A DNA stretch of 62,607 nt, filler included, from Catajapyx aquilonaris (taxonomy: Eukaryota): NCBI GenBank assembly GCA_000934665.2. It is 2 parts of 2 records of this genome, joined end to end, with 100 filler letters (N's around TTAATTAATTAA, not from the genome) between each part and the next. Parts side by side here need not be neighbours in the genome. Positions count along the whole stretch, not along the records: positions 31,368 to 62,607 come from JYFJ02004551.1; 1 more part is not named here. One strand, written 5' to 3'. Made by a program: the position numbers and the translations under genes. Shown here piece by piece: positions 1 through 62,607 of the stretch. Every line of letters begins with the position of its first letter. Within the stretch, counting starts at the first letter, position 1. The notes beneath the pieces were generated by a model. It searched no databases. It saw only the letters and a program-made list of their open reading frames with translations, and was not told where the DNA came from.

Positions 1-873
1 ATAACAAAGTAGCATGGGTTCTATTAGAAAATTATATCAAAATTCGGTATGCACAATGCCGTAATTTACTGGTACAGTCATCTTCAAAAAAATCGCCAAA
101 AGTGCTTGTTTTGCTGCAAAATCACTTAGTACGCAATTTATTATGGAGTTATTATTAAGGCTATACAATGAAACCAATTATGTACAACGTTGTTAAAGTG
201 CATGTTGTAAGCACAAATAATATCATTAATATCTACATTCAAAGGAGAGATACACCTGGTCAAAGTATGGTCATATGAGAAAACATGCCTGAAAAATACA
301 TTTTTTATTCAAAAATGCCATTTTTTATTGATTTTATTTTCATTTGTGTAGATAATGACGCTCTCTTTCAAAAGATATAGTGTGAAAAAAAAGAAACCTT
401 GTGACAATTTACACATTTGTCATGAAGTGGGTTTAACCCAGAGCAACATTCAAAAATATATAATTCAAGTATACGCATATGCCCCGGGTTTGTGATATAT
501 CTTTTGAAAGAGAGCGTCATTATCTACACAAATGAAAATAAAATCAATAAAAAATGGCATTTTTGAATAAAAATGTATTTTTCAGGCATGTTTTCTCATA
601 TGACCATACTTTGACCAGGTGAATCTCTTCTTTGAATGTAGATATTAATGATATTATTTGTGCTTACAACATGCACTTTAACAACGTTGTACATAATTGG
701 TTTCATTGTATAACCTTAATAATAACTCCATAATAAATTGCGTACTAAGTGAATTTTCAGCAAAACAAGCACTTTCGGCGATTTTTTTGAAGATGACTGT
801 ACCAGTAAATTACGGCATTGTGCATACCGAATTTTGATATAATTTTCTAATAGAACCCATGCTACTTTGTTAT
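1..873. repeat. Long inverted repeat (arms 1-379 and 496-873, ~116-nt spacer); left arm cut by the window/contig start; probably a fold-back DNA transposon derivative
   Basis: 1-33 ATAACAAAGTAGCATGGGTTCTATTAGAAAATT is the reverse complement of 841-873; arms pair with few mismatches down to 361-379/496-514. CATAAGGGTTCA at ~1545-1556 resembles a piggyBac-type right end. Confidence 0.85.
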
Positions 874-1571
874 ACAAAAAATAACGATTAAATATTTAAA
901 ATGGCTTCTTCGAGAAAATATTTATATGATGTGTGCTATATTGTAGCACAATGACGAAATTTGTCATCTGAAAAAAAATTGTATCTCACTTACAAAAAGT
1001 ATGCACCGGGTTTTGACACCACCTCATTTTAAAACCTGTCTGTCCGCGTAAAATAAAAATGAAAAATGAAAAATAAAAAATGGGGTTTTTGAGAAAGTAA
1101 TTTTTGAAATATGCGTCTTTTTGATTGTTGCCATATTTTCACCTCGCATATCTCAACTACACGCGGAGCTAGCAAAGGTTTTATTGCATAACCTTTAAGG
1201 GGTCACCGAGTATATCACAAAATATAATCGGCATAACCGTCACGTTTACCATAACGCCGCAATAAATTGCGAAATATGCGAATTTTGACCAAAATATGCA
1301 ATGTTGGAGATTTTTTTGCAGGTGACTGTACCATTAAATAAGGTAAATTTATGCATTACATAACAGCGTGTTATTCCAAAAGCATGAGTTTAAAATTTCA
1401 CGTTGGTTTTCAGAACAGTTCCCGAATTATACTCATTGAAAGCAATGGAAAAAGTGCACCTTCCCGTGAAGGTTATTTTGGTACCCCTTGAAAGAAATAT
1501 TAATATCTCGATAACTAAATTTAATCTCGTAAAACTGATTGCTCCATAAGGGTTCAATTGGATGTGGGTTT

Positions 1572-1590
1572 CACACACACACACACACAC

Positions 1591-1621
<31 letters not shown>
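1572..1621. repeat. (CA)n(TA)n compound microsatellite
   Basis: Directly visible. Confidence 0.95.
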
Positions 1622-1624
<3 letters not shown>

Positions 1625-1689
1625 CGAAGACCATGACTGGGCACCCTCTGTCTGGATTGAAATGGAACCAGCCAGCAAGCGATGACTTC

Positions 1690-2021
1690 ATGCCAACAGC
1701 AACAGCACAACCCCGGACCGCATCATTTCATGCGGTACCTTTCATATACTGCACTCGACTGTGCTGAAAGGACCGCGGTTCAAAACGACTAATATGGCAC
1801 TCTGTTGCCATAGACACAAGCTATTTATCCTAAAGAGATTTTGAATATTCGCTACGGTTCACTAGAATGAGGCTGTTTGTCAGACTCTTGGTGCTGGTGC
1901 TTCCGTGATGGAACAGTGGAAATGAGATATATTGCCATGACAACGCAAACTGAGGGCTTCGTACTAGCAGACTAAAGAGTCAATGATATCTGAGAAGTCA
2001 GGAGCTGAGTAGGCTACCTAC
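1690..2021 (+). repeat. Dispersed direct repeat, copy 1 (copy 2 at ~4635-4930)
   Basis: Shared blocks such as CGGTACCTTTCATATA, CTGTTGCCATAGACACAAGCTATTTAT and CAAACTGAGGGCTTCGT. Confidence 0.85.
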
Positions 2022-4634
2022 ATAGGCTACATACTCATACTGTATCCAGCACCGGATATATGGCAAGGCAACTAGGGCGGAAGATTTCAAGGGGCTGCAA
2101 ATTTAGGCATACAAAAAAAGTAAATGAATAATTATTAGGTAGTAATAAATAATTACGCGACTGGAAGATAGCGCCGGATTTACCATTAGGCAGAGTAGGT
2201 AATTGCATAGGTGCGTCCGCGAGTTGCAATAAATATATTTTAAATATGCTACAATAATGGGGGGGGGGGGACGCGAAATCATTAAAAAATTCACAATTTT
2301 GGGGGGTTTCCCATCTCCGGATTTGCCGTAGGCAGAAAAGCATAAGGGCGGCAGCGCTCCGGGGCGGCCATAATAAGTTGAAATATAAATTTTTAAATAA
2401 AATGAAATGTAATCAGGAATAGATGGCTCCTATATAATCGCAGATAACTTGGTTTTGATGCAACCATTTCCAAGCTAGCCTGATTTTGTTACGTCCATAA
2501 TTAGCATTTTCATTTTAAATAGTAAATAGGCAGATTTTTAAAATCTCACTTATATGGAACGATGGTATTTAGCCTGGACTATCTGATTCCGTTACTAACT
2601 AATTTTTCGAAAATATTAATGCATTTCTGTAGCGGCCAGAAAACGCCACGAGAAATATTTCGTGTTCACCAACAGATGTTTGCGTTGAAATGAAGCTTTT
2701 GATTCTTTCCGAGATTAAGTGCATCAAAAGCGTGACTATATAGAGGCCGAGTTCACATTACGTGTAGGCGTGTATCATTTGATGTGTGGTTGTCGGTGCT
2801 TGCATCGACATGTGCCATGTTGGGACATCAATTCAGGTTATATTACAGGTGGGAAAAAAATAAACCAGTCCAGACAGAGAAGCATTTCAAAGCAGGTAAC
2901 ATCTAATATGCAAGAGTTTGGTATAACATTTTTGACTTTGCAGTAGTATTAACTCACTTTGAAATATTAAGTATTATGTGCCTTTGGCTAATGTACCCCC
3001 ATCTCTCACTCTACTTTTATTAGTAAGTGATTTGTATACGACCAAAGCGAGCACTAAGTACTGTACTTTTATTAGTATTAAAAATGCAGGGTTTACTCTG
3101 CATTATGTGCAGGAAAATTTAATGGAGTGTCGTGTTTACCCAAATGTTCCTAACATCGGTCATGCTGATTGGGATTCTGCATGACAGTAGTTTTTTTAAG
3201 GGTTATACCGAATATGCTACTCATTCTGAACTTGTTTATAGTATACGGTACTATAGAAGTAAATAAGGGAAAATCTCTAATAATGTTGGCTAATAATGCA
3301 TAAGCCAGCTTAATCTGAGATTTCCTCATCTTAATATTAACTTCATGTTACAGCCAAACCTGCTGCTCTTATTATCACATGATGCATGCTGGTTCGAGGG
3401 CATATTTCGGAGGAGATTTTTACCACTTGAGAATAATATTCTTAGTTCTACCTGTTGAAGATTTTACTGTACGACCAACATGGTCCTGAATATAAGTTTT
3501 GATGTGGCCGATTTTTCTAGCGTCTCGCATTTGTGAGAACGTGACTAGAGGTAAGATTTTCCATTTTGTTTATCGATCAGTCAGGTAAGCTCTATAGAGC
3601 CGGTTGCATCAGATTGAATACACAAGCTGAAATTTTCAGATTTAACGAATGAATTGTTTGCTAATTATGACAGTAGTGAATAAAATACGTTAAATTATAG
3701 CTAAATCATTCGAAATCACAAGTACTAAGAGACATTTTGAATAAATGTAACTTTGCGGAGCAATAGGCCTGAAATATTACATGAATTCCTATTGATGCCA
3801 ATTCGTGGCTGGAAGAATAGAAGGCAGGTTAATAACACGTTTAATAAGAATTAATAGAATTACTTAATAATAATTTAATAACAATCCATGAACGTTCCAT
3901 TGTAAGTCAATTTTTTTCACACGAAATTTATCATTCACAGTTACTTTGGAAACTACTTTTAGAGGTTATCCCAAAAACATTTGCTGCCTAACATTAGGTC
4001 GAATGGGTTCATCCTTTTGCTTAATGCCGCAGGGTCTAAGGCTTCGACCCATTGCTCAGTGGGTCAAAATGGTTGCAAAGTTTCACGCTGGCAAATTCAT
4101 AAGTCAGGGCTTTGTATGAATGCTTCATATTAACATAGCAACTAATAATTCCAATAACGCTAGAAGTAACTCCTTAAAAACAAGCAGATTCGTGCAAAAA
4201 CGTTCGTGCACTACTATACAGACGTTTCAGTATTATTGTAACATACTACTCTATAGGTCTACCAGTGAGATCTGTGCTCTGACAACATCGCCCTGCATAT
4301 ATACAACAGGTCCATGTCTATCTCCCACCATCAAGTCTATGGCTCGTTCTATAGCCACCTTCACCAGACACGCTCCGACGCGTTTCCCTCCAATCAATGC
4401 AGATATTGACAGAATCCGTACTTCAAAAACATCATATTGGGACCCTTCTCTTCTTGGTCGACCTATAGAAAGCGGTAATATGATCAAAATCATGGAAGTG
4501 GAATGAACATGAATGGGCCAGAGTTAATTGAAATTGCGAATAAAATACCAGGTGAGTCAATGAATGGAATGAAATTAATTAAAATCGGAAGTAATGACGT
4601 GAGTAATACGTGTCGTAAGTCGTGCGTAAACATC

Positions 4635-4930
4635 AGCATGGCAACAGCAAACTCTGGATCGCTTCATTTCATACCGGTACCTTTCATATAGGCTACTATG
4701 CTGAAAGGTCCAAAACGACTAAATGGCACTCTGTAGTCTGTTGCCATAGACACAAGCTATTTATTCTAAAGAGAATTTGAATATCAACTAGACCTAGGCT
4801 GTTTTCCTCTTGGTGCTTCCGTGGAGCGCAATGGAAATGAGATTTGTTGCCATGACGACACAAACTGAGGGCTTCGTCCGAACAGACAAAAGAGTCAATG
4901 ACATTTGACGAGTGAGTAGCTGAGTACCTA
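4635..4930 (+). repeat. Dispersed direct repeat, copy 2
   Basis: Collinear with 1690-2021, with small indels. Confidence 0.85.
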
Positions 4931-6813
4931 ATATCAGAAAATATAGGCCTGGAGTTTGGCAGTGCTGTATTGGGTATTTAGTGAAGAGGGATTAGCTATT
5001 GCGTTAAAGAACTTCATCCTGGAAGTTATTGAACCTGTAGGAATAGGCCTACTTGCTATGCAGATCTTCCATACATTCCTATCCCTATATGCAAATGTCG
5101 AAAATAACCTAGGCCGTATATATAAATTCGAAAAGTCGTAATCATGGCGAAGAGGTCGACAGAGATGGATAATAAACCCGTCCGTGCAGGCCGTACAAAA
5201 TAATTGACAACATCTGCTCTAACATATCATATAACAGTCCGGTATGTGCGTAAGTCCCCCCCCAAAATTCGCCTAAACTGAACCAAAAATACGAGTCAGC
5301 TTTCAGTTTTTAACATTTGAAATACGACGTACTTGAGCGTATGATGGCCATATGCGGGTAATGTACGGAGTTGCAATTGACCCCTTTTTCATTGAGACCT
5401 ATAATATATCTTGTAAGGACCCGACCCAATATTTGAATAGCACATCGATGGCCAAATGAATACATAGAAATTAATTTACTTCATGTAAATGCAACCAATA
5501 ATTTATCTCCACATGCCACATTTGACCGTCTAAACTCTGAACAAATGAGTAGCAAGTGGTTGCTGAGAAAATCTGGCAAAGGACAAGAATTAGAAAAAGG
5601 GGTGACATTATTTGGTCCACGGCGTCTGTGGGATTTGAGAGAGACGCCCTTGTGTATACGCCAAAGCGCCCAGACGGCGACCGTATTTGCTTACTGGGCC
5701 CCAAAGTCCAGCATCCCCAAGAGATACGTCTCTAGAGGACAACCAGTCAACATCTTTCGAGAGTATTTCCAGACTCTGATTGGTAGCAAACAGGCAAGTT
5801 TGCTGTGGGTGCCTATCTTTTTGGTTCATTTCCTTTTTCTCCCCAATGATGCTTAGGAAATCCGGAGCCTATATAATTATTAACCTTGGACAAATATGGC
5901 CCGGGCGGTATTTGGTGTGGTGCACAAAAGGACCCTCCTTTTTCCTCTTGTTCCTCCCGCTGCGCTGGCAAGACGGCCTGCAATTTACCAATATAACAAG
6001 GCTGTCGACTGGACTAGAAAGCAATTTTGCCCTAGGCAGAATACATGCCAAACAAGTTTTGTGTGAGAATCATACCTGCGGATGTCATACCGCAAGTGCC
6101 ACCAAGTCACTATAAAAAACAGTAGGTCAGTCATAATATTAGTAAGCTAATTGTATTAAAATAAGCGGGCTAATAATGTAAAGAAAAATTCGTGTATTTT
6201 GATTTGGACATACCATTAGCATGTATACTTTCCCTGTCTGCTGTATACATCACTGTATTATACACTCAAGCGCTGTCTCGGAAGTAGCAGAACTGGCTAA
6301 ATTGCAAGGACAAATTCATTGAAAACTTGCCGACATGAATAATTCAAATCGCGGATCATAGGCTGTTTCGTTCCAGGTACCGAACAAACGCGAACATTGT
6401 TACGTTTTGCATGAGTGTTCGGAATCGTGTGAGGACCAGGTGCAAGTGCGCAGCATCGAACGTGGCTGACATTACAACAGATGTGTTGGTATGCAAAAGC
6501 AGGGTCGCGCAGGAATTTTGCAGGATTCACGAACGAGGCTCTACTGGGGCTATTACTCGACCATCATTCTTTTTGTTGTTGTTGTCCTCTCCCAGACGCC
6601 ATTGTTCGATAGGGGGTAAACGACACAACTTTGCAGCTTGTCGGTGTTATATTGAGTGCAATAAAAGGGGCTAGAAATGACTACTTTCATGTGTTGGTCA
6701 GTGGCCGTGACGTCGTTGACAGGGGAAGTAGTAAACATCGTTGGTGTTGTCATATTGCCAATATTTTGTCCTTTCAGTAAAGGATTATTATTATTATTAA
6801 TTTTTTATTATTA

Positions 6814-7113
6814 CTAGCTGCGGCACCCGGCGTTGCCCGGGAAGAAATGAATGAAGGGAAAACACCTGCCAGTACCCCCGTCAACTGTCTGTCTTTCTGT
6901 GTGTCCGGCCACCAATCCATCTGTGGTCCTGCTACTCCAACACCTTCAACCTCTCCCGCCTGTATAACGGCAAGCGTCATTTGTCTGCCATCTGTAGTCA
7001 ACCCCCAACACCTCCATCCTCTCCCGGCCTGGGGATGGAGCACAGATGGCAGGCAAATGACGGTTGGCAGGCGGACAGACAGACAGACTCACAAACGGCT
7101 TTATTTATATAGA
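6814..7113 (-). mobile_element. Non-autonomous Helitron (Lep1-like), family A, copy 1
   Basis: Minus strand reads A|TCTATATAAATAAAG ... CCCGGGCAACGCCGGG hairpin ... CTAG|T: 5'-TC, 3' hairpin plus CTAG, AT target, no TSD. Second copy at 57773-58079. Confidence 0.88.
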
Positions 7114-7116
7114 TTA

Positions 7117-7278
7117 CAGTTGAATCAGGATATAACAGACTTCAAGGGACGGCGGAAATCAGTCTGTTATACCCTAGGTGTGTTATAGCCGAATACACAA
7201 GCCATACATGGCCTTTCGAGTCTACTATAACCGAAAGTCTATTATAGCCAATGCTGTTATATCCGGATTCAACAACTG
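7117..7278. mobile_element. Small TA-flanked Tc1/mariner-pogo type MITE (sister copy 61085-61270)
   Basis: TA|CAGTTGAATCAGGATATAAC ... GTTATATCCGGATTCAAC; internal ACAGACTTCAAGGGAC shared with the 61085 copy. Confidence 0.75.
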
Positions 7279-7959
7279 CATTATGTGGCATTGGGGAGCA
7301 AACACTTGAATGAATGAAGTAATACATTCCATAGCTATGAATGGGGGTAATTTACAGCAAAATACACATACACCACCCTTATGAGCGTCATATAACAATA
7401 TGATCAAATTTGTGCTAATTTTTTTTCTCGACGTGAGAGGCACCAAAAATACTTTACAATGCAAGTTCCTCATACCCTCTGGCCAATATGATACCGGTTT
7501 CCTTCCTGGCAAGGATAAGAAGACATCCCCCTCCTCCATACTCCACACACTCACACACTAGGAGAAAGATGGGACTAAGATGCTGAATGATTCTTTGTGC
7601 CGAGAGTGAAGGGAGTGGCCGAGTAAATTCCCTTGCATTCAAGCCTGAGGTTGAGTGACCCGTGTCTAACGTCCTTCAGAAGGAAACCAAACATGGGACG
7701 ACTCATTATGTTTGATAGGGGCTATGTCCCATACACAACCCCCAGGGGATGTGTCCAAACTTGAGTCTCCTGCTGTAGAGGCCGGATGATTATTAGCTGA
7801 GCGTGCTGTTGTTGCAATAACAATGGGTGGTGATAATAATACTGGGCGTGGTTGATAGTACAGTGATCTTCCTCAATCGCAGAGGTCAGCAGTGCGGAAA
7901 GCGGGAAGCCTCCATTTCCTTCTATTCTTCTACCTAGGTCGCCCTCCATGAAATTAGCT

Positions 7960-8470
7960 GATTTGGCGCCTGTTGCATGTCGAGAAGATGACTTCTCCCG
8001 CCCCAAAATGACGGTCCGCCAGGTGGTGTCTCTGGCGCCGGAAGTCGTCATCTTATGGCGCCGGCGCCATGCTTCCTGGGTCAGCCCCAAACAACCTCAT
8101 TACTCTGCCCTTTTGCAGACACCCCCATCAGCTTTTATTGGCCACCAGAGAGTAGGAGGGCTACACACTCCTTTGGTTTCTTTTCCCCCGGAAATGGTTC
8201 CAACTATATTCCTTACATGTGCGTGTCACTTTGGCATGGACAGGATTCGACTATCATACTCTCTGGAGGGTCCAACCAGCAAGTAGTCCATGATGGCTCC
8301 ATCCTGGGCCGCCACATCCCATGAAGTAGCAGCAGGGGAGAGATTTTTGGAGGCATGTAATGCTTGGCAAAAGAAAGATGCGAGTTTCAGCCTTGGCGGC
8401 TCCGGCCCCCCTAACGCCAAGGCGGCGTCGGCGGCGTCGCTGGCGCCGGCGCCCACGTCCTACAGGCGCC
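7960..8470. promoter_or_regulatory. GGCGCC/GGCGTC cluster: candidate distal BMP (Mad/Brinker) enhancer of the I-Smad gene
   Basis: About nine GGCGYC sites in ~500 nt (7965, 8034, 8057, 8063, 8424, 8433, 8442, 8448, 8465), several as TGGCGCC. Confidence 0.35.
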
Positions 8471-9780
8471 TTCTTAGCCCGACACACCCCGAGAGCCGGA
8501 GCCAGCATCCATCTCCCATGTTCCCCCCCACCCTCTCCATCAGCAAACCCTCACATTCCCGGACGCAAAACCAACTGATGTGCTCTTCTTTTCATCAGCT
8601 AAACATTCCATAGGAATTGGCACCAAAATGTCGTATGCACCTGACCACCTTGCACTTTTGGTATCCGGAAAAAACAAATCATGCTGACACACGAATATGG
8701 CATTGTTGACCGTAAATAACCGTTGTAAACCCACATTCTTGACTAGTAATAGGACTCTGAAATAGATTCAGGATAGTTGTAACTCCGGTCGCATAGTTTT
8801 GGTGTGACCTGTTGGTAGGGTAGTTTTCTGCTAGGAAAATAATACTAGGGGGGAGGGGGGGGGGTCACCTCTAAATTCTTCCCACTCTCCGACTAGCATG
8901 ATTGCTTGAAATTGACAAAATTGGTCCCCCAAAATGATTGGTGGGGCTTAGTCATTACGTAGAAATTACGTCTGCGGGGATTCCGTCGAGTGCGGTGACG
9001 GTCACGTAGCAGACCTGTACTTTAGCTACTGATATTTTAAAAGTGTACAAGACAATAGTTGTAACTATCACGTTTTTTCAAGCTTATATGACTGTTACAT
9101 CACCTTTTCGTATCTAAAGCGCGTGATGTCACGTCTGGCGCGATAAATTAGATTTCTGGTGACCTCGTTTCCATACATGATATTACTCAAAAGTATTGGA
9201 TATCTCGGTCATGTCTGACAGCTTGTGACGCATCCATCCGACACCGGGTGTACCAAAAATAATGAGACGGCCGATTACTCCGACGCGCTAATTAGGACTT
9301 GGGGAAAAAAGTGTGTTGCAATCAGGAGACAGAAAGGCTGCATCTCTGCCTAATCTGTCTGGAAAGGCTCCCGTTTCCCTTTTTTTATATCCTTCAGGAT
9401 AGCCCCCCCTTCTTTTCCCCGTAACCACAGCACTGGCACCTCCACCCCCACAACCCCGGAGGCTGTAATTAGGGGAAGCCGGCGGTTTCAGACTGCCTTG
9501 ATTGGGTGCTGGCGGTGGCCAGATTAGAGAGAGAATATAGGGAACATCCACAGACTCTCACGTGACCATGAGAAAAAAAATAGTTCTTGCAACAAATGGC
9601 AAGGTGGCCGACACCAGGACGGTGCATGTCGGCTCGTCTTTTGCATACTGCAATGATGGCCCCAAATTATGGCTGGATGGTAGTTTTAAAAAAAATCAGG
9701 TCGAATATAGTGTTATAGAGATGATTAATTATGATGGGCATGGGAAACCATAAAAGTATAAAAAATGCACTGATCAAATA

Positions 9781-9956
9781 CCGTCAATTGGGGTGAGATT
9801 GTGCCAGCACATTTTTTGGGGACAACAGTGCGCCCTACCGTGAATTTTACTCGTCATTGCCAACCTTGACTATACCTCACTGTAGTAAAACATGCCAGTA
9901 GGACACACTGTTGTCCAAAAAATTGCGTTGGCACAATCTCATCCCAATTGACAGGT
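9781..9956. mobile_element. pogo/Tc1-type MITE, with a downstream duplication of its right end (~9941-9980 repeated at ~10055-10093)
   Basis: TA|CCGTCAATTGGGGTGAGATTGTGCCA ... TGGCACAATCTCATCCCAATTGACAGG|TA. Confidence 0.75.
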
Positions 9957-10572
9957 ATACAATACCGGGTAATAATTAATCCCACCAAAAACATTTCTGT
10001 AAAAAAAGGCCAAGTTCTCCTGACTGCTTGGCCGTCAAAAGTGGTGAGATCTGATCCCAATTGACAGGTATACAATACCGGGTAATAATTAATTTGTTTA
10101 TATTTAAAAAGTGTGAACAATTTTTGTATCGACTGGTAAATTTTCAATTTTTGGGCCAGTTTTTCGGTTGTGTAGTGAGGGGAAAATTTTGTTTGAAGTG
10201 TTCAAACTTGGCCCGGTTTGTCCAAACATCTGGAGTGCCAGTATGCTCTGTTGTCGCCAGTCAAGTTTACACAGATGTGTAGACCGTAGAGGGAACATTA
10301 TATCATCATCTTGCTCGTCACAATACCCAAGTTAGATCAGTTGCTACATGGTCGTTTTGGGAACATTCAGACCACCATATTTACATTTGGTGTAGTCTTA
10401 ATTGCTGATAATTACAAAATGTGCTTTTGACATGTCACGCCTGAGTGTTCAGGTACTTTGGGTTGCCGATAGTGGCCTCAATTTAAAATTCATCATTTCA
10501 AAAAATTAATATGACACAAAAAGTAGATTTTAAAATCCTGAGTAGCGTGGCATGGTGCTGGAAACATATATA

Positions 10573-10707
10573 CCCTCCTGAGACCTGATGTCCAATATAT
10601 TGGACATCAGCAATAAAAAAAGGCGTCAACTGAAATTGACGCCTTTTTTTATTTTTTATTTATATTTTGCTGATGTCCAATATATTGGACATCAGGTCTC
10701 AGAAGGA
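10573..10707. mobile_element. Tiny palindromic MITE (piggyBac-like CCCT ends) with nested internal palindromes
   Basis: CTGAGACCTGATGTCCAATATATTGGACATCAGCA ... TGCTGATGTCCAATATATTGGACATCAGGTCTCAG; central AAAAGGCGTCAA/TTGACGCCTTTT hairpin. Confidence 0.7.
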
Positions 10708-11181
10708 TACAACGAATCACCTGACAACGCAACAGGTTTCAGCGTGTATACGGACGACAGCCGTAAGATGACTGAAAGAGCAGTGATGCTTTAATCGATC
10801 ACATATCAACTGCATTACATGCTTGTTTTTGGTGGAAATATTTTCTCGGCCTTGTAATCACTCACGGATGTTATCAAGCTGATTTGTTAAGACTCCCTTG
10901 CATGGGAGCGAATAGGATCACGAGATTGTGTCAGAATTGCATGGTCCTGTCAGTTAATACATTCATCATGATTACTCACATTATGAACAAGATATGCCTG
11001 CCTATTGGTTCTTCAGGGCGAGTGGTGCTGATGTAATGTGGAACAGCCCCGGGTTCGTCTCAGGTGGGATTTCGGTTACATTAAACACCCAGGGGAACGC
11101 ACACTGCTGAAAAGTGTACTAAACCCTTTTAACGCATAAAGTCAGCGTTAGTATGCAGCAATATTGTGCCTCCTGCTAATA

Positions 11182-11933
11182 CAGGGTGGTCGAAAAAGAA
11201 TGCCTCGATTCTAAAACCCTACATATAACTCGAAAACTTGTAGACATATATACCATATGATTTGGGGAGGTGTGCTGGCCGAGATGGTAACGTCTCGGCT
11301 TGCCGAGTGAAAGCCAGGTTCTATCCCCGCCTGGGAGCGCCCTTTCACCTGCGTCGGGAGGGTCTCTGACCTGCACCTTTGGCGTCTGGCAACCTATAAC
11401 CTCCTGGGGGACTGCACATGGCCCAAACGTTTAAGACATTGCACCTGCACAAGTGTCCCCTCCCCAACAATCACTATTCCTACCCTATACATCCTGAAGT
11501 CCTTGCACGGTGATCGAAGAAAAACAAGTTTGAAAACTGATGGTGGTGTGCCACCCCCATAGTTGTATATAGGTAAAATAAATAAATAAATAAATAAATA
11601 AGTAAATAAATAAATAAACCGTATGATTTAAGTTTAGAAATGCTAAGACAGGTCTAAAGTTTTGGTCTTTGGTGAAAAGCTCGGGCATCTCCAGCACCTA
11701 CGGGATAGGATCACAATGGTGATTCCATGCATGTCTGTTCGGGTTAGGCAAGACACCGATTACCGTATTTACATTTTCTGAGCGACAAATGAAGCTCATA
11801 TGGAAACAAACTATGCTAAGACCAAAAACTTTAGACTTTTCTTAGCATTTCAAAACTTAAATCATTAAGATATGTCTACAAGTTTTCTAGTTATAGGGTT
11901 TTAGAATCGGGGCATTCATTTTCGACCACCCTG
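11182..11933. mobile_element. Mariner-type MITE interrupted by a SINE
   Basis: TA|CAGGGTGGTCGAAAA ... TTTTCGACCACCCTG|TA, with long imperfect inverted arms. Confidence 0.85.
11264..11617 (+). mobile_element. tRNA-derived SINE with (TAAA)n tail
   Basis: Box A TGGCCGAGATGG, box B-like GGTTCTATCCC, (TAAA)n tail, 12-nt TSD ACC(A/G)TATGATTT at 11252-11263 and 11618-11629. Confidence 0.85.
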
Positions 11934-14856
11934 TAAAAGTGTCAATGGATAGGTTTTTTTGGTTGGTATGCCAACAATAGCAGCCGAGTAATAATATAAC
12001 CTTTGACGCATTTATAAAAAATAAAGGCGGCAACTGCCACATGTCCCTTCTACTTCTCACCTCCAGTCAGTAATTACGTGCATTATTGATGGTCGTGACT
12101 TTGAATACATTATTTGTTGGTATTTACACTGACGGCCATTTTATTCACACATATGCGTTTTTTTCTGATAGTGTGGTATGCGCATAAGAGATAAGGATGC
12201 GAATCCGGTGTGTTATCACACTTCAGATGCAGCAGATAATCTTATTATATTAGTGATATTATTTTAAATACCTGCTGTAAGTAACTGCTGATAATAAGCA
12301 GCTTAGTTCCAACAAATTATTATAATTGTTATAATTATTGATGATGATGATGATGATGATAATTCGGCGGAGCTTCACCCAGAGGGTGACATAACAAATA
12401 TTGAGATGGCTTTATAGATCGGAATCGAGATCGGAAGGACCTGAAGACACGAAACGGACGAAAGGAACGAATATTTTTCAGTTTACTTTTTTAAACTATG
12501 CCTAGTTCTTTTACAAGTACGGATCATTAAAGAGTTAAAAAGAGAGAAATGTAGCACTGAATTATCGTATAACACCCACAGGACTGAGGTAGACCTCTTA
12601 ATACAAATCCATTATATTTAAGCCGGAATCATCAAAGGTTATATGCTAATTGCATCTACATACTCAACTAGTCACATATCGTCATGTGAATTGAAAATAT
12701 GGTTCATTTTTGGGTACAACAACCTTCACCTGAATTTGACTAATGCGCGGTATATACGGGACATCCCCAACGGGGATCGAACCTTGGACTTGCGCTTACG
12801 ACATAGGCTTGTAGTTGAATATGCAAATGAATGGGATTTGAAGGAGTATAGTCTGTCTGCCAGCATGTCATTTAATTTATGGGGAAAGGGAAGGCGTGAT
12901 GACGATTGATATAGCAGGGGGCTGAAGAAAAGATCAATATATTATCGGGTGACATCATTACAATATGTCACATCACTTCATGGACCTAGCCCATAAAACG
13001 ATAGGTGAACCACCATAAAATTGATGCGGATAAATTCATGACTCTGTGACTCACATATTTAAAACTGACCCAATTTACACACGTGCCATATGCCCATATC
13101 ATTCAGTTGACATTCTCCACAAGGCTGGCCAGACTATAAACTAGCTGGCATACCGCTGTACTGCACACAAACAAAGAACTGCGTCGCATGTTATTGTGCA
13201 AGCCAAGCGTCTAGACCTGATACCAGCAGGATGGGAGGGGTGATGTACGCAGTGACTAACGACCACCACCGATTGAGACGTAGCAGAGTTTAGGGGGTGA
13301 CCAGTAATTGTTCCCTATGAAGTGGGGACAATCAGATAGCATCCCAACTTCCGGCAGTTTCCAAGCCACCAATGCTATAAACAGCGAAAGGTGTCCGGAG
13401 GCCAAGTAAACAAGTATTCTTTCCCCTAGCTGCTCCCGAATACAAATGAAGCTATTCAGAAAGATCAGAAAGAACTTGTAATTGGGTACGTTGCTCCGGG
13501 TTTTCCGTTCCATATGAAAACAACCTGTTCAGAGCTCACTTGGGCATGTCCCCAAAGGAACTCTAAAGACTCACAGGGTGTCCGAAAGGAAGCGCAGCAG
13601 GAGTTTTCGGATAGGCTATATTGAGAAATTCACATTGCTATAACTAAAAATAATAGCTATAATATAATGACAATTTGATTGACATCTGCTTTATCTTATG
13701 GGCATATGGGATATCTGGTGGAATCCTATATCACAAAGCGGATAATTTGCAACTTCGTGTCAGCATAATTTTCAGCACAATTACTGTCCTGATTGGTGAA
13801 CTCTTGCAGGTGTATATAGCTAGCTGCGTAATTCTCAATGGATGGTTTCGCAAACTGCTGATTAACCGAATCTTTCATGGCGACGGCATGCAAATGTGAT
13901 CAACCATCATAATGATTATTTAGAGTTGAACGTATCCTATTGAAAAGTTCTCGTAGCTTTTCAGCTTTTCTTTTCTTTTCTTTTTAACGATTGAGGCCTG
14001 GGCACCGCCTGTCTTTGGTGTCCTTGTGTTGTATGTTTACAGTTAATAAAACGCACGGAGTCTTCGAAACAACCAGCTGCAGAAGAAGGTTGTAATTTCT
14101 CGCCTTAGGGCCTCAGCTCGCAAGCATATGGCATTTCTCCAGCAGGAAACACATTATAGGCTATACATTTCGTCGTATGAAAGGGCAGGATTCATTTCAC
14201 TCTTCCTGCGCACTGCCAATATCGTCGCTACTATATAACCTATGCTATCGCGTCATATAAACTGTACTTTGCATATTACTTATTACGCATCGCCTGATGC
14301 TATATGTAGCCTTTGGCTATTTAAAAAAAAAATCACACCTCGCTCGTGTAAGGTATATAGCTATATGCTGTGCGCCGTACATTCAATTATTGTCATCTAG
14401 TTGTTTCTGAGTACTGTAATGCACTTGAGTAATCTAATAAGGGTGCGCCACTTACCTTTACATTGCGCAAGTGTTTTGATACTTCGACTGAAGCTAATTT
14501 TGGCACTGATATAGTGTACCCTCCATAAACCTGGGTTGCACGAATAATTACTGCAAATTACGGCGTATCTTCTATATTATTAATACCCTACTGTGATGGC
14601 GATTCCTCCCGCTGCGCTGTGTACGGCATTGGAAGTGATGTCAAAATTTAGCCCGCGTGTCCTATATTTGCAATAAACTTTTGTTTTTTGGAAATAGTGT
14701 CCAGGGAATTTATAAGCCCCCCCAAAAACGCCGACCACCTTAAAAAAAACCAACCGCCACGGAGTTCCCATAAACGCCGTTCCAGCCGCGGGCGCTACCT
14801 CCGCACCGTCTTACTTCGGTACTTCGCCGTCGGATGTCGCTGCCTGGTCCGCGTCT

Positions 14857-14857
14857 G

Positions 14858-14895
<38 letters not shown>

Positions 14896-14949
14896 TTCGA
14901 AATTTTGCCAAATTGTTTGCCAAATTTTGGCAAGTTGGTCCCTATAGTC

Positions 14950-15020
<71 letters not shown>

Positions 15021-15033
15021 ATTATTATTATTA
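14857..15033. repeat. (CT)n and (ATT)n microsatellites
   Basis: Directly visible; source of the poly-Ile/poly-Asn spurious ORFs. Confidence 0.95.
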
Positions 15034-15764
15034 CATTTTTGTGTGATTTTGCTGGAATAAGGGGGTGTGGAACACCTCTGACAAATGTTGGGGTTATCCG
15101 TCAGTGGCGCCAATGTGACCCACCCTTCCGCGTCAAGGACCACAGGGGGAAAATTGATGAGATATGGGAAGTATGTCTCACCCTCCTGGGATTTCTGATC
15201 GTACTAAGTTCGTCGAAGTTCTTCCAAGATTGGTGTAAAAGTTTCCATTCAAACATCCTGGGGTCGAGCAAGTGTGACCCTTGGCACGCCAGGTCAGCAA
15301 AATTAGGGGACGACGCGTCATTTTAGATAGTTCGCTAGTGACTCAATTAACTCCGGTTTAGCTGTAGTCATCATGCCGTCAAGACGGCGCCACGTTGGGA
15401 AATGGTCTTGAATAGAACAGAAACCCGGCGCTGTTTTTCGGTTGCTCAAGAATATTTACTTTGCCTGCATTAATTTACGTTGCTCAATACAGTGTACTTG
15501 GGGTAAGGACTTAAAGGTGACATGAAGGGTACGGCGGGTTTGGGTTTGGCAATACTTTGTTCGTGTTACCCTATTTCTTTCTTTTCTTCAAATATATATG
15601 GTAAAAAAGACAACCAGTAGCCTATCTATTGTTATAATTGCTCGTTGTTTATGTAAATTTAATTTTAAGTGTAAAATCCATTAATTTGCAATTTTGGTTT
15701 TCGCTTAGTTGGCACCATCATGGACCATTTATACCGAATATCTCCAACAAAATCAAGCGCAAGA

Positions 15765-16470
15765 ACCGTGGATATCCTGTAAATTGGAATATTGTCAACA
15801 ATTGTCAACATTTGCCGCAGGCTAATGAGACCACTTTTCTCTATTACAGTCGATCTTCCCTGACCGAAAGTAAAGTGCTACTTCTTGAATGAACAATATT
15901 TAAAAAAATATTTTAATCAAACAATCAATTTAATGATCCATATAAGTAAGTAACATTTGGTACTTAAATTCATCATCAAATCAAAATCACATGCTCATAT
16001 TATGTGATAATTTAAGTACCAAATGGTGCTTAAATTATCCGAAATTATCACATAATATGAGCATGTGATTTTGATTTGATGATGAATTTAAGTACCAAAT
16101 GTTACTTACTTACATGGATCATTAAATTGATTGTTTGATTAAAATATTTTTTAAATATTGTTCATTCAAGAAGTAGCACTTTACTTTCGGTCAGGGAAGA
16201 TCGACTGTAATAGAGAAAAGTGGTCTCATTAGTGTGCGGCAAATGTTGACAATTGTTGACAATATTCCCATTTACAGGATATCCACGGTGCAATGGATAA
16301 TTTTTTTTAAATATTTTAATGAAACAATCCATTTAATGTTCCATCACTATCACATCAAAATCACATGCGCATATTATGTGATAATTTAAGTACCACATGG
16401 TACTTACATGGATCATTAAATTGATTGTTTGATTAATTAAATTGATTGTTTGATTAATTAAATTGATTGT
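15765..16470. repeat. Fold-back palindrome (arms ~15765-16013 and ~16043-16289) followed by a third partial copy and short tandem repeats
   Basis: ACCGTGGATATCCTGTAAAT at 15765 mirrors ATTTACAGGATATCCACGGT ending 16289; 16305-16470 repeats the inner-arm sequence. Confidence 0.9.
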
Positions 16471-19063
16471 AGAGGAAGAGAGAACTACTTTTTCTGGTGT
16501 AATAGGTCCGGTTGTACGGGTACGTAACATGTACGAGTAGTATAATTATGTAACTCATCTCGCGGTATATCACACCGTAAATTTTGATTCAATTACCCTA
16601 TTGTGTATTATCACACTTATCACCCTCATTGCAATACTCGTACTCGTAATGAGTTCGAGGCCATTACCGATTATTTTGGGGTCCACCATAATATCACCAT
16701 TAGTGAGATAATGAACCGCATGAGTCATTTGAGAAGGTCAAGGCCATCTCCAGGATTACCCCCCAACCCCCCCCCCCCCCCAACCTCGTGTGAATGGGTG
16801 TGGAGCGTCACGCCTCCTCAGGTGGTGTGACCTGCACTTGTCCAGAGCCTGGGGTTGAGCAACCACGTTTTTGGGGTCAGGATAGGTTTTTGATTACGAG
16901 TGGTGATTTGTGTAGGACAGATGCCGGGCTGGGAGGGCAGGAGGGGGCCCGCCTTGGCTGGGGACAGCGAGTCGGGGCTTTGGCACGAACAAGGGGAGGC
17001 CGTGGCTTTGTAATCTGTCGATATTTCACAACGTCGGTGCCAGGCTGGCGGCCTCCGAAGTGATGCGCTGCGCTGTGGTGCAGGCCTCCCTCCCCCTGCC
17101 CTCTGCCCTGCTCTTTCCCCCCAAGACATACAGGTTCAACACACGGCCTGCTGCCTGCCATTATGTTGTCTAGCCACCCGACCCAATGTCCACCTGGTTC
17201 ACCCCCAGGATTCGAATCCCCCAACATTTGGCGCCAGGTGTCGCGCGGCCGATTGCGTTGCGGAGGCCGGTCAGTGGACCGCGGGGCATATCGAGGGCAG
17301 GGGGGTTTGGCAACTAGTCACGGTATCCGATCATTTCCTATGTCTGGAGCACTTCCTTCAAGTGCTTGGTAATTGTTATTTTCCGGCTCTTGTGTACGTT
17401 AAGGGCCGGTTGCACCAGATTCACAATTAGCAACAAGGGCATATCCGTACTCTCATGTACTTATAACTGCTTGTATAAGCGTAAATTCCACATTTTCAAA
17501 AAAAAATGTGGAATTTGCCTCATTATCCAAATGCTTCAGTTTGAGTGATTGGAGAGTACGTGTGGCCAGAGGTTCAATTAAGCCCGTGGATACTGATGTT
17601 TGGGAGCATACCGTCGCTAGGGATACGGAATTCTATCAACTCGTTAACATCAGTTATACGGTATGTGTTGGTCCCCGGATTACCTGGACAACCTTTGAAA
17701 TATCTGAGGTTTCGAGTCAGGTCTATTCATATTGTACAGGGCATGCGCCTTTGAGTACATGAACCGATGTCCGCTGCCTGATTATATATACGATTTCTAT
17801 AGACCGACTGTATATTACGACCTGCATTCACAGGGTTCAAACACACTTCATTTCAGTAGCAGCACATCTGCACTTTCTCATCCGCCCATTTGCAGTGACG
17901 AGCTATTGCACTGCGGCCAATGTGCTCTGAATCAAGCCATGTTATTCCTCGGTGTATGAATACATGTTCCAACGAGTAATTATGCTCGTTTAACTTGATT
18001 TCCTGACGGACTCTGAGAGAGAGAGAGAGAGAGAAAAAAAAGGGCGCCAGATGGGTAAATATCACGTGTATATGCCAGCATGGTTGAACTAGATGAACTG
18101 ATACAAACAAATTGCCATGAGGGAGCACCGTGTATATAATTCAGCGAGAGATGTCAACATCCGGAGGGAATATGATATGGCATCCTTTGAAAGACCATTA
18201 GTTATGGATTGATCGTGATGATGAGCAGGTATAATTCAGGCGTGCTCGTATTACCAGAAATCTGTTGTCTCCTAAGAAGAATGAGGGATGGTTCAACGAA
18301 CCGTGCTAAGCTTCTATAGAAGTAGAGCGAGACTGTCCCAGTACGAGATATATTATAGACATTTATGACGGCACGGATTCCATCCTCCGAGAGGTCACGA
18401 CCCTTAGCTCCTAACACATGACCTGCACCACACCCTTTTAAAAGCAGCAAGTTACTGTTTCCGCTAATGTCAAGCAGGTGGATATTTACTGCATCATGAA
18501 GAGTTTGGGCAGACATTTGGGAGTGTGTGAGGCATGTGTAGTGTAGAGAAAACGTAGGCGATATTTTTGGTTTTGAATACGCCGTTGGGGTTGGGAGATT
18601 GCACCAAACCGGTGTCCTTCAGCAGGAAAGGAAGCGGTGTTTATGGGCAATAACAAAGCCGTAACTAGCGAATGTACGCTGCTGAGATATTCATCTCGGC
18701 AATGTTGCTTTCCTTCGCCAGAATTCTTCTCCGTTGTAGCCATGAGTGTGCGCAAAATCCTTTTCCTATAGATAAATACCAGCTGGACATGTTTTGACCA
18801 CCATACCATATCATGACCATACCGATATGCCCGGAACTTGGAAATTCATGGACCCCGAATACTCGCACTAGATAATGTAATAATAAAAAAAACAAGACGT
18901 ATTATTCAAAAGTGGACAATAATGTGGTATGGGGGACATTGGTTTATAGTGGTTTTATCTACGCTGAAGTGTGGGGAATTGAGAGTAGATTTACAAGTTG
19001 CGCCATAAAAACCGAGAGAAGTACTGATTACAATGGTGGATAGTTCTCATAATGGGGTTGTAG

Positions 19064-19064
<1 letters not shown>

Positions 19065-19106
<42 letters not shown>
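19065..19106. repeat. (CT)n microsatellite
   Basis: Directly visible. Confidence 0.95.
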
Positions 19107-19108
<2 letters not shown>

Positions 19109-20619
19109 AATGTTGAGTTTTATAGTCAATAGTGAGTTCATATACCCTTAAACAACTTCAAGCAACGAACAGCCTGTAACAATAACAAATAGAATGCTAA
19201 TATGCATACGGGTATGCGCTATGAGTCATATGCAGGCCATCCGTAAACAATACCAGGCTAACGATATAGTCTAACATAACTGCACCTGATGTGACGTTAA
19301 AGGCGGGTATTTACCAGCTATGGAGGAAAGACGGAATCTATGACGTCCCGAAAAATATTTTAAATATTTGACCGCGACGCACCTTTTTGCGGCTGCAAAT
19401 TTTTAAATATGATTGTCGTTTTTTCTTGCAACGGGTTTTTAATTCTTAATTTATAACCCTCAGTCTAGTATGAAGCAGCCAGCCGAGAAGTAAAAGTGGG
19501 CCACCACCTATATCTTAATAACAAACCAACGTCGCCATGAGGCATTTTGGAAAACATAGCAAGTCTAGCTGGTCCTTCCGGGTCATGGCTGGTATATGTC
19601 GATATACTGTGAAGGCATGTTTTCAATTCTCTCTCTGCTCATATGTCAGTGAATGAAGTATTGTAGATGTTATGCTTTTTGGTGACAGGCATTGACTGTT
19701 CCTTCATTGCTTATGCATAGCGTTCATAAATCGTTAATCAGCTCCACAGCAGATCCAAAATGCCAAACAAAGCTGCCTGTTACGACGAGAATAAGACACC
19801 TTTATACACACACGTTCTGTTGGCCCTTTAAACAAGGGGTGTATTGGGCGCGGACCTGACACCAGGTCGTATGGATGCCTGGCCGCGTAACTCGACACAC
19901 CCTGAGCCACGCAGAAACTTCGGACTAATTGGGACGCCATGACATTACCGTTTTTAGTAACTTATATAACCAACGAAATTGACCCATGCAATGGTGTCCT
20001 GGCGCTTTACAACCATCACACCAGGAAGTATTAAGTTAGAAAAAAACTTTTATCTATTATAGTAGCGATGATTGTATAACCCCACAACAAATTTGGCATA
20101 TATTTTCCTGATTTGTATCTACGCCTTCAATCGACATCTGGGCCTCTAAAATATGATGTTCTGAACAATCAAACACCGCCTACTGACTCATTCGGCGTTT
20201 TATTGCCCTCCACGCTACCCTAAGAACTCGATATGAAATATTTGCAGAACTGGTCATCCTTAGGCCCAGTCACCACAAGTCTATTGGTCACAAGGCTGAT
20301 TAACCCATTTGAATGCGATTACTGGCCTACCAGACAGAAAACGGCCTCAATATCTTGTTTTTTCAGCTTTGATTACGAACATCGGGTCTGTCCATTTATC
20401 CATTGACAGGCACGTCAAAATGGGCATGGTCGATGCTATACAATACGTAATCAGACGCAATCTCCATGATCCCGAATTGTGGCAGGTTGCATGATCGATA
20501 GTAAATCCAGAACAAGTAGTTATTTGCATATTAATCACACATCTGTAGTGATCTCACATTTGTGTCATCCAAGTTGACTCAACTGCTTCTCGCCGGTCAA
20601 GTCACCTCCCCTTGACTAT

Positions 20620-21035
20620 ACCTGCGTGAATATGCCATGACGCATGCTCTGACAATCCCCAAAAAGTGCGACTTTCCACTCAATCCGAGTACACACACTG
20701 TTTGTGCGTGGCGCGATTGAGTTTGGCTGGTAGTGCGCATGCTCCCATCTGGCGAGGCATGCGGCGTGGGTCCCTGCGGGGAGGCGGCGGGAGGATAGAG
20801 TCGGGGAGGCGAGTTGGGGGAACGGGAAGTCGTCGGCGAGGCGAGCCAGCCAGCCAGCCAGCCATCAAGCCAGTCGTGAGTGAGAGATAGGCCGGGGAGG
20901 GTGGCCATCGCAGGTCATGCGGGAGTCGCGACGTCGTCGTCTACCGGACGCCGCGGTGTGAGTGAGGGCGGGTGGGTAGGCCGCGTCCACCGCCTACTCC
21001 ACGGATGCTGGCTCCATACGGACAGGTCTATGTTC
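20620..21035 (+). promoter_or_regulatory. GC/CpG-rich promoter and 5' leader of the I-Smad gene
   Basis: Sharp rise in GC and CpG immediately upstream of the Smad ATG; transcription start not determinable. Confidence 0.5.
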
Positions 21036-21417
21036 ATGTTCCGGAGCAAACGGAGCAACCTGATCAAGCGGCTGTGGCGACTACAGCATGCGGGATTGGG
21101 CGACGGGGAGGAGTTGGAGGAGGCGCGGGCGGCGGCGCATGCACTCCTCAAGCGGATGAAAGAGACTCAACTGCAGATGTTTCTGCAGGCGGTAGAGAGC
21201 CATGGGGCTGACCTGTCCGAGTGCGTGCTGCAGGAGCGCCGGGAGGTGGTGCTCCGAAGACGGGTCGTGGCTCCCCATGTGCTGTGTTGCCAGCTTTGGC
21301 GCTGGCCCGACCTGCAGCTGGAACTGGAGCTCAAGAGGCTCTCCTGCTGTGGGTCGGCCAGAGACCCGGTATACATCTGCTGCAACCCGTACCACTGGAG
21401 CAGACTCTCCAGGCCAG
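21036..21417 (+). CDS. Smad6: Inhibitory Smad (Smad6/7/Dad-like), coding exon 1: conserved N-terminus plus MH1 domain (alternative in-frame ATG at 21030)
   Basis: MFRSKRSNLIKRLWR start typical of Smad6/7; LLKRMKETQL..QAVES..CV..PHVLCCQLWRWPDL..ELKRL..CCNPYHWSRL; donor G|GTAAAT, phase 1. Confidence 0.95.
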
Positions 21418-22864
21418 GTAAATATTGTGTGTCGGCCAGTGGTGATATCAACAGTTTTCAATTCACGTCTGTATTTTTATGGACGGGACTGTACTTTTCG
21501 GCTTTTAATCGGGGNNNNNNNNNNNNNNNNNNNNNNNNNNNNNGGGGGGGGGGGGGGGCGGAGGGGCCGGCGAAAGGAGAGTTGGCCCACTTGCGGCATG
21601 TGCTTGATGGGGAAAAGGAAAAAGTGAACCTCTGGTGTATGGTGCATGTCAATGGTGTGTGGATGGACATTCGGCGGTTTCGGTTGCTTTGCTGGTTGTT
21701 TACGGCGCTCTTAGGGGTGCACTCGAATAAATAATTGAAATTTTTGATCAGATCGCATCGTACTTGTTAGAACTACCGCTATAGGCGTAATGTGTATTTT
21801 ATACCCTCCTAACAAACTGGTGACAGTATTTGTAACGCGGCTTGAAACCAATACGATAATGACCGTAATAAACTTGTTAAAATATTGTTGGTAATCAGTT
21901 TCACAAAGTTAGATAATTTTTAGTAGTTTGGACTGCTGGGACTGGTACTATTTTGCACCTGCAGATGTGACGGTTGGTAAAATTGTGACGCATCACATCG
22001 GACCTGTTTATTATCCGCCTCGAAGGGAGCTGGCGCGCCAGAGCCGGCTTGGTGGCTGGCTTTCACATACCTGCCTCCTCTGAAAGCAGAAATAGGATGT
22101 TTCACCGTATTTGAACCGTCACCATATCGTGAAATAAAAACATTTGCACAACACCAATCCAGATTAGCCCATTACCATCTAAATGTGTCGACAAAAGAAA
22201 AACCCGGGTTCTAGTTCAAGTAGCTCAATCCCTCGGGCCATATGAAGAAATCAGGCCGAATCCGAACAAAAGGGCCAAAAAGGGGTTTGCCCAGGTTTGC
22301 CCTTCTCCCACCCACCCTGGGGCACTCACTGATACCTGAGCCTATTTTGACCCTAGGAAAGGAGGGTAGCATGGTCACTGGAGCATGAATTCTTGGAAGA
22401 CATGACGGTACAGCAGGCTTGGAAACCCCACAAATTCGCGTAGGGTGGGATTAGTCTGGTCCTAAATTAAAAACCTGGCCCTAGTGGCGTTTAGGTCTTA
22501 GATTAGTAACAGGGGGCGAAAACCGATAGAAACCGCGTAAAATGCTGAGGCCGTGTGATGTCCGAGCAGTTGGTGTGTGGAAGTGGGGGAGAATTTAGCG
22601 TGCGGTAAGAGTAGGAATGAGAAGGTTGGCGCCAAGGGAGGCCGCCAGCCCGCTTATCTGTCGCCGGGAGCTTGGCAATTAGTCGGGGGGAGAGCTGGGA
22701 GAAGGAGGGTGCCCTCTCCCTCCCCACTCCCTCCCTTGCCCATATGCTGGGCGCCACACAAGTCGACAAGTATCGATACGGGCCGAACTATCAGGATGGG
22801 GGATNNNNGGGGGGGGGGGGGGGGGGGGGGGGGGGAGGGGCAGGCCCTGGCCCCGTCAGGTCGT

Positions 22865-22879
22865 GGCGTCTAGTTGTCG
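22865..22879 (+). promoter_or_regulatory. Mad/Medea activating element (AE) GGCGYC-N5-GTCV in Smad intron 1
   Basis: GGCGTC TAGTT GTCG, exact consensus match. Confidence 0.55.
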
Positions 22880-23073
22880 GGGATGTAAAATGACTAGGAT
22901 TGCTGACGCCCATGGTGCGGTATCGGCACGACGGTAGTAACCTGTAGCGCAGGTGCCGCCCGGGTGGGTGGCAGGTGTGATGCGACCTGTTGCCAACATT
23001 GGGGAAGGTTTACGCATGCGCGAATTCAATGGGGGGCGTGGTATCAACGAGCATGCGCCCAATCGGTGGGTGG

Positions 23074-23133
23074 GTTGACTCCGTGACAGACTGTTACGTT
23101 GACGCTGTGACAGACCGTTACGTTGAGCGTGAC
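23074..23133. repeat. 24-nt tandem repeat (~2.5 copies)
   Basis: GTTGACTCCGTGACAGACTGTTAC GTTGACGCTGTGACAGACCGTTAC GTTGAGCGTGAC. Confidence 0.8.
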
Positions 23134-23356
23134 GTACTGTCCAAATATTCAGTGGTTCAGTCGGCGGTATCTGACTGTCACCGGTTATGCAACCACCGCG
23201 CCTCACCTGCACCGGCGTATGTCCCTTGCGTCACGCAGCCCAGCGAAATTTCCAACCGGCGTCCGAGCGACGCCTGACGTCAATAATATCCCCTGCCGCC
23301 GGGGGGGAAATCGGTTAGAAAGGCCTCCTAAATTGTCCGTTCAAGACCTTTCGATT

Positions 23357-23371
23357 GGACGACGCGACGCC
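23357..23371 (-). promoter_or_regulatory. Second Mad/Medea activating element in Smad intron 1
   Basis: Minus strand GGCGTC GCGTC GTCC, exact consensus match. Confidence 0.5.
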
Positions 23372-24476
23372 GGTAACGAGCAGGCGGTTCCCCCACAATG
23401 CAAACAAAACCACTTGATATAAATTGTAGGGAAGTACCGGGCAACTATGATCCAATTGCATATCTCGGATTGTTGCACCCCCCGGGCAGCAGGTTGTGTA
23501 GCCATCCACACCCACTTGACGGAGCCTCACTGGCACTGCACACAATTCCATGGGTATATTTAGAAAATGTGTTGACAAGAGGAGATTCATTAGCAGGGCG
23601 GCCATTAGCAAGGTTCCTAATCCACCCCCCTAGCCATTCTTGTAAGGGTTTTGCGGGCATTTGGATCTACAACGGGTTAGAGGACTAGTGTTAGATGGGG
23701 GAAGAGGATCAGGACGGACTTACATTCGCACCTGATCAAGTAGCGATCAAGTAATTAGGGGTTGAACGTGGTTAGTGCGTATATTAGGGCCTAGGGGTCA
23801 ATGGTAAGAAGATGTGACAATATTTTATATAATTTGCACATTTTATTTAGATACAGATTCTAGAATATACTATTTCAATATTGTGGTCGTAGGGTCATAG
23901 ATGTGATATTGAATGCACTTGCTACTGCCAGCTACTCAGTTTGCCCAGCAGAAAAAGGGTCAGTCTTATCAACTCCCAAGAGGGACACTAAAAAGGTGTC
24001 TTGCTCTGCACTGTTGCCAAAACAGCTCGTAGGCACATTCTTCCGGGTTCATCCAGATCTGACCCGGACTATATGACCACTTTTATTAATACACAATGAC
24101 ATCAAACTTGACAGCTAGTGTTGTGCAACGCATTAAGGGAATAAAGAAGGGGTTTCCGATGATATAAGTCAGATAGCCATGGTCCCAAGGGGTCATGTAA
24201 CTGACTTGCAAGTCAATGACGTCAATTATTTATTAGTGCATTCAATTGCATATTTTGGGCACATGGTTATGCAATTGACTGTACCGAATGTGTTTACTCT
24301 CCACGATCCTTTTATCTGCAATTTCGAAATCGTCCCATCTGTAGTGTAGGTTAGTAATCTATAGATAGCTGGGATGGTGGAAATTATATGGCGGTTTTGC
24401 ACACAACTGATATATATGACACATATTGTAGCTATGTGTATACTGTATAGTAATTGTCGACTTTTTTAAATTTCAG

Positions 24477-24533
24477 AATCCCCGCCACCGCCTTACAGCA
24501 GGTTTACTTCTGAAACCAAGTTCAGGCCTGAAG
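24477..24533 (+). CDS. Smad6: I-Smad exon 2 (57-nt micro-exon) with the PY motif
   Basis: tttcag|AATCC...GAAG|gtatg, phase 1-1; encodes ESPPPPYSRFTSETKFRPE, continuing in frame from exon 1. Confidence 0.93.
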
Positions 24534-27242
24534 GTATGCCTTTGTTTTCATTTGTTTAGTCTTCTGGGGTGTGTGGAACAATGGTATGGCGCAAGTATGT
24601 TTACACGCCGGATCCCATTTCCACCGATGATGCACGTCCTTGGGGAAGGTTGAATGTGCGTCTGGGACGCCATGCTGCCTTGGCCGCGAGAAGAAATAGC
24701 TGATTGAATAGCCTTTATTCAAGCTTTGACCTACTGGCACCAATGCGGGCAGGGCAATTCGGATGGTTTTGGGAACCAAATGTACCAAATTTGAAATGGA
24801 ATTACGTGGGAAGGTCGAAGCTCCAATAGTTAAAGAGTTTGACTTTGTATGGCCCATTTGGAAGCAAGGTCACCGCACCGGGTCATATCTGGCTTGCTCA
24901 AAAATTGGTCATCTTTTTGATCCCCCACACCTGCTGACTTTTAAAACGTCTGATATGAAAATAGTCCCATGTCTGGCCCGAATGTTGTTTGTGCAGCAAG
25001 AGGTCACGGCACTTGGACGGAGTGGTGTGAGTCGTCCAGAATCCAACGACTGGGGGCGATATGGTTGGAGCCGGCCGCCAAATAAGATACTGGTGAAATC
25101 CGATCGCGCCCGAGCGACCTATGACTTTCCACCACGTAAAGATAGCCCGGAGTGTGAGTTACCAGATCCCAAGGCTGCCTGCTGCCTGCTGGAACTGAAT
25201 AACAGATGATGTTTGTGACAGATAAAAAGGCCAGTTCGTACGGCTGTATATGAACAAATATGTTCGTACGGCTGTATCTGGCCAAATTCGTACCCGCGGA
25301 AATATCTGAAGCAGAATTATTATAGAAACAGGTTATCTAATGTCGACCCCCCCCCACCCCCCCCTCCTTTGCCGAAAAGGGCACTTAATCTAATCTGGGG
25401 GAAAGGTTGGTAGGGAGGAAGCGGAAATGAAAGGTCAAGTAGTGTGGCGCCCAGCCAGGTGGCGCTACGAACGCACCCTCCGAGACGCCCATTATTCCCC
25501 GAGGCCGGCCGCCGACATGATCGCTCTGAAAAGGTTAATAACTACCCTGTCGCCAGACATATACTGACTCATTCTCCCATGTAGGACAAGCCTCATATAC
25601 GGAAGGGGTGATTCGCGCGCAGGTGTGAATCCCAGTTAGCTTTGCGTTTTTTTTTTTTTAAAAAAAAAAATTTAAAATAATTTTTTCTCTCTCGAAGAGG
25701 TGTATCCCTGAGGAAGGACGCAAAAGTTGGCCACGCAAGCATGAAAAGCAAAAGGTTGCTTTGGGATTCTTTGCATGCGACCAGGGGTAGGGGGCTCGCA
25801 TGAGTGATAATCATGGGGTTTGCAGGGGGAACCCGTGCGATTGTCGCGCCCTGCCACCTGCCGGCTTACCTTGGCCCAACAGGTAAAAAAAAGAAGGCCT
25901 TCAGGCTGCCCTTTTACTTGCCCAGGTACCCCCGATGCGCAGTGTCAATATTACTTATGTGGCCTAAGTGGTGGGGACATAAATATGTGAAATCGAGGTT
26001 CATTGGGAATTGATGTGATTCAAAGGGGCGCGGGGATATTATAGGCTGGACTTAATTGCGGGACCGAGGTAGCCTAGTGTAGGGAGCTGTGTGCAAATAG
26101 TTAGCTGATGTGCTGGGCGGGGATGCCATTTCCTTTTCAAACATGTGCAAATCGGCGAGGCGTATAAGTGCACTTAGCCGAACCCTAACATGATATAGAC
26201 ATGTGTGATATTTTTTTAAAATAGATATTAGTTTACATTTGTTAACATTTTTGGGTGATGTAACATACTGCTAAGCCTTTTTTTTTTGTTTAGTGCTTGA
26301 AAGTCGAGGGCCACGGGAGAGTCACATTGGTTGTGGTGGGTTTAGTAGGGGGGTTGGGGAGTCTTCCTCTTGCATGGCCTCATTGTGGCGGGGCCACGCA
26401 CAACCAAATTACAGGCTCCCTCCGAAAGGAAAAGAAACCGGGGGGGGGGGGGGGGGGGGNAGGGCGCTATTGTTGCATGGGAAAGTAGTTTTTTTGTTTT
26501 CACATCAAACGAAAGCGACCGCTGCGGTTGGCGACATTGTTGGAATACACGGCGTATATATCAGCAGCTCCTAGGTTTTGCCGAACTCGAATTCTCCATT
26601 CCCCCCATGAAAAAAAAAAAAACCTTGTAGGAATGTGGATTTCTGATCGATCGCCGTGAAAGTATCGAGTCAAAGGTTAGGCTTCCCAGGACGCCGCATG
26701 ATTCACCCCCGTCTGTGTAATGCATCATTGGCCAGTAATGAGTCGCCCAGATAGCATTGGTTTAAATAGTTATTGAAGATAATTACAAATATGTACAGCC
26801 GACAAGATGGCCACTGTAATCAACAATTAAATACAGTGTACTATACAGTGAAGCATAGGGAGGGTCCAACTTATCAGGGTGTCCCAACTTCACAGGTTTC
26901 ATTGCATTATTTTGATGATGACCCAAAGCCGGTGTCCCCATCTACACGAAGAAATATTCTCAGCATTTCCGGAAGGGAAATAAGTGGGGCATGAGAACAG
27001 GTGCGGGCTCCGGGGTGGAAACCTTCCAGGGCTCAGCTTTCAGGGAAAAAATACCACACACGGCGCTTACCTTTTCCATTCATTTTTCCGCCATTTTTCG
27101 CCTCCGCGACACCGGCGCGGTATCCCCTTAGACAAACAAACCAGTCAGAAGGTGTGTCAGTGTGGGCGTCGACTGTTGCGTACCACCTGCCTTCGAAAAA
27201 CCGTCCCAATTGTAAATTAAAGTTCTTGTTTTTTTGTTTCAG

Positions 27243-27320
27243 ATTGTGCACCCAGCGAAGTCTCATCGCAGGAGACGCACGGGACATTGCCGTACGACTC
27301 CGTCACCGAAAACATGGCAG
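27243..27320 (+). CDS. Smad6: I-Smad exon 3 (linker)
   Basis: ttgtttcag|ATTGT...GCAG|gtgag, phase 1-1; DCAPSEVSSQETHGTLPYDSVTENMA matches the DxAPSE motif recalled from insect I-Smads. Confidence 0.8.
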
Positions 27321-28702
27321 GTGAGACCGCCCGGCAACTTGTTGCTGGTATGCCCGTGGCAACAGGTCCATGGCGGCAACCCCGTCCATCCATCTATCTA
27401 TCCGTCCATCCCCTTTTTTGGGGGACGTGTGTGTGGGAGGTTGCCACGGTGGTCACGGCCTCGGCGGTGTTGCCAGGTGGACTCAGATTCCTTGAAAGCG
27501 AGTGGGGGACGCAGCCTTCTGGCGACGACCTTACAGGACGGCCTGTGAATGGAGGCTGCATGGGCGCGACTCTATGCGGGGTTACATCACAGGGGGGTTA
27601 CCTTTTTGCTTCAGCGCTACCTAACGTCCGATCATGGAAAAATCGGACCCAATTTGCGATGTACAGGAGGGGGAGGTCAAGTAGTGACCCGATTTTGGTT
27701 TTTTTTAAAAAAATAAAAATGGTTGTCTTTTGGAGGAATCTGTGCGGTGGATTTTTGTGTGTGGAATGCAGGACATAGTTGGCACATTCCTGCACGATTC
27801 GTTGGCCCGAAGAGATCCTCCGGAGCTGACCGACCAGTCCGGCTCACCTCGGCACGTGGGATGCCACCACCCGACGACTCCACCCCTGCTTGGCTCCTTA
27901 CTTAAATTCGCCCAATTCGGCACATGTGATACTAAAATTGCAAACCAAACCTGGACAAACAAACAAACATTGCCTTTTATAATAATAGATTGCCACTGTT
28001 GGCCACCTTGCCCGTATGAATGACAGGGATATGTAACCCTGGGATTAGAGAAATGTCTCCAGGACCACGTGGCCCATTCACATCGAGTCTGATGACCTCT
28101 CTTCAGCAAGGGAAAAATCAGGCCAGCAGTCCACTTCGATCCGAGCAACGGTTCTTTTTATACGGCGGCATGCTGCTGGGGTCGACGACGACTCGAAAAA
28201 GAGTATGGGCCCGGTCTGGCTCCTGACTTGAATCAGGTTCCTTGACTAGATAAAAGTGTAGAATTTTTTGGGATAGTTTTAAGTTTTGGTGGGGGGTAAC
28301 CCTCTAGAGTGGCGTTAAGCAGGTGCTTTTTGCCTTCGTAATTGATACGGGGCAGGGTAATACATTACCATAGATTTGCCGCTTGGATCGGCGCTCCTGG
28401 ATTTCCTAGGGGTTATGAATAGCCCAGAGTTCTAGGTCGTTATACTGGGTGAGTCAGTGAATCATTCCCCCCGAGCATTCCCCAGAGTGGTACAGTATAT
28501 CGGAACGGGACTGGCGGCAGAAGCACCCAACTGTAGGCGCTTTAGAAATAATTGTATATTTTAATGAATTTCAATATTTATGTAAATTTGCTTGAAATAT
28601 TTTATATAATTATTCTTATGTAAATGTATGTAAATTGTTGAAGCAAATTCAAATACGTTCACTATTTGATAGTGTAATATTTCTTATATATATTTTAAGG
28701 AG

Positions 28703-28862
28703 CCAGACTGCTAATCGGGAGGTCCTGGGTTCGATTCCCGGGGTGGCGATCCTGACCGTGGCTTTCTGTGGTTTTACATGGTCCTCCCAGGATAATTCCG
28801 GTGTCGCTTCCGTACAATAGGCCACAGCCGCCTCCTTCGTTCCCTATCCTTGGCCCCATCCA
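28703..28862 (+). mobile_element. tRNA-derived SINE fragment (same family as 31380-31535)
   Basis: Box B GGTTCGATTCCC followed by CTGTGGTTTT...AATAGGCCACAGCCGC core. Confidence 0.75.
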
Positions 28863-29686
28863 TGTGTGAGGAATATTTCAGAAATATTGATTGGTAAAAT
28901 GGTGGTATTCCACCCCCCCNCCCCCCCCCGAATGGAGCGCCTATTCTCCCAATGGGGTAATATAAATAAAAAATGCTCATATTTTTCAATATCGCTTATT
29001 AAAATATTTGTTGTATATATTCAGGTGGATTTGTGAACAGTCTGGCGAAACATGTTGAGGATTTCATTGCTTTCTCCTTCCGTAAGTTGCCATGCATAAT
29101 AGACGCGATCATGATTTCCTGCAACGGATTTCCCTCCCATTGGATCGGGACTGAGGAGGGAAGGGATGGGAAATGCTTAGGGAAAAACCGGGCTTCTCCT
29201 AGGAGCCTGAATAAGTCAATGCGAAATCGATAGCTAACCCTTTTCTATGAAACTAATTCCCGCCCCTCACTAAAAATGTGGGTATCGTCGACGCGCGCGG
29301 GGGGGTGGGGGTGACTGGTGAGGGGGGAGGCACGTGACCCAAACCAAAATGAAAAAAAAGGAGACAAACATGACCTTTTGACCGCCCGTCGTGGTTGTTG
29401 AATGGAGCTGGAAGGCACGAGTTCATAGAGTGGGTAGTGTATAAGGATCTCCAAATCCGGGCAGGAGAAAAGTGGGAATTAGTAGGTGGGCGGAGGGGTG
29501 AAAAAAAAAAAAAGGTCTTTGGGTGAATGGTGCGGAGGATAGAGTGAATGGGAAAGGTGAGTCTCTTGTGGGCTTTTCAAAGTGAGTGAATGGCCTTGAG
29601 TGGGAGTGAAAAGCAAGCCCTTTTTGTGGTCTATTCACCAAGCACTTGGCCCGCTTCACTATTCAGCCGCGGGGAAGAATCGGATG

Positions 29687-29935
29687 AATTTTGAGCCGAT
29701 TTTTTTAAAAATGTTTCCAATTTTTAAAGTGAAAAACAACAATTCGGCCAATTTTTCGGCCCGAAATATGTTTGAGCCGAAAAATAATATTTTGGAACAT
29801 TTTTAACGCGTGAAATGATAATCTGGTCAATTTTTAGCCCTAAAATTGTTTTGAGCAGGAATATAATAATTTGGCCAAATTTTAACGCGTGAAAACTACA
29901 ATTCGGCCAATTTTTCGGGCGAAATTGTTTTGACC
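29687..29935. repeat. Degenerate AT-rich minisatellite (~80-nt higher-order period)
   Basis: Recurrent TTTGAGCCGA, AATTCGGCCAATTTTT and TTTAACGCGTGAAA (~29802 and ~29881). Confidence 0.7.
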
Positions 29936-31267
29936 TGAGAAATTTGACCCCGACAGATGTCTCGACCTCTCGTATTGTGTGGCTACTTTTCGAGCCGTGG
30001 TGATAAAGATCATGGAGTGTTCGGGTTAGTACTGGTTACGCCGAAAATGTCACCCACTGAAAGCGACACGCCTTTTTTCAGATTGGCATCCGGTACCGTT
30101 AACTTGTGGTATCTAGGGGTCGTCGGATGACCGGTCTATTAATATGTGATTGACGTGTCTTTGAGGACACTTGTTGAGGACTAAAGGGACGGCCACGTGG
30201 AAGGTTCAAAAAAATAGTTGTTTTTTCTTTTCCCGAGCGTTTATTTTGTGAGCGATTGTGTAAACGCGGGTAGGAACGAATCGCTGAAAAGTCGATTCAA
30301 AAAGGGCGTAAATATTATTCTAGGATCCTGCTGGGTACACTCATAGTCAAAAAAGTTGCGATTTTGCGTACGGTAATTGGGTTGTCTTCCCATCTCAATT
30401 GTATTTCAATCAGGGCAAAATCTGGGACAGGAAGCGGTATTTCTGGAATACCGAATACATTCGGTTGACCTCGCGTGTATAATGTATGTCCATAGGGAGT
30501 CTCTTATCAGTATTTTCTTCTAAGGGTTATCGATGGGGGGAGATTTGAGCGAAGGACCACTGGAGCCTGGAATATCTGGGCCGATCTTTTTCAAACCCTA
30601 GTTTGTTATTTTACTGCTCCATTTATTTTTCGAAAATGTCTTACCAGGGTGACGCTTTGCATGCTTGGTTTACATAGTTGTTATCGATATCCTTATCAAT
30701 TTCCAAACGGTTAGTTGTTATTGTAGGGACACTTTGCTGATATTATCCGGTACAAACTATCCCAATGACTTAACGTTGCGGATATTTTCCACGTCTGATT
30801 TCACTCCGCGGTTTCTGAAAACAACCCCGTGTTTCAGAAAGTGGCGATGTAGTCATTGCCGACCTTGGAATCTCATAGCCCTGAGAGTATAGTATAGGAC
30901 AAGGTGGCAACTAGCAGGTAACATCTTCCTGATCAAGCCTATCATAGTCTATCGAGCATAGTTAGGCATGAGGCTAATCAATTAGCATTTTTTGGACCTC
31001 AGCATAGCGTCCCAAGGCTGGTTGTTTTATTTCCAAGGCTGCGGTGGGGAAGATGCCGCCGGCTTTCTTACATTCCCTTCCACTGCCTTTGCTTTTCCCT
31101 TCCACCAGTCTTCCGCACAAGAAGAAGAACGCAGGGGGCACATGCAGGGTTGCCATCTTCATCCATTTCAATGTTGGTGTCTTATTAGTATGGTGTGTCC
31201 AGTATGACCGCCATTGTCGTACGTGCGCCTTGCCTATGCGGCTCAGGGGCAAAGTAACCCCCCCCCC

Positions 31268-31367
31268 NNNNNNNNNNNNNNNNNNNNNNNNNNNNNNNNN
31301 NNNNNNNNNNNTTAATTAATTAANNNNNNNNNNNNNNNNNNNNNNNNNNNNNNNNNNNNNNNNNNNN
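31268..31367. other. Artificial contig linker N44-TTAATTAATTAA-N44
   Basis: Exactly 100 nt and symmetric; the central 12-mer places stop codons in all six frames. Confidence 0.95.
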
Positions 31368-31379
31368 ATATGGTATCCA

Positions 31380-31535
31380 ACTGCTAATCTGGAGGTCCTG
31401 GGTTCCAGTCCCGGAGGCCGGCGGTCCTGACCTTGGTTTTCTGTGGTTTTCCAAGGTCTCCCCAGGAAAATTTCCGGGATCGTACTGTAAAATAGGCCAC
31501 AGCCGCTTCCTTCCTTTCCTATCCTTGTCCTGTCC
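31380..31535 (+). mobile_element. tRNA-derived SINE fragment
   Basis: Collinear with 28703-28862 (ACTGCTAATC..GAGGTCCTGGGTTC..CTGTGGTTTT..AATAGGCCACAGCCGC..CCTATCCTTG). Confidence 0.75.
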
Positions 31536-31989
31536 TTGAGGAGGTGCGGAGTCGGTGGGGGCTTTCTGACCCGCACCTAGGGGGGTGAATAGCTTGGCCC
31601 CCTGGGGGACTGCACACGACCCCCAAAATTTGGACATCGCACTTGCACCCGTATCCCCCCCTCACAAATCTCTATCCTGACCCCTGCATCGGAGAGAAAA
31701 TGCGATGAAAATTTCGTAAGAAAAAATGGTGGTAACCCACCCCCCTAAAAGGGCTCTGTTCCCTCTAATGGGGTAAAGCTTAAAAAAGGGGGGGGGGAGA
31801 GAGAGAAGGTGGGTGAAATTGAACTCAAAAAGCACTGGCACACAGCTAAGAGATAAATTATTGCAGACATGTTTTTGATATGAAGATACTAATGCACTCC
31901 GCGTAAATTGCCTTCTGTCTGATTGAAATAGTTTCATCAGCTTTGCATAGGATGTATCAAATGTAGTCATGGCGTTTGGCTCTTTTCAG

Positions 31990-32289
31990 GTGACTTTGAC
32001 AGAGTACCATGTGGTTGGTCTGAAGTGCAGCCTTTGCGGCTCATACAACACATGCATGGAGGGGGCTCCGTTCAGAAGAGTAGCAGCGAGCGGGACTGAG
32101 CAGTCAAACCATGCAGAAGTGGGCGAAGGAGGGGAAGGTGGCTCAAGCATGGACCAAAGCCTGTTGGTCATGGAGGAGAATGGTCGTGAGGGTGAAGAGG
32201 AGGCGGATGATGAAGGATTGGACGAAGAGGTAGAAGGGGCTGTGGGAGGGGCTGTAAATGGATCCAGCAACGAGAACTCAGAGTGTTAG
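31990..32289 (+). CDS. RCHY1: RING finger and CHY zinc finger protein 1 (Pirh2), terminal exon: C-terminal zinc ribbon plus acidic tail
   Basis: tcttttcag|GTG, phase 0; VTLTEYHVVGLKCSLCGSYNTC matches the RCHY1 motif FH(I/V)(L/V)G(M/L)KCxxCxSYNT; TAG stop; downstream AATAAA at ~32539, ~32987, ~33446. Upstream exons lie outside the contig. Confidence 0.88.
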   Translation: MTLTEYHVVGLKCSLCGSYNTCMEGAPFRRVAASGTEQSNHAEVGEGGEGGSSMDQSLLVMEENGREGEEEADDEGLDEEVEGAVGGAVNGSSNENSEC

Positions 32290-33191
32290 TCTTAATCTCG
32301 GTGCACGGACCCATCCGCACTGAGACTCTTGTAACTTATTCCAAAAATTGGCAGCCTTTACCATGGTCTGCACTTAATTTTTTCCAAAATACTCATATGG
32401 TGTCAGAAAAAAAAGTGAGATGGTAAAAATTGCAGTAAGCTGAACCCTGGCTGTGTTAAAAAGAGATTGATGGATTTTAGATGGGTGGGGTACGGGGGAG
32501 AGAAATGCATTTCGTGTTTATGTGAGGCATCATAAAAAAATAAATTTAATTGAAGTGTTAGGATTCATTTTCTATCTGGATTTTAGGGACGGGATACAAA
32601 TTTAACCATGTTGTATGTCGCAATTTTTGAAATAATTTTAATTCCTATGTAACATTGTGTTGTGCTGATACCATCATCACATGGTGTGGAGTAATAATTA
32701 CAAGCAGAATCTGTATGAGTAAGTTCTTCCCTTCATATTGCACTTCTTTATTTTGATCATTTTTTTGTGTATAAAAAAAGGGTCAATCAACACTGTTAAT
32801 ATCTCTCCCATTATGCTCCATCTCAACAAATTGCGTCTCAAAAAGCATTGTTTTAATGGCAGAAACAAAAGAGGACACTAAGTTTGCTATCCTAATAGCC
32901 CCAAATTCCCTTCCTCCCAAAAAACTATTTATAAAAAAAGAAGGTCCTAACAGTCTTGTGTTGGTCTTGTGTTGTTTTGTTAGACAATAAAAAGTGACAC
33001 CCTGAAAAGGCGGACAATTTAAATGTAGTGTTTCACTACACTTAACTTGTCGGGCTTGTTCTATGCTCTGCTATTGGAAGTGTTTCATACAAGCACATGA
33101 CCTGAAATACCCTGGCACTGTCTCATAAGGCTCATAACTCATAAGACACTGTATGTGTATCAAATACACAGCTCTCAATAATTGAAGATGT

Positions 33192-33421
33192 CCGGGGAAG
33201 AACGATCAGGGTCCACTTTTTGTCAAAAATGAGTTACAATATCTCAGAAGATACTTTCACTAGTGTAGAATATGATAGTTTGGTCGTGGTGGGGTTATGG
33301 TCATAGGCCACAATGGAAGGCCCCAAAAGTGGGATTTACAAAGGAGCCTTATGGGCCTTCGAAATTTAAAATTTGATTATCTCAGTTTCACCTGAGGTGG
33401 ACCTTGATCGTTTTTCTCCTG
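33192..33421. mobile_element. Degenerate MITE
   Basis: CGGGGAAGAACGATCAGGGTCCAC inverted to GTGGACCTTGATCGTTTTTCTCCTG. Confidence 0.5.
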
Positions 33422-34302
33422 AGGTTAATGATTTTGTTTACCTCAATAAAATGATATTTATTCATTTATTTTTTATTTTTCATTTACTGATTTAATTATT
33501 ACCCCAATGGGCCCACGGTGGCCATTGCGGGATTGGGGACACATCATTGTACTGTATACCACAAAATTATTATATATCATACTATTATTGTTTATTTTTT
33601 ACTTCTAAAGTAAGATTAACTTCTAATAGTAATTGCATGGCCACATGAAAATGATTGAACGTGAATAGGTACAAAAATAAGACGTTTACCAGTATATGAC
33701 ACCTGGTCTCAGCCTGGTCGTCATTTTGAAAAATGTCTGCCAATTTAGTTACAGGAAAAATCTGAGGTGGCGTCCCTTCCAAAAACGTCTGTTACGGTGT
33801 TGTTCATACAAGTGTGCCAAAAATCATGCATCTATCATCAATAGCACATATCTTCCGAAATAATATTTCACATATCTGCCACACCATTGATAGACACTGT
33901 GAACATGGTCAGCTTGCACTCCCAAGAAAACACCAAAACGCTCGCAAAAACGTATACTAACATTTGGGCGACACCACAGCTCCTCTGGCTATATTGCCTG
34001 CGATGCTGCAAACCTAAGGTCCCTTGTATTGGAGGCGCGGGACATATGCAGCTTTTGTCATCTACAGTGACGCAGGAGAATAGCCAAGTTACGTCCCTTC
34101 CACCACATGTAAAAACATCTGAGGATGAACAAGAAGCTACCATATAGGACCAGTGAGAAAGTATCAGCTGGCCCCGGAAATATGCTTGATTTAATCTACA
34201 ATGTAGTAGGCCTACTACACGATATGTCAAAAAAAAGACTTACTGGCGCTTTATGTAACTTAAATCCATCAGAACTTTAGGAAGGTGAATGGATACTGTT
34301 GG

Positions 34303-34670
34303 AATCTTCCCTTCTCCTCCCCCTATTCTTCACCTTGCAGAAGTGCTGATGGCTGCATACAGCATAGCGACTGGATAGGTGTGTCTGAAACTTATTTGTT
34401 ATAGTGACACTCCATGTACTATACTACGCTCAAACATAGAGCTGATTTTGCATTTGACTCAAGTGCATGATGCACTTGAGTCAAATGCAATATCGTCTCT
34501 ATGTTTTTGAGCGATATACATGGAGTGTCACTATAACAAATAAGTTTCGGACACACCTATCCAGTCGCTATGCTGTACAGCCATCAGCACTTCTGCAAGG
34601 TGAAGAATAGGGGGAGGAGAAGGAAAGATTAAATGCAAAATCGTCTTTATGTTTTTGAGCGATATAGTAC
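34303..34670. repeat. Near-perfect ~328-nt palindrome (34303-34630) with essentially no loop, followed by a third copy of the inner segment
   Basis: Centre CTCAAGTGCAT-G-ATGCACTTGAG; ends AATCTTCCCTTCTCCTCC / GGAGGAGAAGGAAAGATT; 34631-34670 repeats ~34483-34518. Confidence 0.92.
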
Positions 34671-35420
34671 GTTGTTAATAAAATTATTGTAGTCTGCCAA
34701 CTTGTCCAGGTGTATACAATGCCTCAGTAGTTGGAGGCTGAGCTTGACCCTTTTGACGCAGCATGGAAAGAAGATAAATGGAAGGAACCGCATCTTCTCA
34801 TCCGTGGTGTGGAATGAGCGAAGACAGCACATAATATATGTACTAGAACATGAACATGTATACAAGAAATAAATTCGGAAATAATGAAATAATAGCTTCA
34901 GTACGAAGGAAATTAATCGAGTTATTATTATTTATATTAAAATCCAAATACAATGATGATAACAGTTTTAAAATAGTTGGTTATGTAGAAAGGTTTTTAA
35001 AAAACAAGGTTTGCTTGTGAAATTAACGTTTTCGTCATTAAACCTCTAGGCTTCGTTTAATGCTTGGTCACGTTGAATATAATCAAACTAATTGCGGAGT
35101 GTTTTTAATAAAATCGTGATGAACGTAATCCTTGCAAACAATGGAGCATCCAGTCCGAACCAGTCATCCCAGAATCTAGGCAACACTTCAATAGAGCTTG
35201 CGACGTTTGTTTGAGTCGGAGTCGTTGGTTTTCGGCACCGAATACCAGGGTCCCTTCTGAAAAAGATTTTTTGAGGTGAATTCGTTCGCACAAGCTTTTA
35301 CCAAGTGCTCAGGTTGATATGTGTCTGGTAAATCTTATGTTATTCATTAGCATTTACAAAAATTTTGGCACCATCCCTTCTGCGCCAGAAGGTATATCAG
35401 CATGATGCTGAGTTTTTGTT

Positions 35421-35622
35421 TTAAAGAGCATAACGCAAGAGAAACAAGAGTATTACCGCTCTTTCAGCAAAGGTTTCCATTCCAATCTCCAGGATGCCCA
35501 TCGTCATGCCCTGGGGAACAGCGATAGACAAGATTCCCATGTTGCGAGCCTCCTGGATTCCCTCTATATCTACATCAAAATACAGGACTTCGTGGGCTGC
35601 GTATCCTGAATCATTCAAAATC
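35421..35622 (-). CDS. MDP1: MDP1-like protein, exon 4 (3' end ambiguous: read-through to TAA at 35421, or splice at 35457)
   Basis: ttctttag|G, phase 2; ILNDSGYAAHEVLYFDVDIEGIQEARNMGILSIAVPQGMTMGILEIGMETFAER aligns with MDP1 [53 protein letters not shown]. Confidence 0.85.
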
Positions 35623-35884
35623 CTAAAGAACATATATAATGCATCGTCATTATCTGGACATATTAGCTTAAAGGGATGTGTTTCTATATTTAAAATAATA
35701 TTAATATAGCTCATTCTCTTCAAGTATAATATTATAATGACAACCCTTTCCACCATGAGGGTAATCATGTTCATCACCACCAAGCAGGCAAAATAGGAAG
35801 CTGATGCCCAGTTCGCCACAATGCTTGAGAGGGTGATATGAGGGTCGCTCAGAGAATGATCGCCTTGGCGCCCTTTCAATGTCG

Positions 35885-35915
<31 letters not shown>

Positions 35916-36433
35916 NCCAGTGTCCAGACACACGCTTCAGCTGCAAGGTAGGGTAGAAGGGGGCAATGGGCCAATGGGGGTACCGACAACTGCGTCTGCC
36001 ACTTAATAAAGAAACTAACGAGACAAAAATTCGAGTACACCCGCGCTTTGCAAGGATCTAAACTCTAAAGAGTCTAAGCAATCGCAAAAGAAAACCGTGT
36101 CATGGGCAGTACTTCCTGCACTCATTGCAGTATGACTTACGTACTTACGAACGGGCTCCCAAGGCTCCCCATAAGGATATTTGAGGAGGTGGCCGCCAAC
36201 AACTTCTACCTTCCATTTTTGTCGTTTTTATGTTAACATCACCATTAAAATCTTCAAGTAATATCGCACCTAAATATGAGCCAAAGAGCCAGATCGAAAT
36301 GAGTTTTCAAAACCATATCAAGGGGACGAAATCTGGATATCCCACGCTCCCAGTTACAGCCATACAAATCGAATCTACAAAAGTGGCATTTTCTCGGAAT
36401 AGGGTTCGGCAACCACACTAATATTCAAAGTTT

Positions 36434-36546
36434 ACAACAACAACAACAACACGACATTTCCCTATGAGGGGTAGTCAGCGATGAAGGGAGACACAAGCTA
36501 ACCCATCTTTGAACTAAATTAAAACATATGAAAATAAAGCTATAAA
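36434..36546 (-). mobile_element. 3' end of a non-LTR retroelement with a (TTG)n tail (sister copy 62490-62607)
   Basis: (CAA)n then ACGACATTTCCCTATGAGGGGTAGTCAGCGATGAAGGGAGAC in both copies. Confidence 0.65.
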
Positions 36547-36742
36547 CACCCACACCCCACCCCTGCTCATCTCAGACGACTACTGATTAACGAACCTATC
36601 CGATAGTGTCATTAATCAGTAGTGTGCATTATAGGCATATTGAAAGCAGAAAACACAAAAATTCAAAATTTCGTAATTTTCTGAACAGAGGACATATTGT
36701 GCCTCAACCTTGCGGTGCAAAACTTGCGAGTAGGAAACTTAA

Positions 36743-37606
36743 GGTGGATATGAAGCTAAGGCTCACAATTTGACATCGTTTTGAATTTCACAGGGTTTAT
36801 AGAGTAAGAAGCCCTCTTCCCAATGGTGGGAAAAAAATCACCCCTAACCGGGCAAATAAGCTCGCAAAATGGCTCACAATGTGCCGACTGTCCATAAGCT
36901 CCAATGTTAAATTAAAACTTTATTTTAAAGCATCTACACAATTTAACAGTTTGAAAGTAATATATGTGAAATGTGAAGAATAATATAGTAATTACAAAGA
37001 ACGCAAAAAAAACATATCAAACCGAATGATTTAAATTGTTATCGTGGAAAAAAGAAAAATGGTGCGACGCTAGCCTGAGGCACGGGAGAAGTGGCAACAT
37101 GGCCTCCTGCACGAATGGATGTATCCATGGTAGTGTTTGTTTATTAAAGTGATTTTCCTACGAAATGGCGCGCAGAGTGTCCGAATTTGCGAGAGCGGCG
37201 TTGCCACTTTTATGTCAACAGTTGGTTACCAACTTACTGTAAATTAAAGCCTACACTTATCCCCCTCCCTTTCCGAAGATAATGTGTATTATGTAATGGA
37301 TGTAACACGACATTGTAGAGCCTCGTAACTGTCACCCACTACCGTCGCCTTTTATCCTAAATATGCTGCCCTTGGCAAACTAAAAATTCCGGTGTGTACA
37401 TTCCAGTAGGTTGGCAATGTGTTCCAAGTGAATTAGGTTTTGCCCTGTAACAAATCGAGTTTACGGTGGATTTTAAAATGGAATGCATATTATTCCTCAG
37501 CATCCACTACTGCATTAGATGCAGGTGTTTCCCCGAATTTAACTGCTCTAATTAACGTTTTTGTTCTAGACACTGAATTGACTAGGGAGGTAGCTTCATA
37601 TCCACC
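36743..37606. mobile_element. Non-autonomous DNA transposon with TTAA TSD and 5'-GG termini (Kolobok-like)
   Basis: TTAA|GGTGGATATGAAGCTA ... TAGCTTCATATCCACC|TTAA, perfect 16-nt TIR. Confidence 0.75.
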
Positions 37607-38266
37607 TTAAATCAGTGACAGATGCGAAAATCATCCCCACTCCAGTATTCTCTGCCTTCCTGCCCGTGGGAAAGGAAGCTGAGTAATCAAAAGCAGCCTA
37701 TTTTTCTACCGAGGGGCCAAGAAATGGTCTGTTAAAGCCGACATGAGATGAAAATGTGTCTGTTATGTCAGGAGTAAAAATGCACAGCACCTTATAGAAT
37801 GCTGTGGCAGGCCTTTCGAGTCTGTTACAACCGGATTCAACTCTATTAACAATTTCTCTGAATCCATCAAGCGTGCCTTCTCGGTAAGACATATGCATCC
37901 GAGTTAAGCGCCGATGTTATTTCTTTGGAGTTGTAGTCAGTGTTTTTGTCATGTTCTGTTGTGCCCTTGCTTTGGTAACCATGTTTGTTCTCCCTTCCCA
38001 GCCATTATATTTGGCTACTTTTTCATCACAAGTTTTTTTTAATGGGCACGATGCTCCTTTTTTATAACTTCAAGAACTTTTACGTATCAAGTCCAGCAAC
38101 TGTCTGTCGGATTTAATACGGCACATTACTTAATTTCGCGAACTACTGGCTGCTCCACACCCTTATTCGGGCCACATCAGGTCTTGCTCATGTGACCTGT
38201 TCGAAGCCATCACTCCCGTGAGTACAGAACATTTACACTCCACCTGGCTTAGCTCACTATTCAGTA

Positions 38267-38730
38267 CTAGCATGGGACCCGTTCTTCGCACTGGGATTGA
38301 TAAATGAATGATTTGTAAAACCTCCACATACTGTACAAGCGGCGATACCCGTTCTTCACACGGGAAAAAAGCGTTCAGATTTATACCGAGATCTTTCCAA
38401 GCATTATTATTATTCAAGAACAAAAATGGGCGACACGGTGGCCTAGTGGTTAGCGCCGCAGCCTTCCACCTCTAAGGTCCCGAGTTCGATCCCCCGGTCG
38501 GACGGATGATACTTATGTGGATAGAGTTTCGATGGGTTCTCTCCGTGTTTTCTCGGGGTTCTCCCGTTTCCTCCCACTATCAAAATCCATCACATTACAG
38601 GCAAATGATTAAAGACGGTTATTCAAAAGATGATCCCCTAAGAGGCCCAAGGGGCCTATCACGGGGTATCCATTATTATTCAAGAACAAAACAGAATTCT
38701 TCCATTGCCTGCATATGCATGGGATGTGCA
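38267..38730 (-). mobile_element. Helitron family B fragment with two tandem 3' termini, interrupted by a SINE
   Basis: CTAGCATGGGACCCGTTCTTCGCACTGGG (38267) and CAAGCGGCGATACCCGTTCTTCACACGGG (38336) match the 41680 terminus; similarity resumes after the SINE (TTCCATTGC..CATATGCA). Confidence 0.6.
38428..38671 (+). mobile_element. tRNA-derived SINE with a V/Meta-type central domain
   Basis: Box A TGGCCTAGTGG, box B GAGTTCGATCCC, GGGTTCTCCCGTTTCCTCCCAC core, 20-nt TSD ATTATTATTCAAGAACAAAA (38406-38425 and 38672-38691). Confidence 0.85.
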
Positions 38731-39296
38731 ATATTGCTTTTACAAGGCTCGCTCCGAAAGTTATGCCTCCTATTTTATTGTGTTGGGCCACGTATGAGTC
38801 CTCCCTAAAAAGTGTAAGGCTTCACCACCACTGACAACCGAAATGCATAATAGTGAGGATGGCTTCAATATTTTCTAACCCGCCAAAAAAATTAAGGCAC
38901 AAAAATTATTGCAATGGCCAACGATTATTCCAGAGAAACACTACGCGACATTCGCAAGTTGTTGTGTAAAGCTGGACAAGAATAATACAGGAATTCTGAA
39001 AATGTATACTAATGAGCAACAGGTTGTAAAAGATGACGAGATGAAAAGTTGTACTGTAAGTAGTTAATGTCAAAACGGGAGCTCAAAGTGGAGTCCACCA
39101 GTCGTCCGATACATGGACAGACTAATTAAAAAATTCAATCTATATTGGGGGTTTACTGGCAATGACAATATTATTTACTTATAGGAATTAGCGACCCGAA
39201 ATGTGGGTCCGACTTCATTTGGTGCTCCCTACTGTCCCTAGATAGGTGGTAGGAAAAGTTTGAGAAACACTGCGGGCTAAAACATGCCATACTAAC

Positions 39297-39515
39297 TTGC
39301 TTATGAGCTCTATCTTGGTTGCAGAAAAAATAGCTTCAAAATGAACCAAATGATTCCAAGCAAAAGCATCCACCAGCATTTTGGTGCTCGCCGGATCGGT
39401 GGTGTTGTTAATGAGAGCCACCTTGTATCCATCACTATTCAGAGTGCGAAGAATCTGGAGCACACCCATGTAAGGCCGAATGCGCTGCCTGGTTCGATCA
39501 ACAAGGACGCCATCT
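39297..39515 (-). CDS. MDP1: MDP1-like protein, exon 3
   Basis: cattacag|A ... AA|gttagt, phase 2-2; DGVLVDRTRQRIRPYMGVLQILRTLNSDGYKVALINNTTDPASTKMLVDAFAWNHLVHFEAIFSATKIELISK aligns with MDP1 DGTVRDRRGQDVRLYPEV...IYPGSKITHF. Confidence 0.88.
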
Positions 39516-41237
39516 CTGTAATGGTGATTATTTTAGTCAAAGATACTCATAATCATCACTCATAAGACATTCAATATTAGTAAAGTACAAAGTGGCCAAA
39601 AAATCAGGACATATACGTAGTCTGTGACGGTAGTGAGCAAAGTAGTGAGTAGGTAAGAGGACACATTGACCTTCTGTTTGATTCACGAGATTAATGAGTT
39701 TATCGTCATTATTCTGATTCATACTTGAAAGGTAAATCACTAAATGAAAAATGGTTTCAGACTTCCACAGAACAAAAAGGGACGGATGCAAATGAATGAA
39801 AATCATCAACTGTTTTGTATTTGTTCTCCAGCCACATCTGTGATGTCACAGAGGGTGAGCAATTTTAGCGCTAATGTTTTCGCCCATATATTTTGCTCAT
39901 TGCTATTTGTATTTTTACACGGTCCATCGAATACAAGACCACTGTACTTCTCTTCCCACACCGATAATCCCCTCCGAAAATGACACTATCTTGGGCTCCT
40001 CTATACTTCCCTGCTACTTCCAGTTTTCCTACAATTACATGCCCCTGAATGTTTGAAAACAACATAAGGTCTCATTGTAACCCGGTCCCGGATGAGGAAA
40101 CTCAGCAAAGTTTGAGATCTGGTTACAGCAGACACAATATTGCAACACACATAGATAAGAGCCAGTTTTTATGATCAACCCACGCACAGCATCAGAACCT
40201 GCGCGTCTTGGCAGAACAATAATGATAAGACTCTTCCTCGGAGGGCTCCCCAATGCAGTGGCACGAGAAATATTCCATTACATCACCTTAGAAGTGATAA
40301 TAATAACTTACGTTGGTAATATGGGGGAAAACAATACTTGAGAGAAAGGGACAAAGCCTGTTCAGTCCGCCCCGGTATGGCCCCGGAAGCCGGTATACGT
40401 ACTCTTGGTACTATACAGTATATTCCGTTGTGTGCCCACAATATATTGTACACTTCTAAGTCACCTTGTATCCCTCCCAAAAATTACAAAAATTACTTCA
40501 CCAAGTAGCATACTGTGTGACTTGGACATGTCCTAGTAATTTGTCTTCAGAGGAACAAAAGCTCTTCGGTCTCTTTCGCGCTCGTATTTTTCGGTACATA
40601 ACCATAATCAAACTGCAATTATTTAAGCAGTTAAATGTTTTCTGTAACTCTGTGTGTATGCCAGGGAGAGTGGGGGAGAGCTCATGTCTATGATTCCTCC
40701 ACTTCAGTGCGTGCTGCCCCCCCCCCCCTCCATTTCCCTTCCATACTTGTTTTTGCTTTTAGACATCTTAAAAATTGCATAAATTTACAGGAAAACTTGC
40801 ATTAAATGTACATTAAAATTTAACAATTGTGAACTATCAGCTTTTCAGGTCTTATTTGGCTGTTTCATTTTAAAATATAAATCTAATTTCTCTAACGTAA
40901 ATTCTATTAAATCATGCTAATTTGATTGGAGTTCCTTTTGTGAGGACAGTAAATGTAAATTCTTGATTTTGATTAGCTTTTGTATAGTGGATGATGAGAT
41001 ACATTGGCGCGGGGCCTTTATGGCCGGGTCGCCGTACCTCTGACACAGTGCGTGCTGGGAAGTAGCCTGCGTATGTTACCTCTATTGTAACTGCGCGCAC
41101 TTTGGCAGAAATTTAAAACTGGAAGGGGGGGAGAGGTCCTCCAAATTACAACAAGATCAACAAATAATGCACCTCGTCGTTATGGACACACCTATGTGTT
41201 CAGATATTTTGCCAACTTTCGTAGAATATTGCCTTAC

Positions 41238-41298
41238 CGATTTAGGTGCAGCGGAGTAACCACTTCCTGGTGGACACAAATTGGCCAGGCCGTATGAT
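41238..41298 (-). CDS. MDP1: MDP1-like protein, exon 2
   Basis: cgtag|AT ... CG|gtaag, phase 1-2; DHTAWPICVHQEVVTPLHLNR aligns with MDP1 [20 protein letters not shown]. Confidence 0.85.
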
Positions 41299-41393
41299 CT
41301 ACGGGCCCAAATCCCGTCCCACATTAATAAATAACTGTTCACCACAAATAAAACAGCACATAAGAATATCAAAATTCTGTGTTCATAACTCAC

Positions 41394-41472
41394 CTAAGCT
41401 TATGATCACCAGTTGCGGCTTCTTATTGTCACAGGGATCGGAGAAACCTGCTTGCAAGTGAGCAGCCGCCAT
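41394..41472 (-). CDS. MDP1: MDP1-like protein, exon 1 (probable start)
   Basis: ATG at 41472; MAAAHLQAGFSDPCDNKKPQLVIISL G|gtgag aligns with MDP1 LPKLAVFDL-D. The four exons total 561 nt (186 aa) in one open frame. Confidence 0.8.
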
Positions 41473-42343
41473 ATCAAGCGACAAGGGTGGACTCTGGACA
41501 CAAACTACTCTTTTTTCCTATTGTCTTGTAACTCGCACGAATCGGAGACGCCTCCAGCGCCCTCTAAAAACGACACACCAGTAGCTATACATGATATTAC
41601 GTAAGTGGAGTCTTGGTTGCGCGCGTGAAAAATTAGTTCGATTCATAGGCCTCTGCATGTTTCCTCGCATATTATTTTACTAGCAGCGGTACCCGTTCTT
41701 CGCACGGGGAAAAAAAGAGCGTGGATAATTACATCGAAATCTTCTTAGATCTCAAGCAATATTAAATGCAAAACTGCTCATTCCATTGCATATGCAGGCA
41801 CTGGAAGGGTGTAAAAATTCTGGTTTGTTTGCGTAATAAAGAGCCACGCAACTATGGCTATGTGGTTATCAGAATACAAAAAGGTGGGACAGATGGAGAG
41901 AGAAACAAAGAGGAAAAAGAAGAGAGGAAAGACTGGCATCTCTCTTAGTCTGTCTCCTATCTCAAAGACCTGTCCAACTTGGGCGGCCCTACCAGTAGAC
42001 GAAACTACCGCCGGCATAGCTCTTCAGGATCATGGGAAAACGAAAGCTCACCACCACGGCAAGGTGGCGATACATTGGGGGGAGGGGGAATTTAACAATG
42101 CGGATAAAAAAATTGGGGGAAGTGCAAAATTTGAAACCATTTACAGGCCTGTTTCTATGGTAATCACCAACAATATTCTGTTGCCACGGGCAAACAAATG
42201 TTATTTTTTTTTGCCTTACATACGTAGATTAAAATATGTTATTTCTTAATTAATTTATAGCAGCAAACCCGTGTGTAGTGTCTGGTATACATACGTTGAA
42301 CTTGGTGTCAGTCAACCTACACAGAAGTGATTGATAGTGGAGG

Positions 42344-42820
42344 GATAATTGGACCGTGTTATGCAATAATGGGTCAACCAACAAAAAATGTCAAAATTGA
42401 GCCAAGCCCAGGAACATACACCTAAAGCAGAGGTTCTTAACCTTTTAGGCCTCCGCACCCCTTTGTAGACAATATATTGGTCCTTGTCGCACCCCCTTTA
42501 CCAGGGGTGATTGATTACGTTCATAGTTAGACCAGTTATTAGCTCTTGGTTAGACTAAGTCCAGAGGTGCACCTTGCTCCCACCCCCAGGGAAGCCACCT
42601 CGCATCCCCTGGAGGTGCGGGCACCCCAGGCTAAGAACCGCTGACCTAAATGATCCTACTTCATTCAGTTAAAATCACACTGGTGAAATGTGCATACTTC
42701 TGCCATAAATGACTGAACAGAACACTGAATTAATTTCACAGGTATGACCTTCAAAGCCCTTTTTCTCAAAACTGGTCTCATGTGGGTTGATGCATTATTG
42801 CATAACACCGTCCAATTATC
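42344..42820. mobile_element. MITE with ~40-nt TIRs hosting a hAT MITE
   Basis: GATAATTGGACCGTGTTATGCAATAATG inverted to CATTATTGCATAACACCGTCCAATTATC. Confidence 0.7.
42428..42643. mobile_element. hAT (Charlie-like) MITE
   Basis: CAGAGGTTCTTAACCT ... AGGCTAAGAACCGCTG; 8-nt TSD ACCTAAAG/ACCTAAAT. Confidence 0.8.
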
Positions 42821-43816
42821 AAAATAATACAGTAGGTACCCGTTTTACACCCCTCCATTTTACGCCGTTCTACATTAACGGTTTGAAAATGACATCATAA
42901 AATTTTTAAATTGAAGAATTGTGATAACGTGGAAATTATGATAGCTTGCTGGTTGTGAAGTGGCCAAGAAAGATTTCCCATGCGGGAAGTACCCGTTTTA
43001 CGCCGCTCCATTTTACGCCGTTTCGCATTAACCCCGGTTTTAAAATTACCGTACATTTGAAAATTTTGTATAAGATTAAAAAAAAAAAATGATGATAAGA
43101 CAATCTGAACATGAACGCATCACTCCAACACTTCTGAGACCAAACACACGAACGTATACCTGCTCTTCTTTCCCCTGTGTTTCCTGGTGCCTTGTGGCAG
43201 CTTCTATCGATATATGAACTGTACAGTAGGCCTACTGTATTGTTCGGTATTGTTGATCTCGGCACTCCCCGAAGTACTCCAACCGTTAATTGTTACGATA
43301 CCCTACGTGTCAAGGGGGGTAATCACTCGACTGAAAAGTGTACACTGGAGTACCAAATTCAAGGAGTACCACGGAGTAATAAAGAGTGAGGTGCCTGAGG
43401 AGTACCAGGGAGTACCACTCCCAGGTGTACACCGGAGTACCGAAGTGATTGCCCCCTTGCTACGTGCACTGCAATTATATTATTCTTGCCAACCTGCCCG
43501 TTGTTCTATTGTTTTCATTGTTGAATATGCAATGTTGAATTCATTTTAGAACATGAAGTGAGAGAGTCAGATCCATCATTTGGGCTTGTTGACAGAGAGG
43601 GTTGCTAGGCAATTGCTTAATCTGCTGAAAACCCCCCCTTAGATTCAAAAAAGTTCGGGTTTGGGACTTTTGTCGGGGGCAGTGATAGGTAAGACATGGC
43701 TGTGCGAAATTTGAGCGCTCTCCGTGCCCGGGAAGTGGCTTAATATTAGGCGTGACATACATACATTAATACATATGTACAAACTTTCTCCTTTATTAAT
43801 AGGGATATTTAATATA

Positions 43817-44378
43817 CAGGGTGTTTACGACCTAACTTTACAAACTTCTGGGGGTGATAGAGGGGACCAAGACAAACATTTTTGACATAGGAACCCGTGT
43901 CCGGAAACGCCATCTAGAGGGGGTTCATAGACAAGGAACGGGTGTGCTCAGACGCGTCACGCGAGAGGCGCAAGTCGAGCAGCCTGTTTTGTTGATAGAT
44001 GGCGCTCGGATAGTAACCAACGATGCGATGTGCCATAACGTGGCAACAGCAGAGCCATCTAGCACCTAAAGTACGCCTCCTAGGAGATGCGCGGATAGTC
44101 AACAGCGGTTCTGTTGTTGCCAGGTTATGGCGTATCGCGTTGTTGTTTACTTACAACGACGCGATACGCCATAACCTGGCAACAACTGCGCACCATCTAT
44201 CAACAAAACAGTCCGCTCGACTTGCGCCTCTCGCGTGACGCGTCTGAGCGCACCCGTTCCTCGTCTATGAACCCCCTCTAGATGGCGTTTCCGGACACGG
44301 GTTCCTATGTCAAAAATGTTTGTCTTGGTCCCCTCTATTACCCCTGGAAGTTTGTAAAGTTACGTCGTAAACACCCTG
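43817..44378. mobile_element. Mariner-type long-TIR MITE, copy 1
   Basis: TA|CAGGGTGTTTACGAC ... GTCGTAAACACCCTG|TA, with >160-nt inverted arms. Confidence 0.92.
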
Positions 44379-44389
44379 TATATATTATA

Positions 44390-44725
44390 CAGGGTGTTAT
44401 AAAAGTTGTGCACAAAGTATATAGAGGTCAGAATAGGAATCCATATCCTTCAATGTATAATCCTGAGTCAGTATGAACTTATACATTCCATACATAGGCT
44501 ACCATACCATACATGCCAATGAAATCAGTGTGTTAATAATCTTAATATTGCACAAAATTTAATAAAGAAAGAAAGATTACATGAAATTAGTGCGTGTAAG
44601 TTATTACAAGTTGTTCGAGTTGGCGACCACCGCATTCAATGCAGGTATTTTCATTGTCGAAGGAAACACTGTCATGCACTTCGCAAAGACGCCAGGAATT
44701 TCCCGGACCACGTCACTGCTGCAAG
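44390..44725 (-). mobile_element. Decayed 3' end of a Tc1/mariner transposon (transposase C-terminus plus TIR)
   Basis: Minus strand gives DVVREIPGVF...(frameshift)...TCIECGGRQLEQL, matching the CIxxxGGHFEHLL terminus of mariner-like transposases; end TA|CAGGGTGTT at 44388-44398. Confidence 0.65.
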
Positions 44726-45223
44726 TGTTCTGGCTGCAAGTGTTTCTGGGTCATGCACTACAGGTGTGATACAATGATACAAAGGTGCTGTAATACATGC
44801 AAAATAATAATGAAGATCATAATCAACTGAAACAATTGAATTCCTCCTCGTACAATACGATTACCAGTAGGCCTACATCCCCATGTTCCCTACATTCCCA
44901 GGCTGGTATGTACTGACTCAGGATTACTTCAGAGGACATGAGTTCCTATTTCAATGTTTCTCTTTTCCGACCCCTTTGGTTTCAGTTAAAAAAAAATACT
45001 GTATGTCAATGTGCCGTTGAAATGAGACTGACCCATATACGATTATGGATTTATGACTGCCAATCAATCAGTTATTATTCTCCTAGAACAATTCTGGTTA
45101 TGCACCATGGAAAATTGCATGGGAGGCAGTGATAATGTTAATGTGTCTTGACGAGTGGACTGTGGAATTTGGCTGATACGGGGGAAGACAAGGGTGTAGA
45201 GGCTGTGAGTCTGTGACTACGGA

Positions 45224-46938
45224 CAGGGCCCTGCAGAGCTTGTCTGAGGCCCGGGGCAGGATCATGTTAGAGGACCCTTCTTATAATGACATAAAATGTA
45301 CAAAGTCCGTCAATGAGATGCGCCAGTAGGTAGTCAACTGATTTATTCACTTGCACAAGCACAGAACAACATGCACACCCTGGAAATGCAACCAGTGGAG
45401 ATGTGGAAAAGAGGAAAAGGGCTATAAATGCACACAAATAGGGTGTTGGGGAACCGAGCCCCTACTATTGCAATGTCATGGCTCCTCTTGCACACATAGT
45501 ATCTTAATTAATTTGGGTTTTTAATGCCCGACATGAGGCATTTACAATAATATAATTACACTATGTAACAAAAATCAAAATTTTTGTTCTTGGAAATTAA
45601 TCGCCATTTTTATGTTCCTTAGGTCACTGGTAACTCATAATGACCTATCATTCTGTCTGAATTTTGTCTTAAACATTAATTGTGGTTGTCAAAGAACCAA
45701 AGTCCTCGAAAAAATCTTGGGGTCATTCCGAATCAAGTGGGACGAAATATTGCTTGACCCTCTCGGATTTTGGTGGAACAGAAGTGCACAACCATTCCAT
45801 AATGCTAAATATCAAGTTTCATCCATATTGCTCAATACCGTGAGGAGGGATAAATTCGCGAATTTGGGAAATTGCTAAAATGAGGCCTTTTTTGGAAGAA
45901 CTTTTTCGGTTAGTGGAATTGGTCAAAACCCAGTAAACAAATGAAGTAAAAAAGACTAGAAAATGGAACTATGAAATTAACACATTCTCCTAAAAAATGT
46001 AAGCAGAAAAACGTGTGCCATTCGTTCTATATTCATCACATGCTCAGTCACATGTCCAAGAACTTGGACTCCAATAATTATTAGTGATGTGTTTGCGTAA
46101 CTTCAGTCATATTTCGTGACATGAGTTTTGACCACCATAAGCTCTAAGGTGTAAGGTTATGTTCAATTTGAAACCAGGTAAAATATGAGGGATGTTTTGC
46201 AGATTCATCACTAATTTTAGGGGGCCCAAATTATGAGATATGTGACCGATGGAATGACACACGGTTTTCTGGTTACATATTCGAGTAAAGCCAATTCTAT
46301 TGTTGCATTCTCCTCGTCTTCCTCCGTCTTTTGATGTAAGTTACGTAATTATGTTCATTGGGTTTTGACCACTTTTACTAACCAAAAACAATATTCGCCA
46401 AGGGCTCAGTTTAAGGCCTTCAAAATTTTGGCTAGGTTCCCTTTTAAACAGAACTGTACTCTATGTAGGCAAGCCCTTTTCCTTTTCCCCACATCTTGAG
46501 TGGTTGCATTTTCAGGGTGAGAGAATTAGTGAGTGTTTGGGCAAGTCTGAATGTCTGATCGAATCCTTGCATATGGAGAGGCTCCAATAGCCCCCGACTG
46601 AAACAGGGGGCCCCAAATTGGCGAATTTCTATTGGAAAAAATTGACTGGCATTTAAGAGCCGGTATTGCATTATAGGGCCCCGAGTCCCCAACCTAAATA
46701 GGGGCCCCAAATTGGCTTATTATTATTATTATTGCCAAAATTTGGGAATTATAAGTCCAGAAATGATTCGGCCCTATGTGTTAAGACGCCATTGGGATTG
46801 GGTATTTTTCCCAGTAAGTTTCTGTCGGCTGGTTAGATAAGTCCAGCCTGGGGCCCCTGGCGGGGCCCCCTGGCCGTACTGAGGCCCGGGGCAAGTGTAC
46901 CCAGCTGTCCCCCCCNCCCCCCCCTCTGCAGGGCCCTG
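45224..46938. mobile_element. Non-autonomous hAT-like element with nested fragments
   Basis: CAGGGCCCTGCAGAG ... CTCTGCAGGGCCCTG, perfect 15-nt TIR; flanks CTACGGA/CTACCGGA; GAGGCCCGGGGCA subterminal repeats. Confidence 0.75.
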
Positions 46939-47541
46939 CTACCGGAATATCCAGCTTGTCCAGGGAAGCGAGCGGTATGCTATGGGTCTGCTGTCGTAGA
47001 GGTCAGTCACCTGTCTACCCAGCCAGAGACGGCCGTACACCTGTCCCAGTTATGGAATTCTTCCTTTCGGAGAGACAAATGATGACAACTACAATAGTCC
47101 TGCTGGAAGTTACTTGAACCCACTAGACTACTTGAGCATGTATCTGCCACCAAGAGCTTGCTGCCACCTGTTAAAAAGGAAGTTGTCGTGATTGAGATTC
47201 TACTCTAACGAGGATCCCCCTTGGAGGATATATTCGGGAAATTCAAAAACGGTGAAACAAGATTTCACTGTAATACGTATGATAACCTCGCAGTATAGGA
47301 GCTAATTCTAGCAAAAGGATTGAAGAACATATATTATTGACGATATAATCTCAAATAAATACAAAGGGAAGTAAAAGATATGAGAAAATAGAATTTTGAA
47401 ACATTATTTATTACTATTCATCACGCTTTTCCCTTATGTTTTTTTTTTTGCCTTTTCATGCACATAGAAGATTTTTCGCAAAGCTCAACAATACTCATGA
47501 CAAGAAATAATACTAGAGGGCCTAATGACTCAGCTTAGAGT

Positions 47542-47699
47542 TTACCACAACTGAAAATGAAACATGACCCACAAAAATATTGCGAGAATCACCGCGAGAT
47601 AAATTCCTCCACTCATTTTGATATCTCCACGAGACCAATCTGGCATGTCAGCCAAAACCATCGTCACCTTTTGGAAGTATCCAGATGGTTCACCTGCCC
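47542..47699 (-). CDS. Uncharacterised repeat protein, terminal exon with C-terminal transmembrane segment
   Basis: ctctctttgtag|GG, phase 1, matching the donor of exon 51728; GAGEPSGYFQKVTMVLADMPDWSRGDIKMSGGIYLAVILAIFLWVMFHFQLW*; minus-strand AATAAA at 47407-47412. Confidence 0.62.
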
Positions 47700-47867
47700 C
47701 TACAAAGAGAGAATTCCTGATTAAATATAATAACTTTTATTCAACAATGTTTTTTCCTGAATATAAAAGAAAAATTACTTTACTAAGGCTAATAAAAAAA
47801 ATAAGGCAAGGTGGTGCTTTGCCTTGATTGACACCTCCAAAAATGGAGGTGGCACAGAGAAGTTATA

Positions 47868-48030
47868 CAGTGAGCCCTCCATATCCGCGGGAATTGGTTA
47901 CATTACCTTCCGCGAATACCAAAATCCTCGGATGTTCAAGTACATGGAGTAATATATGCATATAACCTAGGCACATCCTCCAATACTTTAAATCATCTAG
48001 AGACTACTTTATAATACAAGTAATACCATA
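47868..48030 (+). mobile_element. Tigger/pogo-type MITE 5' fragment (MER2-like)
   Basis: TA|CAGTGAGCCCTCCATATCCGCGGG..ATACCAAAATCCTCGGATGTTCAAGT..TGCATATAACCTAGGCACATCCTCC..ATACTTTAAATCATCT. Confidence 0.7.
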
Positions 48031-48217
48031 CATAATAATAAATAGGCTATATATTACATTTTCATCTTGGAACAGGTCAAGGCGAATTGTCCTATCCCCC
48101 TCTTAAGCCCCTGGCCACCTTGTAGATGACATGCCATCACCCCTGTTTGTTATAAAGACCATCACAAAATGAAGACCTTCTGACATGCATTGTATAATTA
48201 TGTATGTTACCGGCAAT

Positions 48218-50233
48218 CAGGGGCGGTTTTACATAGTAGCACATGTAGCACGTGCTACAGGCCCCCCGCTGATAGGGGCCCCGCGCTGATAGGGGCCCCG
48301 CGCTGATGCTATTATAAATTTGTCATAAGTATTGCAAATTATCTTTCATAGTACATTCACACAATATAATGAAGATTTATTTGCTTAAGTGCGGGATGAA
48401 GTTTAGATGGGGACAAAATGGTCTGGAAGTATAGCTGTGTGGGTTTCACAGAGACTGGGGGGTTAAATCAGTGGCGGATATACTGTACTTGGCAGGGGGG
48501 GCCCAGTCCGGGGCCCATCTCCCCCACAGGAGGTTGAAGGCGAAAATTTTGGGACATAAAACCGGCCTGGTTATCTTTCCGCGGCAGAGGGAAATCAGGT
48601 GCCTTCAATTAGGAATCCCGACTTCTGGTCGAGGCCGAGGGTCACTATGATGTACACTGTGCAAGGCAAGAAATAAGAAGTCACTGGGGTGTCGTTGGGG
48701 TTGGAGGCCAACTGGATGGCAATGTTAATGGATTTTTTGGGGTCGGGCTCTATGTAATATTGACAACCCTGTGTACATCTTGAGGGTTCACCATCCGGTA
48801 TCAAGCCTGAAAAATCTTGTAGGCCCCGTACTTCTGCACAGTGCAGAGTACACACAGGGCCACACACTTCTTGTGCAGGCACGCTACTGAACAGCAGAGC
48901 TAGGTCTGTAATTATTTTAGTGGTTACATTTACACTGGTCAATGATGATATTTTTTCAAGTGAACAATATTAGGTACGGTATTTTTTACGCATTCAGAGG
49001 CGCTATAGTGTTGCATATTACGTCAGAAAGTTTCTATCGGCAACAATCTTCTTGAAACAAACCCTATATGGCTCAATATGACCCTATGTATATTTTAAAA
49101 TTCTGCAATATTTATACTTGTAAATCCTAGTAAAGATTTTGGCAAGGATTTTGGTTCATTTACTGCCGTCACAACAGGGGCAACGTGAGCCATCCATTAA
49201 TTAAGTCTTATTATCCATTACTATTTAAAAATTAGTGTCAAATTATGAGGAATTTCAGTGTACGACTCATAACCAAGCTATGTTGTGAATAATTTACTCG
49301 GATTCCATAATGTACCCACGCAGCATAATATGTGTCAACTATTATTACCTCAATTCCTCTTGTTCTTCGTATGTCAAGAGGGATGTTATTCCTCAAGCCA
49401 GGTACAGCAGAAAATCAACATGTGAATTTTATGTCAGGATAGTGAGGATACGGCAATATATTGCATATACAGTACATATTCAGGCCTATAGTATATCAGG
49501 GGATGTTCTTTGCCACTTTAAAAAATTCCGTTTACTTAAAAACTGTGGGTTCTAGAAAATATGGGATAACATACTGTATATTTGAAACAGACGCCAAAAA
49601 AAATGATAAAAATTGATGTGTTTGCAAGTGTCTATGCTCGAAGACTGCATTGATCCTAATAACTACAGTATATTATGATGCAGGATTATTTTAGTTGGAG
49701 TGTGAATACTTCTTGTGAAGTTTTGCAAGTAAGAGTTTAAATACAGTTCAAAATTTGTACACAATTGAACTCCTGTTAAACACGCCTAAATTAATCAATT
49801 TAATTAAATATCCCTTAAATCTTCAGTATAGTTTGTGCTGTCCCATCAAGTCTAAGCTATATATGGAGATTTAGCATGCTGGGAATCATATGAAAGCTTG
49901 ATAGATAGATTTTTAAAGTTCAGGATAATACGCGTAGTTAGAAAACGTTTTCAGCAAAGTTATCCTGACAGTTACATTAAAGACGCATCGGCTGCTCAAG
50001 CAAGTCATGGACAAACATTCAAAATATCTATTGTTCTGTAAATTAAATTTAATGCAAATATGCAATATTGCCATTTATCCATTCGCATATACCTAAGGTT
50101 ACGGTCAGTCAGTCGTCATTTTTCCTGTCTGCCCAAGGGAGTTGCAAAATGCAATTATGTACGAGTGCATGGAGCCCAGGAGGCCCCACTATTAGTAGTG
50201 CTACGGGCCCCGCGGATCCTTAAACCGTCCCTG
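48218..50233. mobile_element. ~2-kb non-autonomous hAT-like element in the last intron of the repeat gene
   Basis: CAGGGGCGGTTT ... AAACCGTCCCTG; flanks CCGGCAAT/AAGGCAAT; GTGCTAC(A/G)GGCCCC subterminal motifs at both ends; 17-nt tandem repeat at ~48265-48305. Confidence 0.65.
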
Positions 50234-50643
50234 AAGGCAATGTGTGAAATGCCTGGGGTATTTAGGCAAAGTGTGAAATGTCTGTGTTATTTCATACTTT
50301 GACTAGGTATTTTATATAATGCCTTGGTATCATATAATTATACGTAGAATGCCGAAAGGCAAACCAGCATCATAGTATAGAATACTCCCGGCCACGCTCT
50401 AGGGACAAAGTTTGGGCAGCAAGCGGTGTGGTCCAATCAACCCTAGGGCATGCTGTACCAACATAACCCATAACCTAACATTCCTTCCTTGCTGATACAA
50501 ACCTATCTTCAGCAGATACCTATCCTATCCTATCCTATCCTTCAGCAGATACAAGCCTAGGAAAGTAAGAGGTAATATAGTGCGGGATCTCCTGATGTGA
50601 AAGAGTAGCCCAAACTTTCTGGAGCCTGGCTGGGAGTATTATA

Positions 50644-51215
50644 CAGGGTGTAAATGAATTCAATCGACAAACTTGTTGGGGTAATAGAGGGGACCAAGAC
50701 AAACATTTTTGACATAGGAAACCGTGTCCGGAAACGCCATCTAGAGGGGGTTCATAGACAAGGAACGGGTGCGCTCAGACGCGTCACGCGAGAGGCGCTA
50801 ATCGAGCGGACTGTTTTGTTGATAGATGACGCGCAGGTGTTGCCAGGTTATGGCGTATCGTGTCGTTGTAAGTAAACAACAACGCGATACGCCATAGTAC
50901 CTGGCAACAACAAAACCGCTGTTGACTATCCGCGCGTCTGGCACGTCTCCTAGGAGGCGGACTTTAGTTGCTAGATGGCTCTGCTGTTGCCACGTTATGG
51001 CCATCGCATCGTTGGTTACTATCCGAGCACCATCTACCAACAAAACAATCCGCTCACCTAGCACCTCTCGCGTGACGCGTCTGAGCGCACCCGTTCCTTG
51101 TCTATGAACCCCCTCTAGATGGCGTTTCCGGACACGGTTTCCTATGTCAAAAATACTTGTCTTGGTCCCCTCTACCACACCTACAAGTTTGTCGATTGAA
51201 TTCATTTACACCCTG
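50644..51215. mobile_element. Mariner-type long-TIR MITE, copy 2 (core inverted relative to copy 1, different TIR tips)
   Basis: TA|CAGGGTGTAAATGAATTCAATCGACAAAC ... GTTTGTCGATTGAATTCATTTACACCCTG|TA; body nearly identical to 43817-44378. Confidence 0.92.
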
Positions 51216-51340
51216 TATACCTTGCCGGTTTGCCCTTAGACATTATATAAAATGCCTAGGCAATGCTGTATGAAATAAGAAGCATTTCATATTATACAGT
51301 ATAATAATTATTAGCACTTATGACTCCAATTAGTATATAT

Positions 51341-51571
51341 CAGGGGTTGAATTTCAAAATTTTCTTCTAGATGCAAAGTTTGCACTCCAGACTTTAATCT
51401 GGGGTGCAAATCGCTTACTTGAAGTGCTTAACTTTTAATTACTGGTTATAGCCAGGTTTAAAAGCAGAGCCAATTGGAGTGCAAACTTTGCACTCCGAGG
51501 CTCAGTTTGGAGTGCAGATGACAATTTTGGAGTGAAAATTGCACCTTTGCATCAGAATATTTCGGCCCCTG
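51341..51571. mobile_element. Small MITE (CAGGGG ends) with internal TTTGCACTCC repeats
   Basis: CAGGGGTTGAA ... TTCGGCCCCTG. Confidence 0.55.
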
Positions 51572-51727
51572 ATATTATATGGATTACACGCATTTGATCC
51601 CTTTTTTGTATTGTGCAACTTGTAATTTAACAATAAACAGCAGGTTTTTGCATTAGTTAATAATTGTTGTCAATAACTAATAACATGGCAAGACATGTCA
51701 TTTTTACACACTATGAGAACCTCATAC

Positions 51728-51891
51728 CTTCAGTAGTTGCAGGGCTTGTTCTCCAGCTGAAATTACGGGCTTCTTTAAGTACCAGCATGGACTTCTTTCC
51801 GTCAGGGTTTACATGTGTATACACACCAGATGATGATGCCCTTGGGTCCTCTATGACGATTTTCCTGACGCTTTTCTTCAGTAGCTCATTC
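51728..51891 (-). CDS. Uncharacterised repeat protein, exon (phase 2-1)
   Basis: catgtag|G ... GAAG|gtatga; NELLKKSVRKIVIEDPRASSSGVYTHVNPDGKKSMLVLKEARNFSWRTSPATTE, open and phase-compatible with both neighbours. Confidence 0.7.
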
Positions 51892-52341
51892 CTACATGGA
51901 CATGGACAGATTATAATTATTATTGAAGAACAATATTGTTCGTCATACTTAGTTTTAGTTGTTATGGGTTGTTTGCATCATCTTAAATTACATGTGTGCA
52001 ATGCCAGAGATATCGAAATGATAATGTACATTATTAAATTTGGAAGAGGGTCGCAGAGCAATCTACTAGCCTGTTTTTGCCAGATTATTATAAGCGTTCG
52101 GAACACATCATTCAATGTTGCACGGAAATTCACCTTTCATTCATTATTTTTCCCTGGCTAACACAGGTAGGCCTAGTATATTCGGCCATCAGCACTTTAC
52201 TTCTGATGGACAATAATTTAAGTGCTAATATTAGAAGCACTTTGCACATACCGGTACATAATGATTTAAAAATTACTGTCCATCCATTCATTATTTTATA
52301 CAATCTGTGGCCCACCTGTGGTATTGTCATATAGGCTAAGT

Positions 52342-52570
52342 CAGTGGTTTCCAAACGGGGGTGTCGCGGGCAGTCGCGATCCTTGGTTCAACTTTTTTTT
52401 TTTGCAATTTCGGTGTCAATTGAACCATTTTTGCGGTGGTACAGAGTGTATATGTTTTCTGGAAGGGGGGCAGTTGTAGGGGGGCTGGGGGAGGGGGGAC
52501 AGGGGGGGGGTCGCACATTTATGAAAACATGTTTAGGGGGTCGCAGTTGGTAAAAGATTGGAAACCACTG
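52342..52570. mobile_element. hAT MITE
   Basis: CAGTGGTTTCCAA ... TTGGAAACCACTG; flanks GGCTAAGT/GGCAATGT. Confidence 0.78.
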
Positions 52571-52688
52571 GGCAATGTGGCTAATGCACATTATTATGAC
52601 ATTAACTATTGGAACACACACCCACCCAGACTTGCGCTCAATAAGCTATGGGGACGTTGAAAACTCAACTTTTCGAAGCTAATGTAAA

Positions 52689-52730
52689 CTAAACTAACCT
52701 AACCTAACCTAACCTACCCTAACTAACCTA
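52689..52730. repeat. (CCTAA)n tract, the complement of the arthropod telomeric TTAGG repeat; probably TE-borne
   Basis: CTAACCTAACCTAACCTAACCTACCCTAACTAACCTA. Confidence 0.75.
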
Positions 52731-53348
52731 GGCTGAGAGAAATAGACTTTTGTGAAACCCTGCAAATCGAAATTGTGGGGACATGTCCCCACTATAACGG
52801 TAAACGGTAATACATCAACAATCTAGCTCTAGATTGTTGATGTATTTGTATAGTGCCACGTACGACACATTTTTCCAAACGTTTTTTGATAAATAATACT
52901 CTCCTTGTCAGTATGAATATAATTATACTGTTGTCCACTATTGTGTACTAACTGGCATAATATTGTAAACAGAAGTGTTGTTACTGATGTGTATTAATAT
53001 ACAGGAAGGTACTCTACACTGCTCACGTTCCTAGTTCGAAGAGAGTGACCAGGTCAAAAAGGTACGAATTTTTACTGAAGCAATAAGTTAGAAAAGAAAA
53101 TACCAGTTGAAAGTAATAATGTACAGTAGCACTATTAATTTGTAAGTAGTAATATTCCTTTTTTTTGCAATTCAGTTGCACTGCAACGAGAAACCATTTT
53201 TCAGCTGGAAAATACCCAAAAAAGTTCGTTATTCATTGATAACAATAATAACAACTAACTTTCCGGCTCTTTTTCCATATGAAAATGTTTCCTGGCTCTG
53301 GTGCAACTAGACCTGACAAAACAAAGACGAACGTAGAACTTCTCATAC

Positions 53349-53477
53349 ATGTGAATAGTTGACTCTGTGAAGCTGGTGGATGCAATGGAGTCAGGGTCTG
53401 AGATTCCCAAACCCCTGGAGAACTTCTCACACAGCTCATCTTGTGAAGGGTCTTCTTGTTCTGAGCTGTAGTCAGTC
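53349..53477 (-). CDS. Uncharacterised repeat protein, diverged repeat exon (phase 2-2)
   Basis: ctgatactttcttgcag|G ... AT|gtatga; TDYSSEQEDPSQDELCEKFSRGLGISDPDSIASTSFTESTIH; acceptor homologous to those of the repeat exons. Confidence 0.72.
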
Positions 53478-53589
53478 CTGCAAGAAAGTATCAGAAGGAT
53501 ACTCCTACAACAATGTGGGGCAATGTGGTACTGTATATTCCAGTAATTATTAAGATTAAGAAAGACAACTATATTTTATTATTGTGGAT

Positions 53590-54259
53590 AATGGGGAACT
53601 AGCCTTGGTCTGGGATTTGGGATTTTTGTTCATAACTAGCTAGCCCATGCCTGTAAACATACATTCCATCACTCTGTTGCATCAAAATGACATTACTGGA
53701 TAAATTACGGCACATTTAAAAGTGCCTTCAAAATTGGCGGGAAAAACGCCGCTGCCAATCGAAAGGGTACACTGAAATGCCTGGTTGACTGCGAGATATG
53801 AGGAATTTGACTTTGAATTAACCGCGGACACGACGGGAAGCATTCGCAAGGCGGCTGTAGGCCATCGAGGTGGAGAAAAGGGGACCTTCATGTGCCGAAT
53901 TCGGGTGACAGATGATTCCTGCCAGTTGGCACCACTGCCAGCCCCTTAGCTGATTGAGTGGCGTGAAGTAAAAACGCGCCCCGGCCGCTATCTTGCTCAC
54001 GGAATGGGACGGTTGCTAACCACAGCGAAGCATTTTACAACAATGACGGGGCGCGTTCTACAACACCATTTTTGCGTTCATTTCACTTCGCGTGACGTCA
54101 ACATTTTCTAGGGAAACAGTGACGTCACCATTTCCCTACATAAAAACCCCAATTACTCCGGAACGGGAACTGATATCTTAAAACGGAATATGCCAAAAAA
54201 ATCCCAAAAATATGGGCGAATTTATTATGTAGTTTCCAAAATGAAGGCTAGTTCCCCAT
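53590..54259. mobile_element. Non-autonomous DNA transposon (possibly P-element-like)
   Basis: AATGGGGAACTAGCCTT ... AAGGCTAGTTCCCCATT, perfect 17-nt TIR; ATTGTGGA occurs at both junctions. Confidence 0.7.
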
Positions 54260-54484
54260 TGTGGAAGCAAACTATCATAAACTATTACTGTGCCAAAGTA
54301 TGAAACTTGAGATATCCAAGAAAATGTTACTTCAATTAAATTAATTTTTCTCCGTTAAAACGATCACATTTTTGGTGCCATTTTCTTGATTGATTATTAT
54401 CAGGACTTGACTACACTAATTCTTTGAACTGCACGATTCTGTCTTAAAGAACAAATATATATGAATACAGATAATTTTTCTTAC

Positions 54485-54604
54485 AGCCTAGAGGTCTCCT
54501 CGACATCATCGATCTGCTGGGTTGCAGGACGCCAGGTGCCCATATTTGCCCAAAACTTAGCTTCCATTTCATCATTCCAGGTAGGCAGTGTTGGAGATAT
54601 TTCT
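54485..54604 (-). CDS. Uncharacterised repeat protein, repeat exon C (120 nt, phase 2-2)
   Basis: ctgatgctttcttcag|A ... CT|gtaag; EISPTLPTWNDEMEAKFWANMGTWRPATQQIDDVEETSRL. Confidence 0.8.
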
Positions 54605-54776
54605 CTGAAGAAAGCATCAGAACAACTAAAATCAGTTTTGGGCTGAAAAAGACCTACATTTTTCCAAATAGTAGATATGGTAATCAGGACACAATCAGAG
54701 AATGGGTACAATCAGACATAATTACAGATAATAACAAAAGATAGCAACAAATAAGTTACATATGATTTTTTCTTAC

Positions 54777-54896
54777 AGCCTAGAGGTCCCCGCAACTTTG
54801 TTTGTCTTCTGGGTAGCAGGACTCAGGTTGCCCAAACTTTCCCGAAACTTTGATTCCACTTCTTCATTCCAGGCAGGCAGTCTTGGAGATATTCCC
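54777..54896 (-). CDS. Uncharacterised repeat protein, repeat exon B (120 nt, phase 2-2)
   Basis: ctgatgctttcttcag|G ... CT|gtaag; GISPRLPAWNEEVESKFRESLGNLSPATQKTNKVAGTSRL. Confidence 0.8.
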
Positions 54897-54960
54897 CTGA
54901 AGAAAGCATCAGAATAACTAAAATTAGTTTTGGGCTCTAAAAGGCCTACATTTACAAATT

Positions 54961-55868
54961 CAGGAGAACCCTGATTATCCGACTCCTCGGTTTATCTGAC
55001 CGTCCTGCTTCAGCAATAAATCTGTTTTCTCATCAAATACAGGGTGGGCGAAAAGTCCCAGGACACCTGGCTTTTTTTTGCCTGCAAAACAAATCTGTGC
55101 ATGGAAAATGTGTCGGGGATGCTGGTGTGACATATTCTGGACACTGACAGAACTGTTTGATGAGGGGAGACATCTGGGGACCCCCAACAACACCCACAGT
55201 AAGTTAACGCTGTTAACAGTGCAAGAGGGCAGATACCAGCAGGTTCACTGTGGAGGAGAGCCTCATTACGCCTCATATAGGCCTCATACGGGAAAGAATA
55301 TAACGCACATAATGCAGGATATCAGGGCTCCTTTTGGTAAGGTGTCACCGAGAAGAAGTAACTTGAACAAGTGGGAGAAAAAGCATTCAGCATGGGAAAT
55401 GTGAAAGACGGGAAGCGTGAAAGACACTTCCCTTGCTAAATGCTTTTTATGGGTGTTGTTGGGGGTCCTCAGATGTCTCCCCTAATCAAACAGTTCCGTC
55501 AGTGTCCAGAAGATGTTACACCAGCATTTCTGACACATTTTCCATGCACAGATTTGTTTTGCAGGCAAAAAAAAGCCAGGTGTCCTGGGACTTTTCGCCC
55601 ACCCTGTACTATCATGCAGGCCTACTACCCATTAGTTTTGTATTGCCTTAGTTAAATTTATTATAAAATACAGTACAACAGCAGTGTGTATGTAAAAGAC
55701 AAATACTTCATTATTTCTCAGAAAACTATAATATTGTACATTATTAATTTTCGTGTTTTTATGTTTTTGTTGCGTTTCATGCAAGCTTTCTTTGCTCCTT
55801 GGATTATCCGACCTTTTCGGTTATCCGATGATGCCCCAGTCCCGTGAGTGACGGATAGGGTTCTACTG
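54961..55868. mobile_element. pogo/Tigger-type MITE hosting a nested mariner-type MITE
   Basis: CAGGAGAACCCT ... AGGGTTCTACTG|TA with TTATCCGA repeats; interrupts the duplicated intron at a TA (compare the empty site CAAATAGTAG at ~54665). Confidence 0.7.
55040..55606. mobile_element. Mariner-type long-TIR MITE
   Basis: TA|CAGGGTGGGCGAAAAGTCCCAGGACACCTGGC ... GCCAGGTGTCCTGGGACTTTTCGCCCACCCTG|TA, ~155-nt arms. Confidence 0.9.
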
Positions 55869-55957
55869 TAGTAAATAGGGTAATCAGGACACAATCAGAG
55901 AATGGGTACAATCAGACGAAATTACTGATAATAACAATACAGATGGTTTTTTCTTAC

Positions 55958-56080
55958 AACCTAGAGGTCCCCTTAACATTCTTCTTGGTAGCTGGATGCA
56001 GGATCCCCATACTCTCCCAAAACTTGGCGTCCACTTCATCATTTTGGGGAGGCAGTCTTGGAGATCCGTGAAGGAGTCCT
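55958..56080 (-). CDS. Uncharacterised repeat protein, repeat exon A (123 nt, phase 2-2)
   Basis: ctgatgctttcttcag|A ... TT|gtaag; GLLHGSPRLPPQNDEVDAKFWESMGILHPATKKNVKGTSRL; indels relative to exons B/C are multiples of 3. Confidence 0.8.
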
Positions 56081-56292
56081 CTGAAGAAAGCATCAGAATA
56101 ACTAAAATCAGTTTTGGGCTTTAACAGTTTCTGCTGACATGAAAAACCTCAAAAACTGTCACTAACTCATTTCCACTAACGGTTAAACTTTGGTAATTTT
56201 TGCCTTGTTGGATTCTTCAGAACTTGGCTGTACTGTCTTTTTAAATAGCATGATTCAGTATTACATAAAGAACAAAAAAAATCATGCCATAC

Positions 56293-56390
56293 CCTGGCAT
56301 TGTGGTGGATGATTTGGGAGTTGGAAGTGTCCTTGCCACACTCTCCCAAAACTTCATAGGCAGCTGTCCATCGGATGTTTGTGCTTCCTC
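56293..56390 (-). CDS. Uncharacterised repeat protein, exon (phase 0-2) with a partial repeat
   Basis: atattag|GAG ... GG|gtatgg; EEAQTSDGQLPMKFWESVARTLPTPKSSTTMPG shares KFWES with exon A. Confidence 0.7.
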
Positions 56391-57772
56391 CTAATATATT
56401 ATGAAGAAAAATGTAATTTTAGAATTTGTAATTGTACAGCCAATGGCTGCCTCATGCTGTTAATTTATTATTAGAGAACGGATTTCTAGGTTTTTACCTA
56501 CTTTTTCTTTTGTGGGCAGAACACCAGAACCAAAATATCTATCCGTTTCATAACACAAGGACCTCAAAAATCGTAGTTTTATAGAACCTAAAAATGCCTA
56601 TTTCGGGTGTTGGGACCTAAATGGCCTATTAGCACCTATTAGTGCCTATTTCGACCTTTTTCACGCCATTCGGTAAGATTTTCGAGAGTTCGACTGGATT
56701 ACCTTTCAATCTGTGGCATGCCGATAAAAGCAGTGTTGATCATATTTCTAAAAATTCACTTCTGGTGGCTATACTAGAATGGGAGTGTAAGTACGAGAGT
56801 GCAAGGTTTTGTCTGTATTTTACCTGCAAAAAGTGCTTAACGTTTGACCTGAAAAATTAAGGAAAAAATATTTACTCATCTTTCCCATTAAAGTCAGGAA
56901 TACTGTACCTGCTGCACGTAAATCACTTTTAAAATAAAATGCGCCTTCCCCTCCAAATCCCAATTTTGAGGACTATGCTGCAGTCAACATGGTGGCACAT
57001 GAATGTTACGGTATTGTCACTGCACTTTTCAATCCCCTTCTGCCCTTTGAACTAACCTATGGTCAACCCCAGCAACACTATCACTGATCTCTCTACGCCA
57101 GCGCCAGCAGGAAAGATGCGCTTGAAAAACATGTACCGTACTGCAACTATCTTGGTTTTAGAAGACCTTGTGATGTTATACCATAAACACATACTGCAAT
57201 GTTCTGATAATAAAGTGCACCACTGCACTGCAGAGGAAAATAAAAAGAATGTTTACTGGTGCTATATGGACTAATTTCGTAATCATAAGCCTCAGATCAG
57301 TAGCAACATAAAAATATTTTAAACATTTGAAAGTGTTTGTGTTTATTTTATTGGGAATATCAGTAATTTTAAAGAGAGGGAGAAAGTCACGAAAATTACC
57401 CCACTTTATACCAGCCAGCTGATACCCCTGGGGTATATACCGGCCTCACGGTCGAGCTCATTTTATACCGGCATGCCATAGATTGCAGGATTATACATGG
57501 TATAAAGGCAGGGCACTCCTTGCTATTGTTGTGTGCATTTTCATAGCATTTATGACGTACGAGTTCGTATAAGTTATATCTTGGACGGACACTAAGCATC
57601 CACAACTGAGGCCACAACAATGAAGTGCATTCTCGGAAGGGCAGAGATGGAGAACAAGAGCTACAAAGCTTTAGCAACAATTTTTCTCTCTCCCCACTCT
57701 GCAGCTAAGCATTGTTTCATGATTAAAGGTTAATCCAAGATAAGGGGTTGATATATATAATATTAGGGCCTA

Positions 57773-58079
57773 CTAGATGCGGCACCCGGCATTGCCCGGG
57801 AAGAAATGCATGAAGGGAAAACACCTGCCAGTAGCCTGCAGTAGCCCCGTGAACTGTCTGTCTTTGTGTGTGTCCGCCCACCAATTCCATCTGTCTCTAA
57901 CACCTTCACCCTCTCCCGCCTGAATAACGGCAACCGTCATTTGCCTCCCATCTGTCGGCAACTCCCAACACGTCCCTCTTCCGTCCTGGGGGTGGAACAC
58001 AGGTGGCAGGCAGATGACGATTGGCAGGCGGACAGACGGAAAGAGACGACAGACTCACAAACGGCTTTATTTATATAGA
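57773..58079 (-). mobile_element. Non-autonomous Helitron family A, copy 2
   Basis: Same termini and body as 6814-7113; AT target. Confidence 0.88.
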
Positions 58080-58413
58080 TCATATGATTAATCAAGTGTC
58101 CTGGATTTACTATCGATCATGCAACCACCTCTTTATATGAGAGGGAGCACCAAACTCAGTAAACAAATGGCTCGATTCTGCCCGTTATGAATGATTGACA
58201 AAAACTTACTGGCATTTAATAACTAGATCAATGTCAATCCAGATTTGTTTTCACTCACTTGTCAGTATGGTGCTCTCTACCCGTAGTTTATAATCCAGAC
58301 CATAGTCAAATGACCATGGTTGTATACAGGTACGTAGGTAGGCCTACATCTCACTTAATACACTATAAAAATGTGGAAAGAATAAACATAAAGGGATATC
58401 ACAATGTACTTAC

Positions 58414-58480
58414 TTCTTCTAGTTCAACATGTACCGGTACTACGTCCGAGAAGTGGCTTTCTGTAACTGCCCCAGGAATT
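58414..58480 (-). CDS. Uncharacterised repeat protein, upstream exon (phase 2-0)
   Basis: catcaacag|A ... GAA|gtaagt; IPGAVTESHFSDVVPVHVELEE joins the 56390 exon in frame. Confidence 0.55.
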
Positions 58481-58683
58481 CTGTTGATGTAAATGAACAG
58501 AATTGATGAGGAAATACTTTGCTGTATGTATAGAAATCTAAGACTACCAACCATTTTAAAAAAACTACCGTAGATCTATCTTTCTTCAAATGATAACCAC
58601 CCTGGCTCATGCACATACATTTAAAAATTCACATCTACACTTTGAAAGTCAGATGAGCCTTCACAATCAGGACATTACATATA

Positions 58684-59107
58684 CAAGGTGTATCTGAACT
58701 CAGTGCCCCGACGTATATGACTGCCTTCCTAGCCACCAGAGGATCGATTTAAGTATAGGAGTCATATGTCTGGGCAGCCTCATTACGGAGATAATTGGCC
58801 GCAAACATGTAGTACAAAATATCCTGTCGGTTAGGCCACCCATCGAACCCTCCCCCAGTCAGAAGGCTCTGGAAGGTCTGGGGGCGGGACTTTGTTGGTT
58901 TGTTGCCCACAGGTGGTAAGGCCTCTTTGGCTAGTTACACCAGAAAATTTTATTTAAAAGTCAGAAGGAGCGATTAGGCAAAAATCGCTAAAGAGTGTAT
59001 CTCAGTAATGAGGCTGCCCAGACATAGGACTCCTATACTTAAATCGATCCTCTGGTGGCTAGGAAGGCAGTGATATACGTCGGGGCACTGAGTTCAGATA
59101 CACCCTG
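58684..59107. mobile_element. Mariner-type MITE with ~105-nt TIRs
   Basis: TA|CAAGGTGTATCTGAACTCAGTGCCCCGACG ... CGTCGGGGCACTGAGTTCAGATACACCCTG|TA. Confidence 0.9.
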
Positions 59108-60495
59108 TATATGCAAAATGGGCACATTCAGAGGTCAAACTGAAGGGAAATCGGGCAGATCACAAAACTCATACATTGCAACATTGGTCCTATATGTTCA
59201 GGCTAAAAAAACCAGCATTGGATTTTAATCCTTCTGCTAGTGCGCAGTACAGCTGTCAGCAAAACCCATGAGACTGGCAGAAGCAGGCTGCTAGCAGAGA
59301 CTTAGCAGGATGAAGGCATACTTCACTCTTCAATTCTTCTCCAAGGCTATAGCCCGGCCTTCACAATAATATATTTTAAAAGATCCAGTTTTCACACATT
59401 GCCAATGTGGAAGCCAGTGCATCAATGATGACTACGTAAGACAAACCTTCAGGTTGCACATCCTGAGGTGAATCAGTTCCTGCACCTGCACAATGCTCTT
59501 TGCCCATACCTAATTATTATCTGCTTTGACAGCTCAACAATCCTGAATATGTCTAATTTTATATTCTGGGCAAAGCCCATCCAAAAGATTCAAAAATGTG
59601 AAAATCACATTGTCTTCCCATAACAAGGTGAATGTATGATTTGTGCAGTTATAAACATAGCCACATAATATTCCGAGATACATGCAGATAGGCTGGGAAC
59701 TCAGATATTATTGTTATAAATTCTTATATAGGAAAATACGCAAACCCATGTTGAATGTTTTTATACTGCAATCCTTTCACTTATAGTACATGCCTGGTAG
59801 TTATTTGGTGTTACTCCCAGGTATAGTGTCACATATTATATAAGTTAACTCCTGATGTAGCATAACTGCAATCTTATTTTTAGGTGTCCCCACAACCATG
59901 TTTCTTTATTATACATAATCACTGACTACATTAATTTCCATTCATACAACCAGGCTAGAGTCTTTGAAACTCTTCTCCGTAGTGGATATTGAGTACAAGA
60001 AATCTGGAACAAAGTGGTACATTTGTTACGCCTGAACGAAAGTCACAGAAGCAGCCTTGTCAGTGAAACTTTATGACAAAAACCCAGCCAATAATATTCT
60101 TGCCCATATCTAAGAAGATTTTGTTCCACAGCATCTCAAAGTCTTCCACACTAGTCACATACAACACCGTCCTGATTGAAGATCTGGTTTTAGCTTCAGC
60201 ATATAGCTAGACTTCTATTAATTTGAGTCTTTTTGTATTAGAATATTGCAAGGAACTACAAGTCCTAGAGGAATTGTGCAGTTTTAGGAGAACTCTGTAT
60301 AAATGACATTTTGCTTAAAACATGCTTCATTTCTTACTACATGTTTTTTTCTTAGAGAAATGTGATAATGATGATCGATGATGATGGTTTTAAGTAATGT
60401 GTGATTTACAGTCTTCAGAGCCTGCCTGCATTAATTTCATCTAATGGAATCACTCTCTTATGTAAGCAACCTAAATATGTATACTGCAGACTTAC

Positions 60496-60561
60496 CTTTC
60501 ATTGCATGGGTTCCTACCATTGCTGAATGTCTGGTCATCTGGGCGCTTAATTCCAAAACGC
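60496..60561 (-). CDS. Candidate 66-nt exon of the repeat gene (frame unresolved)
   Basis: Strong sites aattttgcag| ... AAAG|gtaagt; two frames open (RFGIKRPDDQTFSNGRNPCNE or VLELSAQMTRHSAMVGTHAMK). Confidence 0.4.
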
Positions 60562-61084
60562 CTGCAAAATTCAGCAGACAGCTTCTCTGGTGGTGTTTCA
60601 GGCCTTGACTAATTGTTAAGAAAAAAAGTAATTTCAAAACACTCATACTAATCGAGGCCATGTGGTGATTGTAAGGTGAACTCATCAATAAATTACTATT
60701 TATTGCTGGAATGCCATAATATTTCAGTTTATCTGTCTCCTCTGCCTCCGACATAGAGTCATGTCAATATTATTAGTCAGCAGTGCCAGCAGGTCACCTT
60801 GACATGGTTGATGACAAGTGTGGATTGCCATAAATATGTCTAAAGTTGGTACATGTTTAGGATTGTACCACCATCGCACAACCTCAGCAGTAATGTTGTC
60901 ATGCTCACTGATGGCCATGCCACTCCCATCAAGTTCAACAGCATTCAAATACCACGTATAATAATTCAACTACAATGCTGAGGTAGAGAATGCTTTCACG
61001 TCATAATATATTTTGAGGGTGGTGATAATATCCAGATGGTGGGCAGAACTACATTGGCTCAGGGGCATAATCAATTATCAAATA

Positions 61085-61270
61085 CAGTAGACTCCAGATA
61101 TAACAGACTTCAAGGGACAGAAGAAATCAGTCTACTATAAACATACTGAGGTCTGTTATAATAGCCAAATACACAGCCCATTTATTTAAGTATATGGCCT
61201 TTCAAGTCTGCTATAACTTATAACTGAGAATCTGTTATAGCCTATAGGCTCTTATATCCGGATTCAACTG
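61085..61270. mobile_element. TA-flanked MITE, sister of 7117-7278
   Basis: TA|CAGTAGACTCCAGATATAAC ... TTATATCCGGATTCAACTG|TA. Confidence 0.78.
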
Positions 61271-62165
61271 TATATTATATGCTAGTATAATAATGGTATA
61301 CGGTACAGTATATCCCATGTGGATGGCGAGGGTTGTTATACCACTCCTTTCCACCTTGTCACAATCTCAGTTGCCTTATGGGGTCTACACATGGTCTGCT
61401 TTAGCACTAGTTTTAGTTTTAGTATTAAAGATCCTCCAATCAGAGGGGGCCTTATCCCCACCCTTTGTTCCTCAGTGCCCAGGGCAGATTATTATTAGTG
61501 GATCCTTGACAAGACTAAAATCAGTGCTAAAACAACTCTTGCAGACCCCTTTATAAGTACGAAAACTAAGAATTTAGTCCTCTTGATGGGGACTCTCTAT
61601 TAGACAGTTTTCATTGCATTGCATAGTAATATGGAAATATTAACAGTAGGGTGTCAAGCTCAATACCAAGAAATTAAATAATGGATTGTAAAATTGCCAA
61701 CTCACTGCCCGGCAGAGTGACCTACCCACTGTGTGACTGCACCATGCGACCATGAAATTACTTAAATTTAATTAAATTAATTACCGGTACTTTATCTCTG
61801 TATATAGTTTGATAGCCTAGAGCCATACAACCTGAAGTCCTCAGGTTCGGTGAAAGAAGTCAGAGTACGTCAACAACACAGTGTAAGATTTTTTTTCTAG
61901 CTACTGGAAGACTTCTTTCTCAACTCCCTTGCCTGTCCCAAAGTCAGTTAAAACTTAAAAGTACTAACTTACAACTGTATAATGAACTTCCAAGCTAAGC
62001 ATTCACATAATTATATGTAAGGTAATAATAATGTTGGAGCTTATTGTTCAAAAAGATAATTTATTATCATATAACTCTAAGCCACATGTTTCATGTAAAA
62101 ACCACGTTCTCTACTGATGTCCTACAAAAAAACAAGGTTTTCCAGTATCTGCTAGATGAACTTAC

Positions 62166-62183
62166 CTGTCTTCGCCTTGGCAT
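62166..62183 (-). CDS. Candidate start of the repeat gene (MPRRRQ) within exon 62166-62207
   Basis: ctgtacag| ... ACAATGCCAAGGCGAAGACAG|gtaagt: consensus donor, A at -3 of the ATG; link to downstream exons not resolved. Confidence 0.35.
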
Positions 62184-62489
62184 TGTGGGACCTTCAGTTA
62201 TTCTAAACTGTACAGGTGAATGTACTCTGTCTATATAAATATTAAACAAGGCTCTATGGAAACGGAACTATCAACAATGCCTTTACATAAATAATTTCCC
62301 ATCTTGAATTCTGTGAGTGCAAATATGACAATAATCTAATTTTCTATTTTTTATAGCTGGAAATATATAGTATGTGTCTAAAATACATTTTCTAAGGCTG
62401 GGTTGCACCAAGACACTGGCTCCCAGAAAATTTGTCTGGCCGACAAAGATCAGGCTTACTTTGTTATTCATTGTTGACACCATGGTTGA

Positions 62490-62607
62490 CAACAACAACA
62501 ACAACAACATCATCACGACATTTCCCTATGAGGGGTAGTCAGCGATGAAGGGAGACGCAAGCTAACCCAACAATGAACTAATAAAACTCATGAGAATAAA
62601 CCTAAAA
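62490..62607 (-). mobile_element. 3' end of a non-LTR retroelement, sister of 36434-36546, cut by the window end
   Basis: (CAA)n plus a shared ~100-nt sequence. Confidence 0.65.

Follow-up and report, generated by a model that had tools for sequence, protein, structure and literature searches.

The window analysed here is a 62,607-nucleotide stretch of Catajapyx aquilonaris DNA, filler included. An MDP1-like gene, referred to below as the focal gene, occupies positions 35421..41472 on the minus strand, as do its exons, intron 1 and flanks described here. It consists of four exons, in which every acceptor is AG and every donor is GT, and its 561-nucleotide splice product encodes 186 amino acids and a stop codon with zero internal stops, as claimed in a preliminary description of an unbroken 186-aa frame collinear with MDP1. 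Exon 1 (41394..41472, 79 coding nucleotides) holds the start codon, strand beta-1 and Ser25, and ends at a phase-1 donor, GTGAGT. The Ser25 codon (41400-41398) stands where MDP1 has its nucleophile Asp11 (human numbering, from the alignment, here and below). Intron 1 (41299..41393, 95 nucleotides) has an acceptor poor in pyrimidines and includes a 25-nucleotide stretch (41348-41324) that is identical in the closest paralogue, the "sister" on contig C1400; this stretch contains TTAA, a candidate branch point by resemblance. Exon 2 (41238..41298, 61 nucleotides, phase-2 donor GTAAGG) finishes Asp27 (MDP1 Asp13) and encodes Thr29, Trp31-Pro32 and the flap region. Exon 3 (39297..39515, 219 nucleotides, phase-2 donor GTTAGT) carries motif II, with Asn83 and Asn84 (codons from 39409) replacing MDP1 Ser69 and Arg70, and motif III, with Lys114 (39316-39314) at the position of Lys100; Leu117 replaces His103. 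Exon 4 (35421..35622, 202 nucleotides with the stop codon TAA) encodes motif IV, where Asp136 is retained (MDP1 Asp122) and Val137 and Gly141 replace Asp123 and Asn127, followed by a hydrophobic C-terminal extension of 12 residues that is common to the sister only.

The 5′ flank or UTR (41473..41556) aligns with the sister at 79% identity across 86 aligned nucleotides. The 3′ flank (34722..35390) is a remnant of the duplication, 68% identical to C1400 with many non-triplet gaps, and contains candidate poly(A) signals ATTAAA at 35109 and 35061. Tail-to-tail with the focal gene lies the last exon of a Pirh2/RCHY1-like gene (31990..32289, plus strand; Pfam zinc_ribbon_6), and the end of contig C1400, the contig of the sister, appears to hold the upstream exons of that gene. 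The sister is probably a tandem neighbour of the focal gene. A contig spacer, composed of an N run, a 12-base TA palindrome and another N run, occupies 31268..31367, and the sequence left of 31268 lies off the contig of the focal gene and is no demonstrated neighbour; a Smad neighbourhood was rejected for this reason.

Scored with a profile of 62 canonical MDP1 hits from the database, the spliced product reaches 129.5 bits, whereas the genome's own canonical MDP1 gene (G000:C3844, hereafter C3844) reaches 244.7 bits. Single exons match Pfam PF12689 (Acid_PPase) below the cut-off (E = 0.0014 and 0.00014), and exon 4 finds just two sequences in PDB at E<=1, human MDP1 and mouse MDP1. The focal gene and C3844 share the four-exon layout, the intron phases 1,2,2 and the lengths of exons 2 and 3 (61 and 219 nucleotides). 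In both genes the codon for the second Asp of motif I is interrupted by intron 1, so that gene structure and alignment alike fix the register of motif I. The focal gene is a member of the MDP1 family (PF12689) by descent, given its domain-wide homology and the gene structure in common with C3844. It is collinear with MDP1 (PDB 1U7O and 2WM8) over the whole domain and retains the hydrophobic core, at 28-30% identity to C3844. It differs from MDP1 in its added C-terminal extension and in belonging to a 20-locus family, whereas MDP1 is usually single-copy. No signal peptide was found in the focal protein.

We then compared the focal protein with the 74 database hits in which all four motifs were aligned. 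The nucleophile position is Asp in 70 of the 74 and Ser in none, motif II Ser is present in 71 and the second motif IV Asp in 69; the focal protein has Ser25, Asn83 and Val137 at these positions. Motif III Lys, present in 74/74, is kept as Lys114. The four motifs had been read correctly in the preliminary description, but its statement that only the Lys is retained was too strong, since the acid/base Asp27, Thr29, Trp31 and the first motif IV Asp136 are also present. All 31 hydrophobic core columns are hydrophobic in the focal protein, and 5 of the 13 invariant polar columns are retained. Without its nucleophile, the hydroxyl of motif II and one of the metal ligands of motif IV, the protein cannot run the aspartyl-phosphate mechanism. 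In Nem1, each of the four motifs is required, and changing the motif I Asp to Glu is enough to abolish activity (PMC13543951). On its motifs, the focal protein is a candidate pseudophosphatase, a homologue with a predicted phosphatase fold in which catalytic residues have been replaced. The earlier proposal of a paralogue that is catalytically dead by motif and still coding is supported by the motif losses, the open frame and the presence of C3844, the canonical copy for which a search had been suggested.

The C. aquilonaris genome contains 20 MDP1-family loci. In each of the 19 modelled loci the exons that were found keep an open frame, a count to be read in light of protein-based searches favouring intact exons. 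These 19 fall into about 13 distinct groups, only one of which has the full catalytic set. Besides its canonical MDP1, the genome holds one near-canonical copy and about 11 dead lineages with differing lesions. Other family members show D-x-E, E-x-D, Y-x-E and G-x-E in motif I, and the active-site Lys is missing in 4 of the 10 aligned members of the focal clade. The pocket as a whole is not preserved in the family at large. As far as their sequences tell, the dead lineages are the product of repeated duplication in C. aquilonaris. Constraint is clear in a sister subfamily of 10 dead loci, where omega is 0.38 (P = 4e-9 against omega = 1). For the D-x-E subfamily, a test of positive selection was not significant (M2a versus M1a, P = 0.73 and 0.36).

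The closest paralogue of the focal gene, the C1400 sister, is 59% identical and has Ser at the same codon as Ser25. The nucleophile was therefore lost before the last duplication, and since catalysis was gone by then, whatever selection kept afterwards was something other than phosphatase activity. The pockets of the two sisters differ (N84/R and V137/E, focal/sister). Maximum-likelihood omega for the pair is 0.65-0.66, with intervals of 0.45-0.95 and 0.45-1.0 (P = 0.049-0.065). The dN/dS below 1 proposed as a check is thus obtained as an estimate (0.66), but only at the borderline, with an interval reaching 1; the pair is constrained only loosely.

These estimates also bear on a different explanation, in which the focal gene is a relaxed duplicate en route to a pseudogene: under birth-and-death turnover, its fold would have been selected part of the time and would now have little or no function. 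The differences between the sisters are spread evenly over the three codon positions (47, 44 and 52 of 186), fourfold sites diverge (JC 0.29) about as much as dN, and the non-coding blocks are as similar as the coding sequence or more so (JC 0.15-0.27 versus 0.285), all as expected of a relaxed duplicate. Against it stands the kind of change that has been tolerated. The coding sequences of the sisters differ by one in-frame codon indel and zero frameshifts, whereas about 14 frameshifting gaps, or about 9 allowing for aligner noise, are estimated from the non-coding blocks. Changes avoid conserved columns (13 of 53 low-entropy versus 29 of 52 high-entropy columns, P = 0.0014, Fisher's exact test) and core columns (2 of 48 turned polar, against a neutral mean of 9.4), and 595 of 600 neutral runs gave less conservative differences than those observed. 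The start codon and all six splice sites are intact in both sisters, and none of the 19 modelled loci has a broken exon, with the same bias of protein-based searches toward intact exons. Plain neutral decay since the last duplication, named in advance as a refuting outcome, is disfavoured by the conserved frame and core. In favour of a relaxed duplicate, the branch model gives omega 0.39 for the focal branch, not significantly below 1 (P = 0.33, with a saturated stem); a stop-free frame persists in 6.5% of neutral runs when each branch has a neutral distance of 0.15, and function lost recently would not show in the sequence. Against it, the earlier loss of catalysis removes phosphatase activity as the object of later selection. 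We regard a relaxed duplicate as the main rival, but as rather unlikely.

A further explanation is altered chemistry, in which the protein would act through Ser25 or Asp27 as a hydrolase or transferase that needs no metal. Asp27, Thr29, Lys114 and Asp136 are still present, and some predicted pseudophosphatases of other folds stay active (PMC13216928). However, the nucleophile has gone together with the hydroxyl of motif II and an Asp of motif IV. Other members lose different residues, as the motif I variants show, which suggests that the site is decaying and not that the family shares a new chemistry. The Asp27 codon begins with the final base of exon 1, a base under splicing constraint. We consider new chemistry very improbable.

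It is equally improbable that the gene model is wrong, with another first exon supplying DxD or with different splicing. The locus on C5504 carries exon 1 twice, and alternative first exons can thus occur in this family, but the losses in motifs II and IV, encoded by exons 3 and 4, persist whatever the first exon. No D-x-G|GTRRR site was found in the 21.3 kb upstream of the focal gene on the contig, and none of the 14 looser D-x-G|G[TC] sites upstream combines a good donor with a reading that resembles strand beta-1 of MDP1. The best upstream matches to a motif I profile are without Asp or without a donor, and family profiles gave nothing at E<0.5 in the upstream region. An alternative first exon with DxD, which had been named as grounds for refutation, was not found in these scans. 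"PKLIL"-like reads at 54644, 54936 and 56120, at the top of the motif I profile scan, were rejected as candidates for exon 1, having no Asp and no donor; they are acceptor tracts of a triplicated exon of another gene.

We favour, as the probable explanation, that the focal gene is a lineage-specific MDP1 pseudophosphatase acting as a putative binder. Repeated duplication would have produced about a dozen divergent MDP1 lineages, among them the focal gene, still coding and catalytically dead, with the change from Asp to Ser predating the last duplication. Since that duplication the frame, the splice phases and the hydrophobic core have been retained, while variable positions changed at a near neutral rate. 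The predicted fold is a small cap-less Rossmannoid domain, and inside the cell the protein may serve as a binder devoid of catalysis, probably confined to a restricted tissue. The new C-terminal helix could hold it to a membrane or a partner. The tail is uniformly hydrophobic (hydrophobic moment 0.24) and short for a membrane span, its best 19-residue hydropathy of 1.47 being below the usual transmembrane threshold; its conservation (12/16) is not significantly above that of the rest of the protein (P = 0.14). Besides these features of the tail, the loose constraint on the pair, the differing pockets of the sisters and the pyrimidine-poor acceptor of exon 2 speak against this explanation. About two thirds of the weight given to a binder goes to binding that would be independent of the old phosphate site, and about one third to a Ser25-x-Asp27/Lys114 pocket that would bind a phosphate monoester without metal, by analogy with Nir1 LNS2. 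A single genome with a canonical copy, a near-canonical copy and about 11 dead lineages provides a ready series for the transition from HAD enzyme to binder. To our knowledge, the physiological substrate of MDP1 itself is unsettled, and the ligands of the dead copies could for that reason hint at it.

Searches for orthologues gave weak negatives. Exon 3 retrieved none among 29 candidates in a search against longer proteins, and the family exon-3 alignment none among 8000 scored sequences. Alignment A4 gave six matches among 1096 candidates, namely two leafhopper proteins and four of their relatives. Among the best 150 of 757 representatives, none more than 33% identical stood in the top six BLAST hits of either sister. 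The two leafhopper proteins, P0142 (Homalodisca liturata) and P0151 (Macrosteles quadrilineatus), have lost the nucleophile and the second motif IV Asp, and have Asn for the motif II Ser and Leu for His103, like the focal protein. However, they are only 25-27% identical to it, no closer than canonical MDP1s, and they start with hydrophobic signal-like leaders, which the focal protein lacks. In ESM Atlas, P0142 leads to ordinary MDP1 clusters. A quick tree joined P0142 with the divergent paralogues (SH-aLRT 97), but both careful trees, with P0151 and P0152 added, separate them, and a common origin with the focal clade was rejected, the grouping being dismissed as long-branch. P0142 and P0151 group with P0152 in a supported clade of their own; in P0152, DxD, Ser, Lys and DD are all intact. 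One careful tree omitted six near-copy or exon-4-only rows and had small boundary errors in the C1884 row, and C854 is placed differently in the two. The degenerate leafhopper proteins are best read as an independent, convergent loss, suggesting that the same positions are lost repeatedly.

Few HAD-fold pseudophosphatases have been described, among them TIM50, fungal NIF proteins and the Nir LNS2 domain, and no MDP1-derived one was found in the literature searched, which covers few subscription papers. TIM50/TIMM50 and fungal NIF-domain proteins, which have a degenerate motif I, are classed as pseudophosphatases in PMC13216928, where TIMM50 is termed the only known human HAD pseudophosphatase and MDP1 has 0 occurrences. 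They share the HAD fold and a degenerate motif I with the focal protein, but belong to another HAD family and are conserved single genes with known or suspected roles. LNS2 of Nir1 (PITPNM3), a lipin-like HAD pseudophosphatase domain, is a possible analogue rather than a relative. In this domain S-I-D replaces DxD, another Mg ligand is missing, and phosphatidic acid is bound via a Lys and an amphipathic helix (PMC12419160). The phospho-substrate binder suggested in the preliminary description would thus have a genuine precedent. S-x-D, the lost Mg ligand and the kept active-site Lys recall the focal protein, whose hydrophobic C-terminal tail is a putative counterpart of the added helix. The domain differs in belonging to another HAD family and lying within a multidomain protein, and its helix is N-terminal and amphipathic, whereas the predicted one of the focal protein is C-terminal and uniformly hydrophobic. 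LNS2 gave no Pfam match to focal exons 1, 3 or 4 at E<=1. It is a rather doubtful idea that the focal gene and its sister are metal-free readers of phosphate monoesters (the head group of a phospholipid, a phosphosugar or a glycation phosphate). They would have reached the Nir1-LNS2 solution independently, with Ser-x-Asp, a kept Lys, a lost Mg ligand and a new membrane-holding helix, within a family whose dozen or so dead MDP1 lineages took on separate binding roles, in parallel with a secreted leafhopper set.

The MDP1-like gene consists of four coding exons on the minus strand (41472-41394, 41298-41238, 39515-39297 and 35622-35421) with canonical splice ends, giving 186 codons and a stop, and the four motifs were found where the preliminary description had placed them on that strand. 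A profile built from 62 canonical hits gives the spliced product 129.5 bits, and the only PDB matches to exon 4 are human and mouse MDP1. A Pfam PF12689 search of the Catajapyx aquilonaris genome gave 5 matches among 21 candidates, including the canonical MDP1 copy that had been sought, on contig C3844. C3844 and the window gene have identical intron phases and identical lengths of exons 2 and 3, and intron 1 interrupts the same Asp codon in both; thus the motif I register has support beyond the alignment.

In human numbering, the window protein shows the changes Asp11 to Ser, Ser69 to Asn, Arg70 to Asn, His103 to Leu, Asp123 to Val and Asn127 to Gly, and retains Asp13, Thr15, Lys100 and Asp122. 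Asp123 is a residue we take to be a direct Mg ligand of MDP1. Among the 74 proteins with all four motifs aligned, from the best 150 of 757 representatives, the nucleophile Asp is present in 70, the motif II Ser in 71, the Lys in all 74 and the second motif IV Asp in 69. The window protein is hydrophobic at 31 of 31 core columns but keeps only 5 of 13 invariant polar residues, the pattern of a fold kept and a site lost. The accessible parts of PMC3607736 and PMC13543951 describe the four HAD loop roles; in the latter, every one of the four motifs is required in Nem1, a motif I Asp to Glu change is inactive, and substrate binding persists in the inactive complex. HAD-route catalysis by the window protein is excluded as far as its motifs tell, and a non-catalytic binder would be the most likely role left. 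We consider that the gene probably encodes such a functional dead binder.

The sister paralogue C1400 is 59% identical to the window protein and shares the nucleophile Ser, the motif II Asn and the hydrophobic tail. Neither gene has a stop or frameshift, and a single in-frame codon indel lies between them. Over 737 aligned bases, the non-coding blocks of the two sisters show 19 gaps of non-triplet length, which predicts about 14 for the coding length; since the same aligner introduced 5 spurious non-triplet gaps into the coding sequence, about 9 is the fairer expectation. Changes between the sisters are found at 13 of 53 conserved columns versus 29 of 52 others (P = 0.0014), core columns turned polar number 2 of 48 (neutral mean 9.4), and the replacements are more conservative than those in 595 of 600 neutral runs. 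Counting against selection, the differences are flat across codon positions, the distance at fourfold sites (0.29) roughly matches dN, and in a branch model the window branch was not separable from omega = 1. These counts would suit a relaxed duplicate, an explanation that is possible but doubtful. The expectation of dN/dS below 1 is borne out only at the borderline: omega is 0.65-0.66 (P = 0.049-0.065). Taking both sides together, a fair reading is that frame and core are constrained, with the surface near-neutral. This points to selection over much of the period following the duplication, when the nucleophile had already gone, and does not imply present-day activity.

Altered catalysis, which could appeal to the four retained residues and must do without the nucleophile, is very improbable for the window protein. 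Exon searches returned 18 and 20 matching loci, at least 20 when combined with the PF12689 search. Nineteen were modelled (nine with all four exons, eight with exons 2-4, one with exons 3-4 and one with exon 4 only), and we infer exon linkage over their multi-kilobase first introns; the remaining locus sits on the 561-base contig C16998, and the part of exon 4 matched there translates like that of another family locus, C854. Every modelled exon has an open frame, and the phases agree from locus to locus. When copies with at least 98% nucleotide identity (possible alleles) are counted once, about 13 groups remain. The full catalytic set is present only in C3844 among the 19 modelled loci. C4631 (L013) is the only divergent paralogue with DxD, Lys and DD; its motif II has His, followed by a 5-residue insertion. 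It is a candidate enzyme with altered specificity and a candidate natural intermediate. The second motif IV Asp is absent from all the other 17, in which motif I, where complete, reads S-x-D, E-x-D, D-x-E, G-x-E or Y-x-E.

The window gene and C1400 come out as sisters (100/98) in the careful tree, where the supported clade around them (99/96) comprises 11 divergent rows and has C4631 nested inside it; C854 is placed differently in the two careful trees. The whole divergent clade carries Ala68 to Ile and His103 to Leu, and 9 of 10 members carry Asn127 to Gly; we therefore infer that the pocket was probably remodelled first and catalysis lost afterwards, separately in at least two sub-lineages. 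The D-x-E subfamily (10 loci) has an omega of 0.38 (P = 4×10−9) and no sign of positive selection. In a young dead MDP1-like subfamily (L024, L026, L028, L030, L031 and L034), exon 3 of C6248, C4908, C5504, C3589, C6127 and C5759 has an Asp/Glu/His-rich insertion of 7-8 residues directly after motif II. The pI is about 4.4 in the complete models of C6248 and C5504, and this subfamily may bind cations, a role unlike that of the window gene. Coding exon 1 of C5504 (L028) also occurs twice, as near-identical copies separated by about 3.2 kb, both upstream of a single exon 2-4 set.

A wrong gene model, in which an alternative first exon would restore DxD, is likewise very improbable: site and profile scans of the 21.3 kb of contig upstream of the gene found no strict D-x-G|GTRRR site, no MDP1 first exon among either the 14 looser sites or the best profile hits, and no match to family profiles, and the exon 3 and exon 4 lesions would persist under any first exon. 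At 54485-56120 (minus strand), a small exon of an unrelated gene is present with its acceptor tract in three tandem copies; the tract resembles the MDP1 beta-1 strand in translation, which we rejected as chance mimicry.

The stretch at 31268-31367 (N run, 12-base TA palindrome, N run) is an artificial contig spacer. Because it separates contigs, the Smad gene to its left (MH1 domain; 20958-21419 and about 27221-27500, plus strand), which resembles the inhibitory Smad6/7 type, is not a shown neighbour of the MDP1-like gene. The C1400 contig carries one complete Pirh2-like gene and ends within the last intron of a second, and the window gene's contig opens with intron sequence that matches it and carries the last exon (31990-32289, plus strand) that the second gene lacks there. 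This tandem Pirh2/RCHY1-like duplication (31990-32289 and G000:C1400:42300-50296) is about 88% identical around the last exon, and its first copy lies head-to-head with the sister gene at a distance of about 1.2 kb. The contigs probably join in the order sister gene, Pirh2, Pirh2, window gene, which would leave the two MDP1-like genes about 13 kb from each other and pointing the same way. A tRNA-type short repeat directly follows the sister gene's last codons (L014; C1400, about 32360-32550) and appears to provide its stop codon and 7 extra residues. A 580-base MITE-like element occurs twice (50637-51219 and 43810-44382; 89% identity); its terminal inverted repeats span about 190 bases and are 94% alike, and a second inverted pair is located at 55038-55196 and 55450-55608.

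Protein database searches found no orthologues of the window gene, although these are weak negatives. Two leafhopper proteins, P0142 (Homalodisca liturata) and P0151 (Macrosteles quadrilineatus), are degenerate MDP1-like proteins with similar lesions and signal-like leaders. In trees they group with P0152, which retains the catalytic set, apart from the C. aquilonaris family, so catalytic loss in the two groups looks convergent from these sequences. Hydrophobic signal-like leaders are found in P0141, P0061, P0142, P0151 and P0152, some with degenerate motifs, suggesting a secreted MDP1-like group that is leafhopper-derived in the two named cases; the available part of PMC13551515 lists six proteins annotated MDP1 in a spittlebug predicted secretome. 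In P0001 (251 aa), two MDP1-like halves follow one another, of which the second shows no clear motif I; the protein may reflect tandem genes that were merged in one gene model.

HAD pseudophosphatases are already a known kind, as described in the accessible parts of PMC13216928 and PMC12419160; our literature searches, with subscription journals mostly outside their coverage, found no publication on either a dead MDP1 or an expanded MDP1 family. Within the reading as a functional dead binder, a pocket-based form resembling LNS2 is rather unlikely: the pocket differs between the window protein and C1400, four of the 10 clade members lack the Lys, and the window protein's tail is short, with conservation that is not unusual. 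The closest working analogy is nevertheless Nir1 LNS2, which, in the part of PMC12419160 available, has S-I-D at motif I, lacks another Mg ligand and binds phosphatidic acid via a Lys and an amphipathic helix. Like Nir1 LNS2, the window protein has S-x-D and the Lys, together with a new 12-residue hydrophobic tail.

Follow-up and report, generated by a model that had tools for sequence, protein, structure and literature searches.

The 62,607-nt window, i.e. the whole stretch of Catajapyx aquilonaris DNA analysed here, carries on its minus strand a gene model that runs from Met to stop over 369 amino acids and ten exons. The eight exons that make up its 3′ portion are those of the initial annotation; 8/8 are preceded by AG, and the 7/7 internal ones are then followed by GT. 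Joined, they amount to 979 nt in a single stop-free frame that ends at the proposed stop codon, in agreement with the one open frame described earlier. That annotation had left the 5′ exons open, and two coding exons (62166–62207 and 60496–60608) are now placed upstream of the earlier eight, up to an ATG at 62183. Because an acceptor precedes exon 62166–62207, with the contig end at 62607, a further upstream exon is nevertheless likely. The initial annotation had overlooked the first two coding exons, a sixth repeat, a paralog candidate, and a likeness to LEM helix 1.

Gene organization on the minus strand

Exon 1 (62166–62207) contributes six codons from the ATG at 62183, including an Arg triplet, and ends in a phase-0 GTAAGT donor. 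Exon 2 (60496–60608; phase 0-2) contains repeat 1 (core, 60534–60590) and a motif in common with the paralog candidate, whereas exon 3 (58414–58480; phase 2-0) is an acidic spacer without a repeat. Repeat 2 (core, 56316–56372) lies on exon 4 (56293–56390; phase 0-2). Exons 5 (55958–56080), 6 (54777–54896), and 7 (54485–54604), all of phase 2-2, are recent triplicates that carry repeats 3, 4, and 5, respectively, and exon 8 (53349–53477; phase 2-2) carries repeat 6 (core, 53387–53443), which resembles helix 1 plus the loop of the MAN1 LEM domain. Exon 9 (51728–51891; phase 2-1) is non-repetitive and was modelled as three strands with low confidence (pLDDT 58.5). The coding part of exon 10 (47542–47699) contains a hydrophobic segment (47554–47604) and the stop codon (47542–47544). 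A polyadenylation signal, AATAAA (47407–47412), is the sole A(A/T)TAAA within 46900–47541 and starts, at 47412, 130 nt past the stop codon; the hydrophobic protein end followed by AATAAA reported earlier was thus found again. An uncertain candidate for the further upstream exon, predicted from the sequence only, lies at 62460–62513 and contains in-frame ATGs at 62513, 62510, 62483, and 62471. In-frame splicing from its GTAAG donor at 62459 would add 12–26 residues, and in the longest form these include a run of six Leu residues encoded by a (TTG)n microsatellite.

With its splicing and start predicted, this looks like a real, well-formed ten-exon animal gene. In the full model, 9/9 donors read GTAAG or GTATG; of all 939 minus-strand GT dinucleotides within 47000–62607, 32 do so. 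The GC content is higher than that of both 50-nt flanks in all 10 exons (barely so in one), and the codon-position bias (chi2 23.7) was equalled by only 24 of 1,000 stop-free intron controls. Similar hydrophobic ends occur in 2 of 282 other stop-to-stop frames (≥40 aa, 40000–62607). A second hydrophobic-ended frame (57423–57572) was discarded because it lies on the opposite strand within an intron. ORF-based annotation would miss this gene.

The exon-encoded repeat and its duplication

The repeat is an undescribed exon-encoded unit, caught at three ages of duplication. Six copies of this 20-residue unit, each on its own exon, are set in linkers rich in Ser, Pro, Thr, and Glu, and follow the pattern of a hydrophobic residue at position 0, Phe at +4, mostly Gly at +9, and Pro at +13, in which only the Phe and the Pro nine residues later are invariant. 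The motif previously assigned to five exons fits exons 5, 6, and 7 well and two more loosely, and the number of copies rises to six with that in 60496–60608. When the profile of the triplicates was applied in register, its score was reached by 0, 0, and 8 of 3,000 shuffles for exons 4, 8, and 2, respectively (background p 0.001–0.005), whereas exons 3, 9, and 10 gave no match to it (p 0.32–0.70). When the window was searched blind by profile, the older repeats stood out weakly (E 0.63 for exon 4 and 1.5 for exon 8), and exon 2 was unlisted. Exons 4 and 5 share 73% DNA identity over 41 nt. Structure prediction of repeat 3 gave one helix (residues 14–24, local pLDDT about 80), and the hydrophobic moments of the repeats range from 0.22 to 0.70. 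A reading of the repeats as LIR motifs was rejected, as the canonical core is present in just one of the six.

The triplicated block, which comprises the exon and its intron flanks, occupies 54475–56127 on the minus strand, with a 292-nt period between the last two copies and an inverted-repeat insertion (55038–55608) in the first spacer. The triplicate exons diverge by 20–23%, compared with 5–12% in the intron flanks. Both indels among the exons (9 and 6 nt) keep the frame, whereas those in the introns are 1, 11, and 19 nt in length. Purifying selection on the protein is not evident among the triplicates, with pN (0.16–0.20) about equal to pS (0.12–0.31), and positive selection is likewise not supported because divergence at synonymous sites is as high as at non-synonymous ones. 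The expansion of Olduvai/NBPF-type repeats is a comparable case of rapidly evolving duplicated exons. Rapidly evolving duplicated exons, as described in PMC3906575, are similar in that here too the duplicated exons diverge more than their flanking introns, but they have no sequence relation to the present ones, and here three copies lie inside one small gene.

Relatives and likeness to LEM domains

The initial annotation recognised no family, and searches of proteins, families, the Atlas, and structures likewise brought up no relative. Searches against proteins, which rely on shared 5-residue words and are weak for 40-aa queries, yielded 767 candidates for the repeat alignment (none at E up to 10), 35 for the N-terminal alignment, and 2 for residues 1–60 of the paralog candidate, with no match in the latter two. 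All three matches of the profile among 1.84 billion representatives were dismissed as sums of 1–7 bit pieces in unrelated repeat proteins. The Atlas returned no usable match to exon 9 or to residues 1–45 of the paralog candidate, and PHROGs returned 0/7. The best matches in PDB by sequence were at E 0.16 (RipA), 1.3, and 1.3, in a search in which a true LEM domain of this genome reached only E 0.17–0.3 against emerin and LAP2. In fold searches, the exon 9 model gave a best Z of 3.4 and no Foldseek match at E 0.001, and the repeat model gave no match at Z 2. A metagenome pattern scan produced 41 loci, all unrelated or non-coding; a bacterial protein resembling repeat 1 is presumably Mfd, a likeness that chance explains in so large a collection. 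No Pfam match below E 0.02 was obtained for the nine exon peptides, and the matches to TEA (exon 6, E 0.19) and GmrSD (E 0.02) did not pass the cut-off. There is no transposase domain match, nor are there many genomic copies. Exon queries in the genome itself (G000) hit this locus alone or, at chance level, one place more, and 23 extra DNA matches are confined to query positions 211–281, which are intron sequence. Three further matches in this genome (L016, L072, and L073) were rejected as relatives: L072 has no N-terminal motif in the surrounding 30 kb, and L016 is a parvin-like N-terminus. A literature search listed no publication on such a protein.

The same genome contains a distant, two-exon paralog candidate (G000:C430) that has the N-terminal repeat in common and a C-terminal membrane helix, separated by a low-complexity Gln/His-rich middle. 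It begins with Met-Arg-Arg-Arg directly ahead of the common motif (cf. the Arg triplet of exon 1) and has no signal peptide at this Met. The link is borderline on its own (E 0.30 and 0.24), and the tail charge of +3 points to another membrane. The spliced paralog candidate comprises 280 aa and neighbours DZIP1, whereas the present gene neighbours MDP-1-like and RCHY1-like genes.

The repeats may, tentatively, derive from the MAN1-type LEM of this lineage as degenerate versions of its helix 1 and loop, which would make the protein a derived emerin-like inner-nuclear-membrane tether whose canonical BAF binding has probably been lost or changed. Repeat 6 and the MAN1 LEM encoded in this genome (L080) agree in 14 of 29 aligned columns and score 50, as compared with 51–62 for true LEM–LEM pairs. 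This score was reached by 0 of 20,000 shuffles, 0 of 20,000 real-protein windows, and 0 of 3,000 369-aa windows, and by 14 of 20,000 when shuffling preserved the helix-Gly-Pro skeleton. In addition, the triplicate profile fits L080 in a fixed register (p about 0.0004). The idea was formed by eye, so that all of these p-values are post hoc, and of the 24 segment-by-LEM comparisons only this one scored 50, followed by one at 28. The Pfam LEM model (PF03020) matches 0/6 repeats and 0/1 paralog exon, whereas positive controls gave E 6e-14 to 6e-7 and a true 26-aa half LEM gave E 5.9e-7. Nor is the gene one of the six LEM matches that this genome yields at E up to 10, and profile–profile comparisons gave E 0.16 and 0.12.

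The spacing of Leu, a hydrophobic residue at +4, and Pro at +13 is that of LEM helix 1 plus the loop, and the invariant Pro, in register in 6/6 repeats, aligns with emerin Pro25, a BAF contact according to PMC6212729. The Gly of the repeat, however, sits one position further on than its LEM counterpart. The same paper places the BAF interface on the second LEM helix, with Leu33, Tyr34, Lys36, and Lys37; the Leu33 position is hydrophobic in 4/6 repeats and the Tyr34 position in 0/6, and one helix with no second was predicted in the repeat 3 model. A complex prediction for repeat 6 with the BAF of this genome (BAF entered as two exon halves, no alignment used) gave a score of 0.00 without a verdict and carries no weight here. 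The overall layout is as in emerin and otefin and, more generally, in emerin/otefin/LAP2-type LEM proteins as portrayed in PMC6212729 and PMC10353892, i.e. one or more short N-terminal helical modules, a long disordered Ser/Thr/Pro-rich body, and one C-terminal membrane helix. These proteins differ in having one copy of the module instead of six, the Gly unshifted, and both the second helix and the Tyr34 contact, and the genome already holds separate canonical LEM genes, namely an emerin-like, a MAN1, and a third one. With no Pfam LEM match to any repeat and without the second LEM helix, the gene was not filed as LEM.

Slightly more speculative is the proposal of a two-member lineage-restricted family in which helix 1 plus the loop of the MAN1 LEM was taken, the second helix was dropped, and the half-domain was multiplied sixfold by exon duplication on an emerin-like tether. 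The newest copies would then be diversifying faster than the introns, a pattern that conflict with selfish DNA or a virus would be expected to produce in a nuclear-envelope tether. A literature search turned up no protein with several half-LEM copies; if the LEM link is true, a new nuclear-envelope adaptor would have arisen by halving and multiplying the LEM module.

Predicted membrane anchor, topology, and function

The hydrophobic C-terminal segment has a KD value of 2.24 over 19 aa, compared with a best value of 0.38 elsewhere in the model, and a GRAVY of 2.05–2.8. The tail behind it consists of at most five residues with a charge of 0 and no Pro. If acceptor 47699 is used, the protein has a single hydrophobic segment at most about 30 residues from its C-terminus, as is usual for tail-anchored proteins. 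No signal peptide is predicted from the ATG at 62183, 62471, or 62483; a Leu run is present from 62513/62510 of the candidate upstream exon. The model contains only three Cys residues and one good sequon. KASH proteins have a C-terminal membrane helix, a variable cytosolic body, and a lumenal tail of ~30 residues that ends in PPPx; the present protein resembles them in the first two features and differs in its short tail without Pro or a PPPx end. According to PMC5450235, high hydrophobicity and a low tail charge favour the ER in mammalian cells, although these mammalian rules may not carry over here. The tail-anchored ER proteins treated there are similar in their single hydrophobic C-terminal segment, short uncharged tail, and lack of a signal peptide (here from ATG 62183), but the present protein has no catalytic or known interaction domain, and its presumed cytosolic part is the undescribed exon-encoded repeat.

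Judged from the sequence, this fast-evolving, lineage-restricted gene could well encode a ~369-aa scaffold, tail-anchored in the ER/nuclear envelope, that docks through short amphipathic helices. Of the lineage-specific, tail-anchored cytosolic repeat array proposed earlier, the lineage restriction, tandem exon duplication, short helical repeats, and C-terminal membrane segment are supported, but its tail-anchored and cytosolic nature is inferred and requires that acceptor 47699 be in use and that no signal peptide be supplied by an upstream exon, for which a candidate exists. The anchor would be inserted post-translationally into the ER or nuclear envelope, leaving a mostly disordered body toward the cytosol or nucleoplasm. 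Each unit would fold into a single Gly-capped amphipathic helix, and since every unit would dock on the same kind of partner surface, the array would act as a multivalent membrane tether whose valency may have grown via duplicated symmetric phase-2 exons. Duplication at three ages would make this a clean case of a membrane tether gaining valency. Our leading guess places the partner on the chromatin side of the nuclear envelope, since the layout is like that of emerin, the basic N-terminus carries a Thr-Pro site, and the repeats have a likeness to LEM.

GPI-anchored proteins combine an N-terminal signal peptide with an omega site, a spacer, and a hydrophobic end. It is improbable that the present one is a surface or GPI-anchored protein with a signal peptide from the upstream exon, the repeats outside, and the C-terminal stretch as the GPI signal. 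The GTAAG donor at 62459 does join in frame, with the furthest ATG adding the six-Leu run, omega-like sites lie at 338, 340, and 347, and an omega-like Ser-x-Gly 30 residues before the end is followed by a polar spacer and a tail-less hydrophobic end. The Leu run, however, is a (TTG)n microsatellite, the ATG in the best context (62483) brings no hydrophobic stretch, Cys and sequons are scarce, and the paralog candidate has a charged tail behind its helix and Gln/His-rich low complexity.

A little less probable again is that there is no single six-repeat protein, with the main product lacking the anchor through an upstream last-intron acceptor or exons 5–8 being cassette or mutually exclusive exons. 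Competing AGs upstream in the last intron bring stop codons within a few residues and would give a product of 319–349 aa without the C-terminal anchor; for those at 47756–47788 on the minus strand, an exon start at 47788 or 47756 ends the protein at 321–323 aa. The pyrimidine tracts of these two AGs (15 and 12 of 17, vs. 11 of 17 at 47699) are as good or better. Against this, 47699 is the only one of the three candidate acceptors with a branch-like YTRAY site in the usual range (22 nt upstream), and the GC content climbs there from 22 to 44%. Exons 5–8 are all of phase 2-2, and the triplicate flanks are more conserved than the exons, as expected if splicing elements were kept, but introns of 172–1,061 nt permit the inclusion of all three triplicates.

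Very unlikely, finally, is a decaying or unexpressed gene whose frame and splice sites persist only because function was lost recently: pN is about equal to pS among the triplicates, no relatives were found, and a 120-nt exon is still stop-free in 44–51% of simulations with 20–25 random changes, but 369 codons extend over ten exons without a stop or frameshift, and the strong donors (9/9), frame-keeping indels, and poly(A) signal are intact.

Exon structure and repeat units

The gene under study lies on the minus strand, and the eight exons of the initial annotation (exons 3-10: 58414-58480, 56293-56390, 55958-56080, 54777-54896, 54485-54604, 53349-53477, 51728-51891, and 47542-47699) were all recovered, with AG before and GT after, in a single stop-free frame to 47542. 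The 5' exons, previously left unresolved, are now partly in place: two more coding exons, 62166-62207 (exon 1, ATG at 62183) and 60496-60608 (exon 2), join in phase, giving a model of 1110 nt from Met to stop (369 aa). Exon 1 is preceded by an acceptor, a candidate exon further upstream, with its end at 62460, would lengthen the protein by 12-26 residues, and the contig ends where the window does. The splicing is predicted from sequence: donors are GTAAG or GTATG in 9 of 9 cases (background, 32 of the region's 939 GT dinucleotides), GC content is above that of both flanks in 10 of 10 exons (barely in one), and a codon-position bias as strong as that of the model occurs in 24 of 1000 control stretches of stop-free intron. 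The AATAAA described after the stop is indeed found, 130 nt downstream. This is an orphan gene, real and well formed, carrying an undescribed repeat.

Six related units, repeats 1-6, are borne by exons 2, 4, 5, 6, 7, and 8, respectively. Exons 5-7 arose through recent triplication of one exon together with its flanks. Given the exon boundaries, the triplicate profile matches exons 4, 8, and 2 in register, with 0, 0, and 8 of 3000 shuffles, respectively, reaching the score (background p 0.001-0.005); exons 3, 9, and 10 gave no match in the same conditional test. The older copies rest on this boundary-conditional test because the signal dropped markedly when the window was searched blind with the profile: exon 4 reached E 0.63 and exon 8 reached E 1.5, whereas exon 2 was absent from the list. 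The unit comprises a hydrophobic residue, Phe at +4, Gly (mostly) at +9, and Pro at +13, and AlphaFold models a single helix for the exon 5 copy, at residues 14-24.

Pairwise differences among the triplicate exons number 23/114, 26/114, and 27/120 sites, against 10/125, 3/57, and 9/74 in their flanks (Fisher p 0.008, 0.004, and 0.09), a contrast biased by flanks that were trimmed to where the alignment holds and that contain splice signals. One published account (PMC3906575) provides a precedent for duplicated exons changing more than introns. Exonic indels (9 and 6 nt) keep the frame, whereas intronic ones (1, 11, and 19 nt) do not. The protein copies may drift or diversify; pN (0.16-0.20) is similar to pS (0.12-0.31), which does not demonstrate selection.

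Predicted C-terminal anchor and comparison with LEM proteins

The last 20 residues form the only hydrophobic segment (GRAVY 2.05-2.8; tail charge 0). The tail anchor proposed initially would be this segment, which is present only with acceptor 47699. In mammalian cells, such hydrophobicity with an uncharged tail favours the ER, according to one report (PMC5450235). The predicted plan is tail-anchored and emerin-like. We consider it an even chance that the anchor would be inserted post-translationally into the ER or nuclear envelope, with a disordered body facing the cytosol or nucleoplasm and the repeat helices folding on binding to act jointly as a multivalent tether.

The predicted layout of a short helical module, disordered body, and C-terminal helix resembles that of emerin and otefin (PMC6212729, PMC10353892). 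Six LEM matches were found in this genome, three above the cut-off: a MAN1 gene (MSC domain; L080), an emerin-like gene, in which a phase-1 intron interrupts the LEM, and a third gene (L081 and L082/L089 for the latter two genes); none lies at the window gene or at the paralog candidate described below. The genome also carries a BAF gene of two exons with a 71-nt intron (L087:1498-1838). Repeat 6 aligns with the MAN1 LEM at 14/29 identities and a score of 50, near the 51-62 of LEM-LEM pairs, and the remaining 23 of 24 segment-by-LEM comparisons score 28 or less. This score was reached by 0 of 20,000 shuffles, 0 of 20,000 protein windows, and 0 of 3000 full-length windows. Harder controls reached it 14 times in 20,000 shuffles that kept the skeleton, and 21 times in 2000 at the DNA level. 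The triplicate in register gave p about 0.0004 against the MAN1 LEM and 0.02-0.06 against the other two. All of these control values, for repeat 6 and for the triplicate, are post hoc because the idea was picked by eye. LEM membership was rejected, since Pfam LEM (PF03020) matched 0 repeats, though it detects a genuine half LEM at E 5.9e-7, profile-profile comparison gave E 0.12-0.16, the Gly position is shifted, and the second helix is missing (Tyr34 position hydrophobic in 0 of 6 repeats). In emerin, a large share of the BAF interface (Gly24-Lys37) falls on that helix (PMC6212729). Descent of the repeats from a LEM half is less likely than not, and the same holds for the more specific form of the tether, a LEM-derived chromatin tether.

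The C-terminal end also fits a GPI signal, which matters only if a signal peptide comes from an upstream exon; a GPI-anchored or surface protein appears unlikely. Slightly less probable still is a main product that is anchor-less or alternatively spliced: AGs at 47788 and 47756, either of which would end the protein without the anchor, have pyrimidine tracts equal to or better than that of 47699, but a YTRAY site is in range for 47699 only. A decaying gene is very improbable.

Paralog candidate and wider searches

With exon 2 as query, one other place was found in this genome, C430:70043-70117 (E 0.30; reciprocal E 0.24), a match that would be borderline taken alone (across six frames, an estimated E of about 4). 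It lies nine residues after a Met-Arg-Arg-Arg start, just as its counterpart in the window gene does; starts of this type occur twice in 125,210 window positions. The match opens a 168-codon exon rich in Gln, Pro, and His, followed by a 200-nt intron with a branch site and an exon whose end encodes a membrane helix and a tail of charge +3, for a predicted total of 280 aa; these supporting features (start, exon layout, and helix) were spotted after the fact. Pattern searches from both motifs matched only these two places, and a sister gene of the same plan is likely at this locus (two exons, minus strand, L018:557-1599).

The candidate and a DZIP1 gene are arranged head to head. The stop of the candidate is only ~80 nt ahead of the ATG of the next same-strand gene, which we take to be COMMD2-like and whose fragments had no Pfam match. 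No AATAAA was seen in this interval, and the transcript is possibly bicistronic or overlapping.

Searches of protein, Pfam, Atlas, PDB/fold, metagenome-pattern, and PHROGs collections found no relatives of the window gene. Three matches of a large-scale profile search were artefacts, and ~13/21 identities between repeat 1 and a bacterial protein, presumably Mfd (L029, L034, L037, L040, L049, L057, and L065), are attributable to chance given the collection size. The proposed lineage specificity is consistent with these results in a narrower sense: 'lineage-restricted' here means that no relatives were detected in these collections and, among animal genomes, in this one, by searches that are weak for exon-level queries of ~40 residues.

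Neighbouring genes and repeated elements

On the plus strand lie a Smad MH1 exon at 20880-21734 (E 3e-20), presumably of the inhibitory Smad6/7 type, and, at 31951-32289, the last exon (zinc_ribbon_6, Pfam) of a gene that we take to be RCHY1/Pirh2-like. Downstream of the window gene, a minus-strand acid phosphatase gene at 35421-41470, presumably MDP-1-like (weak Acid_PPase match), is regarded as separate because it apparently has its own first exon near 41470. It also appears to contain multiple sets of phosphatase-like exons (35421-35936 and 39215-39532).

The intervals 50640-51219, 55038-55608, and 58675-59116 are each occupied by a non-coding element bounded by long terminal inverted repeats (119-189 nt, 93-96%; ends CAGGGTG-like), and a further element at about 43800-44400 closely matches the first. 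Elsewhere in the genome, tandem exon sets that we take to be C-type-lectin-like (L091:973-5900, contig C237) lie directly downstream of the MAN1 gene.
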